Source: Geminicoccaceae bacterium (lineage in GTDB: Bacteria > Pseudomonadota > Alphaproteobacteria > Geminicoccales > Geminicoccaceae). Taken from it: DNA of 64,000 nucleotides. Each line of letters opens with the position of its first letter. Positions within the stretch are counted from its first letter, which is position 1. The notes beneath the pieces were generated by a model that was given only the letters and a program-made list of their open reading frames with translations, was not told the origin of the DNA and ran no database searches. The stretch covers positions 12-64,011 of the forward strand of contig JBDHTW010000014.1 of NCBI GenBank assembly GCA_039808865.1. The letters run 5' to 3'. Positions 1-64,000 of this stretch are shown piece after piece. The position numbers and the translations under genes were made by a program.

Positions 1-1
1 C

Positions 2-136
2 CGGCCGCAGCTGTTCGACCTCGCCACCGACCTCGGCGAGAACGACGACCTCGCCGCTGGCAACCCGGACGTGGTGACGAGCCTGGGCCAAGCCCGTGCC
101 GGCTGGCTGCAGACATTGGCACCACGGATTTGGTAG
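2..136 (+). CDS. Sulfatase family protein, C-terminal fragment (gene begins before window)
   Basis: Frame from nt 2 reads RPQLFDLATDLGENDDLAAGNPDVV...W*, matching the typical sulfatase C-terminal 'LFDL..DPGE..NLA...P.VV' motif; TAG at 134-136. Confidence 0.7.
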   Translation, partial: RPQLFDLATDLGENDDLAAGNPDVVTSLGQARAGWLQTLAPRIW

Positions 137-234
137 CTGCCCACCGGCCGAGTCCGGCACACCGCCTACACATCTTGCCCGACTGCTGCTAGCAGCAGGC
201 AAGGCCCACGGGCCGAACGAACCCAGAGGGCGGC

Positions 235-1149
235 ATGCTGATCGGGATCGATTGGGGTGGCACCAAGATCGAAGGCATCGCGCTCAGTCCCGCCGGGCAG
301 GAGCTGGCGCGGCTGCGTGAACCGACCCCGCGGCACGACTATCACCGCTGCATCGAGACGATCGTCGACATCGTCGCGCGGATCGAGCGGCAGACCGGGC
401 GATGCGGCAGCATCGGCATCGGCATACCCGGCTCGCTCGAGCCGCGCTCGCGGCTGGGGAAGGGCGCAAGTTCGACCTGGCTTCTGGGCAGGCCGGTCGA
501 GGACGATCTGCGCACGGCCCTGGGCCGCGCGATCCGGGTCGAGAACGATGCCGACTGCCTCGCTGCGTCCGAGGCGGTCGACGGTGCCGGAGCAGGGTTC
601 AACGTCGTGTTCGCGGTGATCCTCGGCAGTGGCGCCGGAGCCGGCATCGCCATCGGCGGCCGGGCGCATCATGGGCCGAACAACAGTGCCGGCGAATGGG
701 GCCACAACCCGTTGCCGTTCCCCGACGTCACCGAGCTTGCGGGCACCGCGTGCTATTGCGGCAAGCATGGCTGCATGGAGACCTGGGTCTCCGGGCGAGC
801 CTTCGAGGCCGCCTATGCCCGCCACACCCAGGAGAAGCTGCCGGCCAGGGAGATCATGCACAAGGTCGACGCCGGCGACCGACTGGCGGGCCTGATCTGG
901 GACCGCTACGTCGATCGCGTCGCCCGGGGCCTCTCCGTGGTCGTGAACACGCTCGATCCCGACATCCTGGTCATGGGCGGCGGGATGTCCAACGTCGACC
1001 GGCTCTATGCCGACCTGCCGGCGCGCTTGGCCCACTACACCTTCTCGACCGTGTTCGAGACACCGATCCGCAAGGCCGTGCATGGCGATTCGAGCGGGGT
1101 TCGCGGTGCGGCGTGGTTGTGGAAGAACGATGCCGGATGCTCTTCCTAG
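235..1149 (+). CDS. ROK family sugar kinase (fructokinase Mak/YajF-like)
   Basis: GIDWGGTK phosphate-1 motif, GIGIPG, ENDADC, EWGH and the Zn motif CYCGKHGCME. Confidence 0.9.
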   Translation: MLIGIDWGGTKIEGIALSPAGQELARLREPTPRHDYHRCIETIVDIVARIERQTGRCGSIGIGIPGSLEPRSRLGKGASSTWLLGRPVEDDLRTALGRAIRVENDADCLAASEAVDGAGAGFNVVFAVILGSGAGAGIAIGGRAHHGPNNSAGEWGHNPLPFPDVTELAGTACYCGKHGCMETWVSGRAFEAAYARHTQEKLPAREIMHKVDAGDRLAGLIWDRYVDRVARGLSVVVNTLDPDILVMGGGMSNVDRLYADLPARLAHYTFSTVFETPIRKAVHGDSSGVRGAAWLWKNDAGCSS

Positions 1150-1167
1150 CGCCGAGCCCTACAGGAG

Positions 1168-1962
1168 ATGACGATGGATGCCCCCGCCTTGCAGGAGCGG
1201 TTCGAGTTCGCTTCGGCGCTGATCGAGGAGGCCGGTGCGCTGGCGTTGGGCTACTTCCACCGCCTGGACACGCTGGAAATCAAGAGCAAGGGCATCCAGG
1301 ATGTGGCCAGCGAGGCGGATGTCGCCACGGAACTGCTGATCCGCGACCGGCTGCGGCAGCGCTTTCCCGAGGATGGCTTCCTCGGCGAGGAGACCGGCCG
1401 GGGCGAGGTCGAGGCGGCCGACGCCATCTGGGTCGTCGACCCCATCGACGGTACGCAGCCGTTCGTCAGCGGGATGAGCAGCTGGTGCATCTCGATCGCC
1501 CTGGTCGTCGATCATCAGCTGGAACTCGGCTTGGTCACGAGCCCGGCACGTGGCGAGCTGTTCGCCGGCCGACGCGGTGAAAGGGCCACCTTGAACGGCA
1601 GGCCGATCAGCGTGAGCGGCGCGACGCGGCTCGATCAGGGCATCGTCGCCGTCGGCTACTCGCCGCGCGTGCGCCCGGCGCAGTTCCTCCCGCTTTTCGG
1701 TCGCCTGCTCGACCAGGGCGCCATGTTCTATCGGGACGGTTCGGGGGCCCTGTCGCTGTGCTACGTCGCCTGCGGCCGCCTGATCGGCTATGTCGAGCCG
1801 CACATCAATTCCTGGGATTGCCTCGGCGCCATGGCGGTGATCGAGGCCGCGGGCGGCCGCTGCAGCGATTTCCTCGCCGCCGGCGGGCTGTGGAACGGCA
1901 ACCACCTGATCGCCGGGCCGACGGCGCTCTATCCCGCGCTCGAGGCGGCGTTCACGGGCTAG
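1168..1962 (+). CDS. Inositol monophosphatase family protein
   Basis: EADVATE, FLGEE, WVVDPIDGT and WDCLGA metal-binding motifs; AGGAG upstream (start may be ATG 1174). Confidence 0.9.
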   Translation: MTMDAPALQERFEFASALIEEAGALALGYFHRLDTLEIKSKGIQDVASEADVATELLIRDRLRQRFPEDGFLGEETGRGEVEAADAIWVVDPIDGTQPFVSGMSSWCISIALVVDHQLELGLVTSPARGELFAGRRGERATLNGRPISVSGATRLDQGIVAVGYSPRVRPAQFLPLFGRLLDQGAMFYRDGSGALSLCYVACGRLIGYVEPHINSWDCLGAMAVIEAAGGRCSDFLAAGGLWNGNHLIAGPTALYPALEAAFTG

Positions 1963-2333
1963 TCGCTGCAACCGCGCCCGGTGTGCGCAAGACGGGTACT
2001 GGGCCGGCGGCATGGGTTGCACCGCATCCACCGCCACAGGACTACGCTGTCCAAAAAGGGCATGCGCCAAGATCGGCTCGAATCGCGGTGCCGAGAGCCA
2101 TGCACGGCCGATTGGTGGCGTGCTGACTGCTTTTCCGTCCTACTTGGCATCGGCTCGGGCAGTCCGTGACAGATCTTGCCGGCATCATGCGGCACGGGAC
2201 CGGCGCTGTCGTTCTTTTCTGTCGGTCGATGGCGCCGATCGCTATGCTTATGGCGCTGCTGCTAAAGAAGGCAGATTCGACCCGTGCGATCGGTAGCTCC
2301 TTCGGACCCGGTCGAGATCGGACCCGGACGGAC

Positions 2334-2900
2334 ATGGCCGCGTCCGCAGGACGCGAATCGCAATATCCGGAGGCAAAGGACATCGCAAACGTGTCGACCG
2401 GGGGCAAACGGGCCATCCGCCAACAATATGCGGCGCTGCCGTTGACGGTCAGCGAAGATGGCGAGCGTCGGGTGCTCCTGATCACCTCGCGCGAGACCGG
2501 GCGTTGGATCATCCCCAAAGGCTGGGCCGAGAAGGGGGTGGAGCCGCACGTCCTGGCCGCCCGGGAAGCCTACGAGGAGGCCGGGCTCGAAGGCCAGATC
2601 GGCTCCGAGCCGATCGGCCGCTACCGCTACATGAAGTGGCTGCGCCGGAAGAAGCGGCCGAAATGGGTCTGGTGCGACGTCGCGGTCTTCGTGCTGCTGG
2701 TGCAGCGGCAGCTCGCCGACTGGCCGGAAAAGGGCCAGCGCGAGCGACGTTCCTTCGGCATGGCCGAGGCGGCTCGCGTTGCCGACGATGGTGGCTTGGC
2801 CCTGCTGCTGTCGGAGCTGGAGCCGCTGGCCGCATGGACGCGCACCAAGCCGGTCAACGAGTCGAGCGGCACCGTCCTGCCAACGTACGGTCCGACATGA
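2334..2900 (+). CDS. NUDIX hydrolase (DIPP/Aps1-like alphaproteobacterial type)
   Basis: QQYAALP...LLITSRETGRWIIPKGW...AAREAYEEAGL Nudix box; WPEKGQRERR. Start uncertain (ATG 2334 or GTG 2391 with a GGA-rich SD). Confidence 0.85.
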   Translation: MAASAGRESQYPEAKDIANVSTGGKRAIRQQYAALPLTVSEDGERRVLLITSRETGRWIIPKGWAEKGVEPHVLAAREAYEEAGLEGQIGSEPIGRYRYMKWLRRKKRPKWVWCDVAVFVLLVQRQLADWPEKGQRERRSFGMAEAARVADDGGLALLLSELEPLAAWTRTKPVNESSGTVLPTYGPT

Positions 2901-3331
2901 CCGCACGGTTATCGTCATGAGCGAAGTTCTCATTTCCGGCATGCGCATGGATCAGCGATACTCTGCTGGTCGGTGACGCCGACGACGCTGGGAGGGAGAG
3001 CAAGCAAATGACCGTCGAGCATATTGGCAGTTCTTGCCATTGCGCTACCGGAGATGACTTGGCGACTTCGCTCCGCCTTCCGGTGATTTTCTTGCAGCGC
3101 ACCAAAATCTTCCGTCCGCATCCTTATCGCCGTCCTTAGCCGCGACCGTCGCCCAGCCTGTTCGCCAGGCGGATCGATGGGCTTTCGGGCTCGGATGCCG
3201 CGCGGTCGCGGTGCGATCGGCGCATCCTGCGCTCTCGCTAGGCATCGAGACCGTCCCGATCCCCGTGCCGCCCGCCGCAAGGTCGGGCTCAGGCCAAGTC
3301 GAACTTCAACCTTGCATAGGCAGACGAGCTC

Positions 3332-5101
3332 ATGTCGCTTGCGGGCAAAGAAAGCGTGGTCGATCTGGTCGTCGTGGGCGCGGGCGGTGCCGGCATGGCC
3401 GCCGCGCTGTTCGCGGCGATCGCCGGCCTCGACGTGCTTCTGCTCGAGCGGACCGAGTTCGTCGGCGGCACCACGGCATTTTCGGGCGGCACCGCCTGGG
3501 TCCCCAACACGCATCTCGCGGCCACGGTCGGCAGCGAGGACAGCCGTGCGAACGCCGCGGCATTCTTGAGCCGCGCCGTCGGCCAGTACGGGAGCGAGGA
3601 GCTGCACCACAGCTTTCTCGAGAACGGTCCTGCGGCCATCGCCACCCTGGCGCAGCATTCCGAGGTCAAGTTCCGCGCCTACCCGCTCCATCCCGACTAC
3701 ATGTCCGAGCTCGACGGCTCGACGCTGTGCGGGCGGGCCCTCGAGCCCCTGCCGTTCGACGGCCGGCGGCTGGGCGACGGGTTCACGCTGATCCGGCCAC
3801 CGATCCCCGAGTTCACCGCACTCGGCGGGATGATGGTCGACCGTACCGACATCAAGCATCTGCTCAATTTCACCAGATCCTGGGCGTCGTTCTACCACGC
3901 CATGGGCCTGCTCGGCCGCCACGCCAAGGACCGGCTGCGCCATGCGCGCGGCACGCGGCTGGTGATGGGCAACGCTCTGGTCGCACGGCTGCTCTGCTCG
4001 CTGCGGCAACGTCGCGTGCCGGTCTGGCTGCGCGCCGAGGTCCACGAGCTGCTGCTGCAGGACGGCCGCGTCGACGGCGTGCGCGTGCAGCATGACGGCG
4101 GCACCCACCGCATCCGGGCGCGCCACGGCGTGATCCTGGCGTCGGGTGGCTTCAACCGTCACCCGCGCCTGCGCCAGGAGCTGCTGCCCTCCGCGCCGAC
4201 CCACACGCCAGGCGCGCCGGGGCACACCGGGGCAGCGATCGAGCTGGCGTTGCGCGCGGGCGCCCGCCTGGGCAACCGCAACCTCACGAACGCCTTCTGG
4301 GCGCCGGTCTCGGTCCGGCAGCGCCCGGACGGCAGCACGGCGGTATTCCCGCATTTCATCCTGGATCGCGCGAAGCCGGGCACGGTCATCGTCGATCACG
4401 CCGGCCGGCGGTTCGTCAACGAGTCGACCTCCTACCATCTGATCGGCCGCGCCATGCTGGAGGCGCACGAGCGGGCACCGACGGTGCCGGCCTACCTGAT
4501 CGCCGACGCGCGCGCGCTCAAGGCCTACGGTCTCGGCATGGTGCGTCCCGGCGGGCGCGGACTGAAGCCGCTGCTCGCGGACGGCTACCTGGTCCGCGCG
4601 CCGACGCTCGCCGAGCTGGCGCGCAAGCTCGAGATCGACGCCGCCGGCCTCACGGCCACGGTGACGCGGATGAACGAGTTCGCCCGCACCGGCCTCGATC
4701 TCGACTTCCACCGCGGCACCACCGCCTACGAGCGCAATCTCGGCGACCCGGCAGCCGCGCCGAATCCGACCATGGGCCCGATCGCGCAGGCGCCGTTCTA
4801 CGCGATCCGGCTCTACCCCGGCGACATCGGCGCCAGCGCCGGCCTCGTGACCGACGCCCAGGCCCGGGTGCTGACAGCCGGCGACCGGCCGCTCGACGGT
4901 CTCTACGCCGTCGGCAACGACATGAACTCGATCATGGGCGGCACCTATCCGGGGCCCGGGATCACCATCGGACCGGGTCTGACCTTCGCCTTCATCGCGG
5001 TGCAGGACGCCGCACGCCGGGCCGCGGGTACCGCTGCCGACAACCGCCGAGCGTCGGTGCCGGCCGGCCCGAGCAGCGTCAGGGAGAGGCAGCATGCTTG
5101 A
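3332..5101 (+). CDS. FAD-dependent oxidoreductase, 3-ketosteroid-delta1-dehydrogenase (KstD)-like, paralogue 1
   Basis: GAGGAG FAD motif, GGTTAFSGG, PDY, RFVNES.SY, GLYAVGND, GGTYPGPGITIGP. Confidence 0.85.
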   Translation: MSLAGKESVVDLVVVGAGGAGMAAALFAAIAGLDVLLLERTEFVGGTTAFSGGTAWVPNTHLAATVGSEDSRANAAAFLSRAVGQYGSEELHHSFLENGPAAIATLAQHSEVKFRAYPLHPDYMSELDGSTLCGRALEPLPFDGRRLGDGFTLIRPPIPEFTALGGMMVDRTDIKHLLNFTRSWASFYHAMGLLGRHAKDRLRHARGTRLVMGNALVARLLCSLRQRRVPVWLRAEVHELLLQDGRVDGVRVQHDGGTHRIRARHGVILASGGFNRHPRLRQELLPSAPTHTPGAPGHTGAAIELALRAGARLGNRNLTNAFWAPVSVRQRPDGSTAVFPHFILDRAKPGTVIVDHAGRRFVNESTSYHLIGRAMLEAHERAPTVPAYLIADARALKAYGLGMVRPGGRGLKPLLADGYLVRAPTLAELARKLEIDAAGLTATVTRMNEFARTGLDLDFHRGTTAYERNLGDPAAAPNPTMGPIAQAPFYAIRLYPGDIGASAGLVTDAQARVLTAGDRPLDGLYAVGNDMNSIMGGTYPGPGITIGPGLTFAFIAVQDAARRAAGTAADNRRASVPAGPSSVRERQHA

Positions 5102-5894
5102 GAACCTGAGCGGCGCGACCCGCGTCTATTTCATCATCGGCCACCCGATCGCCCAGGTGAAATCGCCGAACGGCGTGACCCGCACCTTCGAGGCCAGGGG
5201 GCGCGACGCCATCCTGGTGCCGGTCCACGTGCTGCCCGAGGATGTCGGCACCTTCATCGACGCCGTCGCGCGCACCCGCAACGTCGACGGCCTGATCGTC
5301 ACCGTGCCGCACAAGTTCGCCGCCCAGCGTCATTGCGCGACGCTGTCGGAGCGGGCGCAGCTGCTCACCTCGGTGAACGTGCTGCGCCGCAACGCCGACC
5401 AGAGCTGGCACGGGGACATGGTCGACGGCGCCGCCTTCGTCGGCGGCCTCCGCAATGCCGGATGCGCGCCCGCCGGCAAGCGCGCCCTTCTGGTCGGCGC
5501 CGGCGGCGCCGGCAGCGCCATCGGCCTCGAGCTGCTCGATGCCGGCGTCAGCCGGCTGGCGGTGCACGACGGGGACGTCCAGCGCCGGGACGCGCTGATC
5601 GCGCGCCTGGAGCAGCGCCATCCGGGCAAGGCGACGGCCGGCTCGGCCGACCCGACCGGCCACGACGTCATCGCCAATGCCACCCCGGCCGGCATGCGGG
5701 CCGACGATGCGCTGCCGGTCGACGTGACCAAGCTTCGCCCGACCATGTTCGTCGGCGACGTCGTAACCGTCCCGGAAGTCACGCCACTGCTGGCGGCGGC
5801 CCGCGACCTCGGCTGCCGGACGTCGACCGGCGTCGACATGTTCAAGGTCGTCAACGGTCTGATGGTCGATTTCTTCATGCCGTCGTCGAGCTGA
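5094..5894 (+). CDS. Shikimate dehydrogenase family protein (RifI-like), paralogue 1
   Basis: IIGHPIAQVKSP, VTVPHK, SVNVL, GDMVDG, GAGGAG, NATPAG; overlaps the upstream stop. Confidence 0.85.
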   Translation: MLENLSGATRVYFIIGHPIAQVKSPNGVTRTFEARGRDAILVPVHVLPEDVGTFIDAVARTRNVDGLIVTVPHKFAAQRHCATLSERAQLLTSVNVLRRNADQSWHGDMVDGAAFVGGLRNAGCAPAGKRALLVGAGGAGSAIGLELLDAGVSRLAVHDGDVQRRDALIARLEQRHPGKATAGSADPTGHDVIANATPAGMRADDALPVDVTKLRPTMFVGDVVTVPEVTPLLAAARDLGCRTSTGVDMFKVVNGLMVDFFMPSSS

Positions 5895-5959
5895 TTGCCG
5901 GACGACGGCGGGCGATCCGTCATTTCCTCGCATCAACCGGACAACAAGGGAGAACGTCC

Positions 5960-6979
5960 ATGCGCAGATTCGCTCTCAAGCTGCTCGCTACCGCCGCCGT
6001 GCTGGCCGTGGCGCTGCCATGCGCCGTCGGGCAGGCGGCCGACATCCAGGAGCGCACGCTGCGCCTCTCGGTCGCCGGCAACAAGGGCAACCCGCAGGTC
6101 GACGGCGCGGAGAAGCTGGCGGCGCTGGTCAAGGAGAAGAGCGGCGGCCTGATCACGATCAAGCTGTTTCCCGGCGGTGTCCTGGGGCCGGACCTGCAGA
6201 ACTACTCGGCCATGCAGGGCGGCACGCTCGACATGAACATCAGCAACGCCAGCTACCTCGCTGGCAACGTCAAGGAGTTCGCGGTCCTCGACTTTCCGTT
6301 TCTGTTCAACAATGTCGAGGAGGCCGATGCCATCGTCGACGGCCCGGTCGGCAAGAAGCTGTTCGACAAGCTGCAGGAGCGTGGCCTGGTCGGGCTGGCC
6401 TACACCGAACTCGGGTTTCGGCAGCTCAACAACAAGGAACGCCCGATCAACACGGCGGCGGATCTCGAGGGGCTGAAGATGCGCGTCATCCCGACGCCGC
6501 TCTACATCGAGTACATGAACGCGATCGGCGCCAATGCGGTGCCCATGCCCTACACCGAGACCTACACGGCGCTCGAGACCGGCGCCATCGATGGCATGAC
6601 CAATACTTTGCTCAACATGATCGACATGAAATTCTATGAGGTCGCACAATACCTCACCATCGACAATCACATGTACAATCCTCAGGCGATCCTGATCAGC
6701 AAGATCACCTGGGACAAGCTGTCGGACGACGAGAAGAAGATCCTGCAGGAGTCGGCGACGGAAGCCGCTCTCTATCAGCGGCAGGTCAATCGCACCGCCG
6801 GCGCCAAGGCGCTCGAGCGGCTGAAGGACGAGGGCATGGAAATCAACGAGCTGCCGGCGGAGGAGATCGCCAAGCTCAAGGCCAAGGCGCAGCCGGTGAT
6901 CGACAAGTACACCGCCGATGTCGGCCCGGAGCTCGTGGCCGAGCTCGATGCCGAGCTCGAGAAGCTTCGCAAGAACTAG
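5960..6979 (+). CDS. dctP: TRAP transporter substrate-binding protein (DctP family)
   Basis: Signal peptide, LFPGGVLG, LDFPFLF, LGFRQL, conserved carboxylate-binding Arg in GLKMRV, ALETGAIDG; SD AAGGGAG before ATG 5960. Confidence 0.9.
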   Translation: MRRFALKLLATAAVLAVALPCAVGQAADIQERTLRLSVAGNKGNPQVDGAEKLAALVKEKSGGLITIKLFPGGVLGPDLQNYSAMQGGTLDMNISNASYLAGNVKEFAVLDFPFLFNNVEEADAIVDGPVGKKLFDKLQERGLVGLAYTELGFRQLNNKERPINTAADLEGLKMRVIPTPLYIEYMNAIGANAVPMPYTETYTALETGAIDGMTNTLLNMIDMKFYEVAQYLTIDNHMYNPQAILISKITWDKLSDDEKKILQESATEAALYQRQVNRTAGAKALERLKDEGMEINELPAEEIAKLKAKAQPVIDKYTADVGPELVAELDAELEKLRKN

Positions 6980-6989
6980 CGTCGCGTGA

Positions 6990-7016
6990 CCGGGGCGGCG
7001 ACATCCGCCGCCCCGG
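6990..7016 (+). terminator. Perfect 11-bp GC hairpin after dctP with no U-tract (mRNA-stabilising or attenuating element)
   Basis: CCGGGGCGGCG-ACATC-CGCCGCCCCGG read directly from sequence. Confidence 0.6.
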
Positions 7017-7043
7017 CGCCGCCGTCGACCAGAAGGAAGTCCG

Positions 7044-8780
7044 ATGTCGACCACTACCCCCCAGGAGGCCACGACGTGCGATCTCCTGGTGATCGGCTCA
7101 GGCGCAGGTGGCCTGTCCGCCGCCGTGACGGCCGCGTGGCACGGCCTCAAGGTGATCGTGGCCGAGAAGGAGCCGGTGTTCGGCGGGACCACGGCCTGGT
7201 CCGGCGGCTGGATGTGGATTCCGGGCAACCCGCTGGCCAAGCGCGCCGGCATCGACGAGGATCCGGCGGCATTCCGGACCTACCTGCAGCACGAGCTGGG
7301 CAACCACTACGACGAGGCCATCATCGAGGCCTATCTGCGGACCGGGCCGGAGATGGTCACGTTCTTCGAGGAACATACCGCGGTTCGTTTCATCGACGGC
7401 AACCGCGTGCCGGACTTCCACGGCCGTACCCCGGCCGCCGGCACGGGCGGCCGCTCGGTCTGCGCCGCCCCCTATGATGGCAGGCAGCTAGGATCGCTGC
7501 TCGGCCGGCTGCGGCCACCGCTGACCGAGATCACCTTCATGGGCATGGGCATCGCCGCCGGGGCCGATCTCGGCCATTTTCTCAACGTCACCCGCTCGCT
7601 GCCGTCCGCGCTGCACGTGGCGCGCCGGTTCGGCAAGCACCTGATCGATCTCGCCCTGCATCGCCGCGGCATGCAGCTCGTCAACGGCAATGCGCTGGTG
7701 GCACGGCTGCTCAAGTCGGCGGCGGATCTCGGCGTCCAGCTCTGGGAAGCGGCGCCGGCCCAGCGCCTGCTCATCGAGAACGGCGCGGTGCGGGGCGCGG
7801 TCCTGGCGACGGCGGCGGGCGAGCGTACCGTGCACGCACGCCATGGCACCTTGCTGGCCTGCGGCGGCTTTCCGCACGACGCGGCGCGCCAACAGCGCCT
7901 GTTCCCGCATGCCGCCATGGGCCAGCGCCATTGGTCGGCGGCGCCACGCACCAACACCGGCGACGGCCTGCGTCTGGGCGAGACCGCCGGGGGCCACGTC
8001 GACGAGGCGCTGGCGGCCCCGGCCGCCTGGGCACCGGTCTCGCTCGTGCCCCGGGGCGACGGGACCTTCGGCCATTTTCCGCATCTGATCGAGCGGGCGA
8101 AGCCGGGGCTGATCGCCGTCAGGGCCGACGGGCGACGGTTCGCCAACGAGGCGGATTCCTACCACGACGTCATGGGGGCGCTGCTCGCCGCGACCGGGCC
8201 GGGCGAAGAGGTGGCCGCGTGGCTCGTCTGCGATCATCGCTTCCAGCGCCGCTATGGCCTGGGCTTCGCGAAGCCGGCGCCGCTGCCGCTCTTGCCCTAT
8301 CTGCGCTCGGGCTATCTCAAGCGCGGCGCCACGTTGGGCGAGCTTGCCCGCGCCTGCGGCATCGATGCGGCCGGCCTGGAGCAGACGGTGGCGACGTTCA
8401 ACCGTGATGCCGAGCGTGGCGAGGACCCGGCTTTCGGACGTGGATCGACGGCCTACAACCGCATCCAGGGCGATGCCGGCCATGGCCCCAACCCGTGCGT
8501 GGCGCCGATCGCGCAGGGGCCGTTCTACGCCGTGAAGATCGTGCCGGGCAGCCTCGGCACCTTCGCCGGGCTGCGCACCGACGCGTTCGCGCGCGTGCTC
8601 GGCCAGGACGGCCAGCCAATCCCGGGCCTCTATGCCGGCGGCAACGACATGGCGGCCGTGCTGGGCGGCACCTATCCGGCCGGCGGCATCACGCTCGGCC
8701 CGGCCATGACCTTCGGCTACATCGCGGCCCGCCATGCGGCGGGCCTCGCCGACCGCACCCATGCCGCCGCTGCGGCCTAG
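7044..8780 (+). CDS. FAD-dependent oxidoreductase, KstD-like, paralogue 2
   Basis: GSGAGG, GGTTAWSGG, RFANEADSY, GLYAGGND, GGTYPAGGITLGP. Confidence 0.85.
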   Translation: MSTTTPQEATTCDLLVIGSGAGGLSAAVTAAWHGLKVIVAEKEPVFGGTTAWSGGWMWIPGNPLAKRAGIDEDPAAFRTYLQHELGNHYDEAIIEAYLRTGPEMVTFFEEHTAVRFIDGNRVPDFHGRTPAAGTGGRSVCAAPYDGRQLGSLLGRLRPPLTEITFMGMGIAAGADLGHFLNVTRSLPSALHVARRFGKHLIDLALHRRGMQLVNGNALVARLLKSAADLGVQLWEAAPAQRLLIENGAVRGAVLATAAGERTVHARHGTLLACGGFPHDAARQQRLFPHAAMGQRHWSAAPRTNTGDGLRLGETAGGHVDEALAAPAAWAPVSLVPRGDGTFGHFPHLIERAKPGLIAVRADGRRFANEADSYHDVMGALLAATGPGEEVAAWLVCDHRFQRRYGLGFAKPAPLPLLPYLRSGYLKRGATLGELARACGIDAAGLEQTVATFNRDAERGEDPAFGRGSTAYNRIQGDAGHGPNPCVAPIAQGPFYAVKIVPGSLGTFAGLRTDAFARVLGQDGQPIPGLYAGGNDMAAVLGGTYPAGGITLGPAMTFGYIAARHAAGLADRTHAAAAA

Positions 8781-8798
8781 CACAAGGTGGACTTGCAG

Positions 8799-9410
8799 AT
8801 GCGCTATGAACTCGCGACCCTGGCCGTGAAGATGGGCTCGACCGCCAGCGTGGCGCAGGGCGTCGAGGCCTTCACGACCGCGGCCGAGGCCAAGGGCAAG
8901 CTTCTCGGCTGCTGGTTCTCGGACATCGGCGCGCTCAACCAGGTGGCGGTGCTGCGCGGCTTCGCCGACGAAGCTGAGCTCGCCGCCGAGCGCTGGCGGA
9001 CCCAGACCAGCGGCAACCCGTTCGGCTGCGCCGACATGCTGAACCAGATGACGCTGGAGAGCTACGCACCGTTTCCCGACCTGCCGCCGGTGCAGCCGGG
9101 CGCGTTCGGGCCCGTCTACGAGATCCGCTCCTACATCCTGAAGACCGGTGGCCTTCTGCCGACCTTCGAGGGCTGGGCGGAGAAGCTGCCGGCACGCACC
9201 GCGGTCTCGAAGCTGGTGGTCGCGATGTACGGCTTGGACGGGGCGCCGCGGATCACGCACATCTGGCCCTATGCCAGCATCGACGAGCGCTCGGCGCTGC
9301 GCGCGAAGTCGGTCGAGGTCGGCGCCTGGCCGCCGAAGAGTGCCGTATGGCTCACCCCCACCATGCAGTCGACGATCTACCTGCCGACCGCGATCTCGCC
9401 CCTGAAGTAG
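8799..9410 (+). CDS. NIPSNAP family protein (two-domain)
   Basis: Two repeats: YEL...GCWFSDIGALNQV and YEIRSY...ITHIWPY...R...R...WPP. Confidence 0.85.
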   Translation: MRYELATLAVKMGSTASVAQGVEAFTTAAEAKGKLLGCWFSDIGALNQVAVLRGFADEAELAAERWRTQTSGNPFGCADMLNQMTLESYAPFPDLPPVQPGAFGPVYEIRSYILKTGGLLPTFEGWAEKLPARTAVSKLVVAMYGLDGAPRITHIWPYASIDERSALRAKSVEVGAWPPKSAVWLTPTMQSTIYLPTAISPLK

Positions 9411-9419
9411 GCGATACCG

Positions 9420-10244
9420 ATGCCGATCGCGTTCTCGCTCGCCCATCTGACCGTCTTGGGCCTGCCACCGCCCGAGATGATCCATGTAGCCGCCCGCACC
9501 GGCTACCGGCATGTCGGCCTCCGTCTGATCGCGGTCACGGCCGACAGCCCGGGCTACCCGCTGATGTCCGACCAGCCGATGCTGCGCGCGACCCGCGCAG
9601 CGATGGCCGACACGGGTATCGGCGTGCTCGACATCGAGTTCGTCAAGATCACGCCGGAACTCGACGTCGCGGCGCTCGAGCCGTTCGTCGCGGCCGGCGC
9701 CGAGCTCGGCGCACGGCACATCATCACTGCACCCTACGATCCCGATCTCGGCCGGCTGGCCGCGCGCCTCGCCGCAATCGGTGAGCTCGGTGCCCGCTAC
9801 GGGCTCGGCGCCGTGCTGGAGTTCTTCCCGTGGACGGTGGTACCCGACCTGGGCACGGCGGTGCAGGTCGTCGAGGCGACGGGGCGCGCCGATGTCGGCG
9901 TGCTGGTCGACACGCTGCATTTCGACCGCTCGGGCAGCACGCTGGCCCAGCTGCGCGCTGTTCCAGCTTCCCGGCTGCCGCTGCTCCACGCCTGCGATGC
10001 GCCAGCGGCGCGGCCGACGACCACCGAGGGCCTGCTGCATCAGGCGCGCGCCGAGCGGCTCCCACCCGGCGAGGGCGGGATCGACATCCGCAGCGTGTTC
10101 GCCACCATGCCGGCGGGTATCCCGGTCGCCGTGGAGGTGCCGATGGAGCGGCTGACGCGCGCGATCGGGCCGGAAGCCGTGGCGCTGCGGGCACGCGAAG
10201 CCGCAGCAGGTCTGCTCGAGCCGGATGGCCGGCTCGACGATTGA
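9420..10244 (+). CDS. Xylose isomerase-like TIM barrel (AP_endonuc_2) metalloenzyme, possible dehydratase or isomerase
   Basis: LEFFPW, VDTLHF, HACD, RLPPGEG and VEVP metal-ligand pattern. Confidence 0.8.
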   Translation: MPIAFSLAHLTVLGLPPPEMIHVAARTGYRHVGLRLIAVTADSPGYPLMSDQPMLRATRAAMADTGIGVLDIEFVKITPELDVAALEPFVAAGAELGARHIITAPYDPDLGRLAARLAAIGELGARYGLGAVLEFFPWTVVPDLGTAVQVVEATGRADVGVLVDTLHFDRSGSTLAQLRAVPASRLPLLHACDAPAARPTTTEGLLHQARAERLPPGEGGIDIRSVFATMPAGIPVAVEVPMERLTRAIGPEAVALRAREAAAGLLEPDGRLDD

Positions 10245-10266
10245 TGAACCGACAGGAGAGGCAAGG

Positions 10267-11100
10267 ATGATCAGTGGCAAGACGACGCTCATCGCCCATC
10301 TCGGCTACCCGACCGAGGCGTTCAAGGCGCCGATGATCTACAATCCGTATTTCGAGGATGCGGGCATCGACGCGGTGGTCGTGCCGATGGGCGTCAAGCC
10401 CGAGGACTACGCGCAGTTCGTGCCGATGCTGTTCCGGCTCAGCAACATCCGGGGCGCGCTCGTGACCATGCCGCACAAGGTGACGACCGTGGGCCTCGTC
10501 GACGAGGTGACGCCGACGGCCAAGATCGCCGGCGCCTGCAACGCGATCCTGCTGCGCCCCGACGGCACGCTCCTGGGCGACATGTTCGACGGTGCGGGCT
10601 TCGTCCGCGGCGTCGAGCGCAAGGGGCGCATGGTGCGTGGCGCGCGTGCGCTGGTGGTCGGCAGCGGCGGCGTCGGCTCCGCGATCGCGGCCTCGCTGGT
10701 GGCCGCTGGCCTCGCCGGGATCGGTCTGTTCGATTTCAATGCCGAAGCAGCGGTGGCGCTCGGCCAGCGCCTGCGCGAGCACTATCCCGACCTCGAGGTC
10801 ACGACCGGCGCGAAGGACCCGGCCGGCTACGACATCGTCGTCAATGCCACACCGCTCGGCATGAAGGACGGCGATCCCCTGCCGGTCGACGTGGAGCGCA
10901 TCACTCCTGCGACCTTCGTCGGCGAGGTGGTGATGAAGCAGGAGATGACGCCCTTCCTGCGCGCAGCCCAGGCCAAGGGCTGCCCGTTCCAGATCGGCAC
11001 CGACATGCTGTTCGAGCAGATCCCGGCCTATCTCGAGTTCTTCGGCTTCCCGACGACGACGGCCGACAATCTCCGTGCCCTGGCCAAGATCCAGTACTGA
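10267..11100 (+). CDS. Shikimate dehydrogenase family protein, paralogue 2
   Basis: VTMPHK, GACNAI, GDMFDG, GSGGVG, NATPLG; ATG 10267 after AGGA. Confidence 0.85.
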
Positions 11101-11140
11101 GCCGTCGCGCGACGATCCGACCTACGCAAGAGGGCCCAGC

Positions 11141-11590
11141 ATGAGCCGCCTCGTCTATTTCCTGAACGGTCCCAACCTGAACCTGCTCGGCAAGCGCCAG
11201 CCGCACATCTACGGCCACGAGACGCTGGCCGACGTCGAGGCCGGCTGCCGCAAGCTCGCGGACGAGCTGAAGCTCGAGCTGCGCTTCCACCAGAGCAACC
11301 GCGAGTACGAGATCATCGACTGGATCCATGAATCGCGCGAGATCGCCGGCGGACTTGCGATCAACCCCGGCGCGTTCACGCACACGTCCGTGGCGATCCT
11401 GGACGCGCTCAACGCGTGCGACTTCCCGGTGCTCGAGGTGCACATCTCGAACGTCCACAAGCGCGAGAGCTTCCGTCACCATTCCTACGTCTCGCTGCGC
11501 GCCGACGGCGTCATCGCCGGCTTCGGCACGCAGGGCTACGAGCTGGCGCTGCGCCGGCTGGCACGGCTGATCGATACCAAGGCGGGCTGA
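11141..11590 (+). CDS. aroQ: Type II 3-dehydroquinate dehydratase
   Basis: [48 protein letters not shown]. Confidence 0.95.
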
Positions 11591-12639
11591 TGACGACGGG
11601 CGCGGGCGGGCCGGTCGGGCTCGCGGTGATGGGCGCCGGGCTGATCGGCCGGCGACACATCGAGCACGTGCTGGCCCGGCCCGAAGCGCAGCTCGCCGCG
11701 ATCGTCGATCCGACGCCGGCGGCCAAGTCGCTGGCCGAGGAGAAGGGGGTCCCCTGGTTTCCGGACCTCCCGGCCATGCTCGCGACGGCAAGGCCCGAGG
11801 GCGTGCTGGTGGCGACGCCCAACCAGCTGCACGTGGCGAACGGCCTCGAGTGCGTCGCCGCCGGGATACCGGTCCTGATCGAGAAGCCGCTGGCCGACGA
11901 CGTCGATGCGGCAGCCGGCCTCGTGGCGGCGGCCGAGGCCGCGGGCGTGCCGCTGCTCACCGGACATCACCGGCGCCACAACCCGTTGATGCGCGAGGCC
12001 AAGGCCGCGATCGACGCCGGCAAGCTCGGCCGGCTCGTCGCCGTCCAGGGCACGTGCTGGTTCTACAAGCCCGACGACTATTTTGCGGTCGAGTGGCGGC
12101 GCCGCAAGGGTGCCGGCCCGGTCTTCGTGAACCTGATCCACGATGTCGACAACCTGCGCTACCTGTGCGGCGACGTCGTCGCGGTGCAGGCCATGGAGAC
12201 CAACGCGCTGCGCGGCAACGAGGTCGAGGACGCGGCGGTCATCCTGCTCCGCTTCGAGAGCGGCGTGCTCGCCACGGTCAGCGTCGCCGACAAGATCGTC
12301 GCTCCGTGGAGCTGGGAGCTGACCAGCGGCGAGAACCCGGCCTACCCGCAGACGGCGGAGAGCTGCTACTGCATCGGCGGCACGCGCGGCTCGCTGACGA
12401 TCCCCTATCTCGACCTGTGGCACAACCCGACCGAGCCGAGCTGGTGGGAGCCGATCGCGCGCGAGCGGCTGCCGATCACGCTCGACGATCCGCTCGGGCT
12501 GCAGGTTCGGCAGTTCTGCCGGGTGATCCGTGGCATCGAGCCGCCGCTGGTCTCCGGGCGCGAGGGACTGGAGACGCTGAAGGTGATCGTGGCGGTCAAG
12601 CAGGCAGCCGCCACGGGCCGCCTCGTGACGCTCGGCTGA
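11590..12639 (+). CDS. Gfo/Idh/MocA family NAD(P)-dependent oxidoreductase
   Basis: GAGLIG, ATPN..H, IEKP, NLIHDVD; TGATG coupling to aroQ. Confidence 0.9.
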   Translation: MTTGAGGPVGLAVMGAGLIGRRHIEHVLARPEAQLAAIVDPTPAAKSLAEEKGVPWFPDLPAMLATARPEGVLVATPNQLHVANGLECVAAGIPVLIEKPLADDVDAAAGLVAAAEAAGVPLLTGHHRRHNPLMREAKAAIDAGKLGRLVAVQGTCWFYKPDDYFAVEWRRRKGAGPVFVNLIHDVDNLRYLCGDVVAVQAMETNALRGNEVEDAAVILLRFESGVLATVSVADKIVAPWSWELTSGENPAYPQTAESCYCIGGTRGSLTIPYLDLWHNPTEPSWWEPIARERLPITLDDPLGLQVRQFCRVIRGIEPPLVSGREGLETLKVIVAVKQAAATGRLVTLG

Positions 12640-12651
12640 GGCGGACGCCGG

Positions 12652-13410
12652 TCAGCCGCGGCCGATATACGGCATCTTGGTCGCCATGACCGTCATGAAC
12701 TGGACGTTGGCGTCGAGCGGCAGGCTCGCCATGTAGACCACGGCGCTGGCGACATGGGCCACGTCCATGCGTGGCTCGGGCGCCAGGCGCCCGTCGGCCT
12801 GCGGCACGCCCTCGGTCATGCGCTGCGTCATGTCGGTGGCGGCGTTGCCGATGTCGATCTGGCCGACGGCGATGTCGTGCTGGCGGCCGTCCAGCGAACA
12901 GGAGCGCGTGAGACCGGTGATCGCGTGCTTGGTCGCCGTGTAGGGTGCCGAGTTCGGCCGCGGCACGTGGGCGGAGATCGAGCCGTTGTTGACGATCCGG
13001 CCGCCTTTGGGACTCTGGCTCTTCATGAGCCGGAACGCCGCCTGGCTGCACAGGAAGGCACCGGTCAGGTTGACGTCGAGCACGCCCTGCCACTGCTCGT
13101 AGGTCAGCTCCTCGAACGGGATCGGCGGCGCCCCGGTGCCGGCATTGTTGAACAAAAGATCGAGCCGCCCGAACGTCTCGCGCACCAGATCGAAAGCCTG
13201 GCCCACGTCGACCGGGTTGCCGATGTCGGCGGGCACCGCCAGCATCCGCGCGCGCGCATCGCCGCTCAGCGCCACCGTCGCCTCGAGCTGTTCCCGTCGC
13301 CGCCCGATCACGGCCACGGACCAGCCGGCCTCGACCAGCGCCAAGGCCGCGGCCCGGCCGATGCCGCTCCCGGCCCCGGTCACGACGGCGATCCGACTTG
13401 CCTGCGTCAT
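12652..13410 (-). CDS. Short-chain dehydrogenase/reductase (SDR)
   Basis: [22 protein letters not shown]; SD GAGGA before ATG 13410. Confidence 0.9.
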
Positions 13411-13574
13411 GTTTGTCCTCCCCTTGGTCTTGGTCCAACATGCACCGCCCCCGCCAATCGCGGAAGTGCGGCTCGCCACGACCGGTGCTCCGTGCTAACG
13501 CGCGCCGCAGGTCCCATGGCCTGGGCTCGGCCACGTCCGGTCGGCCCGCGCCGAACCGGAGGGACATTGCATCG

Positions 13575-14819
13575 ATGCTGCTTTCTCGCCTGCTGCGCCC
13601 ATTGATCCGCTTCGGCCGGCTCACGGTGATCGATGCCGATGACCGCCCGCACGTCTTCGGCTCCGAGATGTCACCCGCGGTCACGGTGCGCCTGCACGAC
13701 CGCCGCCTGCATTGGCGCCTCGCGCTGAACCCCGGCCTCCATGCCGGCGAAGCCTACATGGACGGCACGCTCACGGTCGAGGACGCCCCGCTTTACGCGT
13801 TCATCGAGCTGTTCGCGCGCAATCTCGGCCATGCCGGCGCCATCGACCTCAGCGGCCCGTTCGACCTCGTGAACCGGGCGGCACGCCGGCTGCAGCAGTT
13901 CAACCCGGCCGCCCGCGCCCGGCGCAACGTCGCCCACCACTACGATCTCTCGGCCGAACTCTACGACCTGTTCCTCGACAGGGATCGGCAATATTCGTGC
14001 GCCTACTTCACCGACCCCGGCGAGGATCTGGAGAGCGCGCAGCTCCGCAAGAAGCAGCACATCGCGGCCAAGCTCCTGATCGAGCCCGGTATGCGCGTGC
14101 TCGACATCGGCTGCGGCTGGGGCGGGCTCGGGCTCTACCTGGCCCAGGCGCTGGGGGCCGACGTCACGGGAATCACGCTCTCGACCGAGCAGCTCGCCGT
14201 CGCCAACGAGCGCGCCAAGGCGGCCGGGCTGGCCGACAAGGCCCAGTTCCACCTGCGCGACTACCGGCACGAGACCGGCAGCTTCGACCGCATCGTCTCC
14301 GTCGGCATGTTCGAGCATGTCGGCATCAACCACTATGGCGAGTTCTTCCGCACGCTGCGCGACCGGCTGAGCGACGACGGCGTGGCCCTGCTGCACACCA
14401 TCGGCCGGCGCGCCGGGCCGGGCAGCACCAACCCGTGGCTGCAGAAGTACATCTTCCCGGGTGGCTACTCCCCGTCTTTGTCCGAGATCGGCAGCGCGGT
14501 CGAGCGGTCGGGCCTGTGGATCAACGATGTCGAGGTGCTGCGGCTGCACTACGCGGAGACCCTCCGCCATTGGCGGCTGCGCTTCGAGGCCAACCGGTCG
14601 AAGATCGCGGCACTCTACGACGAGCGGTTCTGCCGCATGTGGGAGTTCTATCTCGCCACCAGCGAGGTCTCCTTCCGCCACCTCGATTCGGTCGTGTTCC
14701 AGGTCCAGCTCGCCAGGCGCCGCGATGCCGTGCCGCAGACGCGCGACTATCAGTTCGCCGCCGAGAGGCACCTGATCGACGCCGGCCCCGGCAACACCCG
14801 GCCGCGTCTCGTCGGCTGA
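13575..14819 (+). CDS. cfa: Cyclopropane-fatty-acyl-phospholipid synthase family methyltransferase
   Basis: NVAHHYDLS, QYSCAYF, LDIGCGWG, SVGMFEHVG, YIFPGG, HYAETL, MWEFYL. Confidence 0.92.
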   Translation: MLLSRLLRPLIRFGRLTVIDADDRPHVFGSEMSPAVTVRLHDRRLHWRLALNPGLHAGEAYMDGTLTVEDAPLYAFIELFARNLGHAGAIDLSGPFDLVNRAARRLQQFNPAARARRNVAHHYDLSAELYDLFLDRDRQYSCAYFTDPGEDLESAQLRKKQHIAAKLLIEPGMRVLDIGCGWGGLGLYLAQALGADVTGITLSTEQLAVANERAKAAGLADKAQFHLRDYRHETGSFDRIVSVGMFEHVGINHYGEFFRTLRDRLSDDGVALLHTIGRRAGPGSTNPWLQKYIFPGGYSPSLSEIGSAVERSGLWINDVEVLRLHYAETLRHWRLRFEANRSKIAALYDERFCRMWEFYLATSEVSFRHLDSVVFQVQLARRRDAVPQTRDYQFAAERHLIDAGPGNTRPRLVG

Positions 14820-14833
14820 GGGCCGCAGCGGCC

Positions 14834-16045
14834 TCAGCCCGGCCGCGCCGCCGTCCTCGCCTCGATCACGAACAGCAGCAGCGCCGCCAGGGCCAGCAGC
14901 CCACCGGCCGTGGCCGTCGCGCTCCAGCCGCCCTGATGGTAGGTGATCGTGCCCAGAACCGATCCGAGCGCGCCGCCGGCGAAGGTGATCGTCATGTAGA
15001 GCGCGTTGACCCGGCCACGGATCTCCGCCCCGGCCGAGAAGATGATGCGCTGGCTGACGATCTGGTTGGTCTGGACCGCGGCATCGATGACGATCGCCAT
15101 GACCACCATCGCGCCCAAGGCCACGGCCCGGGCGGCCCAGCCGGTGGCCGCGAAGGCCGCGCCCAGGACGACCATCGCCGCCGCCGTGGCGATGCGGCCG
15201 TGCCCGCGGTCGGCGAGCCTGCCGGCGACCGGTGCGGCCAGCGCGCCGCCGGCCCCGGCCAGGGCGAACAGGCCGATGCCGTGCTGGCCGAGCCCGAAGC
15301 GCTCGGCCAGCAGCAGTGGCACCGCCGTCCAGAACAGGTTGAACGCGGCGAACAGCAGCGCCTGGAAGGCCGCCCGCCAGCGCAGGAACGGCAGGTCGCG
15401 CAGCAGGCCGGCCATCGAGACCAGGATGTGGCCGTAATGGCCACCCGCGCGCGGCTGATGGCGGGGCATCGCTCGTGCCAGCACCAGCCCGATGCCCAGC
15501 ATCAACGCGGTCGAGAGCCAGAAGACGGCACGCCAGCCGAAGCTCGCCGCGACGAACAAGGCGAGCGGCCGCGCCAGCATGATCCCGGTGAGCAGGCCGG
15601 CCATCACGTTGCCGACGACCCGGCCGCGCCGCTCCAGGGGCGTGAGGTGCGCGATCAAGGGCACCAGCACCTGCGCGCCGGTCGAGCACAGCCCGATCAC
15701 GAAGGCCGCCATGAAGAACGGCACCAGCGCGGTCGCGGTCGCCATCCCGACCAGCCCCAGCGCGGTGATCGCCAGCGTCACCAGCACGAGCCTGCGGTTC
15801 TCGACGAGGTCGGCGAGCGAGACCAGGAACAGCAGGCCGGCGCCGTAGCCGAGCTGGGTCACGCTCGCGACCGAGCCGGCGAGATCGGAGCCGACCCCGA
15901 TCTCCGGACCGATCGTGGCGACCAGGGGCTGCGCATAGTAGAGATTGGCCACCAGCGCCCCCGTGGCGACCGCGACGATGCCGGTCAGCGCCGTCGACGG
16001 GCCCCGGTCGACCGGAGCGGTGGCCGTGGCCGCGCGCTCACGCAT
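14834..16045 (-). CDS. MFS transporter (YnfM/DHA-like)
   Basis: About 12 hydrophobic segments; ANLYYAQP, TQLGYGAGL, LADLVENRR, GRLADRG motifs. Confidence 0.88.
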   Translation of the reverse strand: MRERAATATAPVDRGPSTALTGIVAVATGALVANLYYAQPLVATIGPEIGVGSDLAGSVASVTQLGYGAGLLFLVSLADLVENRRLVLVTLAITALGLVGMATATALVPFFMAAFVIGLCSTGAQVLVPLIAHLTPLERRGRVVGNVMAGLLTGIMLARPLALFVAASFGWRAVFWLSTALMLGIGLVLARAMPRHQPRAGGHYGHILVSMAGLLRDLPFLRWRAAFQALLFAAFNLFWTAVPLLLAERFGLGQHGIGLFALAGAGGALAAPVAGRLADRGHGRIATAAAMVVLGAAFAATGWAARAVALGAMVVMAIVIDAAVQTNQIVSQRIIFSAGAEIRGRVNALYMTITFAGGALGSVLGTITYHQGGWSATATAGGLLALAALLLFVIEARTAARPG

Positions 16046-17084
16046 CGGCGGGCTTGGGCGCCAGCGCCGCCAATTGCGCCGCGTGCTGCCGCTCGATCAT
16101 CCAACCCGGATATTCCGGCGGCAGGGCGCTCACCGTCGCCAGCCGGTCCAGCTCGTCCGCATCGAGCCGCAGCGTCGTGGCGGCCAGATTGTCGTCGAGC
16201 TGCGCCACCGTCTTCGCGCCGACGATCACCGACATCACGAACGGCTGGTGGAGCACCCACGCCAGCGCCACGCGCGCGACCGAGACGTCCCGTGCCTCGG
16301 CGATCTCGCGCATCACGTCGATGCAGGCGAACGCCCGCGCCTTGTCGACCGGCGGAAAATCGAACGTGGCCCGCCGCGAGCCCTCGGGCCCATGGCCATC
16401 CCGGTCATATTTGCCGGAGAGCAGGCCGCCCGCCAGCGGGCTCCACACCATCAATCCCAGCCGCTCGGCCTGGAGCAACGGGGCGATCTCGCGCTCGAGG
16501 TCACGGCCAGCGATGGTGTAGTAGGCCTGCAGCGTGGCAAGGCGGGTCCAGCCGTGCCTGTCGGCGACGCCCAGCGCCTTCATGATCGTCCAGGCGGGCC
16601 AGTTCGACACGCCGACGTAGCGGACATGGCCCTGACGGACGAGGTCGTCCAAGGCCCGCACCGTCTCCTCGATCGGCGTCGTCTGGTCGAGGCCGTGAAT
16701 CTGGTAGAGATCGACATAGTCGGTCCCCAGCCGCTTCAAGCTGGCCTTGATCCCGTCCATGATGTGCGCGCGCGACGCGCCGCGCGCGTTGGGTCCGGCA
16801 CCGATGGTGCCGAAAACCTTGGTCGCCAGCACGACCTCCGCCCGGCTGCGGCCGGAGCTGCGGATCGCGCGGCCGGTGATCTCCTCCGACAGCCCTTCCG
16901 AGTAGACGTCGGCCGTGTCGATGAAGTTGACGCCCGCGTCGAGGGCACGGGCGACGATCCCATCCGCGACGCCCTGATCGAGCGTGCCGATGGCGGTCCA
17001 GAAGCCGCGGCCACCGAAGGTCATCGTGCCGAGGCAGATCTCCGACACCATGAGGCCGGTCCCGCCGAGGGTCTTGTAGCGCAT
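16038..17084 (-). CDS. Aldo/keto reductase
   Basis: LGTMTFG, FIDTADVY, ATK, DLYQIH, GVSN, WSPLAGGLLSGKY. Confidence 0.92.
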   Translation of the reverse strand: MRYKTLGGTGLMVSEICLGTMTFGGRGFWTAIGTLDQGVADGIVARALDAGVNFIDTADVYSEGLSEEITGRAIRSSGRSRAEVVLATKVFGTIGAGPNARGASRAHIMDGIKASLKRLGTDYVDLYQIHGLDQTTPIEETVRALDDLVRQGHVRYVGVSNWPAWTIMKALGVADRHGWTRLATLQAYYTIAGRDLEREIAPLLQAERLGLMVWSPLAGGLLSGKYDRDGHGPEGSRRATFDFPPVDKARAFACIDVMREIAEARDVSVARVALAWVLHQPFVMSVIVGAKTVAQLDDNLAATTLRLDADELDRLATVSALPPEYPGWMIERQHAAQLAALAPKPADA

Positions 17085-17186
17085 GTCGTCACCTCAGTGC
17101 TGGCGCGGAGCAGGCTTTACCGCTCCCGGTTGCCGATGTGGAACCGCCAAGGCGGCAGGATAACCATGCCCGGGCTTCATAGGCCG

Positions 17187-17201
17187 TATAGCCTGGCTAT
17201 A
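17187..17201. promoter_or_regulatory. Palindromic LysR-type binding site between divergent AKR and LysR genes
   Basis: TATAGCC-T-GGCTATA is a perfect 7-1-7 palindrome containing T-N11-A. Confidence 0.6.
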
Positions 17202-17242
17202 TAATCGACCCGATCACTGCACTCCCGCCGTGCGGACCGCCG

Positions 17243-18142
17243 ATGGCACGCCCCGATTCGTTCGATGGCCTCTCGGAATTCCTCGCGATCGTGCGGCGTG
17301 GCAGCTTCCGCTCGGCGGCCATCGAGCTCGGCGTCACCCCCGGGGCGATCAGCCAGGCCGTGCAGACGCTGGAGCGGCGGCTCGGGCTGCCGGTGTTCCA
17401 CCGCACCACACGGCGGGTGACGCTGACCGAGGCCGGCGAGAAGCTGTTCCAGCGGCTGGAGCCGGCGGCAGAGACGATCACCGGCCTGCTCGACGAGCTG
17501 ACCCGGATGCGCGCGCACCCGGCCGGCACGTTGCGGCTGCTCGTGCATCGGATGGCACTGCAGTCCGTGATCGAGCCCGTGCTGCCCTTGTTCCGGGCGG
17601 CATGGCCAGACGTGAAGGTCGAGATCACGCTCGACGACACGCGGCAGGAGATGGTCGCCGGCGGCTTCGACGCCGGCATCCGCATCGGCGAGTTCATCGA
17701 TCGTGACATGGTCGCGATGCGGGTGTCGCCGAGCTTCCGTTGGATCGTCGTCGGTGCCCCCGCCTATCTTGCCAAGCACGGCCGGCCGAACACGCCCGAG
17801 GATCTCGCCCGGCACGAATGCCTCCGCTACCGTCGCCCGGACGTCGGCGACGTCTATCGCTGGGAGTTCGAGCGCGACGGGCAATCCCTGAGCATCGACC
17901 CGCCCGGAGCGGTGGTCGTCAACGACTCGGCGTTGCTGCGCGCGCTGGCGATCCGCGGCATGGGCCTCGCCTACACGTCCAGCCTGCAGGCGGATCCCGA
18001 GATCGGGCGCGGGCTGCTGGAGCCGGTGCTCGAATCATTTGCGCCGGCGCGCGACAGCCTGTTCATCTACTTCCCGCGGACGAGCCGGAACCAGCCCAAG
18101 CTGCGCGCCTTCGTCGAGGCCTGCGCGCAGCTGGTCCGCTAG
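17243..18142 (+). CDS. LysR family transcriptional regulator
   Basis: GSFRSAAIELGVTPGAISQAVQTLERRLGLPVFHRTTRRVTLTEAG HTH; FDAGIRIG. Confidence 0.95.
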   Translation: MARPDSFDGLSEFLAIVRRGSFRSAAIELGVTPGAISQAVQTLERRLGLPVFHRTTRRVTLTEAGEKLFQRLEPAAETITGLLDELTRMRAHPAGTLRLLVHRMALQSVIEPVLPLFRAAWPDVKVEITLDDTRQEMVAGGFDAGIRIGEFIDRDMVAMRVSPSFRWIVVGAPAYLAKHGRPNTPEDLARHECLRYRRPDVGDVYRWEFERDGQSLSIDPPGAVVVNDSALLRALAIRGMGLAYTSSLQADPEIGRGLLEPVLESFAPARDSLFIYFPRTSRNQPKLRAFVEACAQLVR

Positions 18143-18166
18143 CCGCCGGAGCCGGAGTGGTCGTGC

Positions 18167-19336
18167 ATGCGCCCTGTCGATAGCCTGTCCGCTGCGGCGG
18201 CGCGCCGGATCGCCCTTGCGGCGCAGGGCTTCGGCCGGCCCCGCCTCGACGCGCCGCCGAGCCCGGCGCAGGCGCAGCGCCAGATCGAGCGCCTGGGCCT
18301 GGTGCAGATCGATTCCGTGAGCGCCGTCGTCCGCTCGCACTACCTGCCGCTGTTCTCGCGGCTCGGCCCCTACCCGCACGCGCTGCTCGACCGGCTCGCC
18401 TACGACGGACGGCGGCGCCGGCTGTTCGAATACTGGGGCCACGAGGCGTCCTTGCTGCCGGTGGCCTCGCAGCCGCTCCTGCGCTGGCGGATGGCGCGCG
18501 CCGCGGCTGGCCAGGGCATCTATGGCGGGCTCGCCAGGTTCGCGCGCGAGCGGCGCGCCTTCATCGACGAGGTGCTGGCCGAGATCCGCGCGCGCGGCCC
18601 GCTCGGTGCGTCGGAGCTCACCAACGCCGTGCCCGGCCAGGGAGGCTGGTGGGGCTGGAGCGACGGCAAGGGCGCGCTCGAGTTCCTGTTCTGGGCCGGG
18701 CTGGTCACGACGGCCACGCGGCGCGGCTTCGAGCGCATCTACGACCTGCCGGAGCGGGTGCTGCCACAGACGGTGCTGACGACGCCGACGCCCGAGCCCG
18801 CGGCGGCGCAGCGCGCGCTGCTGCTGCAGGCGGCAAGGGCCCTCGGCGTCGCCACCCTGCGCGACCTGCGCGACTACTTCCGTCTCGACGCCGCCGAGGT
18901 GCCGGCCCGGCTCGCGGAACTGGTCGAGGCGGGAGCGCTGCTGCCGGTCAAGGTCGAGGGCTGGAAGCAGCCCGCCTATCTCGACCCGGCCGCGCGCCAC
19001 CCACGGCGTCTCGACGCGCGGGCCCTGCTGTCGCCGTTCGATTCCCTGGTCTGGGAGCGCGAGCGCGCCTTGCGCGTGTTCGGCTTCCATTACCGGCTCG
19101 AAATCTACACGCCGGCGCACAAGCGGGTGCACGGCTACTACGTGCTGCCGTTCCTGCTCGGCGACCGGCTGGTGGCCCGGGTCGACCTGAAGGCCGATCG
19201 CAAGGCGAGCCGGCTGCGCGTGCTGGCGACCCACGTCGAGGCCGAGATCGACGAGCGCCAGATCGCCGGGCCGCTGGCGGACGAGCTACGGCTGATGGCC
19301 GACTGGCTGGCGCTGGAGCGGGTCACCGCCGAGTGA
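18167..19336 (+). CDS. ycaQ: YcaQ/AlkZ-family (HTH_42) DNA glycosylase for interstrand crosslink repair
   Basis: LVQIDSV (QxD catalytic motif of the YcaQ subtype), RSHYLPLFSRLG, EYWGHEAS, LLSPFDSLVWER, EIYTP..KR.HGYYVLP. Confidence 0.85.
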   Translation: MRPVDSLSAAAARRIALAAQGFGRPRLDAPPSPAQAQRQIERLGLVQIDSVSAVVRSHYLPLFSRLGPYPHALLDRLAYDGRRRRLFEYWGHEASLLPVASQPLLRWRMARAAAGQGIYGGLARFARERRAFIDEVLAEIRARGPLGASELTNAVPGQGGWWGWSDGKGALEFLFWAGLVTTATRRGFERIYDLPERVLPQTVLTTPTPEPAAAQRALLLQAARALGVATLRDLRDYFRLDAAEVPARLAELVEAGALLPVKVEGWKQPAYLDPAARHPRRLDARALLSPFDSLVWERERALRVFGFHYRLEIYTPAHKRVHGYYVLPFLLGDRLVARVDLKADRKASRLRVLATHVEAEIDERQIAGPLADELRLMADWLALERVTAE

Positions 19337-19741
19337 GGCGATCACCTCGTCGGGTACCGGCAGGGCCTTCAACCGGCCGGGGCGATCGGGATCGGCCGCC
19401 GCCCAGACCCGCGTCTCCACACCCTCGACCGCCAGCACGCCGTCCTTGAGCAGCCGATGCTGCACCTCGAAGCTGCTGCGGCGGAACGTCCTGACCTGGG
19501 TCTCGACCACCACCTCGTCGCCGTAGGTCGACGGGATCAGGAAGCGTGTGCGCAGATCGACCATCGGACAGCCCACGGTGCCGTAATGGGCCAGAAGCTC
19601 CCGCTTGCGCCGGCCGAGGGCCGCCGTGAACAGCGCCCAGGTGCAGGCGTCGAAATAGGCGAGATAGCGCGGGAAGAACACGATGCCGGCGGGGTCGCAG
19701 TCGCCCCATTCGATCGTGATCCGGCGCGTGTTGACGAACAT
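19286..19741 (-). CDS. Acyl-CoA thioesterase (4-hydroxybenzoyl-CoA thioesterase/hotdog fold)
   Basis: IEWGDCDPAGIVFFPRY motif; SD GGAGG before ATG 19741; 3' end overlaps ycaQ by 51 nt. Confidence 0.85.
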   Translation of the reverse strand: MFVNTRRITIEWGDCDPAGIVFFPRYLAYFDACTWALFTAALGRRKRELLAHYGTVGCPMVDLRTRFLIPSTYGDEVVVETQVRTFRRSSFEVQHRLLKDGVLAVEGVETRVWAAADPDRPGRLKALPVPDEVIASLGGDPLQRQPVGHQP

Positions 19742-19767
19742 CGGCAGCCACCTCCAGCGGCACGGGA

Positions 19768-20541
19768 TCAGCTGGCCCCCGTCACCCATTGCAGCGCCTG
19801 CCGCCACAGGCGGGCATAGCCCGGCCAGGCGACGAAGCTGTCGGGCAGCCAGTGCGGGCCGATGTCCGACATCCAGGCCAAGGTCCGGCCCTTGCCGTGC
19901 GCGCCCACGGCGAGCAGCGGATGGCCGCCGGTATCGGCCGGTGTCTGCGCCAGGAGCTCGACCCCGGGTCCGGCCTTGAGCACGACCTCGTTGAGCCCGA
20001 GCAGCACCGGCCACTCGCCGTCCAGGCCGGCCAGGATCGGATGGCCCGGCTGGAGCAGCTCGGCGCGGAATCCCTCCGGCACCTCGAGCCGGTCGTCGAT
20101 CGGCAGGCAACGCACCGGCAGCACGTCCTCGACCGGCGTCTTGTGCCAGCGGGCGGCGCCGTTGATGCCCTGGAAGCTGAAATAGCCGCCGATCATCATG
20201 AGGCCGCCGCCATCGACGACATAGTCGCGCAGGAGCTTGAGCCGGTTGGGCACGGTCCTGCCCTTCAGCCACACGTCGGGATGGAGCAGGAGCGTGTTGG
20301 CGCCGATGTCGGACAGGATGACGGCACCGTAGTCCTCGAGCCCGGCGCGCGTGGTCGGGAACGCGGTCGCCGCCTCGTGCGCCGGCATGTAGTGCAGGTC
20401 GAACGGGCCGTCGCGCAGCGCCTCGACCAAGGGCTCGGCCCCGAGATGGAAGGTGACCGAGCCGAACTGGTCGAAGCCCTTGTAATGCGTGGCGGCGCTC
20501 ACCCAGCTCTCGCCGGCGAGCAGTACCCTGGTCTTGGCCAA
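19768..20541 (-). CDS. Class I glutamine-amidotransferase-like protein (DUF1355/STM3548-like)
   Basis: LLAGESW, VILSDIGANTLLL, GGGLMMIGGYFSFQG, SDIGPHW; TTG start with GGAGG SD. Confidence 0.8.
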   Translation of the reverse strand: MAKTRVLLAGESWVSAATHYKGFDQFGSVTFHLGAEPLVEALRDGPFDLHYMPAHEAATAFPTTRAGLEDYGAVILSDIGANTLLLHPDVWLKGRTVPNRLKLLRDYVVDGGGLMMIGGYFSFQGINGAARWHKTPVEDVLPVRCLPIDDRLEVPEGFRAELLQPGHPILAGLDGEWPVLLGLNEVVLKAGPGVELLAQTPADTGGHPLLAVGAHGKGRTLAWMSDIGPHWLPDSFVAWPGYARLWRQALQWVTGAS

Positions 20542-20552
20542 TTCGCCCTCCC

Positions 20553-21608
20553 CTAGCCCGCCGCGAACACGGCGCGCGGGTTGTCCAGCAAGAGACGGCC
20601 GATCGCCGCCTCGTCGACCCCGTGCCGACGCAGCCGCGGCACGAAATGGCGCAGCACGTAGGCGTAGCCGAAACCACCGTAGCGGGTGAGCATCATCTTC
20701 AAGAACACGTCCTGCGACAGCAGCAGCTTGTGCCCGAAGCCGCGCGCGATCAGCCGCGCGATCGCGGCCGCCGTCTCCTCGTCGGACGGGCACTGCACCT
20801 GCTGGTCGGCGTACCAGTAGTCCATGCCGATCATGTCGTATTCGAGAAACGCGCCGCGGCGGGCGCAGGCCTCCTGGTAGTCGGGGTCCGCGAACGACGG
20901 GTTCATGTGGCAGAGCACGGTATGGTCGAGGTCGCCGCCCTCCTCGGCGACGATGTCCAGAACCTTGAGCCCGTGCCGATACCATCCGGGCAGGTGCACC
21001 ATCAGCGGCAGCCTGGTGCGCACCTGCGCCCGGGCGGCGCCGCGCAGGCTCTTCTCCTCGGCGGCGGTGAACTCGCCCGAGACCCCGATCTCGCCGATGA
21101 GCCCGATCCTGACCCCGTCGATCCCCTGCAGCGCCTCGGCCACGATCTCGTCGGCGATCGCATCCGCCGACAGCGTGCGCACCACGTCGGGATGCGAGCT
21201 CTCGAGGTAGTAGCCGGCGCCCATGACGATCTGCAGGCCGGTGGCACGGCTGATCCGTACCAGCGCCGCAGGGTTGCGGCCGATGCCGCGGCAGGTCGGG
21301 TCGACGACGGTGGCGCCGCCGGCATGCCGGAAGGCCAGCAGCTCGGCCGTGGCCAAGGGCTCGTCGTCCAGCGCGCAGTTGTGCAGGTTGACGAACGGAT
21401 CCATCCGCAGCTCGCCGAGGATGCCCTGGTGCACCGGCTCGGTCGCCAGATGCTGCCGTTCGGGCTCGCGCGGCGGATTCCACCAGCAGCGGCAGTCGTT
21501 CAGGATGTGCTCGTGCGGCAGGGTGATGCCGAGCGCGCCGGCCGGGATCGGGCCCAACACGGTCATGACCTGGCCGGAGCCGACATGGCAGGAAGAGAGC
21601 TCGCTCAT
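20553..21608 (-). CDS. Phosphotriesterase-homology (PHP/PTE) amidohydrolase
   Basis: TVLGPI, LPHEH, VDPT..GIGRNP, GAGYY, GEIG (Glu bridging ligand), VHLP, LCHM, LSQD. Confidence 0.9.
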   Translation of the reverse strand: MSELSSCHVGSGQVMTVLGPIPAGALGITLPHEHILNDCRCWWNPPREPERQHLATEPVHQGILGELRMDPFVNLHNCALDDEPLATAELLAFRHAGGATVVDPTCRGIGRNPAALVRISRATGLQIVMGAGYYLESSHPDVVRTLSADAIADEIVAEALQGIDGVRIGLIGEIGVSGEFTAAEEKSLRGAARAQVRTRLPLMVHLPGWYRHGLKVLDIVAEEGGDLDHTVLCHMNPSFADPDYQEACARRGAFLEYDMIGMDYWYADQQVQCPSDEETAAAIARLIARGFGHKLLLSQDVFLKMMLTRYGGFGYAYVLRHFVPRLRRHGVDEAAIGRLLLDNPRAVFAAG

Positions 21609-22612
21609 CTGCGTCCGATCTGCGCCATGCGCGCGAACAGGCGGGTGTTGAGCCAGATCGCGAGCAGGATGATCAGCCCGGTGACGATCTGGGTGAAGAA
21701 CGGCGACACGTGGGCGAGGATCAGGCCGTTGCCGATGACGGCGATGGTGAGAGCGCCCAGGACGGTGCCGACGATGCTGCCACGGCCGCCGGTCAGCGCG
21801 GTCCCACCCAGCACCACGGCCGCGATCACCTCGAGCTCGAAGCCGACCGCGGCATTCGAGCTGCCGGAGCCCAGCCGGCCGGCGATGACGATGCCGGCCG
21901 CGGCCGCCGCGGTGCCGGTCAGCACGTAGACCAGCAGCGTGATCCGCGCCACGGCGATGCCGGCGCGCCGGGCGGCCTCGGCATTGGCGCCGAGCGCCAC
22001 GACGTAGCGGCCGAAGCGGGTCCGGGTCAGCGTGATCCAGCCGGCCAGCGCCACGACGATCGCGAACGCCGCCGGCAGCGGGATGCCCAGGAACCAGCCG
22101 CGGCCGAGCTGGACGAACCAGCTGTCGGGCGCGATCGGAATCGAGAAGCCCTGCGTCAGCAGGAGCGCGACGCCGCGCAGGACCGACAGGCCGGCCAGGG
22201 TGACGATGAAGGAGGGGATGCGCTCGACGGCCACGAACCAGCCCTGCACGGCCCCGACCAGCGCGCCCAACAGCAGCATCAGCAGGACGGTGAGCGGCCA
22301 CGGCAAGCCCGCCTGCAGCGCTATCGCCGCCAGCGCGTTGACCAGGGCCACGGTCGAGCCGACCGACAGATCGATGCCGCCGGTGGTGATCACGAAGGTC
22401 ATCGCGACCGCGACCATCAGCAGGGGAGCCGACTGGCGCAGCAGGTTGAGCAGGTTGACCTGGGACAGGAAGGCGTCGGTGCCGATGGCGAACCCGGCCG
22501 CCATCAGCACGAAGAACACGGCGATGCTCAGCACCGGCGCCTGGGTCAGGACGAGGTCGGCCCAGGGGCTGCCCTGCGGGCGGCGCGCGCGCACCGGCTC
22601 AGGCCCGGCCAC
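21605..22612 (-). CDS. Monosaccharide ABC transporter permease (RbsC-like)
   Basis: TGGIDLSVGS, IPSFIVTLA, GANAEAARRAG, ELEVIAAVVLGGT. Confidence 0.92.
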   Translation of the reverse strand: MAGPEPVRARRPQGSPWADLVLTQAPVLSIAVFFVLMAAGFAIGTDAFLSQVNLLNLLRQSAPLLMVAVAMTFVITTGGIDLSVGSTVALVNALAAIALQAGLPWPLTVLLMLLLGALVGAVQGWFVAVERIPSFIVTLAGLSVLRGVALLLTQGFSIPIAPDSWFVQLGRGWFLGIPLPAAFAIVVALAGWITLTRTRFGRYVVALGANAEAARRAGIAVARITLLVYVLTGTAAAAAGIVIAGRLGSGSSNAAVGFELEVIAAVVLGGTALTGGRGSIVGTVLGALTIAVIGNGLILAHVSPFFTQIVTGLIILLAIWLNTRLFARMAQIGRR

Positions 22613-23372
22613 GCAGGCGCTCGGCCTTGCCGCCGACGATCAGGCCGACGAGATCCTCGAGATCGGTCTCGCCGATCCGCCGCTCGGCGACCTTGAGGCC
22701 CTCGTACATCACGGCGATCCGATCGCAGACCAGGAACAGATCCTGCAGCCGATGGGTGATCAGGATCACGCCGGCGCCGTCTTCGGCAAGCCGGCGGATC
22801 AGGCGCAGCACCGCCTCGACCTCGGCCACGGCCAGGGCCGAGGTCGGCTCGTCCATGATCATGACCTTGGGCGCGAACGCGGCGGCGCGGCCGATCGCGA
22901 TCGACTGGCGCTGGCCGCCGGACAGGCCGCCGACCAGGGCGCGCAGGTTCGGGATGTGGATCCCCAGCGCCTCCAGGTGTGCCCGAGCCTCGGCCTGCAT
23001 GCGCCGCTGGTCCAGCAGCGTCAGGCCGAGCAGGCGCCGGACCGGCTCGCGCCCCAGGAACAGGTTGCCCGCGACGTCGACCGAATCGCACAAGGAGAGA
23101 TCCTGGTAGACCATCTCGATCCGGCGCGCCCGGGCCTCCGCCGGCGTCGCGTAGGCCACCTGCTCGCCGTCGACGAGGATGCGGCCGGCATCCGGCACGT
23201 AGGCGCCGGCGATGATCTTGGTCAGCGTCGACTTGCCGGCGGCATTGTCGCCGACCAGCCCCAGAACCTCGCCGGGCCACAGCTCCAGATCGACACCGCG
23301 CAGCGCCTCGATCGAGCCGAAGCGCTTGCGGATGCCTTCGAGCCGCACCCTGGGGACGGCGGCCGTCGCCAC
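22599..23372 (-). CDS. Monosaccharide ABC transporter ATP-binding protein (single domain)
   Basis: GDNAAGKST, LSGGQRQ, MDEPT, ITH; GTG overlapping the upstream TAG. Confidence 0.92.
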   Translation of the reverse strand: MATAAVPRVRLEGIRKRFGSIEALRGVDLELWPGEVLGLVGDNAAGKSTLTKIIAGAYVPDAGRILVDGEQVAYATPAEARARRIEMVYQDLSLCDSVDVAGNLFLGREPVRRLLGLTLLDQRRMQAEARAHLEALGIHIPNLRALVGGLSGGQRQSIAIGRAAAFAPKVMIMDEPTSALAVAEVEAVLRLIRRLAEDGAGVILITHRLQDLFLVCDRIAVMYEGLKVAERRIGETDLEDLVGLIVGGKAERLRGRA

Positions 23373-24316
23373 TACTTGAAGACGGCGCGGTACGGGTCGA
23401 CGTTGGCCTTGGTCACGATCGTCACCGGCACCGCGATCTTGGCCGGCACCTTGCCGCCCTTGATCGCGGTCATCAGCGCGTCGACCGCGGCCGCACCCAT
23501 GCCGGCCGGATCCTGCTGCACGACGCCCACGACATAACCGTCGTCGATGCCCTTGATCGCCGAGGCGGTCAGATCCCAGCCCACGACCTTGACGCTGCCC
23601 TGCCGGCCCTGGCTCTCGACCGCGGCCACCGCACCGAGCAGCGCCGGCTCGCCGGTGGCATAGATGGCGGTCAGGTCCGGATTGGCCGTCATCAGGTTCT
23701 CGGCCGCGGCCATCGCGTTGTCCTGGATGTTGCGCCCGTCGACCACGCCGACGTTGGTGATGCCCGAAGCGGTCGCCACCACCGAATCGAACCCCTTCTG
23801 GCGGACGTTCTGGATGAACGAGTTGAGCGCGCCGACCGAGCCCAGCTTGGCCTTGCCGCCCATCTCGTCGTTGACGATCTTGACGAAATGCTCGCCGATC
23901 AGCTTGCCCGCGGCCTCGTTGTCGACGCCGACCTGCGCCAGCTGCGGCCCGGGCGGCAGGATCGCATCCACCGCCACCACCGGAATGCCCGCCTTCGCCG
24001 CCGCTTCCACCGCCGGCATGACGCCGTTGACGTCGATCGCGACGACGACGAGGCCATCCACCTTCTGCGCGATGTAGGTCTCGATCGCGTTGTTCTGCGC
24101 CGCCGGGTCGTTGTTGGCGTTGAAGATGACCAGCTTCGCGCCCAGCTCGGCCGCCTTCTTCTCGGCGCCTGCGTTCATCTGGGTGAAGAACAGCGCCTGC
24201 TGATTGATCTGCACGAGCGCGATGGTGGGCTCCGCGGCGCGGGCCGCATGATCGCCCAGGACGAGTGAGCCGGCGAGCACAAGGCCCGCCGCAAGCAGCT
24301 GGCGACGACAGCTCAT
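23372..24316 (-). CDS. Monosaccharide ABC transporter substrate-binding protein
   Basis: N-terminal signal, Peripla_BP_4-like pattern (FFTQMNAGA, GIPVVAVD, VVGWD, VQQDP); start could be up to 51 nt further upstream. Confidence 0.9.
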   Translation of the reverse strand: MSCRRQLLAAGLVLAGSLVLGDHAARAAEPTIALVQINQQALFFTQMNAGAEKKAAELGAKLVIFNANNDPAAQNNAIETYIAQKVDGLVVVAIDVNGVMPAVEAAAKAGIPVVAVDAILPPGPQLAQVGVDNEAAGKLIGEHFVKIVNDEMGGKAKLGSVGALNSFIQNVRQKGFDSVVATASGITNVGVVDGRNIQDNAMAAAENLMTANPDLTAIYATGEPALLGAVAAVESQGRQGSVKVVGWDLTASAIKGIDDGYVVGVVQQDPAGMGAAAVDALMTAIKGGKVPAKIAVPVTIVTKANVDPYRAVFK

Positions 24317-24413
24317 CGGTGCGTTCTCCCCAGCCATGCCGCGGTGCCCGGGGTCCCGGGCGTTCACGTGGACGGTTCCGGTGCATGGGCAAACCGACCG
24401 TAGCTCGCACCCG

Positions 24414-24425
24414 TGAAACGTTCAA
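24414..24425. promoter_or_regulatory. Possible LacI-family operator upstream of the sugar ABC operon
   Basis: TGAAACGTTCAA matches the LacI-type palindrome TGAAACGTTTCA at 10 of 12 positions. Confidence 0.4.
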
Positions 24426-24538
24426 ACGCTGCTTGCCGGGGTCCGACGAGCTGGGCACCAACAAGAGCGGACGACTGCGCCCCACCGCGCAAACGTGCTA
24501 AGCCTGCCTCGTCTCCTGTCACTGCCCGGGCGTCGTTC

Positions 24539-25939
24539 TTGGCTCCTGTCGTCCTTTCCCGCGAGCTGCCCTGGCTCGAGCCACTGGCCGCGTTTGCGGT
24601 GGTGCGCAAGCTGGCGTGGCCGGTGCTGCTGGACAGCGCGCGCGTCGACCCGCGCCTCGGCCGCTGGAGCTACGTGGCGGCCGACCCCTTTCTCCGGCTG
24701 GTCAGCAAGGACGGGCGCATCGCGCTGGGCGAGCGCAGCTTCACCGGCGACCCGTTCGCGATCCTGCAGCGCGCCCTGGCCCACTACCGGCTCGGGCACG
24801 ATCCCGGGCTGCCGCCGCCGTTCCAGACCGGCGTCATGGGCTGGCTCGGCTACGACCTCGCCCACCATCTGGAGCGGCTGCCCCATCCGGCCACGGACGA
24901 TCTGGGCTTTCCCGATCTGGCGCTCGGCTTCTACGACACGGTGCTGGCGTTCGACCTCGCCGAGCGGCGGCTCTGGCTGATGAGCAGCGGCTGGCCCGAG
25001 AGCACGCCCGAAGCCAGCATGCACCGGCGGAAAGCGCGGGCCGATTTCTTCGCCGGGCTCGTGCTGCAGGCGACGGACGTCGAACCGCCGCCCGAGCTGA
25101 CGAGCGAGGTCGGGATCGAGTCGAATTTCACCCGGCCCGCGTACGAGGCGGCGGTGCGGCGCGTGATCGACTACATCCTGGCCGGCGACATCTTCCAGGC
25201 CAACCTGTCGCAGCGTTTCCGGGCCTCGATGCCGGCGGGCCTCGATGCCTGGGGCCTCTACCGCCGGCTGCGCCGACGCAACCCGGCTCCGTTCGCCGCC
25301 TATCTCGACCTGGGCGGCACGCAACTCGTCTCCGCCTCGCCCGAGCGGTTCCTCGAGCTGCGCGGGCGGCAGGTGGAAACCCGGCCGATCAAGGGCACGC
25401 GACCGCGCGGGGCCACGCCCGAGGCAGACCGACGGCTCGGCGAGGAACTGCTCGCGAGCGAGAAGGACCAGGCCGAGAACGTGATGATCGTCGACCTCCT
25501 GCGCAACGATCTCAGCCGGGTCTGCCGCGACCATACCGTGCTGACGCCCGAGATCTGTGTGCTCGAGAGCTTCGCCACCGTGCACCATCTGGTCTCGACG
25601 GTGACCGGCGAGCTGCGCCCCGGCCTCGATGCGGTCGACCTCCTGCGCGCGACCTTTCCCGGCGGCTCGATCACGGGCGCGCCCAAGATCCGCGCCATGG
25701 AGATCATCGCCGAGCTCGAGCCCACCGCGCGTGGCCCCTATTGCGGCGCCATCGGCTGGCTGGGCTGCGACGGCTGGATGGACACCAGCATCACCATCCG
25801 CACGCTGGCCATCAAGGACGGTTCGGTGGTGTTCCAGGCCGGCGGCGGCATCGTCGCCGACAGCGACCCGGCGGCCGAGTACGATGAAACGCTGGCCAAG
25901 GCGTGCGCGATCTTCGATGCGCTGCGGGAGGGCACGTGA
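24539..25939 (+). CDS. pabB: Aminodeoxychorismate synthase component I
   Basis: GRWSY, GDIFQANLSQRF, SPERF, PIKGT (PabB-type), ENVMIVDLLRND, FPGGSITGAPK; start uncertain (TTG 24539). Confidence 0.88.
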   Translation: MAPVVLSRELPWLEPLAAFAVVRKLAWPVLLDSARVDPRLGRWSYVAADPFLRLVSKDGRIALGERSFTGDPFAILQRALAHYRLGHDPGLPPPFQTGVMGWLGYDLAHHLERLPHPATDDLGFPDLALGFYDTVLAFDLAERRLWLMSSGWPESTPEASMHRRKARADFFAGLVLQATDVEPPPELTSEVGIESNFTRPAYEAAVRRVIDYILAGDIFQANLSQRFRASMPAGLDAWGLYRRLRRRNPAPFAAYLDLGGTQLVSASPERFLELRGRQVETRPIKGTRPRGATPEADRRLGEELLASEKDQAENVMIVDLLRNDLSRVCRDHTVLTPEICVLESFATVHHLVSTVTGELRPGLDAVDLLRATFPGGSITGAPKIRAMEIIAELEPTARGPYCGAIGWLGCDGWMDTSITIRTLAIKDGSVVFQAGGGIVADSDPAAEYDETLAKACAIFDALREGT

Positions 25940-26511
25940 TCGTCCTCATCGACAATTACGACAGCTTCGTCTGGAACCTTGCCCGCTACGTGGGCGAACT
26001 CGGGCATGCCCGCATCGTCGTCCGCAACGACGCCACGAGCCTCGAGGACATCGCCGCTCTCGCGCCGACGCACATCATCGTCTCGCCGGGCCCCTGCACA
26101 CCCGAGGAAGCCGGAATCAGCAACGCGGTGATCGCAACGTTCGGCGCGACCATCCCGATCCTGGGCGTGTGCCTCGGCCACCAATGCATCGGCGCGGCGC
26201 TGGGCGGCAAGGTCGATCGCGCCCGGCGCCCCATGCACGGCAAGACCTCGCTGATCCGGCACGACGGTAGCGATCTGTTCGCCGGCCTGCCCGACCCCTT
26301 GCGGGTGACCCGGTACCATTCGCTGATCGTCGAAGAGGCGGGCCTGCCGGACTCCTTACGCGTGACCGCACGCAGCGAGGAGGGCGAGATCATGGCCCTC
26401 CAGCATCGGTCCTGGCCGTTGGCGGGGGTGCAGTTCCATCCAGAGGCGGTGCTGACCGAGCACGGCCACGCGCTGCTCGGCAATTTCCTGGCCCGGTCGG
26501 CAGCCGCCTGA
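25936..26511 (+). CDS. pabA: Aminodeoxychorismate/anthranilate synthase component II (glutamine amidotransferase)
   Basis: IDNYDSF, SPGPC, GVCLGHQ, RYHSL, QFHPE; GTGA coupling to pabB. Confidence 0.9.
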   Translation: MIVLIDNYDSFVWNLARYVGELGHARIVVRNDATSLEDIAALAPTHIIVSPGPCTPEEAGISNAVIATFGATIPILGVCLGHQCIGAALGGKVDRARRPMHGKTSLIRHDGSDLFAGLPDPLRVTRYHSLIVEEAGLPDSLRVTARSEEGEIMALQHRSWPLAGVQFHPEAVLTEHGHALLGNFLARSAAA

Positions 26512-26570
26512 GCCGCGACGGCGCATTGCCCGGCCGCATCCCGGCGGGCACCCGGCCAGCACGGCCCGGA

Positions 26571-26957
26571 TCAGTCCGCCGTCTTCTTGGCCCGGGTGCG
26601 CCGCTTGGGCGTGGCAGCCGCCGCGCGGACCCGCTTGCTGATGGGATTCTCCTGCTCGGCGGTCGGAAGCTGCTCGGCCGCGGGCACGGCCTCCTCGACC
26701 GAGGCCTGCAACGCCGCTTCGGCTGCCGGCGCGGCCACGGCCGGCGCGGCGGTCGGGCCTTCGGCGCCACCGGCCATCTCGCCTGGAGCGAACTCGTCGA
26801 CGCCTGCCAGCGGATCCTCCTCGCCGGCTACCGACAGCCCGGCGATCTCGCTCTCGGCCTCCAGCCAGTAGGCGAGGTCGCCGCCTTCCGGGCGGCCGGC
26901 CTGCTCCCACAGCGCATAGGCGCGCTCCTGGATGGCCTTGCGCAGCTTCTCGTCCAT
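26571..26957 (-). CDS. DUF2934 domain protein with Ala/Glu-rich linker and basic tail
   Basis: IQERAYALWEQAGRPEG...WLEAE N-terminal motif; SD AGGAG. Confidence 0.85.
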   Translation of the reverse strand: MDEKLRKAIQERAYALWEQAGRPEGGDLAYWLEAESEIAGLSVAGEEDPLAGVDEFAPGEMAGGAEGPTAAPAVAAPAAEAALQASVEEAVPAAEQLPTAEQENPISKRVRAAAATPKRRTRAKKTAD

Positions 26958-27103
26958 TGCTTGTCTCTCCTGTGGGCGGCCCAGCCCGCTATCAACCGGT
27001 CAGGGCGGGATCGGATGCACGTGACCGTCCGTCGCATGGCACGTGCTGCGTAGCGGCCTGTGTCCCTGTTTATCGCCGGCTCGTCATGTCGTGAACCGAC
27101 TTG

Positions 27104-28462
27104 TCAGCGCCCGACCTTGAGCCGCGTGCGTTTACCGTCGACCAGGGTGTGCGCTGGTCCGAGTGGCGTGAGCGTGTGCACGCCGTCCGGGTAGGGACCG
27201 GCAGGATCGGGCTCGATTCGCGCCACGGGAATCTCCTCGAACCGCTCGGGCGTCAGCACGTCGATGCGCAACAGGACCACGGCACCACCGTAGCGCTCGG
27301 AGCAGTCCTGGGCCGGACGGTAGAGCCGCCCGTCGTGCACGAAGGGCGGCCCGGCCGGGCGCGCGCTGCGGACGTCGCAGCGCACCGGATTGCCGGCGTG
27401 CGGCTGCCACGGCCCGAGGAGCCGATCGGCGTGGAACAGGAACAGCTTGGTCACGTCCTGATCGGCGTGATCCATGGCCAGCATCCACCACCGCCCGTCA
27501 TGGCGGAAGGGCGTGCAGTCGACACCGGCGAACCCGTCGAGCAGCACGGCCGCCGGCTCGAAGCGCTCGGGGAGGCGTACCGCACGCAGCAGGGTCACCC
27601 GGCCGGACGCCGAGTTCTCCGGCACGCAGTAGAGCACGCCCTCGTCCTCGACGAGGCACGGGTACGAGAGGTGCCCGGCGAGGCCGGTCGTCACCGGCAG
27701 CGGCTCCGGCGATTCCGGGCGAAGCGCCACGATCTCGCCACGACCGAGGCGCGGATCGAAGGCCTCGGCCAGGATGACCGGGCCGGTGGCGTCGACGAGG
27801 CCGAACGGATCGGCCAGGAAGCCGCCGCCGCTACGCTCGGGCAGCCACGCGACATCGTCGAGCGCCGGTCGGGTCAGAAAGCTGGCGATCGGCCGCGGCG
27901 CGATGCCGACCGCCCAGATCTCCTCGGTCAGCGCCTCCCGCACGCGCCCGACCGCGTTGCGCGCGACCTGCAGCGGCAGGGTCAGCCAGTCGGCGGCGGC
28001 GCTGGCATGCGGCTGCCCGAGGGCTGGCCCCGCCGTCGTGGCGCGATCCCGACCGAGCACGCGGGCGGGCCAGTCGGCACAGGTTTCGAGGATCCGCCGC
28101 AAGGTCAGGTACGGCGACAGCCCGCTGGACTTCACGGCCCCGGTCCGGAGCCGTCGCGCCGCGCCGTCGCTCGGCATGACGGCGAGCAGCGACACGGCGA
28201 CCGATCGGCCGGCCGCCGCGATCGCGGGCAGGCTCAGGGTGCGTGGTCCGGCCGGCGCATCGACCGCCAGGACGAGCAGCGGCAGCTCATGCCGGCGGGC
28301 CAGATCCGTCGCCACCCGGTTCGGGAGCAGGCTGACGACCGCCTCGGCCCGGGCCTCGTCCGCGGCGGCAAGCCGCAGCCCGAATCTCGCCAGGGCCGCC
28401 TCGGTGCGCCGGTCGAGATCGGCACGCCCGGTCGGGACGAGATGGACACTGCGCCTAGGCAT
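27104..28462 (-). CDS. GINT1-N-terminal-like beta-propeller protein (glycoside-hydrolase-like fold), function unknown
   Basis: FLADPF, HLSYP, GPWQPHAGNPV..D..SARPAG, RPAQDCS..YG motifs; TGATG coupling to the upstream glycosyltransferase. Confidence 0.7.
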   Translation of the reverse strand: MPRRSVHLVPTGRADLDRRTEAALARFGLRLAAADEARAEAVVSLLPNRVATDLARRHELPLLVLAVDAPAGPRTLSLPAIAAAGRSVAVSLLAVMPSDGAARRLRTGAVKSSGLSPYLTLRRILETCADWPARVLGRDRATTAGPALGQPHASAAADWLTLPLQVARNAVGRVREALTEEIWAVGIAPRPIASFLTRPALDDVAWLPERSGGGFLADPFGLVDATGPVILAEAFDPRLGRGEIVALRPESPEPLPVTTGLAGHLSYPCLVEDEGVLYCVPENSASGRVTLLRAVRLPERFEPAAVLLDGFAGVDCTPFRHDGRWWMLAMDHADQDVTKLFLFHADRLLGPWQPHAGNPVRCDVRSARPAGPPFVHDGRLYRPAQDCSERYGGAVVLLRIDVLTPERFEEIPVARIEPDPAGPYPDGVHTLTPLGPAHTLVDGKRTRLKVGR

Positions 28463-29754
28463 CACGATCCCGCCGCCAGGGAACCGTAAACGGCACACAA
28501 CCGGTCGGCCGCCCGTTGCCACGTCCAGTGCGCCACCGCGTCCTTGCGGCCGGCCGCACCCATAGCGCGAGCGCGCTCGGGGTCGGCCAGCAGCGTGAGC
28601 AGGGCGTCCGCCAGCGCCAGCGGGTCGCCCGGCTCGACGAGCAGCCCCGTTCGTCCGTCGGCCACCAGTTCGGGGATACCGCCGGCCCGGCTGGCCACCA
28701 CCGGCCGGCCCGCGGCCATGGCCTCCACCACCGGCAGGCCGAACGGCTCCTGGATCACCGACGGCGTCACGGCCACGGCGCTGCGGCCATAGATCAGCGG
28801 CATGCGCTCGAAAGGCTCGGCCGCCAGGAATCGCGTCGCCGCACGGGCCGCGGGCGAGAGCCGCCGCTCGATGGTCCGACGGTAGCTGCTGCGGCTCGAG
28901 ATCACCTGCCGGGACAGGCCGACGAGTGGATTCCGGCCGTAGAGGTCGCGCAGGCCCTCCAGGAGCGGGCCGCGGCCGAATTGGGGCAGAATCGAGGCCG
29001 GCAGGTAGCCCGGGCGGCCGACGATCTCGAGCGTGGCCTCGGGCCGGACCGCGACGACGCGGCTGAAGGCTTGGGCCAGGACGTGGACGCCCTTCTCGGG
29101 TGAGACCCGGCCCACGAAGAGGAGCCGGGCCGATGCGCCGCCGGCATCGGCGTCGGGGGCCGCGAACGCATCGGAATCGACACCGTTGCCGATCATGTGG
29201 AACTTGGCGGCATGGCTCGGCAGATGGGCGCGCAGACGCTGCGCCAGATGCTCGGAGCAGGTGACGACGACGTCCACGGCATCCAGCGCCCGCGCGGCCG
29301 CCTCGGGCGCGAAGCCGAACGGATGCGGGTGGTGCAGGTGCAGGACCAGCGGCACGTCGGGCAGGGCTGCGCGCAACCTCGGCGCGTGCTGCAGGTAGGT
29401 CTGCAGGTGCAAGAGGTCGGGCGGTTCGCGCCCGAGCAGCTCGGCCACGCGCGCGAAGTAGCCGCGATAGTAGCCCGGCGCCACGGAGCGCGCCGACAGG
29501 CCGGGCCAGAGGCCGGAAAGCAGCTCGAGCGCCTGCTCGTTGCGATCGCCCTCGACCGGGACCTGCACGACCGGATGCCCGCCGGGTCCGGCAGCGGCTG
29601 CCGTCTCGCCGTGGTCGGAGCCGACATAGAACGTGAGCGCGTAGCCGGGTGGCAGGCACTTGGCGAGCTCGGAGGCGACGATGCCGGTGGAACCGCTCAA
29701 CAGACCGCTCGCGAGCAGCCGGTCACGCGGCTGGCACACCATGGCTATGCGCAT
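28462..29754 (-). CDS. GT4 family glycosyltransferase
   Basis: IGNGVD, LFVGRVSPEKG, PSVIQEPFGLPVVEAMAAG, GGIPE. Confidence 0.92.
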   Translation of the reverse strand: MRIAMVCQPRDRLLASGLLSGSTGIVASELAKCLPPGYALTFYVGSDHGETAAAAGPGGHPVVQVPVEGDRNEQALELLSGLWPGLSARSVAPGYYRGYFARVAELLGREPPDLLHLQTYLQHAPRLRAALPDVPLVLHLHHPHPFGFAPEAAARALDAVDVVVTCSEHLAQRLRAHLPSHAAKFHMIGNGVDSDAFAAPDADAGGASARLLFVGRVSPEKGVHVLAQAFSRVVAVRPEATLEIVGRPGYLPASILPQFGRGPLLEGLRDLYGRNPLVGLSRQVISSRSSYRRTIERRLSPAARAATRFLAAEPFERMPLIYGRSAVAVTPSVIQEPFGLPVVEAMAAGRPVVASRAGGIPELVADGRTGLLVEPGDPLALADALLTLLADPERARAMGAAGRKDAVAHWTWQRAADRLCAVYGSLAAGS

Positions 29755-29939
29755 CGCGCCTCCACGCCCGGGATCGAGAAGGGGCTGCATTTGCGTCGGC
29801 GGCTGTGCTCGCCGGACGCGCCCGAAGGCTGGGTTTGGCGGGCGGCACGGTGTAGACGGCCGGCATACCGTCGTCCATGTGCACCTGCGTCACGGACGGT
29901 CCGTCGATGCGGCGCTTGCTGCGGGAGAGGAAACTCGAG

Positions 29940-31190
29940 GTGAGAATAGGTTGGGTCTATCCGCATTCCCGTTTCCCGAGCGCCGACTTCAAGCTGTTCG
30001 ATGCCCTGGCCGTCGTGACCTACGAGCTGACGCGGCGCCTGGCCCGCACGAACGACGTCACGGTCTATGCCCGGCGCGGCGAGGGCGACCTGCCGCGGGA
30101 GACCCGCGAGCGGGTGGAGTTCCGCCGCTTCTCGCAGACGCTCGACCAGCTCTTGTGGTCGCTCAACATCGTCGACCGCCTGGGCCTCACCTCGCCGTCG
30201 CGGCCTCTGCGGATGAGCAGCCTCTACTATCGCATCTTCGCCGAGCGCGTCGCCCGCGACGCCGCCAAGCGGCGCCTGGACGTGATCCACATCTATGGCA
30301 CGACGAACTTCATCCCGGTCGTTCGCCGGCACAATCCCGACGCCGTGATCGTGCTGCACAGCCATGATCACGCGCTGGTCGATTTCGATCCCGACCTGAC
30401 GGCCACGCGCCTCGCCCAGGCATCCTTGATCCTCGGCTGCAGCGAGACCGTGACCCGCACGATGCAGGTCAGATTTCCGGCCCTCGCGGCACGCTGCCAC
30501 GCCTTGCCGAACGGCGTCGACGAGCGGTTCTTCACGGTCGCGAGCGATCCGGCAGCCAGCAGCACGGTCATGTTCGTCGGCCGCCTGGCACCCGAGAAAG
30601 GCGTGCACCTGCTGCTCGAGGCCTTCGCCCGGGTGGCCGCCGACCGGCCCGAGGCCCGCCTCGAGCTGATCGGTCCGCGCGATCTTTCGCCCAAGCAGTT
30701 CGTCGATCCGTTCGGGCGCGACCCGCTCATCGCTTCGGTCAGCGCCTATTACAAGGATCCCGACAGCTTCCGGGCACTTCTGGACGCGACGGCGCGCCGC
30801 TCCGGGCCACAAGCCACCTTCCGCGGGCCGATCGCCAACGACGCCCTCCACGGCGAGCTCGCCCGGGCAGGTGTGTTCGTGTTCGCCTCGCTGTGGGAGG
30901 AGCCGTTCGGCATACCGGTGATCGAGGCCATGGCGGCGGGGCTGCCGGTCATCGTTGCCCGGTCCGGCGCCCTGCCCGAGATCGTCGAGGACGGGGTGAG
31001 CGGCATCATCGTGCCGCGGGGCGACGTCGCGGCGCTGGCACAGGCGATCGACGGCCTGCTCGCCGACCCGAGCCGGCGGGCGGCGATGGGACAGGCGGCA
31101 CGGGCCAGGGCACGCCGCCATTACCACTGGGACGGATGCGCCGAACGGCTGCTGAAGCTCTACGACAGCGCCAGGAACAGGCCGGCGTGA
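29940..31190 (+). CDS. GT4 family glycosyltransferase
   Basis: LPNGVD, FVGRLAPEKG, SLWEEPFGIPVIEAMAAG; start taken as GTG 29940 (ATG 29907 possible). Confidence 0.92.
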   Translation: MRIGWVYPHSRFPSADFKLFDALAVVTYELTRRLARTNDVTVYARRGEGDLPRETRERVEFRRFSQTLDQLLWSLNIVDRLGLTSPSRPLRMSSLYYRIFAERVARDAAKRRLDVIHIYGTTNFIPVVRRHNPDAVIVLHSHDHALVDFDPDLTATRLAQASLILGCSETVTRTMQVRFPALAARCHALPNGVDERFFTVASDPAASSTVMFVGRLAPEKGVHLLLEAFARVAADRPEARLELIGPRDLSPKQFVDPFGRDPLIASVSAYYKDPDSFRALLDATARRSGPQATFRGPIANDALHGELARAGVFVFASLWEEPFGIPVIEAMAAGLPVIVARSGALPEIVEDGVSGIIVPRGDVAALAQAIDGLLADPSRRAAMGQAARARARRHYHWDGCAERLLKLYDSARNRPA

Positions 31191-31224
31191 GCCGCCGGCT
31201 GGCGAGGTCACGACCGGCCGAGGC

Positions 31225-32409
31225 TCAGGCCAGAGCCTCGACTTCCGGCTCCAGGCCCAGTCGCCGCAGCTCGGCACCGATCTCGCCGACATAGATGGCG
31301 TTCATCACCAGCACGACGTCGGGCCGCAGCGCCACCAGGGCTTCGGGTCCGACGATCTCGTGGCCGGTGCCGGCCAGAAACTTGCCGTGCTTGTGCGGGT
31401 TGATGTCGACCACGGCGGCGATCTCGTCGCGCAGGCCCAAGGTGGTGAGGTAGCTCACCGCCTTCGAGCCCGAGCCCCAGATCGCCACCTTCCTGCCCGC
31501 GCTCGACCAGCCGGTCGCCTGCTCGCGCAGCTTGGCGAGACGGGTCCGGATGTCGACCTCGAACGCCGCCACCAGCTCGGTGATGCCGGCCAGATCGTCC
31601 TCGGCCGGCAGCGTCGGCTCGGTGGGACCGGCCACGGGCCGGGCTTCGATCATGAGGTACTGGTCGTCGTAGGCCTTCCACAGATCGGTGACGTCGAAAC
31701 CGGTCCGTCGGAACAGCCGCGCCAGGGAGCCCAGCGTGAAATAGGAGCAGTGCTCGTAGTAGATGTCCCAGAAGGCGCCCTCGCGCAGCACGCGCTCCAT
31801 GTCGGGCAGCTCGAAGAACACCGGCACTTCCGGCCGATCGCCGATCGCCGACCGGACCAGCCGCATGAACTCGAGCACCTCGTGGATGTGCTCGAGCGTG
31901 TGCCGGCAGCAGACGTAGTCGGCCGCGAGGTGCTGATACTTGGGACCGTAGAAGTCCTGCACGAAGTTGAGCCGCGCCGCCGCCGGGCTGTTGGTGCGCT
32001 CCGGCCGGTAGCCCGGATCGATGCCGATGCCGGCACAGCCCGTACGTTCGCACAAGGCGACCAGAAACTCGCCCTTGCCGCAGCCGATCTCGAGCGCGGT
32101 CTTGCCGGCGAGAGAGTATTTGCGGTCCTGGTCGTCGCAAATCTCGGCGACGAAGCGTTGGAAGCGCGGCGAGAAGATCTGGGTCTCCTCGTAGTCGATC
32201 GAGTAGCGATGGGCCGTCGGGTCGAACAGCACGTTCTGCACGAAGCCGCAGTCGGTGCAGAAGCCCAGCTCCAGGTTCTGGCGTGGAAAGGCCAGCGCGG
32301 CTTCGCGGCTGTCCAGCATCAGGCAGCTGTGAACGGGAATGTCGTCCACGCGATAAAAGGCATGGATGTTGCCGCCGCCACAGGCGGCACAGGTCGTCCG
32401 TGAGTTCAT
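31225..32409 (-). CDS. NDP-sugar C-methyltransferase-like protein (Zn-finger + SAM domain), paralogue 2
   Basis: CAACG...CTDC Zn motif, LEIGCGKG, HTLEH, IYYEH, WGSGSK, VDINP.KHG. Confidence 0.8.
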   Translation of the reverse strand: MNSRTTCAACGGGNIHAFYRVDDIPVHSCLMLDSREAALAFPRQNLELGFCTDCGFVQNVLFDPTAHRYSIDYEETQIFSPRFQRFVAEICDDQDRKYSLAGKTALEIGCGKGEFLVALCERTGCAGIGIDPGYRPERTNSPAAARLNFVQDFYGPKYQHLAADYVCCRHTLEHIHEVLEFMRLVRSAIGDRPEVPVFFELPDMERVLREGAFWDIYYEHCSYFTLGSLARLFRRTGFDVTDLWKAYDDQYLMIEARPVAGPTEPTLPAEDDLAGITELVAAFEVDIRTRLAKLREQATGWSSAGRKVAIWGSGSKAVSYLTTLGLRDEIAAVVDINPHKHGKFLAGTGHEIVGPEALVALRPDVVLVMNAIYVGEIGAELRRLGLEPEVEALA

Positions 32410-32415
32410 GAGCTT

Positions 32416-33654
32416 CTAGAGCACCGTGGGCTCGGGAATGGGAATGATGAACCGACCGCCGCGGCTAGCGTAAATCGCCTGCTGGCCGATGATCTCCTCC
32501 TGGAAGTTCCAGGGCAGGATCAGCACGTAATCCGGCTGCCGCTCGAGCAGGGCTTCGGGGGGCAGGATCGGCAGGCGCACGCCCGGGATCCATTTGCCCT
32601 GCTTGTGCCGATTGCGGTCGACGACGAATTCCAGCGTCTCGGGACCGATACCGACATAGTTGAGCAGGATGGTCCCTTTGGCAGCCGCGCCGTAGCCGGC
32701 GAGGCTGCCGCCCTTGGCCTTGATCTCGCCCAGCAGCGCCTGCAATCGGTCCCGGATGGCCTCCACCCGGCGGGCGAAGCCCGCATAGTAGGCGAAGCCG
32801 TCCATGCCGAGCTCGTGCTCCTCGCGCAGCAGCGCGTCGACCGAAGGCTCACGCCGGGGCTGCCGCTCGACGAACACGCGCAGCGAGCCGCCGTGGATGT
32901 CGATCCGCTCGACCCGGTTCAAGAACAGCCCGTGCCGGCTGAACAGGCGGTCGAGCGCCATCACCGAAAAATAGCACAAGTGCTCGTGATAGATCGTGTC
33001 GAACTGGCCTTTGTCGATCAGGTCACGCACATAGTGCATCTCGAGGACGGCGAGACCGTCGTCCTTGAGCAGGGTCGCGATGCCCTGCACGAAGCCGTTG
33101 GTGTCCGCCACGTGCGCCAGCACGTTGTTGGCGTGGAGCACGTCCGCACGGCGGCCGCCGGCGGCAAGATCGTCGGCCAGTTCGCGCCCGAAGAAGGCCT
33201 GCAGACTCTCGACGCCCTTGGCCCGCGCCGCGGCGACGGGACCGGGGGTCGGATCGATGCCCAGCACCCGGATGCCGGCGGCGAGGTAATGCTGCAGCAG
33301 GTAGCCGTCGTTGCTCGCGAGCTCGATCACGAGACTGTCCGGGCCGAGGCCACGCTCCTCGATCCTGGCGGCGACGTTGCGCGCCGAATGCTGCACGAGC
33401 GCGTCGATCACCGACGAGAAGTAAGGATAGTCGGCGGCGAACAGCTCCTCGGGTGGCACGGTGTGCAGGATCTGCACCAGCGTACAGTCGTGGCAGAACG
33501 CCACGTCGAGCGGGTAGCGGGCCTCGGCGCGGTCGAGCGCGTCCGCGGCGATGAACGCGTCCGAGGGCGGCAGATCCCCGAGTGCGAGGAAGGTCTCGAG
33601 TCGATGGGAACCACAAGCGCGACAGGTCTCGATCGGCGCCACGCTGGACGTCAT
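32416..33654 (-). CDS. NDP-hexose C3-methyltransferase (TcaB9/KijD1 family), paralogue 1
   Basis: CRACG...CHDC, ELASNDG, NNVLAH, TIYHEH, YGAAAKG, VDRN..KQG. Confidence 0.88.
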
Positions 33655-34691
33655 GCGGCCTCGCGCAGATAGCGCAGACTGGCGCCGTCGACACGTCCGG
33701 CCGCCATCAGGTTCTTCAGATGCTGCACCCGCATCCAGCTCGGGCCGAAGAACTGCTCGGCGGTGACCTTGGCCCCACGATAGGCCTCGTAGATCTCCTC
33801 GATGCCGCGGCGCAGCGTCCACTGCGGCTCGTAGCTCGGGACCATGCGCCGGATCTTGTCGCAGTTCACGCGGTAGTTGCGGCGATCCGGGCTGGCGTCG
33901 CTGGCGAACGACACCGTGGCGCCCGGCACGATCTCGGCCACCATCTCGGCGACCTCGCGCACCCGGTAGTTCTCCGTGGTGGCACCGACGTTGAAGGCCT
34001 CGTCGTGCACCTGCTCGCGCGGCGCCTCGAGCACCGCCAGATAGGCGCGGGCGATGTCCTCGATGTGCACCAGCGGCCGCCACGGCATGCCGTCGCTCTT
34101 CATCGTCACGCTGCCGGTGGTGAAGGCATAGCCGACGAGATTGTTCACGACGAGGTCGGCACGGAGCTTGGCGGAGATGCCATAGGCCGTGCCGGCCCGC
34201 AGATAGACCGGCGTGAAGGTCGCATCGGCGAGCGGGCTGATGTCACGCTCGGCCAGGACCTTGCTCTCGGCGTAGGGGGTCACCGGGTTGAACGCGGCCG
34301 TCTCGTCGACGAAGCCGTCGGTCGAGGCGCCGTAGTTGCTGCAGGACGAGGCGAACACGAACCGGCGCACGCCGGCGGCCTTGGCCAGCCTGGCCAAGCG
34401 GGCCGCGGCCTGGTGGTTGACCTCGTCGGTCATGGCCGGGTTGAGATCGCCGAACGGATCGTTGGAGACCCCGGCCAGATGCAGGACGGCATCGAGGCCC
34501 GCGAGCATCGCAGGCGTCACGTCGCGCACGTCCTGCCAGTGCATCGGCACCACCGGTCGCGGCTGGCCGGGAAAGATGCACTCCGCAAACAGGCCGCTGT
34601 CGAGACCGGTCACCTCGTGACCAGCCTTCTGCAGCAGCGGAACGAGGACTTGGCCGATATAGCCGTCACTGCCGGTCACGAGCACACGCAT
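33651..34691 (-). CDS. NAD-dependent sugar epimerase/oxidoreductase (extended SDR)
   Basis: [28 protein letters not shown]. Confidence 0.88.
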
Positions 34692-34695
34692 CGGC

Positions 34696-35469
34696 TCAGC
34701 TCCAAATCTTCCACGGCGCTTCGCCGCTTTCCCACAGCTCGTCCAGCCGCGCCTTGTCGCGGACCGTGTCCATGCACTGCCAGAAGCCATAGTGCCGGTA
34801 GGCCATGAGCTGACCGTCGGCGGCCAGCCGCTCCAGCGGCTCGCGTTCGAAGGGGGTCAGGTCGTCGTCGATGTAGTCGAAGACGCCGGGTTCGAGCACG
34901 AAGAAGGCGCCGTTGATCCAGCCCTCGCCGGTCTGCGGCTTCTCGGTGAAGCTCGCGACCTTGTCGTCCTCGAGATCGAGACGCCCGAAGCGCGCCGGCG
35001 GCCTGACCGCCGTGACCGTGGCGAGCTTGCCGTGGGCGCGATGGAACGCCAGCAGCGCATGCAGGTCGACCGTCGAGACCCCGTCGCCCCAGGTCAGCAT
35101 GAAGGTGCTCTCGCCGAGATAGGGTCGCAGACGCTTGATGCGCCCGCCGGTCATCGAGCGCTGCCCGGTATCGACGAGATCGACCTTCCAGGACTGCTGC
35201 AGACCCGCCGCATGCGCGTCGACGGCACCGGAAGCGAAGTCGACCGTAAGATCACGATTCAAAAACCAGAAATCCATCATGTATTTTTTGATGTACTCGC
35301 CCTTGTAACCCAGAGCGATGGCAAACTCGTTGAAACCATAATGACTATAATGCATCATGATATGCCAAAGAATTGGCCGGCCACCGATCTCCACCATGGG
35401 TTTTGGTCTGACGGCGGTTTCCTCGGCCAAGCGAGAGCCGACACCACCGGCAAGTATACCGACCTTCAT
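34696..35469 (-). CDS. rfbF: Glucose-1-phosphate cytidylyltransferase
   Basis: [52 protein letters not shown]. Confidence 0.93.
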
Positions 35470-35914
35470 GAAACCTCCGATTCGACCTGCGGCGGGTAAA
35501 ATACTCATCGCATGGTCGCTACGGTCGATCAGGACTTACTGCGAAAGACACCCCGGCGCACCTGGATGGGGTGTAGATGTCTGCTGTCCAACGTCGCAAC
35601 CGCAACATATTGACGCGGCTCGGCCGACTATCATTTCCGCCTTGGACGCCAACGCTTGACGCGCATTAGCAATGATACAAGATGGTCCATCCGGCCCTGT
35701 CAATAGCCTTTACCGCAACTGCGTTGTCTGGTCGGGTGCGGTTGCTCCGGCAACACATCGGGCGCTCGGGCACCTTGCGGGTGCAATGACGATCACCCGA
35801 TGGCAAGGCTGTGGTTGTCGAAACGACACGGGCCTGCGAGTATGGAGCGGCGGTGCCGCCCTAGAAGGCCGCTCGCAGCCTCAGGACCTGCCGACGTCGC
35901 ATGATGCCATACCG

Positions 35915-37372
35915 ATGAGCCTCGCCAGATCGCTGACCTCGAGCATGGTCGTGCTGGCCGGCGGGCGCGTGCTGAGCATCCTGCTCGCCTTGGTCACCGT
36001 CGCGATGCTGACACGGGCGCTGGGCCCCGAGGATTTCGGCTATTTCCGCACCGCGATCGCCTATCTGAGCCTCGCCATGCTGATCGGCGGCTTCGGCCTC
36101 AACACGGTGGTGGTGCGCGAATTGGCGCGGGCCGAAGCCGACCAGCCGCGAATCCTGGGGAACGCGCTCGCCCTGCGGCTGACCCTGTCGGCAACGGCCA
36201 TCACCGTCGGCTGCCTGCTCGCCTGGCTGCTGCCGTTCGATCTCGATGCCCGCGCGTGCATTCTCGCCGGCAGCTTCGGCTTCGCCTGCTACGCCGCGCA
36301 CATGATGCTCGCGGGCTTCTTCCAGCAGCGGCTGAGACAGACCGGATCGGTGCTGGCCGAGATCACCGGTGCCGCGCTGCTGCTCGCCGCCGTCGCCTGG
36401 CTGCGGCGCAATGGTGCGCCGGTGGTCGACTTCGTGCTCGCCCAGGCGGTCGCGTACGTGGCGATGCTGGCCGTGTCCTGGGTGGCGGCCTGGCGGTTGA
36501 CGCCGTTCCGGCTCCGTGCCGAGCCGCCCGTCTGGCGCCGGCTGTTCGGGCGAGCGCTGCCGCTGGCAGGGGTCGATTGGCTCAATCTGGTCTATTCCCG
36601 CTCGGACACGCTGCTGCTGGCGCTCTGGGGCACGGCGGCGAGCGTCGGCCTCTACGGCGTCGCGGCCAAGATTTACGACACGTTCCTCGGCATCTCGATG
36701 CTGTTCGTCGGCATGGTCGGCCCGATCCTGGGCCGTCGTGCCCATGTCGATCCCGAGGGCTTCCGCAGCTTTCTTGCCACCGGCTGGACGCTCCTGATGG
36801 CGGGCGTGGTCGGAATCGGGCTGATGCTGTGGTCGTTCGCCCCCGAATTCATGTCGATCATCGCCGGCAGCGAATTCGTGGCCGGCGCCGCCGCGCTGCG
36901 CGTGTTCAGCCTGCTCATCGTCGTCGGACCGTCGCGGGTGCTGTTTCGCGACGTGACGACCATGCTCGATCTGCAACATCGGCTGCTGCCCGGATCGATC
37001 ATCGGCGCCGTGGTCGGCCTCGCCGCCTACGCCGTGCTCATTCCGAGGTTCGGCGCGGTCGGTGCGGGTTGCGCGCTGTTGCTGGCCGAGCTGACCGTGT
37101 GCATCCAGGCGGCTCTGGTGCTGATCGGCGCCGGGGCCACGCGCCTGGCCTTCCGGGCACCTCTGCTCGCGATCGGCTGCGGCCTGCTCGCCGCTTGGGC
37201 GATCGAGCTGCTGCGCGGGTTCGGCCTGCCCTGGCCCCTGCTCGCCGTTCTCGGTGGCCTGGGCTACCTCGCGCTGCTGGTGCTCACTGGCGTGCTGCAG
37301 CCTCGTGCATGGCTGCAGCTGGTCGTCGAGCGCCCGGCTGCCGCAGGCTTGGCCGGTGGGCCGCAGCCATGA
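35915..37372 (+). CDS. wzx: Polysaccharide flippase (Wzx/MATE-like)
   Basis: Many TM segments; RALGPEDFGY, DTLLL...VGLYGVA, LIPRFGAVGA motifs. Confidence 0.88.
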   Translation: MSLARSLTSSMVVLAGGRVLSILLALVTVAMLTRALGPEDFGYFRTAIAYLSLAMLIGGFGLNTVVVRELARAEADQPRILGNALALRLTLSATAITVGCLLAWLLPFDLDARACILAGSFGFACYAAHMMLAGFFQQRLRQTGSVLAEITGAALLLAAVAWLRRNGAPVVDFVLAQAVAYVAMLAVSWVAAWRLTPFRLRAEPPVWRRLFGRALPLAGVDWLNLVYSRSDTLLLALWGTAASVGLYGVAAKIYDTFLGISMLFVGMVGPILGRRAHVDPEGFRSFLATGWTLLMAGVVGIGLMLWSFAPEFMSIIAGSEFVAGAAALRVFSLLIVVGPSRVLFRDVTTMLDLQHRLLPGSIIGAVVGLAAYAVLIPRFGAVGAGCALLLAELTVCIQAALVLIGAGATRLAFRAPLLAIGCGLLAAWAIELLRGFGLPWPLLAVLGGLGYLALLVLTGVLQPRAWLQLVVERPAAAGLAGGPQP

Positions 37373-37460
37373 ATCGCGTCATCCACCAAGCTGTGCCCGA
37401 CTTGCCACGGCACGCCGGTGTAACGACGCCCGCGATCGTGACGGAAGGGTGAAGGACGCC

Positions 37461-38501
37461 ATGGCGACGGCTGACGTCTTCGGGGACTGCGCGCCGATCT
37501 TCGTCGTCGGTGCGGCACGCTCCGGGACCACGTTGATGCACCGGATGCTGCATGCCCATCCGGACATCGCGTTGATGGACGAGGCCGCATTCTTCGAGGG
37601 CATCTTGAAGGTACGGCCGGTGCTGCCGGACCTGCGCGCTCCCGGAGCGGTCGAGCGCTTCTTCGAGCTTCTGCCACGTATCCAGCACATCCAGCACTGG
37701 AGCGGGATGGACGAGGTCCTGGCCGACGTCCGCATCAGGCTGGCAGCCGATCCCGCGCCGAGCTACGGCCGCTTCTACTTCCTGCTGATGGACGCGTTGG
37801 CCCGGCAGAGCGGCGCCCGGCGCTGCGGCGACAAGACACCGGAGAACATCCGCTATCTGCCCGAGCTGGCGGCCATGTTCCCGCGCTGCCAGATCATCCA
37901 CATGGTGCGCGATCCGCGCGGCAACATCGCCTCGCGCTTGCGGCTCGACTGGGCGTCCAACGATATCCTGAGCAACGCCGTGAAGTGGAAGCTTGACGTC
38001 CGCGCCGGCCGCCGCTTCGGCCGGACGGCCCCGGCCGGCCGCTATCTCGAGGTCAAGTACGAAGAGCTGGTCGGTGCGCCGGAGGCGACGCTGCAGCGCG
38101 TGTGCACATTCCTCGGCGAGGCTTACCGGCCGGAGATGCTGCAGTTCTACGAGTCGAAATCGGTGCTGTTCAAGAACGAGCCGTGGAAGGACACGACCTT
38201 CGCGCCGGTGACGACGAACTATATCGAGACGTGGCGCAAGTCCTTGAGTCCGGCACAGCTCTTCTTGATCGAGCGTGTCGTCGGCAACGAGCTGCGCGAG
38301 TTCGGCTATGCCCTGTCGCCGTGGCGCGCCGTGGACGTCCCGGCTGCGGCCCCACAATTGGTTCGCGAGCTGGCGAGCTGGGTCGGTCACAAGCGGCGTG
38401 AGCGACGGCTGCGACGCGAGCAGCCCGAAGTTGAATTCTTCGTCGGCAATTCGTTGACGGCCAAGGTGCTGCAGCAGGTGCGTGGCCGGACGCCTTACTG
38501 A
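37461..38501 (+). CDS. PAPS-dependent sulfotransferase (Sulfotransfer_3-like)
   Basis: 5'-PSB motif GAARSGTT, GDKTP, 3'-PB motif MVRDPR, VKYEELV. Confidence 0.9.
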   Translation: MATADVFGDCAPIFVVGAARSGTTLMHRMLHAHPDIALMDEAAFFEGILKVRPVLPDLRAPGAVERFFELLPRIQHIQHWSGMDEVLADVRIRLAADPAPSYGRFYFLLMDALARQSGARRCGDKTPENIRYLPELAAMFPRCQIIHMVRDPRGNIASRLRLDWASNDILSNAVKWKLDVRAGRRFGRTAPAGRYLEVKYEELVGAPEATLQRVCTFLGEAYRPEMLQFYESKSVLFKNEPWKDTTFAPVTTNYIETWRKSLSPAQLFLIERVVGNELREFGYALSPWRAVDVPAAAPQLVRELASWVGHKRRERRLRREQPEVEFFVGNSLTAKVLQQVRGRTPY

Positions 38502-38727
38502 GCTGCGGCTGAACGCGCCCTTGATCGACGCGCGGTATCGATGCACGACCGTACTGGGTTCAGCTCTTGATAACAAGTCGGCGACGATCGGTCAGGCGAA
38601 GCTGTTTGCTACTCGGTTGCATCTTTTTCGCGCGGAGCAACCCGTGGTAAGGGCTTTGCCAATTGGTCGGGCCGTGCGCGCATGGCCAAAGCTGGCGACC
38701 CCGCCAAGCCATTGAGGAGCGTGAGCA

Positions 38728-39672
38728 TTGCCCCGTGTGAGCATCGGCATCCCGGTCTTCAACGGCGAGAATTTTCTGGAGGACGCGATCCGCTCGGTTC
38801 TGGCGCAGAGCTACCAGGACCTGGAGCTGGTGATCGCGGACAACGCGTCGACGGACCGGACGGCGGAGATCGGGCGGGACTTTGCCGCCAGCGACGGTCG
38901 GGTCCGCTACCTGCGCAACGAGCGCAACCTGGGCGCGGCGCCGAACTACAACCTGGTCTGGGAGCAGAGCCGCGGCAGCCTGTTCAAGTGGCTGTCGCAC
39001 GACGACCGGATTTTGCCGGAGTTCGTGGCGCAGACGGTGGCGGCGCTGGACGCCGAGCCGGACGCGGTGCTGGCCAACGGCCTGGTCGAGTACATCGACG
39101 CCCAGGGCAAGGTCTTCGCGCACTATCCGAGTGTCCTCGGCGCGGCCGGTGGCCCGTCGCCGGCGCAGCGCTTCGCCGCCATGGTGCTGCGCTCGCATTC
39201 GTGCGTGGACTTCTTCGGCATGGTGCGGCGCGAGGCCATGCAGGGCTCGCTGCTGCATGCGAGCTTCCACGGCGCCGACCGGGCGTTCCTGGCGCAGATG
39301 GCGCTGCGTGGCCGGCTGCTGCAGCTGCAGCAGCCCCTGGTGCAGATGCGCGAGCACCAGAGCCGCTACACCCGCAGCAAGGTCGACGCCCGGACCCGGC
39401 AGCTCTGGCACGACAGCAGCGCCAAGCGGGCACCTCGACTGCCGACGCTGCATCTGTACCGTCAGTACCTGCACATGGTGCAGCAGGAGCAGCTGAGCCC
39501 GGCGGAACGGCGGCGCTGTATGCAGGTGCTGGCGCGCTGGTGGTTCAACAACTGGAACGCGGTCCGGGTCGGCACCGACGCACTGGGTCTGGTGCTGCCG
39601 GGAATCGTCGGCCATGCCGAACGCGTGAAGACCCGCGTGTTCGGATTGGCCCCGGGACACTTCGTCCGCTGA
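38728..39672 (+). CDS. GT2 family glycosyltransferase
   Basis: VSIGIPVFNGE, DNASTD, NLGAAPN, WLSHDD (DxD-like); TTG start after GAGGAG. Confidence 0.92.
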   Translation: MPRVSIGIPVFNGENFLEDAIRSVLAQSYQDLELVIADNASTDRTAEIGRDFAASDGRVRYLRNERNLGAAPNYNLVWEQSRGSLFKWLSHDDRILPEFVAQTVAALDAEPDAVLANGLVEYIDAQGKVFAHYPSVLGAAGGPSPAQRFAAMVLRSHSCVDFFGMVRREAMQGSLLHASFHGADRAFLAQMALRGRLLQLQQPLVQMREHQSRYTRSKVDARTRQLWHDSSAKRAPRLPTLHLYRQYLHMVQQEQLSPAERRRCMQVLARWWFNNWNAVRVGTDALGLVLPGIVGHAERVKTRVFGLAPGHFVR

Positions 39673-39728
39673 GCCGGCGGCGAGGGTGCCGCTGCCCCCT
39701 CACCTGCCTCCCGCACGGACGAGCGGTG

Positions 39729-40226
39729 CTACGCGCGCTCTGCGTCCGCCGGCGCGGCGAGCCTGTCTTCACCACGGCCGAGCTTGTCGGGCAGCGGCTG
39801 CTGCAGCGGGACGAACTCCAGCGCCACGGAGTTGATGCAGTAGCGATGCCCGGTCGGTGGCGGGCCGTCGGGGAAGACGTGACCCTGGTGGCTGCCACAG
39901 CGTGCGCACAAGGTCTCGATGCGGATCATCCCGTAGCTGGTATCGCGCTTCAGCTGCACATGGCCTTCGGCATAGGGTGCATTGAAACTCGGCCAGCCCG
40001 TGCCGCTCTCGAACTTGGTCGTGGCGGCGAACAGGGGCAGGCCGCAGAGCTTGCAACAGTAGGTCCCCGCCTGCTTGTTGCCCAGCAGCGTGCCGCAGAA
40101 CGGGGCTTCGGTGCCATGGCTCAAGAGCACACGACGCTCCTCGGCGCTGAGCGCCGCCTCGAGAGTCCGGCGCTGCTGCGGTGAGGGCGGGGTGAGATCG
40201 AAGCCGGCGGTGACGGCGTCTGACAT
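39729..40226 (-). CDS. msrB: Peptide-methionine (R)-S-oxide reductase
   Basis: GTEAPF, CKLCG and CARCG Zn pairs, GWPSF, GHVFPDGP, RYCINS. Confidence 0.95.
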   Translation of the reverse strand: MSDAVTAGFDLTPPSPQQRRTLEAALSAEERRVLLSHGTEAPFCGTLLGNKQAGTYCCKLCGLPLFAATTKFESGTGWPSFNAPYAEGHVQLKRDTSYGMIRIETLCARCGSHQGHVFPDGPPPTGHRYCINSVALEFVPLQQPLPDKLGRGEDRLAAPADAERA

Positions 40227-40244
40227 GGGGAACGTCCTTCTGGG

Positions 40245-40865
40245 CTAGCTTGCGCGGCGGGCGGCAGCATCCTTCAGCCGGTCGCCGTGCACTTGGCGCA
40301 GCTTCTTGACCTTGGGTTCGGCGACGGCACGGATGTAGGGCTGTTCGGGATTCCGCGCCGCATAGCCGTGATGATAAGCCTCAGCCTCGTAGAAGGCGGT
40401 CAGCGGCTCGAGCGTCGTCTGCACCTTGGCGTCGAAGATGCCGGCCCGATCGATCTGCCGGATATAGGCCGCCGCCACGTCGCGCTGCCCCTCGTCGGCA
40501 TAGAAGATCGCCGAGCGGTACTGGCGGCCGACATCATGGCCCTGGCGATCCTTCTGGGTCGGATCGTGCGCGATCGAGAAGAACATCTTCAGGATTTGGC
40601 CCATGCTGATCCGGGCCGGATCATAGGTGATCTCGATCGCCTCCGCATGGTCGGTGCGACCACCGCACACCGTGCGATAGTCGGCGGTCTCGGCGGTGCC
40701 GCCGGCATAACCCGGACGCACGGCGAGCACACCGTCGAGCTGCGCATAGACGGCCTCGGTGCACCAGAAGCAGCCGCCGGCGAGAACCAGCTTCGCCGGC
40801 GCCGGCCCGGCCGGCAGATCCTGCTCGGGATCGGGAAACGACCAGGGATCGATCTTCAGCGCCAT
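40245..40865 (-). CDS. msrA: Peptide-methionine (S)-S-oxide reductase
   Basis: GGCFWCTE, GYAGG, DHAEAI, HDPTQ.DRQG.DVG.QYRSAIF, AEAYH. Confidence 0.95.
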   Translation of the reverse strand: MALKIDPWSFPDPEQDLPAGPAPAKLVLAGGCFWCTEAVYAQLDGVLAVRPGYAGGTAETADYRTVCGGRTDHAEAIEITYDPARISMGQILKMFFSIAHDPTQKDRQGHDVGRQYRSAIFYADEGQRDVAAAYIRQIDRAGIFDAKVQTTLEPLTAFYEAEAYHHGYAARNPEQPYIRAVAEPKVKKLRQVHGDRLKDAAARRAS

Positions 40866-41040
40866 GGCTTCCTCCGTACAACCGGCTGGGCATGCAGATG
40901 GCGATGCGGCACCGCGTTTTGCAGTGGCGGCCATGCCGGCGCAATCTCCCATGCGCGTGAGGACGATGGCGGATGCGCTTATCAAGACCGCCATCGGCAG
41001 CTAAAGGCATCCAACAAGCTGCCGCAAGGACGAGGGAAGC

Positions 41041-42030
41041 ATGCGCTCGATCAGGATCGTGTCGGCTGCGGCGGCGCTGACGCTGGCGTGCCTGCTGCCA
41101 CAGCCGGGCTTCGCCGACGACAGCTCCGTGCCCGAGCAGATCGTCGACACCATGAACCAGCTCTGGGGCCGGCATCCCGGCATCCGCGCCAACCATGCCA
41201 AGGGGATCGTGGTCGAAGGCAGCTTCGTCCCCAGCGCCGAAGGTGCGAAGCTGAGCACGGCCATCGTGTTCAAGAGCGGAACGATCCCCGTGATCGCCCG
41301 GTTTTCGGACGCGACGGGCCTGCCCACGATCGCGGACGGCAGCGCCAACGCCAACCCGCACGGGTTCGCCGTCCGCTTCCAGCTGCCGGACGGCGGCGAG
41401 ATGGATGTCGTCACCAACTCGCTGGCATTCTTTCCGGTGGCCACCGGCGAGGAGTTCCGCGATCTGCTGCAGGCGGTGGCGATGACCGGACCGGATGCCG
41501 CCAAGCCCACGCCGGTCGAGCGCTTCATGGCGGCACACCCGGCCGCGCCGCAGGCCTTCGCCAGCGTGGCCACGCCCACGAGTTTCGCGCGCGAGATCTA
41601 CAACGGCGTCAACGCCTTCGTGTTCGTCGACGCTGCGGAGAAGCGGCAGCCGTTCCGCTTCCAGCTGGTTCCGGTCGAAGGCGCGGAACATCTGAGCGCC
41701 GCCGAAGCGGCCAAGCGGGGTCCGGATTTTCTGACCGAAGAGCTGCGCGCGCGCCTGGCCAAGCAGCCGGTGGCGTTCCGCCTGCTCGCCCAGCTCGCCG
41801 AGCCCGGCGATCCGATCGACGACGCGACCAAGCCCTGGCCGGCCGAGCGCCGCGAGGTCGATCTCGGCACGATCACCCTGACCAAGCCGGTGGCCGACAA
41901 CGCGGCGGCCGAGAAGGAGCTGCTGTTCCTGCCCAGCAACCTCACCGACGGCATCGAACCCTCGGACGACCCGTTGATCGACACCCGCGTCCAAGCCTAT
42001 GCGGTGTCGTTCGACCGACGCTCGCAGTGA
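41041..42030 (+). CDS. Catalase-related peroxidase (SrpA-like), exported
   Basis: Signal peptide; RANHAKG (distal His), ARFS, TNS (distal Asn), proximal R..AY..S..RR. Confidence 0.88.
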   Translation: MRSIRIVSAAAALTLACLLPQPGFADDSSVPEQIVDTMNQLWGRHPGIRANHAKGIVVEGSFVPSAEGAKLSTAIVFKSGTIPVIARFSDATGLPTIADGSANANPHGFAVRFQLPDGGEMDVVTNSLAFFPVATGEEFRDLLQAVAMTGPDAAKPTPVERFMAAHPAAPQAFASVATPTSFAREIYNGVNAFVFVDAAEKRQPFRFQLVPVEGAEHLSAAEAAKRGPDFLTEELRARLAKQPVAFRLLAQLAEPGDPIDDATKPWPAERREVDLGTITLTKPVADNAAAEKELLFLPSNLTDGIEPSDDPLIDTRVQAYAVSFDRRSQ

Positions 42031-42048
42031 GCCTCCGCGCCGGGCGCG

Positions 42049-42471
42049 TCAGCCCGGCGGCGCTTCCCTCCACCCGAGTTGCGCCATGATCTCGGCGGCA
42101 GGCTCGGCCAGGTACGAGGGAATCGGCTCGAGCTCGATCCGGCCGCCATCGGCGCGGATATGGAGCAGCAGGTCGATGTCGGCGGGGCGATCGCGCGTCT
42201 TGCTCGCAGGATGCTCCCGGTCGCGGCCGAGCGCGAGTTCGATCGCGATGCAGTCTGCCTTGCAGGCCGCCGGCTCGAGCCCCGTCGGGACGAACGCGCA
42301 GAAATTGACGAACGGCCGCTGGCTTTCCATGCCGACCGGCTCGGTCACATGGAAACGGCTGAGCAGGATCTCGCCGAAGCGTTGCCGCAGATGCTCGACG
42401 ATCCGTCGCGCGTTGCGCTGCGGATCGAGATTGCTGCCGATGCCGAGGACATAGCCCGGAGCGAGGTGCAT
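42049..42471 (-). CDS. folK: FolK/HPPK-like pterin pyrophosphokinase (short, divergent C-terminus)
   Basis: LGIGSNL, S.F..TEPVG, FVN, IELALGRDR, RPADIDLL (two Mg-binding Asp). Confidence 0.78.
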   Translation of the reverse strand: MHLAPGYVLGIGSNLDPQRNARRIVEHLRQRFGEILLSRFHVTEPVGMESQRPFVNFCAFVPTGLEPAACKADCIAIELALGRDREHPASKTRDRPADIDLLLHIRADGGRIELEPIPSYLAEPAAEIMAQLGWREAPPG

Positions 42472-42491
42472 CGCGGATCGGCTCCGGCCGC

Positions 42492-43001
42492 TCAGCGCAC
42501 TTCGAGCGCGGTCAACTGCCAGATCGACTTGAAGTTCTGCGAATCGGCCTGGAACTCGGGATACTGATCACTCGGCAGGATGACCCATAGCGGCCCGCGG
42601 TCCCGAAGCCGCAACGGTTTGCCATCCTGCTCGAGCGCGATCAGGATCGGGTAGCGCCGCATTTCGTCGACATCGAGCTCGATCTGATAGCCGTTGGCGG
42701 CGATCGCGCGCAGCTTTTGACCGGTGGCGCCCACGGCGTCGAGCACCTTGCTCATGACGATGCCCCGGAACGTGGGCTTGCCGTCGGTGTAGGGCGTCGA
42801 GGTGGTGAGATCGCTCAACCCGAGCGCCTCGAACATCGCGCGATCGAACTCGGCCTTGCCGGGCGCGTTCGTGTTGGCGATCGCGCCACTGACCGTGAGC
42901 AGCACCGGTCCGGTGGGCGTCGCCAGCGCCTGGGCCCGGGCGTCGTGCCCCAGGACCGTGCAAGCGGCGAGAAACATCAGCGCGAAAAGGCGTGCCATCA
43001 T
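42492..43001 (-). CDS. PruR-like periplasmic pterin-binding protein (Moco-less sulfite-oxidase fold)
   Basis: Signal peptide ending ARA; LLTVSG.I, FDRAM.EAL, T.TPY, AANGY, RDRGPLW, SIWQL..LEV; no Cys in the mature protein. Confidence 0.78.
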   Translation of the reverse strand: MMARLFALMFLAACTVLGHDARAQALATPTGPVLLTVSGAIANTNAPGKAEFDRAMFEALGLSDLTTSTPYTDGKPTFRGIVMSKVLDAVGATGQKLRAIAANGYQIELDVDEMRRYPILIALEQDGKPLRLRDRGPLWVILPSDQYPEFQADSQNFKSIWQLTALEVR

Positions 43002-43058
43002 CCCCACAGTCCCTTTAGAGGGTTGTTGATCAAAGACATCCCTCGCCAGCACCGGCAT

Positions 43059-45644
43059 TCATGCGCTGCGCTCGAGCTGCTGCATCGCGGTGCGACTGAT
43101 TTGAACCACCCGTCCGAGCTCGACCACCAGGTCGGCCACGTCCTCGCCCCGGTCGGCCCGCTCCTCGATCATGCTCGCCAACACCGACACACGGGCAAGA
43201 CCAAAACTGCCCGCCGTTCCCCGCAGGCGATGCGCCAGCTGCAGTAGCCGTTCCCGATCACCCAGAGCTTTGAGCAATAGATCGAAACTTTCAACTGCAC
43301 CGTCCAAGCCACGGCTCATCAGCTTGCGGAACACCTGGGGCGGCACGTTGCGGGCCATGCCTTCGAGCAGCTCGCGGTTGAGCAACGGCTGGTCACTGGC
43401 CATGCTCGGCTCGGTCTCGGGCGACGGCGCGGTCGGGTCGGCCGCCGCGATCTCGGCAAGGGCGGCGAACAGATCGCGCCAGACGATGGGCTTGGTCAGG
43501 CACAGATTCATGCCTGCGGCGAGATAGCGCTCGCGCTCGGCGGTCATCACGTTGGCGGTCAAGGCCAGGATCGGCACATGCGCGGCGGGGCCAGGCAGAC
43601 GACGAATGCGCCGCGTCGCCTCGATGCCGTCCATGACCGGCATCTGCACGTCCATCAGCACGACGTCGAACCGCTCCTCGGCAGCCAGCCGCACGGCGGC
43701 ATTGCCGTCACCTGCCACCACCACCTCGTGCCCGCGGCGGGCGAGCATCTCGGCGAGCAACTCGCGGTTGACGTCGACGTCATCGACGACCAGGACCCGC
43801 AGATGACGGGTGGCCGTTGGCTCGAGATTGCCACGCTGGGCCGCCGCAACGGCGTCGCCCAATCCAAGCGTCAGCTCGAACCAGAACAGGCTGCCCTTCC
43901 CGGGCTCGCTCTCGAGCCCGATCTTGCCGCCCATCGCCTCGACCAGAGACTTGCAGATCACGAGGCCGAGGCCGCTGCCACCATAATTGCGCGTGGTCGA
44001 GCTGTCGGCTTGCACGAAAGGTTGAAACAGCTCCGACTGCCGTGCCCGCGGTATACCGATGCCGGTGTCGCGCACCTCGAAGCGCAGGCGGGTGGTCTCG
44101 CCCTGCGTCGCGAGCTGATGGACGGAAAGCGTGACCGTGCCCCGGGCGGTGAACTTGAGCCCGTTGCCGACAAGGTTGACCAGCACCTGCCGCAGCCGCG
44201 TCGGGTCGCCGCGCACGACCAAGCTTGTCGACGTGATCAGCATGACCCGCAGCTCCAGGCCACGCTCGGCCGCCTGGGGTGCGAGCAGGGAGCGGACCTG
44301 CTCCAAGATCTCGACGATCGGGAAATCGATGCGCTCGAGATCGAGATGCCCGGCCTCGATCCGCGAGAAGTCGAGAATGTCGTTGATGATGCTGAGCAGG
44401 TGACGACCCGAGGTGCGGATCGTATCGACGTAGCGCCGTTGCGTCACCCCCAGCTTCTCGACCGCCAGTAGGTCGGCCATGCCGAGGACGCCCGTCATCG
44501 GTGTCCGGATCTCGTGGCTCATCGCGGCGAGGAACTCGGATTTGGCCCGGTTCGCCCGGTCGGCCATCTCGGCCAGACGGCGCATTTCCTCGGCCTGCTG
44601 CTCGAGCCGCGTCGTGGCCGCGGTCAGTTCGAACTCGCGCCGCTTGAGTTCGCTGATGTCGGTGCACACGCTGACGAAACTGCCGTCCTCGGTCAGCCGA
44701 TCCGAGACCAACAGCCAGCGGCCGTCGTCGAGATGCTCCTCGACGGAACTCACTCGGCTCTGCCGTTCATCCGGGTTGCTGTCCACGGCCGTCCGATAGC
44801 GAAGCAACGGTGGCCTGGACTGCTCCGGGTAGAACTCCTGGTAGCGCTGGTTGCAGAGCACGAGCTTCGCCTTCGCGTCGAAGATCGCGAACCCCTCGCT
44901 GATGCTCTCGATCGCCTGACGCAGCTGCAGCCGCGATCGCTCCGCGTCCCGCCGCGCGGCGGCGGTAAAATGGAGCAGCCGGTGCGTCTGCCACGTCGAC
45001 CGCAGCGCTCCCACCACGACGAGGACCGCCGCGGCGAGGAACAGAACCACGAACATGAGGACATGACGGGTCACGTCCTGGTTCACGACACGCAGGTCTT
45101 CTTGCTGTTCCAGGTTGCTCCGCAGATCCGTGACGGTCAGCCTCTGGACCCGCTCGAGGAACGGCGCGAACTCATGGTAAAGCGCACCGGCGCCGGCCAT
45201 GTCGCCGAAGCGCAGCGCGGCGACGATCGAGTCCGACGCATCGAGCAGGCCGCGCAGACCTTCGATCAGATCCATCGTCTCCGGCTGATCGGCGATCGCG
45301 GCGCCGAGACGGCCGCTTCTGTACATGTCGACCCGGCTCCACAGCAGGTCGAAGCGCTTCTGCAGTTCGGCCGCATCGAACGACGACGTGCCACTGCCAT
45401 ACTGCAGGACCGCGAGCAGAAAGCGCTCCATCTCGAGTTCGAGCTGGGCGGAATTCCAAGCCTGGTTGACGGAGAACTTGACGTTCAGACGATCCTGGAG
45501 CTGTTCATAGCGCGTGATCGAGAACACCAGCAGGCCGGCCAAGGCCAGCACGAGCGCGAACAGCACGACGGACCATGCCGTTGCGGTACGTCGCAGCCGC
45601 TGAATGCTCGCACCTTGATCAGCTTCAGCCGACGTAGTGATCAT
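43059..45644 (-). CDS. Membrane hybrid histidine kinase: TM-periplasmic DcpA-like domain-TM-PAS-HisKA-HATPase-REC-Hpt
   Basis: TM1 about aa 24-43; W-x7-E and RFDLLWSR; TM2; PAS (EGFAIFD..LVLCN...[10 protein letters not shown]); SHEIRTPM; NLVGN..KFT, DTGIGI, GSGLGL; REC (DD..N, MDVQMP, KP); Hpt AHRLRGTAG. Confidence 0.9.
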
Positions 45645-45907
45645 GAATGTCGTGGCTTCGCCCGCGGCACGAAAGTCGCTGCGCGCCCAGGCCTCCCGAG
45701 GGCCAGGTTGCCAGCATCCTGGCCGCATCCGCGCAATCTACTACAGATTGCGGCGTTTCCTTCTTCGACAGAGCCGATCCGAGTAAACCGTAGAGGTGAT
45801 GGGAATCAAGCTGTTTCTATCATGTGTACATCTTCGCGCACGGCGATCCGGGTGCTTTCTCCACGCGCCGCGTCCGGCCACCATCCCGTCATTCCGGAGC
45901 TGTTCCG

Positions 45908-46522
45908 GTGACAGGTGAGCCGGGCTGGCACGCGTATTACGCGGCGACCGACGGCAGGCCGCCGCGGCCGACCCTGCTGCGCGCGTTGGCGGGATTCTCG
46001 GATGCATGCCCGGCCCCGGGACTCCCGGCACTGCTCGCGGCCGACCTCGGCTGCGGCATCGGACGCGATACGCTGGTGCTGCTGCGCGCCGGCTGGCGGG
46101 TCTGGGCGCTGGACGGGCAGGCGGACGCGCTCGCGGAACTGGAGCGCCGAGCCGCCGTCGAAGGGCTGGTCGGCCTCGAGACGGTGCTCGGCCGCTTCGA
46201 GGACACGACCGTGCCGTCCTGCGACCTGATCAATGCCTCGTTCTGCCTGTTCGCCTGTGAGCCGGCTGCATTCAGCAGGGTCTGGTCCGGCCTGCGTGCC
46301 GCCCTACGGCCAGGAGCACGCTTCGCCGGTCAGCTGCTCGGACCGCGCGACAGTTGGGCTGGAAGATCCGATACCACGATCGTCGATCGGGAGACGCTGG
46401 ATGGCATGCTGGCGGGGCTGCGCGTCGAGCATCTCGAGGAGGAGGAGAGCGACGCCGTGACGCCGCGCGGCGAGGCGAAGCATTGGCACATCTGGCACGT
46501 CAATGCGCACCGTCCGCTATGA
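45908..46522 (+). CDS. Class I SAM-dependent methyltransferase (TehB-like)
   Basis: AADLGCGIGRD, WALDG, GRFED; GTG start after GGAG. Confidence 0.82.
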   Translation: MTGEPGWHAYYAATDGRPPRPTLLRALAGFSDACPAPGLPALLAADLGCGIGRDTLVLLRAGWRVWALDGQADALAELERRAAVEGLVGLETVLGRFEDTTVPSCDLINASFCLFACEPAAFSRVWSGLRAALRPGARFAGQLLGPRDSWAGRSDTTIVDRETLDGMLAGLRVEHLEEEESDAVTPRGEAKHWHIWHVNAHRPL

Positions 46523-47125
46523 GCCGGTCCGGCCGCCGAAGCTCAGCCGGTTCTCCTGCCCCCGCAGCAGCCGGCCGATATTGTCGCGATGCTTGAGGAC
46601 GATCAGGGCCGCCACCAGCAGGTAGAGCCAGGCAGCAGGTCCGTTGCCGAGCAGGAGCGCTGCCAAGGGTGCCAGGCAGGCTGCGGTGATGGAGCCCAGC
46701 GAGACCCAGCGGGTCGCGGCGACGACAGCGATGAATCCGATCAGGATCAGCGGGAACACCACCGGGGTGAGACCCAGCACCACGCCGCCGGCAGTGGCGA
46801 CGCCCTTGCCGCCCTTGAAGCCGAGCCAGACCGGGTAGCAGTGGCCGACGATCGCCCCGGCTCCGGCCATGACCGCACCCCAGGGGCCGAGCCACGCCAA
46901 GCCGAGCGCGGTCGGCAGGCCGCCCTTGGCGAGATCGAGCAGCAGGGTGGCCAGCGCCAGACCCTTGCGCCCGGTGCGCAGCACGTTGGTGGCGCCGATG
47001 TTGCCCGAGCCGATGGCACGGATGTCGCCTGCCCCCGCCCAGCGGGTCAGCAAGAGCCCGAACGGGATCGAGCCGAGGCCGTAGCCGGCCAGCAACGCCA
47101 GGGCCCAAGGCCACCATTCGCTCAT
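46517..47125 (-). CDS. plsY: Glycerol-3-phosphate acyltransferase (acyl-phosphate dependent)
   Basis: YGLGSIPFG, GSGNIGATNVLR, GHCYPVWLGFKGGKGVAT, KHRDNI.RL..G.E. Confidence 0.95.
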   Translation of the reverse strand: MSEWWPWALALLAGYGLGSIPFGLLLTRWAGAGDIRAIGSGNIGATNVLRTGRKGLALATLLLDLAKGGLPTALGLAWLGPWGAVMAGAGAIVGHCYPVWLGFKGGKGVATAGGVVLGLTPVVFPLILIGFIAVVAATRWVSLGSITAACLAPLAALLLGNGPAAWLYLLVAALIVLKHRDNIGRLLRGQENRLSFGGRTGS

Positions 47126-47199
47126 CAGCTTGCCTCCACCGCGAGCGCCGCTCCTACCACGCCAGCGGCAGCGGACCAAGCGGCCGCGGTCCCCAGCGA

Positions 47200-48276
47200 T
47201 CATACCGAGGTCGGTGGCGGCTCCTCGTCGAGCCAGCTCCGAAAGAGCGTGTAACCGACGCCGAGCAGCGTGGCACCGACAAACAGGCCGATGAAGCCGT
47301 AGGCGAGCAGGCCGCCGATGACGCCCACGAAGATCAGCAGGAGCGGCAGCTTCGCGCCCTGGCTGATCAGGTAGGGACGGATGAAGTTGTCGACCGTGCT
47401 GACGACGAACGTCCCCCAGACGGCCAGGAAGATCGCGAGCCCGGTCGAACCCTTGTAGCCGAGCCAGATCACCACCGGCAGCCACACCAGCCAGTTGGGC
47501 AGCTGGAGCACGAGCAGAAAGAAGGTGACGAAGCCGAGCACCACCGGGCCCGGGGCGCCGACGACGACCAAACCGAACACCAGCAGCACGGCTTGAATGA
47601 ACGCCGTGAAGATGATGCCGGCGGCGACCCCGCGGATGGTCTGGGCGGCGACGTCGATCAGGCCCAGATGGTGCTCGCCGCCGACCCGCGCCACGAACCG
47701 CTGCAGCACCAGCACCGCCGACTCGCCGGTGACGAGGAGTATGGCGGCGATGATGATCGCGACCAGGAATTCCAGGATCGCCACGCCGAGCCCGGCGCCG
47801 AACGACAGGCTGTAACCGGCCGCCGTGCCGATATAGGGCTGCAGCCGCTGCAGCGATGCCGGGAGATCGACCATCGCCTCGCGCCAGCGATCGTCCAGCG
47901 TGATGCCGATCACCGGCAGGTCGCGCAGCCAGGTCGGAGGCTCGGGCAGCCGCACCGTGGTGAGGTCGCGCACGAGCCCAGCCACGGCGCCGACGCCTTC
48001 GGCGAGCGAGGTCACCAGCATGGTGATCGGCACGACGAGGATGAGCAGGAGCGCGACGGTGACGATCACCGCCGCCAGCTTGCGGCGATTGCCCAGATAG
48101 CCGGCAAGCCAGCGGTACGGGTGCCAGGAGGCGACGGCGATGATGATGCCCCAGAGCATCGGCCCGACGAACGGCTCGACGATCTGCAGGCAGGCGACGA
48201 CGAGGAACACCAAGAGCGCCAGCAGGATGACGCGCTCGACGAAGCGATCACGCAGAAAGTCGCCCGTTCGGTTCAT
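47200..48276 (-). CDS. AI-2E family transporter (YdiK-like)
   Basis: PFVGPMLWGIIIA..WHPY, DNFIRPYLI, GVIGGLLAYGFIGLFVG. Confidence 0.88.
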   Translation of the reverse strand: MNRTGDFLRDRFVERVILLALLVFLVVACLQIVEPFVGPMLWGIIIAVASWHPYRWLAGYLGNRRKLAAVIVTVALLLILVVPITMLVTSLAEGVGAVAGLVRDLTTVRLPEPPTWLRDLPVIGITLDDRWREAMVDLPASLQRLQPYIGTAAGYSLSFGAGLGVAILEFLVAIIIAAILLVTGESAVLVLQRFVARVGGEHHLGLIDVAAQTIRGVAAGIIFTAFIQAVLLVFGLVVVGAPGPVVLGFVTFFLLVLQLPNWLVWLPVVIWLGYKGSTGLAIFLAVWGTFVVSTVDNFIRPYLISQGAKLPLLLIFVGVIGGLLAYGFIGLFVGATLLGVGYTLFRSWLDEEPPPTSV

Positions 48277-48340
48277 ACCGTCCGCCACTCCGCCGGCCCG
48301 GCTGCAAGCTAGCACCGCCTCGCCCGGCATGGGATGCGGC

Positions 48341-49636
48341 TCAGGTCTCCTGCTGAAAGATAGTCCGCCCGTCGACCAGCGTGCGCAGCACCCGCCCCTC
48401 GACCAGCCGGCCCTCGAACGCCGTGTTCTTGGACAGGCTCTTCAGGCTGGCCTCGGTGATCTTCCAGGGCGCATCCGGATCGAACAGCACGAGGTCGGCG
48501 GGCGCGCCCTTGGCCAGCCGGCCGGCATCGAGGCCGAGAATGCGCGCCGGGGCTTCGGTCATCGTCCGCAGCAGCGGCAGCAGGCCGAGCTCCCCCTCGT
48601 GCACCAGGCGCAGGCAGATCGGCAGCATGGTCTGCATGCCGAGCACGCCGAACTCGGCCTGGGCGAACGGCAAGCGCTTGCTGTCCTGATCCTGCGGGCA
48701 GTGATCGCTCGCGATGACGTCGATGGTGCCATCCTTGAGCCCGGCCACCACCGCGAGCCGGTCGTCCTCGGTGCGCAGCGGCGGCCTGACCTTGGCGAAG
48801 GTCCGGTAGCCTTCGACCTCGAGCTCGTTCAGGGCCAGATAATGCGGGGCCGTGTCGCACGTGACCTGCAGACCGCGCCGCTTGCCGTCCCGGATCGCGG
48901 CCACCGCTCCGGCCGTCGACACGTGGGCGAAGTGCAGCCGGCCGCCGGTGAGCTCGAGCAGGCGCAGGTCGCGCTCGATCATGATGGTCTCGGCGGCCGG
49001 CGGGATGCCGGCAAGGCCGAGCCTGGACGCCAGCGGGCCCTCGTTCATCACGCCGTGCAGCGCCAGCGCCGGCTCCTCCGGATGCTGCACGATCAGCGCG
49101 TCGAAGCCCGCCGCGTAGGACAGTGCCCGGCGCATGACCCGCGCGTCGGCCAGCGCCCGCTCGCCGTCGGTGAAGGCCACGGCCCCCGCGGCCTTGAGCA
49201 GGCCGATCTCCGCCAGCTCCTGGCCCTTCAGCTGCTTGGTGATCGCGGCGTAGGGGTGGACCTTGCCGAGCTTCACCTGCCGGGCGCGGCGGGCGACGAA
49301 CTCGACCATCGCCGGGTCATCGATCGGCGGGTCCGTGTTGGGCAGCACCGCCATGCTGGTGACGCCGCCGGCCGCCGCGGCAGCGGCGCCGCTGTCGACC
49401 CGCTCCTTGTGCTCCGCACCGGGCTCGCCGAGCTGGACGCGCATGTCGACGAGGCCGGGCGCCAGGCAGAAGCCCCTGGCGTCGATCACCTCCGCACCAC
49501 CCGGGGCCATCGCACCGGTGACGCCCGGGCCGAGCTCCGCGATGCGCGTGCCGACGATGAGCAGGCCGCCGCGGCTGTCGAGTCCGGTCGCGGGATCGAG
49601 CAGCCGTGCGTTGACGATCAGGACCGGGCGGCTCAT
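48341..49636 (-). CDS. pyrC: Dihydroorotase (alphaproteobacterial PyrC/PyrC'-type)
   Basis: PGLVDM, PNT.P, TDG, PPLR, ASDHCP, SKNT.F; the metal-binding HxH reads R-V-Q, so it may be the inactive PyrC' that partners PyrB. Confidence 0.85.
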
Positions 49637-50589
49637 GCCGCCTCCCCGCGCAGCTCGCGGGTCAAGGCATCGAGCACGGCCATGCGCACCGCCACCCCCA
49701 TCTCGACCTGATCGAGGATGGCGCTGCGGTCGATGTCGTCGGCGACCACGCCGTCGATCTCGACCCCGCGGTTCATCGGCCCCGGATGCATGATCAGCGC
49801 ATCGGGCCTGGCGACGCGGAGCTTGTCGTAGGTCAGCCCGTAGAAATGGAAATACTCGGCCACGGAGGGCACGAAGCTGCCCTGCATCCGCTCGGTCTGC
49901 AGCCGCAGCATCATGACGATGTCGACGTCCTCGAGCCCACGCTGCATGTCGGTGAACACGTCGACACCGAAGCTCTCGATCCCGCTCGGCAGCAGCGTCG
50001 GCGGCGCCACCACCCGCACGCGCGCGCCCATCGCCAGCAGGAGCAGGATGTTCGACCGGGCGACGCGGCTGTGCAGGATGTCGCCGCAGATGGCGACGGT
50101 CAGGCCCTCGATCCGCCCTTTGCGCCGCCGGATCGTCAACGCGTCCAGGAGAGCCTGGGTCGGGTGCTCGTGGGCACCGTCGCCGGCGTTGATCACCGAG
50201 CAACGCACATGCCGGGCGAGCAGCGCCACGGCGCCACTGTCCTGATGCCGCACCACCAGCACGTCCGGATGCATCGCATTCAGCGTCATCGCGGTGTCGA
50301 TCAGCGTCTCGCCCTTCTTCATGGCCGAGCTGGCGACCGACATGTTGACGACGTCGGCGCCGAGCCGCTTGCCCGCCAGCTCGAAGCTGGTCTGCGTGCG
50401 GGTGCTGCTCTCGAAGAACAGATTGATGTGGGTGAGGCCGCGCAGAAGCTGGAGTTTCTTGTCGGCCTGCCGGTTCAGCGCGACGAAGCCGTCGGCGCGA
50501 TCGAGCAGATCCTGAATCTCGAAGGCCTGCAATCCCTCGATCCCGAGGAGATGCTTGTGCTGGAAGGCGAGCGGCGGGGCGGTGCGCAT
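49633..50589 (-). CDS. pyrB: Aspartate carbamoyltransferase catalytic subunit
   Basis: [54 protein letters not shown]. Confidence 0.97.
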
Positions 50590-50849
50590 CGGGCGCGGAC
50601 TATGCCGTCGTCGCTCGCGCCCGGCAAGGGTGCTGCCGCGGCCCGGCTCTTGGTGCAGGTGCAACCGGGACCATATCCAGGTATCTTGTGGCGTTTTTTG
50701 CCGTGCCTCGGGCGCGAGCAGAAGGCTACCAACGCCGGCAGGGCTCGGGCCCGGCGCAAGGACCGATCTCGGACCAAGCGGCCTGGCGCGCATGAGCCGG
50801 CCGGAAGCAGCGTGGCCGACCGAGCGATCAGGCCATGCCGGAGTGATGC

Positions 50850-52430
50850 ATGCTTCGTGAATCGAGCTGGCGCAGGCGGGCGAGATGGTTCCGGTGCGCG
50901 ATCGCGGCCATGGCGGCCGGCACGGCCGTCCTGCCGCCGCCCGACGCCCGGGCGGCCAGCGGCGATCCCGCGCCGACGGCCTCGCCATTGTCTCCGGCCA
51001 CGCCCGCCTATTTCCGCTTCCTCTATCCGATGTACGCCAAGGCCCCCCGGCCGGCGGAAATCTACCGCCAGGGCGGCATCCCGGCCATCGTGCCCAAGCT
51101 CGAGGTCGACTGGGACCCGTTCGGCAGGGTCGGCACCTACCTGCCGAACGGCCCGGTGCAGACCGCCGCCAACGCCTTTTTCCAGGCGCTGGGAACCAAC
51201 GGTCGCTCCTGCGCCACCTGCCATCAGCCGTCGAGCGGCATGGGGCTGAGCTTGCGCAACATCAAGGCGCGGTTCAACGCGACCGGCGGGAAGGACCCGC
51301 TGTTCGCCCCGGTGGACGGCGCCAACTGCCCGCCAGCCGCCCCGCCGGGCTCCACACCGACGACCAATCGCGCGGCCTACAGCGTCATGCTCGACCGCGG
51401 CGCCGTGCGCATCCCGCTACCCTGGCCGCCCAGGGATGCCGGCGGCATGGCCAAGCCGGTCGAGTTCGACATCACGATCACGCCGCAGGCGGACAAGCCG
51501 GGGTGCAACGTCGACTCAACCTACGGGGTCACCGCCGGCTACGTCTCGGTCTATCGGCGGCCGCTGATGGCGGCCCAGATGAACTTCAAGACGCTGCGTG
51601 CGAACGGTAAGGGTCCGATTCTCCCCGGCAGCCTGATGTGGGACGGCCGTGAGCCGTCCCTGGAGCAGCAGGCGATCAACGCGACCCTCGGCCACGCGCA
51701 GGCGACCCATGCCCCGACCACGGCCGAGCTTCGCCAGATCGTCCAGTTCCAGAACGGCATCTTCAGCGCGCAACTGATCGATGGGGCGGCGGGCCGGCTG
51801 GATGCGCAGGGTGCCAAGGGCGGGCCGGTGCACCTTGCCAAGCAGGTTCCCGAGCAGGCCGTGGGTCCGACCTTCGACGAGTACCAACGCTGGGCGGGCG
51901 GTGCGGCGAAGGCGCGCTCGATCGCGCGCGGTCAGGACATCTTCAACAACCGGCTGTTCATCATCCAGAACGTCGCCGGCTTCAACGACCGCGTCGATGT
52001 CGGCAATCCCGCGGTCGGCTCCTGCAGCACCTGCCACAACGTCGCCCATGCCGGGTCCGATGCGCTGGCCGGGCCGCAGCGCGACATCGGCATCGGCGGC
52101 ACGGCGCAGTTCATCGGCGGCCCGAAGCCGGCAGCCAGCCTGCCGCGCTTCACGCTGACCTGCCATGCCGACGCCATACCGCATCCCTATCTCGGGCGCG
52201 GACCGATCGTGACCAACGATCCCGGCATGGCGCTGCTGACCGGCAAGTGCGCCGACATCGGCAAGTTCACGCTGCCGCAGCTGCGCGCCCTGGCGGCGCG
52301 GGAGCCCTATTTCCACGACGGCAGCGCGCGCACCTTGAAGGCCGTGGTCGACGTCTACAACCAGCGCTTCAACGTCGGCCTGACGGCCCAGGACGAAGAG
52401 GATCTCGTCAGTTTTCTGGCCGCACTCTAG
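50850..52430 (+). CDS. Exported di-haem cytochrome c of the bCcP/MauG superfamily
   Basis: Two CxxCH (CATCH 51210-51224, CSTCH 52023-52037), [28 protein letters not shown]...VVDVYN; N-terminal signal. Confidence 0.82.
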
Positions 52431-52590
52431 GCACGGGTCTGGCGGCCCGTTCCCGGCGCGGGCGTTGCGCCTCCTCGTGGGGGTGAGGATGGAACGGTCG
52501 AGCAGGGGCGCACATCGTCCTGGCCAAGCATGGCGGGCGACCGTACGTTCCGGCCGATGCGTCGACCTAGCTACGGAGTGAACGGCCATC

Positions 52591-53040
52591 ATGGCCGAAG
52601 GGCTGCTGACCCGGGAACCGATCACCGATTTCGGCGAATTCCGGGCCTATCTGCGCCACGAGCGGGAGGAGATGGTCTTCGAGGCGTTCCGCGAGCAGGA
52701 CGGGCGCGCCTGGCTGCTGCGGGTACCCGTGCAGGCGCGGACGGCGCTGGCAGGCCTCGTGCGCGAGGTCGGGCCGATGCTGGCCGATCCGGCGCAGGCC
52801 GCGGCCATCGACCCGGCCGGTGCGGCCATCCTCAAGCAGGTGGCGATCGGGCCGAAGGATCAGCTCGCCGCCGTCGTGCTCGAGGACGGTGGCGAGCGGG
52901 CGTTCGCGCTGTGGCGTCAGGAGCAGCTGCGTAGCGGCTGGAGCTGGACCATCGACGTCGTGGTGGTGCCGATCGAGCTCGCGAAAAGCCTGTGCAGCCT
53001 CGTGCTGCAGGTGATCGATCGGCTCAACGGCCGGCGCTAG
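52591..53040 (+). CDS. Hypothetical protein (149 aa, no recognised domain)
   Basis: Open frame filling the gap between known genes, GC3-rich codons, GGAG upstream. Confidence 0.65.
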   Translation: MAEGLLTREPITDFGEFRAYLRHEREEMVFEAFREQDGRAWLLRVPVQARTALAGLVREVGPMLADPAQAAAIDPAGAAILKQVAIGPKDQLAAVVLEDGGERAFALWRQEQLRSGWSWTIDVVVVPIELAKSLCSLVLQVIDRLNGRR

Positions 53041-53050
53041 AGGCGTCGAT

Positions 53051-53467
53051 TCAGTAGATCATGCCCAGCTCGAGCTGGGCCTCCTCGGTCATCATCGACG
53101 GATTCCACGGCGGATCCCAGACGATCTTGACCTCGCAGCCCTGCACGCCCTCGACGGCACCGACCTTCAGCTCGACCTCGCCCGGCAGCGATTCGGCCAC
53201 CGGACAGTTCGGCGACGTCAACGTCATCTCGAGCAGGACACGGTCGTCGTCCTCGATGTCGATCTTGTAGACCAGCCCCAGCTCGTAGATGTTCACCGGG
53301 ATCTCGGGGTCGTAGATCGTCCGCAGCGCCTCGATGATCCGCTCGCCCAGCTGCTCGACCTCGGCCTGCCGCGCGCGCTCGGCCTGCGCGGCCGGCTCGT
53401 CGGCCAGGATCGCCTCGGCCCGCTCGAGGGCGGCGTCGGCGCCGGTCACCGTTGCGAAATCCGTCAT
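53051..53467 (-). CDS. sufT: SUF system Fe-S cluster maturation protein (DUF59)
   Basis: IYDPEIPVNIYELGLVY, MTLTSPNCP, WDPPW. Confidence 0.9.
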   Translation of the reverse strand: MTDFATVTGADAALERAEAILADEPAAQAERARQAEVEQLGERIIEALRTIYDPEIPVNIYELGLVYKIDIEDDDRVLLEMTLTSPNCPVAESLPGEVELKVGAVEGVQGCEVKIVWDPPWNPSMMTEEAQLELGMIY

Positions 53468-54723
53468 TGCAGCATCTCCGCTACTCGCCTGAGGCTGGCG
53501 ACGAAGGCATCGATATCGTCGTGGCTGGTGTAGAGGCCGACCGACGCCCTGGCGCTGGCGGCCAGGCCCAGCCGATCGTGCAGCGGCATGGCGCAGTGAT
53601 GGCCGGTGCGCACCGCGATCCCGTCGAGATCGAGAAGCGTGCCGATGTCCTGTGGATGCACGCCGTCAACGGCGAAGGTCAGCACGCTGCACTTGTCCCG
53701 GGCGGTGCCGATGACGCGCACGCCCGGCACCTGGTTGATCGCCCGGGTGGCATAGGCCAGCAGCTCGCCTTCGTGCGCGGCGATCGCCTCCAGGCCCAGC
53801 CCCCGGACATAGTCGATCGCGGCACCCAGAGCCACGATCCCGGCGATGTCGGGCGTGCCGGCCTCGAACTTGAAGGGGATCTCGTTCCAGGTCGTCCCGG
53901 CGAAGCTCACCCGCTCGATCATGTCGCCGCCGCCCTGATAAGGCGGCATCGACTCCAGATGGCCGGCCTTGCCGTACAGCACGCCGACGCCGGACGGGCC
54001 GTAGAGCTTGTGCCCGGAGAAGGCGAGGAAGTCGGCGTCCAGCTCCTGCACGTCGACCGGGATGTGCTGCACGGCCTGGGCCGCGTCGATCAGGATCGGA
54101 ATGCCCCGCGCATGCGCGATCCGGACCAGCTCATGCACCGGGTTGACCGTGCCCAGCACGTTGGACACCCACGCGACCGCGATCATCCGGGTCCGCTCGC
54201 TGATCCGCTCGACGAAGGCGTCGAGCAGCAGCTCGCCCGCATCGTCGACCGGTGCCGCGACGACCTTGGCCCCGGCGGTGGCGGCGGCCATCTGCCACGG
54301 CACGATGTTGGCGTGGTGCTCCATCTCGGTCACCAGCACCTCGTCGCCGGGCTGCAGGCGAGGCCGCAGGAACGAGGCCGCGACCAGGTTGATGGCCTCG
54401 GTGGCGTTGCGGGTGAAGATGATCTCGCGCCAGTCGGCGGCGCCGAGGAAGCGCTGCACCTTGCGCCGGGCCGCGTCGTCGGCCGCCGTCGCGCGCTGGC
54501 TGAGATCGTACACGCCGCGGTGGATGTTGGCGTAATCCTGCTCGTAGAAGCGCTTGAGCGTGTCGATGACCACCGCCGGCTTCTGCGCGCTGGCCGCGGT
54601 GTCGAGATAGACCAGCGGCCGGTCGTTCATCCGCGTCGCCAGGATCGGGAAATCGCGGCGCACCCGCTCCACGTCGTAGGCCGGCGCGGCCGCGGCCTGT
54701 GGACGGGCCGCCATCGTGTTCAT
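53464..54723 (-). CDS. sufS: Cysteine desulfurase (group II)
   Basis: YLDTAAS, ANIHRG, EMEHHAN, FSGHK (PLP Lys), RTGHHCA. Confidence 0.95.
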   Translation of the reverse strand: MNTMAARPQAAAAPAYDVERVRRDFPILATRMNDRPLVYLDTAASAQKPAVVIDTLKRFYEQDYANIHRGVYDLSQRATAADDAARRKVQRFLGAADWREIIFTRNATEAINLVAASFLRPRLQPGDEVLVTEMEHHANIVPWQMAAATAGAKVVAAPVDDAGELLLDAFVERISERTRMIAVAWVSNVLGTVNPVHELVRIAHARGIPILIDAAQAVQHIPVDVQELDADFLAFSGHKLYGPSGVGVLYGKAGHLESMPPYQGGGDMIERVSFAGTTWNEIPFKFEAGTPDIAGIVALGAAIDYVRGLGLEAIAAHEGELLAYATRAINQVPGVRVIGTARDKCSVLTFAVDGVHPQDIGTLLDLDGIAVRTGHHCAMPLHDRLGLAASARASVGLYTSHDDIDAFVASLRRVAEMLQ

Positions 54724-56051
54724 GCCAGCTCCTCCAGCGCCGCCCCGCCCGGCAGCCGCGCCAGCGCCGCGCGGCGCACGTGACGGCGCACGGAATCGTC
54801 GGTGAAGCGCTCGATGACCTCGGCCGCGAACGCGAAGGTCAGCACGCTCTCGGCCACCGCCCGCGGCAGCCCGCGCGAGCGGAGATAGAACAGGGCCACC
54901 GGGTCGAGCTCGCCGCAGGTGGCGCCATGGCTGCACTTGACGTCGTCGGCGTAGATCTCGAGCTCGGGCTTGGTGTCGATCTCGGCATCGTCCGACAGCA
55001 GCAGATTGTCGTTCTTCTGGAAGGCGTTGGTCTTCTGCGCCTCCTTGTGCACGAAGATCTTGCCGGCGAAGACCGCATGCGCGCGATCACCGATCACGCC
55101 TTTGTAGAACTGATCGGAGTGGCTGCCCGGAGCGGCATGATGGACGTGGAGCAGGTTGTCGACGTGCTCGCGCCCCTGGGCCAGATAGACGCCGTTGAGC
55201 AGGCACTCGACGCCACGGCCTTCGAGCCGGGCATCGGTCTCGTTGCGCAGCAGGGCACCGCCCATCGTCGCCAGCGACTGCGTCGAGCGCACGTCCTTGG
55301 CCAGCCGCATGAACGTCTTGCCGATCAGGCTGCTCTCGTCGCCCAGCACCTGGACCCGGTCGTGCTGCAGCACGGCACCCGCCTCGAGCCCGATCTGGGT
55401 GACGAGATTGGTCAGGTTGGGTCCACGGCCGAGCGTGGCGTGGCTCTCGATCAGCCGCAGCTTGGCACCGGCGCCGAGCCTGACCACGATGCGCGGATGG
55501 CTCATGAACGGCGCCGTCCGGCCGACGGTCAGGAACAGCAGCTGCACCGTTTCCGGCGCCTCCACCCCGTCGTCGAGCTCGATCCAGGCGCCGCCACCGG
55601 CGAAGGCGGCATTGAGGGCCGTGAAGGAGCGGTCGTCGGTGGCCTCGGCCAGGGTCGCGGCCACGCGGGCCGGATCCTGCTCGAGCGCGCGCGCGAGGCT
55701 CATCACCCGCATGCCGGCCGGCAGGCTCTGCACATGGCTCAGCTCGGTCGAGACGTGGCCGTTGACGAAGATCAGGCGCCGGGTGAGCGGACCGCCCAGC
55801 AGGTGCGGTGCCACGGCATCCAGCGCGACGTCGGTCCTGGGTGCCAGCGCCATCGGCACGTTCGCCACGCGCGCGACGTTGGTGTACTTCCATGCCTCGC
55901 TGCGCGTGGTCGGAAAGCCCTGGGTCTCGAACCGCGCGAAGCTGGCCTGCCGCCAGTCGCGCAGGCCGGTACCGGGCAGCTTGCCCTGCACGTCGGCGAA
56001 GGCCGCGCCGAACGCCGGCAGCGGCTCGATGCTGCGTCTGGCCAGCGCCAT
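54720..56051 (-). CDS. sufD: Fe-S cluster assembly protein SufD
   Basis: EAWKYT, ALNAAF, TKPELEIYADDVKCSHGATCG, FYLRSRG. Confidence 0.95.
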   Translation of the reverse strand: MALARRSIEPLPAFGAAFADVQGKLPGTGLRDWRQASFARFETQGFPTTRSEAWKYTNVARVANVPMALAPRTDVALDAVAPHLLGGPLTRRLIFVNGHVSTELSHVQSLPAGMRVMSLARALEQDPARVAATLAEATDDRSFTALNAAFAGGGAWIELDDGVEAPETVQLLFLTVGRTAPFMSHPRIVVRLGAGAKLRLIESHATLGRGPNLTNLVTQIGLEAGAVLQHDRVQVLGDESSLIGKTFMRLAKDVRSTQSLATMGGALLRNETDARLEGRGVECLLNGVYLAQGREHVDNLLHVHHAAPGSHSDQFYKGVIGDRAHAVFAGKIFVHKEAQKTNAFQKNDNLLLSDDAEIDTKPELEIYADDVKCSHGATCGELDPVALFYLRSRGLPRAVAESVLTFAFAAEVIERFTDDSVRRHVRRAALARLPGGAALEELA

Positions 56052-56053
56052 GG

Positions 56054-56836
<783 letters not shown>

Positions 56837-56863
56837 GATCCGATCCGTACTCCTGAGCCGTCC

Positions 56864-58309
<1,446 letters not shown>

Positions 58310-58343
58310 CTCTACCACTCCGTCACGTTCCAGCGCCGTCGCG

Positions 58344-58802
58344 TCACGACCGCGCGTTCACCACAGGCTGCTCGCCGGGGAGCAGGAAAGCCGCCGGGAT
58401 CGTCAGCGCCATCTCGGCCAAGGTGACCTCGCTCAGCGCATCGCGGATCGCACCGTTGATCCGCTCCCAGTTCGCCCGCGCCGGGCACAGGCTGATGATG
58501 CTGCAATCGCCGGGCGTCGGTTCGCTGCACGAGGTGATCGCGATCGGCCCGTCCAGCGCTTCGATCACCTCGGCCACCGTGATCGCGGCCGCTGTGCGGG
58601 CGAGACCGTAGCCACCGTGCGCGCCGCGGTGCGAAACCAGCAGCTCGGCCCGCGTCAGCAGCTTCAGGACCTTGCTGGTCATCGGCTGCGGCACGTTCGT
58701 CGCCACCGCGATCTCGGGCGCCGTCTGCTGGCGGTCGGGGTGCCGAGCCAGATGCGACGCGACGACGATGCCATAGTCGGCGAGCTTGCTGAGCCTGATC
58801 AC
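58344..58802 (-). CDS. Rrf2-family SUF regulator (IscR-like)
   Basis: [23 protein letters not shown], three Cys in C-x7-C-x5-C. Confidence 0.9.
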
Positions 58803-58825
58803 CGTCCGTCCGCAGACTGGTGGAA

Positions 58826-58850
58826 AATCAGGACCAACTCGGTCCTGATT
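58826..58850. promoter_or_regulatory. Rrf2-type operator for the suf operon
   Basis: Perfect 10-5-10 inverted repeat AATCAGGACC-AACTC-GGTCCTGATT, 24 nt upstream of the Rrf2 start. Confidence 0.75.
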
Positions 58851-58885
58851 GCTTCTTTAGATGCCTTCTGAATAGCGGATGTCAA
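58851..58885 (-). promoter_or_regulatory. Sigma70-type promoter of the suf operon
   Basis: TTGACA on the minus strand at 58880-58885; weak -10 (CATCTA/TCTAAA) 16-18 nt downstream, just before the operator. Confidence 0.5.
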
Positions 58886-59014
58886 GCCGGGTCGTTGGAA
58901 TCCTGTCGGCGGCGACGCTGCACGCCGCCAAGCCCGGCTTGCCGCGCCGGCGGGGCAGCGTTAAGCACGTCGCGCCGGCGCGCGCCAGCCCGCCGAAGCC
59001 GGAGGGCCGCAAGA

Positions 59015-60238
59015 ATGACGATGCCGCAGGCACTGGCCGGTGTTCGCATCCTGGACCTGACGCGGATCCTGGCCGGACCGACCTGCACCCAGCTCCTGGG
59101 TGACCTGGGCGCCGACGTGATCAAGATCGAGCGCCCGGGTGCCGGCGACGACACGCGCAAATGGGGCCCGCCCTATGTCGAGGGCCGTGACGGCCCCACG
59201 GCGGAGAGCGCCTACTATCTCTGCGCCAACCGCAACAAGCGCTCGGTCGCGGTCGACATCGCCAAGCCGGCGGGCCAGGCGCTGGTCAAGCGCCTGCTGG
59301 CCCAATGCGACGTGCTGGTCGAGAACTTCAAGGTCGGCGACCTCGCCCGCTACGGCTTGGCCTACGACCAGCTCCAGGCGGCGTTCCCGCGGCTGGTCTA
59401 TGCGTCGATCACCGGCTTCGGGCAGACCGGCCCCTATGCGCCGCGTGCCGGCTACGATTATCTGGCGCAGGGTCTCGGCGGCATCATGAGCCTGACCGGC
59501 GCACCGGACGGCGAGCCGATGAAGGTCGGCGTCGGCATCGCCGACGTGATGTGCGGGATGTACGCCGCCGTGGGCATCCTGGCGGCGTTGCGCCACCGCG
59601 ACCTGACCGGATCGGGCCAGCAGCTCGACCTCGCCCTGCTCGACACCCAGGTCGCCTGGCTCGTCAACGAAGGCACCAACTATCTGGTGTCCGGCAAGAC
59701 ACCGCGGCGGCTCGGCAACGAGCACCCGAACATCGTCCCCTACAAGACGTTCGAGAGCAGCGACGGGCACGTCATCCTGGCGATCGGCAACGACGCACAG
59801 TTCCAGCGCTGGTGCCGCTTCGCCGGCGCCGACGATCTGGCCGGCGATCCACGCTTCACGACCAACAGCCTGCGCGTCCGGCACCGCCAGGAACTTTATG
59901 CACTGATGCCGGCCTACGTGCGGGTGAAATCCACCACCGCCTGGGTCGAGGGTCTGGCCGCGCTCGGTGTGCCGTGCGGGCCGGTGAACGGCCTCGATCA
60001 GGTGTTCGCCGATCCACAGGTGCGGGCCCGTGGCATGCGGATCGACGTGCCGCACGCGACGGCGGCCAGCGGCAGCGTGCCGCTGATCGCCAACCCGATC
60101 CGGATGAGCCGCACCCCGCCCAGCTACCATCAGGGGCCGCCCACGCTGGGCGAGCATACCGATGCCGTCCTGGCCGAGCTGCTCGGGCTCGACGATGCCG
60201 AGCGCGAGGCTTTGCGGGCGGCCGGGACGATCGGCTGA
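59015..60238 (+). CDS. CaiB/BaiF family III CoA-transferase
   Basis: ILDLTRILAGP, VIKIERPG.GDDTR, NRNKRS, ENFK, ITGFGQTGP, catalytic Asp in GIADV. Confidence 0.93.
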   Translation: MTMPQALAGVRILDLTRILAGPTCTQLLGDLGADVIKIERPGAGDDTRKWGPPYVEGRDGPTAESAYYLCANRNKRSVAVDIAKPAGQALVKRLLAQCDVLVENFKVGDLARYGLAYDQLQAAFPRLVYASITGFGQTGPYAPRAGYDYLAQGLGGIMSLTGAPDGEPMKVGVGIADVMCGMYAAVGILAALRHRDLTGSGQQLDLALLDTQVAWLVNEGTNYLVSGKTPRRLGNEHPNIVPYKTFESSDGHVILAIGNDAQFQRWCRFAGADDLAGDPRFTTNSLRVRHRQELYALMPAYVRVKSTTAWVEGLAALGVPCGPVNGLDQVFADPQVRARGMRIDVPHATAASGSVPLIANPIRMSRTPPSYHQGPPTLGEHTDAVLAELLGLDDAEREALRAAGTIG

Positions 60239-60252
60239 TCGCCCGCCCGCGG

Positions 60253-60714
60253 TCAGCGCCGGGCCTGGAAGAAGGAGCGCAGCAGATCGGCCGCGGCGCT
60301 GGCCGCGATGCCGCCATAGACGTCCGGCCGATGATGGCAGGCGGCGCTCGCGAAGATGCGTGGCCCGTGGTCGACGCCGCCACCCTTGGGATCCTCGGCG
60401 CCGTAGTAGATGCGCCGCAGCCGGGCGAGGCTGGCAGCAGTGGCGCACATCGGGCACGGCTCGAGCGTGACGTAGAGGTCGCAACCGACCAGCCGGGGCG
60501 TGTCCAGCCTCGCCGCCGCGGCCCGGATGACCAGCATCTCGGCATGCGCGGTCGGATCGCGCCGCTCCTCGATGCGGTTGCGGTCGCGGGCCAGCAGCGT
60601 CCCGTCCGGAGCGACCAGGACCGCGCCGACCGGCACCTCGCCGGCGGTCGCGGCAGCTCGGGCCTCGGCAAGCGCGAGCGCCATCGGCCCCGCCCGGTCG
60701 CCCGCTGCGCTCAA
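60253..60714 (-). CDS. tadA: tRNA adenosine(34) deaminase / nucleoside deaminase
   Basis: GEVPVGAV, DPTAHAE, VTLEPCPMC, DPKGG. Confidence 0.88.
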   Translation of the reverse strand: MSAAGDRAGPMALALAEARAAATAGEVPVGAVLVAPDGTLLARDRNRIEERRDPTAHAEMLVIRAAAARLDTPRLVGCDLYVTLEPCPMCATAASLARLRRIYYGAEDPKGGGVDHGPRIFASAACHHRPDVYGGIAASAAADLLRSFFQARR

Positions 60715-61352
60715 TGCGGCTCGCCGAAGGAAACGGCCACGTCCTTGGCCTCCGCCGGCGGTGCGCCGAGCCGGACCTCGAAGCGTGCCGCGCCCCCCGG
60801 TTCCAGCGCCGGCCGTGGTGGATCGAACAGGCCGAAGTCGAGCTCCTGCTGCTCGCCGTCGAGCAGCGCCACCCTGATCGGCGGCAGCTCACGCTCGTGC
60901 GCCGAAACATTGGCGATCTGGCCGGTGACCACCAGGACCGGTCGGCCATCGTCCTGCCGCTGCGCCGCGTTCAGCTCGCGGAACTCCACGCCGAGCGGCA
61001 GCTCCAGCGACAGGCCGAGGCTGCGGTAGAGCGGCACCGTCACCGGCAGCTTGGCCGCGATCTCGTTGCGGCCGGCCACGGCGGCCGTCATGAGAAGGAC
61101 GGCGAGGCCGGCCAGGAGCCAGCCGGTGAGCAAGCCGCGGCGCGCCCGCGGCGTCGCAACGCCGGCATCGGCGGGCGCATGCGCCGGCACGGCGGGCTCG
61201 TCGACCGGTGGTGCTGCGGCCGCGATCGTGCGGAGCCCTTCGACGAACCAGCGTTCCCGGCAGGCCGAGCAGCGAACGGTGCGCCCGACCGGGCCGAGCG
61301 CCGCCGGATCGATGCGGAACTGGATGGAGCAGCTTGGGCACGTGACGATCAT
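60711..61352 (-). CDS. MJ0042-type zinc-ribbon + DUF3426 membrane protein
   Basis: CPSC...VRCSAC..W zinc ribbon, Pro/Ala linker, TM segment, LVVTGQIAN...LPP..V.L.D domain. Confidence 0.85.
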   Translation of the reverse strand: MIVTCPSCSIQFRIDPAALGPVGRTVRCSACRERWFVEGLRTIAAAAPPVDEPAVPAHAPADAGVATPRARRGLLTGWLLAGLAVLLMTAAVAGRNEIAAKLPVTVPLYRSLGLSLELPLGVEFRELNAAQRQDDGRPVLVVTGQIANVSAHERELPPIRVALLDGEQQELDFGLFDPPRPALEPGGAARFEVRLGAPPAEAKDVAVSFGEPH

Positions 61353-61469
61353 CGGGCTGGTCCGCAGCATGCAGTCGGCAGGTCATACTCTTCGGTTGAA
61401 ATTCTATCTGATTATTCTATTAAATATAGGAGTCGCCATCGGCAAGCAGGGACTGTCGGACCAAAAGCG

Positions 61470-62177
61470 GTGCAACCGGACGGCACCACGATCGTGCGGC
61501 TGGAGCGGGTCGGCTTACGGTACGACCCAAACGCGGAGGTTTTGCGCGACATCGATCTCACCCTTGCCGCGGGCACCTTCCACTTCCTCGTCGGCCCTGT
61601 CGGCGCCGGCAAGACTTCGCTGATCCGGCTGCTCAATCTGACGCAGGTGCCGTCGCGCGGCAGGATGGTGCTGTTCGGTCGCGACGTCGCGCAGCTGGAC
61701 CAAGGCGAGCTGATCGCCCTGCGCCGGCGGATCGGCGTCGTGGACCAGGACTTCCGGCTGCTCGACGAGATGTCCGCCTTCGACAACCTGGCGTTGCCGC
61801 TGCGGCTCGCCGATGGCGATGCGCCCCTGCCCGTCGGCCAGGTCGCCGACCTGCTGGATTGGCTTGGGCTCGGCGACGTGCTGGAGAGGCGCCCCGGCGC
61901 GCTGTCGGCGGGTCAGCGGCGGCTTTTGGCGGCGGGCCGGGCGACGATCGGCCGGCCGCAGCTGCTTCTCGCCGATTGCCCGACCTGCGACCTCGACGGC
62001 GACAGCTGCCGTCGTCTGATGCGGCTCCTGCTCGCGCTGCACGAGCGGGGCACGACCGTCGTGCTGGCGACGCACGACGAGCGTCTGGTGCGTCGTCACG
62101 GCTTTCCCACGCTGGAGCTGGCCGCGGGCGGGTTGCACCGGCCGCCGGCGCTTGCGGCATCGCGGCTGAGCGCGTGA
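61470..62177 (+). CDS. ftsE: FtsE-like cell division ABC ATPase with degenerate catalytic motifs
   Basis: VGLRY, FHFLVGPVGAGKTSL, RRRIGVVDQDFRLL, ATHD; Walker B reads LLADCPTCDLD; synteny with ftsX. Confidence 0.8.
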   Translation: MQPDGTTIVRLERVGLRYDPNAEVLRDIDLTLAAGTFHFLVGPVGAGKTSLIRLLNLTQVPSRGRMVLFGRDVAQLDQGELIALRRRIGVVDQDFRLLDEMSAFDNLALPLRLADGDAPLPVGQVADLLDWLGLGDVLERRPGALSAGQRRLLAAGRATIGRPQLLLADCPTCDLDGDSCRRLMRLLLALHERGTTVVLATHDERLVRRHGFPTLELAAGGLHRPPALAASRLSA

Positions 62178-63067
62178 GCTTCGCCAAGATGGCCGCACAC
62201 CGCGTCCCGACCCCGGATCTGCCGCTCACGCTGGACCCGGTCGGCCATCTGCTGACCTGGAGCGCCGGCGGCCTCGTCCTGGCCATCGTGCTCGCCCTCG
62301 CCGTCGCTGCGACGGCCAACGGCACGGCGGCGCGCCTGGATGTGGAGCCGCGCCTGGTCACGGTGGTGCTGCCCAGCGCCGCCGTGGGCGCGCCGTCCGA
62401 GGCCGAGATGGCGGGCATTGCCGCGGGGCTGGAACGGCTCGACGGCGTGGCGTTCGCGCGGGTGCTGACCCCGCAGGAGCTGGCCCGGCTTTGGGCGCCG
62501 TGGCTGGCGTCGGCGAGCGGCATCCCGCTGCCGCGGCTGATCGACCTTGCCTTCAACCCGGGCCGCGAGCCGCCATGGCCGGCGCTGGCCGCCCAGGTGG
62601 CACGCCTGGCGCCGGGGGCGACGCTCGAGCAGCGCGCCGACGACGGAACGGCGACGCGGGAGGCGGCCCGGCTGCTGCGGTCGACGGCGCTCGGCGCCGC
62701 GGCGGTGCTGCTGGCGCTGCTCATGGGTGTCGTGAACCGGCTGACCCGGATCGGTCTCGCCCTGCAGCGCGAGACCGTCGGCATGCTGCGGCTGTGGGGT
62801 GCTGCCGAGGCCGATATCGGGCGCGAGCTTGCACGGCGGGTGCTGACCTGCGTGCTGCGCGGCGGTCTGTGCGGGTTTGCTGCAGCGAGCTCGCTCGCGC
62901 TGGGCCCGTCCCTGGCACCCGCGGCCTGGCCGCACGGTGGCCTGCCCGCCTTGCATCTCGGTCCGGCCGACTGGCTGCTGCTCGGGTGCGTCCCCATCGC
63001 GGCGGCGCTGCTGGCGGTGTGGGCCGCCCGCTGGACGACACGCCGCCATCTGGCCGGTTCGCGCTAG
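62174..63067 (+). CDS. ftsX: FtsX-like cell division permease (divergent)
   Basis: TM1, periplasmic loop with L..LWAPWL...PLPRLIDL, three further TMs, ETVGMLRLWGA..ADI; GTGA coupling to ftsE. Confidence 0.75.
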   Translation: MSFAKMAAHRVPTPDLPLTLDPVGHLLTWSAGGLVLAIVLALAVAATANGTAARLDVEPRLVTVVLPSAAVGAPSEAEMAGIAAGLERLDGVAFARVLTPQELARLWAPWLASASGIPLPRLIDLAFNPGREPPWPALAAQVARLAPGATLEQRADDGTATREAARLLRSTALGAAAVLLALLMGVVNRLTRIGLALQRETVGMLRLWGAAEADIGRELARRVLTCVLRGGLCGFAAASSLALGPSLAPAAWPHGGLPALHLGPADWLLLGCVPIAAALLAVWAARWTTRRHLAGSR

Positions 63068-63152
63068 GCTGCTTGCCAAACCCGGTCGGGACGGCATTCT
63101 TTCGGCCGGTGTTCAGCCCGGGAGCATTGCCGCCTTGCCAGCCTCGCCAGTC

Positions 63153-63875
63153 GTGGTCCTGCGCTCTCTGGCGTTCGATCTGTTCTTCTATGGCTCGACC
63201 AGCTTCTATTGTCTGGCCGTGCTGCCCGCCTACCCGTTCCTCTCGCCGGCCGGCATGCGGCGGGTGGCGAGAACGTGGCAGCGTCTCGTCATCTGGGGCC
63301 TGCGGGTGATCGTCGGCCTCACCTACGAGGTGCGTGGCCGCGAGTTCCTGCCGGTCGAGCCGGTGATCCTGGCCAGCAAGCACCAGTCGGCCTGGGAGAC
63401 GCTCGCCTTCCACGTGCTCGTGCCCGAGGTCGCGGTCTGCCTCAAGGAGGAGCTCACGCGCATCCCGGTGTTCGGCGCGTACCTGATGCGCGCCGGCAGC
63501 ATCCGCATCGACCGCGGCGCCGCTGCCCGCGCGATCCGCTCGCTCATCGAGGGGGCGAAACGTGCGGTGGCGGACGGCCTGTCGGTGCAGATCTACCCGG
63601 AAGGCACCCGGCGCGGCGTGGGCGACCCGCCGGACTACAAGCCGGGCGTGATGGCGCTCTATGGCGCGCTCCGCCTGCCGGTGGTGCCGATAGCGCTGAA
63701 CTCGGGACTGTTCTGGCCGCGGCACGGCCTGGTCAAGCGGCCGGGCCGGATCACGGTCGAATTCCTGCCGCCGATCCCGGCCGGCCTCGACCGCAAGCTG
63801 TTCATGCAGCGGCTGGAGCAGGACATCGAGGCGGCGACCGCGCGGCTGGTGGCCGAGGCGCGGCAGGCGGCCTGA
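63153..63875 (+). CDS. plsC: 1-acyl-sn-glycerol-3-phosphate acyltransferase
   Basis: SKHQSAWET (HxxxxE/D), KEEL..IPVFG, IDRG, IYPEGTR, VVPIALNSG. Confidence 0.9.
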   Translation: MVLRSLAFDLFFYGSTSFYCLAVLPAYPFLSPAGMRRVARTWQRLVIWGLRVIVGLTYEVRGREFLPVEPVILASKHQSAWETLAFHVLVPEVAVCLKEELTRIPVFGAYLMRAGSIRIDRGAAARAIRSLIEGAKRAVADGLSVQIYPEGTRRGVGDPPDYKPGVMALYGALRLPVVPIALNSGLFWPRHGLVKRPGRITVEFLPPIPAGLDRKLFMQRLEQDIEAATARLVAEARQAA

Positions 63876-63940
63876 ACGGGAGGCCGGCACCCGGGCTGGA
63901 CAGGCCGTCACGATACCGCTATATGCGGAGCCGCCTTTGG

Positions 63941-64000
<60 letters not shown>

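Follow-up and report, generated by a model that had tools for sequence, protein, structure and literature searches.

What kind of protein does the lone di-haem gene in the window (the whole stretch of 64,000 nucleotides analysed here) encode, and what might it oxidise? To our knowledge, a His/Tyr-ligated haem paired with a peroxide-binding haem is found only in MauG, BthA and MbnH-type enzymes. These enzymes are the main source of knowledge on bis-Fe(IV) chemistry and long-range protein oxidation, and the first-pass annotation of this DNA had placed the protein among them as an orphan.

The di-haem gene and its family

The gene (50850..52430, plus strand, as are all of its features given below) appears in the mechanical ORF list as a 526-aa reading frame with its stop codon at 52428-52430, and its reading as a gene for a di-haem c-type protein draws on that list, the public gene call, homologues and a structure model. 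The same gene was called by independent gene callers on three public contigs with an identical protein, its GC3 of 0.90 is similar to that of the neighbouring genes, and direct reading of the sequence finds a Shine-Dalgarno-like GGAG (50840..50843) 6 nt before the ATG. Its motifs are invariant or nearly so over hundreds of homologues, which confirms, at the level of sequence, that the gene is real and not a chance reading frame. Residues 1 to about 36 (50850..50957) form a probable signal peptide with an RRRAR n-region, a hydrophobic stretch and a cleavage motif, through which the protein is probably exported to the periplasm by the Sec route; residues 1-40 of the AlphaFold model have a pLDDT below 50, and homologues vary in their N-termini, which are hydrophobic. 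Contigs from the metatranscriptomes of four biofilm samples cover the gene at about the depth of its pyr and suf neighbours, contig depth being a poor measure of expression and open to DNA carry-over. A search for a sigma-70-like promoter at the gene and an Rfam scan around it returned nothing, and an alignment of the upstream regions of five orthologues revealed no conserved motif past the pyrB leader.

Several lines of evidence bear out the earlier assignment to the bCcP/MauG superfamily. The protein has two CxxCH motifs and passes the Pfam CCP_MauG model (PF03150; 38 bits against a cutoff of 25.6, E 3.2e-9) with a partial match of residues 390-499 to profile positions 22-77. Its AlphaFold model (mean pLDDT 86, pTM 0.85) recovered bCcPs, the hydrazine synthase gamma subunit, the MbnH-like structure 6E1C and MauG in Foldseek searches with probability 1.0 (target-normalised TM 0.41-0.50). 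Alignments of its sequence to any solved relative cover the last 40-80 residues only; MauG, BthA, MbnH-like proteins and bCcPs recover one another with E-values of 1e-17 to 1e-46 over 170-350 residues, mostly at full length. By these sequence comparisons, the protein is a member of a large, deeply diverged and unnamed clade at the edge of the superfamily. The clade comprises at least 704 clusters (50% identity) at E<=1e-30, with more than 2354 homologues and 434 loci in species-representative genomes, so that the label of orphan given in the first-pass annotation does not apply to the sequence, although it does hold in that no partner gene is adjacent. Its members occur in Alpha-, Beta- and Gammaproteobacteria, Acidobacteriota and Myxococcota from soil, sludge and biofilms, and cultured carriers include Skermanella aerolata, Derxia gummosa, Geminicoccus spp. 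and Sphingomonas soli. Genomes often encode several paralogues, with a tandem pair at locus L005, and a fusion to a pectate lyase domain occurs in one member. Homologues carry the annotation 'cytochrome c peroxidase' in their source databases, and within the limited literature searched we found no paper on any member of the clade.

Haem ligands, distal pocket and cysteines

Direct reading of the protein located every motif named in the first-pass annotation: CATCH at residues 121-125, YRRP(L) at 235-239, MWDGR at 263-267 and the distal segment at 271-284, followed in the C-terminal half by CSTCH at 392-396, REPYFHDGS at 484-492 and VVDVYNQRF at 499-507. The first haem motif, C121-A-T-C124-H125 (51210..51224), is invariant in 88/88 close relatives and in 245/245 aligned members, and its place in the motif order matches that of the N-terminal haem of bCcPs and MauG; we predict this to be the open, peroxide-binding haem with His125 as the proximal ligand. 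The second, C392-S-T-C395-H396 (52023..52037; invariant in 89/89), precedes the C-terminal bCcP/MauG module and is predicted to bind a six-coordinate haem ligated by His396 and Tyr503.

The prediction of Tyr503 (52356..52358) as the axial ligand of haem 2 comes from ungapped alignments to solved relatives. Profile-profile comparison with hhalign places residues 468-506 on MauG 259-297 over 39 columns without a gap, equating Tyr503 with Tyr294 (the MauG reference sequence having been checked against PDB 3L4M), and Tyr503 likewise aligns with the tyrosine of the VIDIYSE motif in 6E1C. The same family column corresponds to Met258 of the Nitrosomonas bCcP 1IQC (via the family member P0237) and to the methionine of the NTM motif in 3O5C. 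Residue 503 is tyrosine in 89/89 close relatives and in 245/248 proteins of the wider family, the remaining 3/248 having histidine, which can also ligate haem, an exchange to be expected at an axial position. The first-pass annotation had put a tyrosine in the column of MauG Tyr294 and the peroxidase methionine, and had named an alignment placing it off the axial site as one result that would speak against this; in the alignments made here it falls on the axial column. No conserved methionine or histidine offers an alternative ligand in the C-terminal domain, His489 being present in 49/89 relatives and His400 variable. Other ligand candidates were tried and set aside: His489 of PYFHDGS for haem 2 (a column with H 49 and S 34), Met131 for haem 1 (a column of M/W/L/F), and a His/Cys-ligated haem 1 of the SoxA/TsdA kind, which we rejected because the weak matches (Pfam E 0.063; 2C1D E 0.003-0.04) span the CxxCH stretch alone and the invariant cysteines behave as two disulfide pairs.

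Between the haem motifs, M263-W264-D265-G266-R267 (51636..51650) was aligned by HMMER to the FWDGR of the bCcPs 3O5C and 6QKN, and MauG itself has FWDGR; by this common WDGR motif Trp264 corresponds to the inter-haem Trp93 of MauG. Trp264 is retained in 71/89 relatives and replaced by Ala, Ser, Tyr or Phe in 12/12 proteins of a sister subfamily and in 6 proteins outside it. The surface relay Trp199 of MauG is without an equivalent here, because no tryptophan precedes the second CxxCH in GSCSTCH.

The distal-pocket segment (residues 271-284; 51660..51701) departs from its MauG counterpart as a trait of the whole family: Gln274, Ala278 and His282 are each present in 89/89 close relatives and in 258, 260 and 260 of 262 members of the wider family, respectively, and position 284 is Gln in 84/89 and Glu in 3. 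Counted without gaps from Trp264 as Trp93, Gln274 falls on Gln103, Ala278 on Pro107 and Gln284 on Glu113, with His282 two residues before the last; this register is uncertain by 2-3 residues because the N-terminal two thirds of the protein match solved relatives only in short CxxCH and WDGR stretches, and HMMER's bCcP alignment moves the last part of the segment by 2-3 residues, so that the column of the distal Glu is either Gln284 or Gly281/His282. The remodelled pocket noted at first reading is thus recovered, with an invariant His282 and with Ala278 and Gln284 replacing Pro and Glu, and the segment contains no conserved acid.

A comparable replacement is seen at the Ca2+ site. Y235-R236-R237-P238 (51552..51563) takes the place of the R-N-x-P segment of bCcPs and MauG, Asn being replaced by Arg; from the motif order we infer that it corresponds to D64-R65-N66-T67-P68 of MauG. 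Arg236 and Arg237 are present in 89/89 close relatives each and in 259 and 258, respectively, of the 259 non-gap residues of the wider family, in agreement with the previously noted loss of the Ca2+-site Asn. Further along, R484-E-P486-Y-F-H-D-G-S (52299..52325) puts Arg484 at the position of MauG Thr275 and BthA Lys444, and Pro486 at that of MauG Pro277, hhalign placing 15 residues of the Arg484 region on MauG LRNVAVTGPYMHNGV. Column 484 holds R in 75, H in 13 and K in 1 of 89 close relatives, and R in 189, H in 57 and Q in 4 of 250 in the wider family. Canonical bCcPs hold the ion by an Asn side chain and the carbonyls of a Thr and a Pro; of these residues, Asn thus corresponds to Arg236/237 and Thr to Arg484, and Pro486 alone is kept. 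BthA has Lys444 in the place of Ca2+ and is active with arginine there, as K444R (PMC6405878); by analogy, we infer a Ca2+-free protein in which Arg484 would replace the ion.

Cysteines occur at position 16, within the signal peptide, and at 121, 124, 160, 219, 392, 395, 438 and 467, so that the mature protein has exactly the four beyond its CxxCH motifs that had been counted earlier. Cys160 (51327..51329; 88/88 close relatives), in an insertion of the N-terminal domain, has Cys219 (51504..51506; 89/89) as its predicted partner, and Cys438 (52161..52163; 89/89), between haem 2 and the tyrosine ligand, has Cys467 (52248..52250; 89/89) in a G-K-C-A-D-I-G motif. In the wider family, Cys160 and Cys219 are both lost in 19 proteins against a single loss in 1 (Fisher 2e-26), and Cys438 and Cys467 are both lost in 21 against single losses in 4 (Fisher 1e-25). 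Taken over the four positions, the patterns are CCCC in 190, xxxx in 15, CCxx in 6 and xxCC in 2, none splitting the pairs crosswise. This pairwise loss suggests the disulfides C160-C219 and C438-C467, which we accordingly predict; in BthA, the same stretch, from the haem-2 His371 to Tyr463, contains the disulfide Cys415-Cys430 (PMC6405878).

Gene neighbourhood and candidate functions

Upstream of the di-haem gene, on the minus strand, lie pyrB, pyrC, an AI-2E transporter gene and plsY, and downstream a 149-aa ORF and the suf operon; as the first-pass annotation had observed, mau, mbn, mto and phosphatase genes are all missing from the adjacent positions. Thirty further ORFs of the window were scanned against Pfam without revealing any mau, mbn, cupredoxin or quinoprotein gene, and tblastn across its 64 kb with the galactose/glyoxal-oxidase-like (hereinafter GO-like) protein of locus L004 found nothing; there is likewise no di-haem paralogue in the window. 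Clustering of the neighbours at 86 loci yielded no family present in more than 11 of them, the commonest being generic ABC ATPases, and tblastn over 171 loci recovered no conserved partner for the Trp-containing subfamily (more than 100 loci). The 149-aa ORF (52591-53040), which is without a signal peptide or a Pfam or NCBIfam match, is kept solely in the closest syntenic relatives (L012, 78%; L005, 66%), with another gene intervening in L012; we set it aside as a partner and treat it as a neighbour by synteny. At 8-10 kb from the di-haem gene are an msrA gene and one related to catalase.

Elsewhere in the family, associations do occur. In L022/L004 and in L013 the gene directly upstream of the relative is GO-like, and in the acidobacteriotal L065 a GO-like gene lies two genes upstream of the family member. 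Since known members of the galactose/glyoxal-oxidase family make H2O2, these neighbours link some relatives to peroxide. In the sister subfamily, a gene for a secreted 4-Cys/OmpA-C-like protein is always found immediately downstream, at about 40 loci.

We lean, if modestly, towards reading the window protein as a periplasmic, Ca-free, His/Tyr di-haem, free-standing oxidase or peroxidase driven by peroxide, whose substrates are not encoded alongside it. The gene organisation points this way: genes of the Trp-containing subfamily nearly always stand alone, commonly as several copies per genome, and therefore their products look like free-standing oxidants and not like the dedicated maturase of a neighbour. 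H2O2 would oxidise the open haem 1, with His282, together with Gln274 and Gln284, serving in acid-base catalysis where the Glu is missing. Haem 2, ligated by His396 and Tyr503, would be of low potential, and the second oxidising equivalent would reach it through Trp264 to give a MauG/BthA-like bis-Fe(IV) state or one with Fe(IV)=O plus a radical. Arg484 would stand in for Ca2+ like Lys444 of BthA, the disulfides C160-C219 and C438-C467 would brace two large insertions, and the substrates would be small molecules or generic periplasmic donors and not a single neighbouring protein awaiting maturation. Tyr503 and Trp264 make the formation of a bis-Fe(IV) state plausible. Counting against this reading, the catalytic Glu that MauG needs for the stabilisation of bis-Fe(IV) is missing, and the invariant His282 may in fact ligate haem 1 at its sixth position.

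Other functions deserve weighing against this reading. A dedicated maturase like MauG or MbnH would oxidise Trp, Tyr or Cys at a distance in a target encoded elsewhere in the genome (e.g., a galactose-oxidase-like radical copper oxidase), and the lack of an adjacent partner is compatible with one. Adjoining GO-like genes in two phyla and the constant downstream gene of the sister subfamily speak for such a role, as does the pairing of His/Tyr ligation with an inter-haem Trp, a combination that has to date marked out remote protein oxidisers (PMC6405878). However, the window holds no GO-like gene, the more than 100 loci of the Trp-containing subfamily share no conserved neighbour, the Trp199 relay of MauG is missing, and several paralogues per genome fit a diversification of substrates better, so that we regard a maturase as rather unlikely. 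A more sweeping version of this idea, in which the clade would join the Ca-free His/Tyr di-haem remote oxidants as their fourth independent lineage and would install or activate protein-derived cofactors, we consider distinctly unlikely; the targets might be GO-like enzymes such as those of L022, L013 and L065, or the 4-Cys/OmpA-like protein of the sister subfamily, and the window protein would act in trans on a target elsewhere in the genome.

Detoxification of H2O2 by an ordinary periplasmic cytochrome c peroxidase, with electrons from cytochrome c or a cupredoxin, is quite doubtful, given that the three defining features of bCcPs fail in this protein: it has Tyr for the axial Met, Arg for the Asn of the Ca2+ site, and Gln/His for the distal Glu. 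To judge from MauG chemistry, a His/Tyr haem is expected to be of low potential and a poor acceptor from high-potential donors (PMC6405878), and detoxification leaves about 190 extra residues in conserved insertions unexplained. It does find backing in the annotations of homologues, in the rank of bCcPs as the best or near-best solved profile matches, in a stand-alone gene whose transcript contigs resemble its housekeeping neighbours in depth, in the msrA and catalase-related genes 8-10 kb away, and in the Y463H variant of BthA, which still reduces H2O2 (PMC6405878). An oxygenase that uses O2 in the manner of RoxA, with haem 1 as the site where an organic substrate in the periplasm or outside the cell would be cleaved or oxygenated, appears very improbable. 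Such an enzyme would share with the window protein a bCcP core with large insertions, distant members of the family score close to the cutoff of the Pfam RoxA-like_Cyt-c model (P0237, 28.2 vs 26.7), one member bears the pectate lyase fusion, and the family reaches Steroidobacteraceae and Polyangiaceae; yet the window protein itself obtains only 13.3 bits against that cutoff of 26.7, RoxA (4B2N) is the weakest solved relative and is absent from the best 50 of 72 Foldseek matches at E<=10, and the second haem of RoxA is bis-His, with Tyr in its place here. That the protein is a non-catalytic di-haem electron carrier, its haems 1 and 2 taking His282 and Tyr503, respectively, as sixth ligands, we hold to be highly improbable: the invariance of His282 and a distal segment without a conserved acid would suit it, but the WDGR-Q motif of peroxide-activating relatives is kept, two haems of very low potential would make an odd carrier, and the GO-like neighbours at some loci suggest peroxide.

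Returning to the peroxide-driven, free-standing oxidant, its interest lies in the nature of the clade, which is much larger and far more diverged than the known His/Tyr di-haem enzymes. It keeps the tyrosine (and, in this subfamily, the inter-haem tryptophan) with an invariant His in place of the catalytic Glu, an Arg that would replace Ca2+, and two insertions that disulfides may brace. Were high-valent di-haem states to form in such a protein, they would separate the indispensable features of MauG from those that can be done without, and would point to a common, unrecognised periplasmic oxidative activity in environmental bacteria.

Comparison with known di-haem enzymes

Set against the known systems, the 'MauG/BthA/MbnH-type' designation of the first-pass annotation does not apply as a statement of membership: the protein scores 34.6 bits on the NCBIfam model for MauG (TIGR03791; cutoff 443.85) and 49.5 bits on that for MbnH (TIGR04039; cutoff 362.85), and BthA gives no single-sequence match. 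The MbnH model is nonetheless its best in NCBIfam, and the MbnH-type structure 6E1C, described as a 'MauG-like protein associated with microbial copper homeostasis', is its top sequence match among solved structures (1e-8 with the single sequence; 4e-13 with the wide profile). The two have PY(F/M)HDGS...V(I/V)D(I/V)Y in common, with the tyrosine in the same column, but only about 55 residues align, and 6E1C has about 390 aa as against 526 aa with large insertions. Unlike MbnH, the window protein has neither an MbnP-like partner nor a TonB receptor gene adjacent; its distal pocket differs, and it lacks the Asn of the Ca2+ site.

RoxA (4B2N) resembles it in kind, having an enlarged bCcP-like di-haem core, but of all the solved relatives it lies farthest away (wide-profile E 0.003 over 25 residues; no single-sequence match), and membership of the RoxA-like families (Pfam PF21419; NCBIfam RoxC) was rejected on the score given above. 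The bCcPs of Shewanella (3O5C) and Nitrosomonas (1IQC) are the best fold matches (Foldseek E 2e-6) and among the best profile matches, and share with it WDGR, LRxL..PYFHDGS and the C-terminal helix; the window protein differs from them in the exchange of axial Met for Tyr, the loss of the Ca2+ site and distal Glu, about 190 extra residues and two extra pairs of cysteines.

MauG of Paracoccus denitrificans (3L4M) has the same haem order and a target-normalised Foldseek TM of 0.43-0.48, with Tyr503, Trp264, Gln274 and Pro486 equivalent to Tyr294, Trp93, Gln103 and Pro277, respectively. From MauG to the window protein, Pro107 becomes Ala, Glu113 becomes Gln (with His282 two residues before it) and Asn66 and Thr275 become Arg, and the mau genes are missing. 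BthA of Burkholderia thailandensis (6NX0) is remote in sequence, with no phmmer match at E<=10 and a wide-profile match of 3e-6 over 34 residues; MauG and BthA match each other at 2e-46, and the BthA-type proteins (Burkholderia cluster IIIb) have about 30% identity to MauG (PMC6405878). The inter-haem residue is Ser in BthA and Trp264 here, and the distal Glu, kept in BthA as Glu277, is His/Gln in the window protein; BthA also has a phosphatase gene as a neighbour, which the window gene does not. Like the window protein, BthA is without a known substrate, and both have, by observation in BthA and by prediction here, a His/Tyr second haem and a disulfide between the haem-2 His and the Tyr, together with a basic side chain (Lys444 in BthA, Arg484 here) instead of Ca2+ at the Thr275 position.

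A divergent member of the bCcP/MauG superfamily

The di-haem gene is a 526-codon ORF (50850–52430, + strand; GC3 0.90, with its neighbours alike) that carries GGAG 6 nt 5′ of its ATG; the identical protein is encoded on three public metagenome contigs, and independent gene callers predict its gene there too. Every motif cited in the first-pass annotation was recovered at its position, and the landmarks follow the order typical of bacterial cytochrome c peroxidases (bCcPs) and MauG, namely CxxCH, the R-N-x-P region, WDGR, CxxCH, PYFHDGS and the axial ligand: CATCH (aa 121–125; haem 1), YRRP(L) (aa 235–239), MWDGR (aa 263–267), a distal segment (aa 271–284), CSTCH (aa 392–396; haem 2), REPYFHDGS (aa 484–492) and VVDVYNQRF (aa 499–507), all encoded on the + strand. 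Around these, ~190 additional residues are distributed over three insertions. Residues 1–~36 resemble a signal peptide, in that a basic n-region precedes a hydrophobic core with an A-R-A motif, which would suit a c-type cytochrome with periplasmic maturation; the first ~36 residues are disordered in the AlphaFold2 model.

Pfam CCP_MauG matches the protein weakly and partially (38 bits against a cutoff of 25.6), and no NCBIfam model covers it (top scores MbnH, 49.5 bits, cutoff 363; MauG, 34.6 bits, cutoff 444) or six further family members. When the single sequence was searched against solved structures, the best match was the MbnH-type enzyme 6E1C (1e-8, via residues ~450–526 only), and BthA was not matched. 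Family profiles recovered 6E1C (4e-13), bCcPs (1e-11 to 1e-7), MauG (~1e-6), BthA (3e-6), hydrazine synthase gamma (2e-5) and RoxA (0.003), in every case through the last 25–80 residues only; for comparison, a MauG query finds BthA (2e-46), 6E1C (2e-29) and bCcPs (1e-17 to 1e-26) over 170–350 residues, full length for most. A confident AlphaFold2 model (32 homologues as input; pLDDT 86, pTM 0.85) retrieved bCcPs, hydrazine synthase gamma, 6E1C and MauG with Foldseek, all at probability 1.0 with modest target-normalised TM scores (0.41–0.50); the 50 matches listed include neither RoxA nor BthA. The landmark order, family-model and structure comparisons therefore place the protein in the bCcP/MauG superfamily as a far outlier, outside the MauG, MbnH, BthA, RoxA and canonical bCcP families. 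Accordingly, the earlier label of an orphan MauG/BthA/MbnH-type enzyme has to be replaced: the large clade that includes the protein is a separate one and shares with those enzymes only the fold of the superfamily and the C-terminal module. Neither Pfam nor NCBIfam holds a model specific for this clade, and a full-text literature search found, among the papers covered, no study of any member; a 2019 superfamily network paper describes only bCcP, MauG and Burkholderia clusters (PMC6405878).

Axial ligand, distal pocket and calcium site

The MauG reference used for alignment was validated (length 373, published residues at the correct numbers), and matches PDB 3L4M chain A end to end (861 bits). 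Profile–profile alignment of the family with MauG superimposes residues 468–506 on MauG 259–297 without gaps, setting VVDVYNQR over MauG AILFYNKY and hence Tyr503 on Tyr294, as the first-pass annotation had proposed. HMMER likewise sets VVDVYNQ over VIDIYSE of 6E1C, and the family Tyr falls on the bCcP axial Met, both Met258 of the Nitrosomonas enzyme (ungapped, via family member P0237) and the NTM Met of the Shewanella enzyme. Column 503 is Tyr in all 89 proteins from genome loci and, once cluster representatives to E~1e-83 are added, in 245 of 248. The remaining three have His, the other residue known as a ligand of haem 2 in relatives: P0191 (...DLHAARY), P0215 (...AWHDRHF) and P0229 (...DFHNRRY) amount to naturally occurring equivalents of Y294H MauG. 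Across the 89 proteins the C-terminal domain offers no alternative conserved His or Met, the His of PYFHDGS being His in 49 and Ser in 34. The case for Tyr503 as predicted axial ligand is thus as strong as sequence evidence can be.

Trp264 aligns with the inter-haem Trp and is kept, with few exceptions, throughout the protein's own subfamily. A sister subfamily (37–43% identity) lacks this Trp and has Ala, Ser, Tyr or Phe in the column, in which it resembles BthA, with Ser at the inter-haem position (PMC6405878). All 89 proteins share Gln274, Ala278 and His282 of the distal segment (258, 260 and 260 of 262 in a wider set), and Gln284 is present in 84 of 89, with Glu in three. Counted from the Trp, these four residues correspond to MauG Gln103, Pro107, residue 111 and Glu113; the exact register is uncertain because HMMER alignment to bCcPs moves the end of the segment by 2–3 residues, and the catalytic Glu is absent in every register considered. 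The remodelled pocket noted at first reading is thus borne out anatomically through Ala278, His282 and Gln284, the invariant residue being the pocket His. His282 stands out as the candidate for distal acid–base catalysis; it could alternatively be the sixth ligand of haem 1.

The MauG Ca2+ site comprises Asn66, Thr275 and Pro277. At these positions the protein has Arg236/Arg237 (invariant), Arg484 and Pro486, so the RRPL-for-RNxP replacement reported earlier stands, with the refinement that Arg484 is part of it too. In the genome-locus set every residue at column 484 is basic (R75/H13/K1 of 89), and the wider set has R189/H57 plus four Gln among 250. Since Lys444 of BthA, at the Thr275 position, fills the Ca2+ site, and K444R is fully active (PMC6405878), a Ca-free, Arg-filled site is a well-precedented expectation by analogy.

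The mature protein has, as previously claimed, four Cys besides the haem motifs (aa 160, 219, 438 and 467), with one more in the leader. Across the wider family, 190 proteins have all four, 15 none, six only 160+219 and two only 438+467; single losses are almost nil and crosswise patterns nil. Kinship of the sequences inflates these co-loss statistics, and the two kinds of pairwise loss are mutually independent. Because the Cys are lost pairwise, the pattern indicates two predicted disulfides, C160–C219 in the first insertion and C438–C467 between the haem-2 His and the Tyr, the same stretch that holds the Cys415–Cys430 disulfide of BthA (PMC6405878).

Family distribution and gene neighbourhoods

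A word-indexed search returned >2354 homologues of 450–600 aa; those that carry a name are called 'hypothetical' or 'cytochrome c peroxidase'. When 1.84 billion cluster representatives were searched exhaustively with a profile, 704 clusters passed E≤1e-30, and relatives occur at 434 loci (one genome per species). The best match is from Geminicoccaceae (74% identity, same synteny), and other hosts include Skermanella, Derxia, other Burkholderiales, Steroidobacteraceae, Sphingomonas soli, Bryobacteraceae and other Acidobacteriota, and Polyangiaceae. From these matches, the window probably derives from an alphaproteobacterium of Geminicoccaceae type. Copy number reaches three or four in several MAGs, as paralogues on different contigs. 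Fusions to a pectate lyase (P0233, 901 aa), an RCC1-repeat propeller (P0204, 808 aa) and Dictyostelium-type CTDC repeats (P0245, 657 aa) may be true extracellular multidomain enzymes or gene-call artefacts.

In the window, pyrB, pyrC, an AI-2E-family transporter gene and plsY lie upstream on the minus strand; downstream come a 149-aa ORF (52591–53040, +; GC3 0.90, no signal peptide, zero Pfam or NCBIfam matches) and the suf operon with its Rrf2 regulator. With these neighbours, no mau, mbn, mto or phosphatase gene adjoins the di-haem gene, just as was first observed. The 149-aa ORF, which adjoins a SufT-like gene, is conserved (66–78%) solely among the closest syntenic relatives. Elsewhere in the window, a divergent gene pair (40245–42030), msrA for a peptide methionine sulfoxide reductase (249 aa, extended at its N terminus) and a gene for a 329-aa catalase-related protein, and a hybrid histidine kinase gene (43059–45728) may form an oxidative-stress island 8–10 kb from the di-haem gene. 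Pfam yields nothing at E≤1e-5 for the ORFs at 22032–23537 (+, 501 aa) and 27101–28489 (+, 462 aa); the latter is at the edge of a polysaccharide-synthesis cluster (~28–40 kb) encoding GT4 and GT2 glycosyltransferases, a C-methyltransferase, an epimerase, a flippase and a sulfotransferase.

Metagenomes from activated sludge, biofilms and indoor surfaces contain the window sequence as well. In four biofilm samples the di-haem gene is covered by metatranscriptome contigs at a depth similar to that of the pyr and suf genes, which suggests, with the usual caveats of contig depth, that it is transcribed. A jump in depth at 54124–54347 (up to 122, against 2–10 around it), inside the sufS/sufD overlap region and with many contigs continuing into unlike sequence, probably reflects cross-mapping, with other organisms contributing a conserved stretch.

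ORFs were called and clustered in 86 loci; once the family's own members and their antisense ORFs are set aside, the commonest neighbour family, generic ABC ATPases, is present at 11 of them. Distant members of the same subfamily (loci L006, L007 and L009) have unrelated surroundings, and close relatives occupy the same pyrB–suf slot with variable content. The di-haem gene is alone there in the window, L005 has a tandem duplicate (8001–9623, P0006; 9744–11309, P0012), and in L012, the closest genome relative (a Geminicoccaceae MAG), the di-haem gene is separated from the 149-aa ORF by a gene (7597–8862, −) for a 421-aa protein whose glycine-/aspartate-rich repeats, by eye, resemble RTX-type Ca-binding repeats.

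In L004/L022 and L013 the slot holds a galactose/glyoxal-oxidase-like gene directly upstream on the same strand (L004:6394–7908, equal to L022:4235–5749; L013:4887–5765) and an amidohydrolase gene downstream. A further copy on the same strand in L065 (2994–4742; Acidobacteriota) is two genes upstream, with a HAF-repeat protein in between. All combine Glyoxal_oxid_N and GO-like_E_set domains, the L065 copy adding Kelch motifs and an fn3 domain. Characterised galactose/glyoxal oxidases produce H2O2, and their Cu-tyrosyl site requires oxidative activation; this gene is the sole recurring neighbour of obvious chemical link, found at only three independent loci of 171 counted (two Alphaproteobacteria MAGs and one Acidobacteriota MAG).

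At ~40 loci of the sister subfamily (L075–L091, L129, L136–L168) a ~270-aa secreted protein is encoded immediately downstream (e.g., L086:7443–8240, L090:7422–8243), often with a TonB-dependent receptor nearby. It has four conserved Cys (F-x-x-C-P-x-x-R-D-T, C-W-L), a weak OmpA-like C-terminal domain and an N-terminal part with no Pfam or NCBIfam family. The sister enzyme and this protein are a candidate enzyme–substrate pair. This partner, the TonB receptor and the pectate lyase/RCC1 fusions point to an extracytoplasmic oxidative role and name no substrate for the window protein.

Proposed chemistry and its alternatives

The first-pass anatomical reading is borne out. Sequence and model show two haem sites in a bCcP/MauG-like fold, an axial-column Tyr, an inter-haem Trp, a distal segment with invariant His and Gln, basic side chains in place of the Ca2+ ligands and two Cys pairs. 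On this basis we hypothesise high-valent chemistry, in which haem 1 would take up H2O2, with O–O cleavage helped by His282 and Gln274; the second oxidising equivalent would pass through Trp264 to the haem with His/Tyr ligation and produce a bis-Fe(IV) state or its equivalent, and Arg484 would hold the propionate–water network without Ca2+. Taken with this mechanism, the protein is on balance best read, with modest confidence, as a free-standing peroxide-driven oxidase/peroxidase whose substrates are encoded elsewhere than nearby. It would make a good target for bioinorganic work and is not a first-order surprise.

Among the rival readings, a plain detoxifying peroxidase is improbable; a RoxA-style oxygenase, RoxA being the faintest of the profile matches, is very improbable, and a mere electron carrier, making no use of the peroxide chemistry, deserves the least credence. 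A protein maturase acting in trans is unlikely, if less so than these. We favour the free-standing oxidant because the subfamily is solo and multi-copy, and the known protein maturases, MauG, MbnH and apparently the sister subfamily, are encoded beside their substrates.
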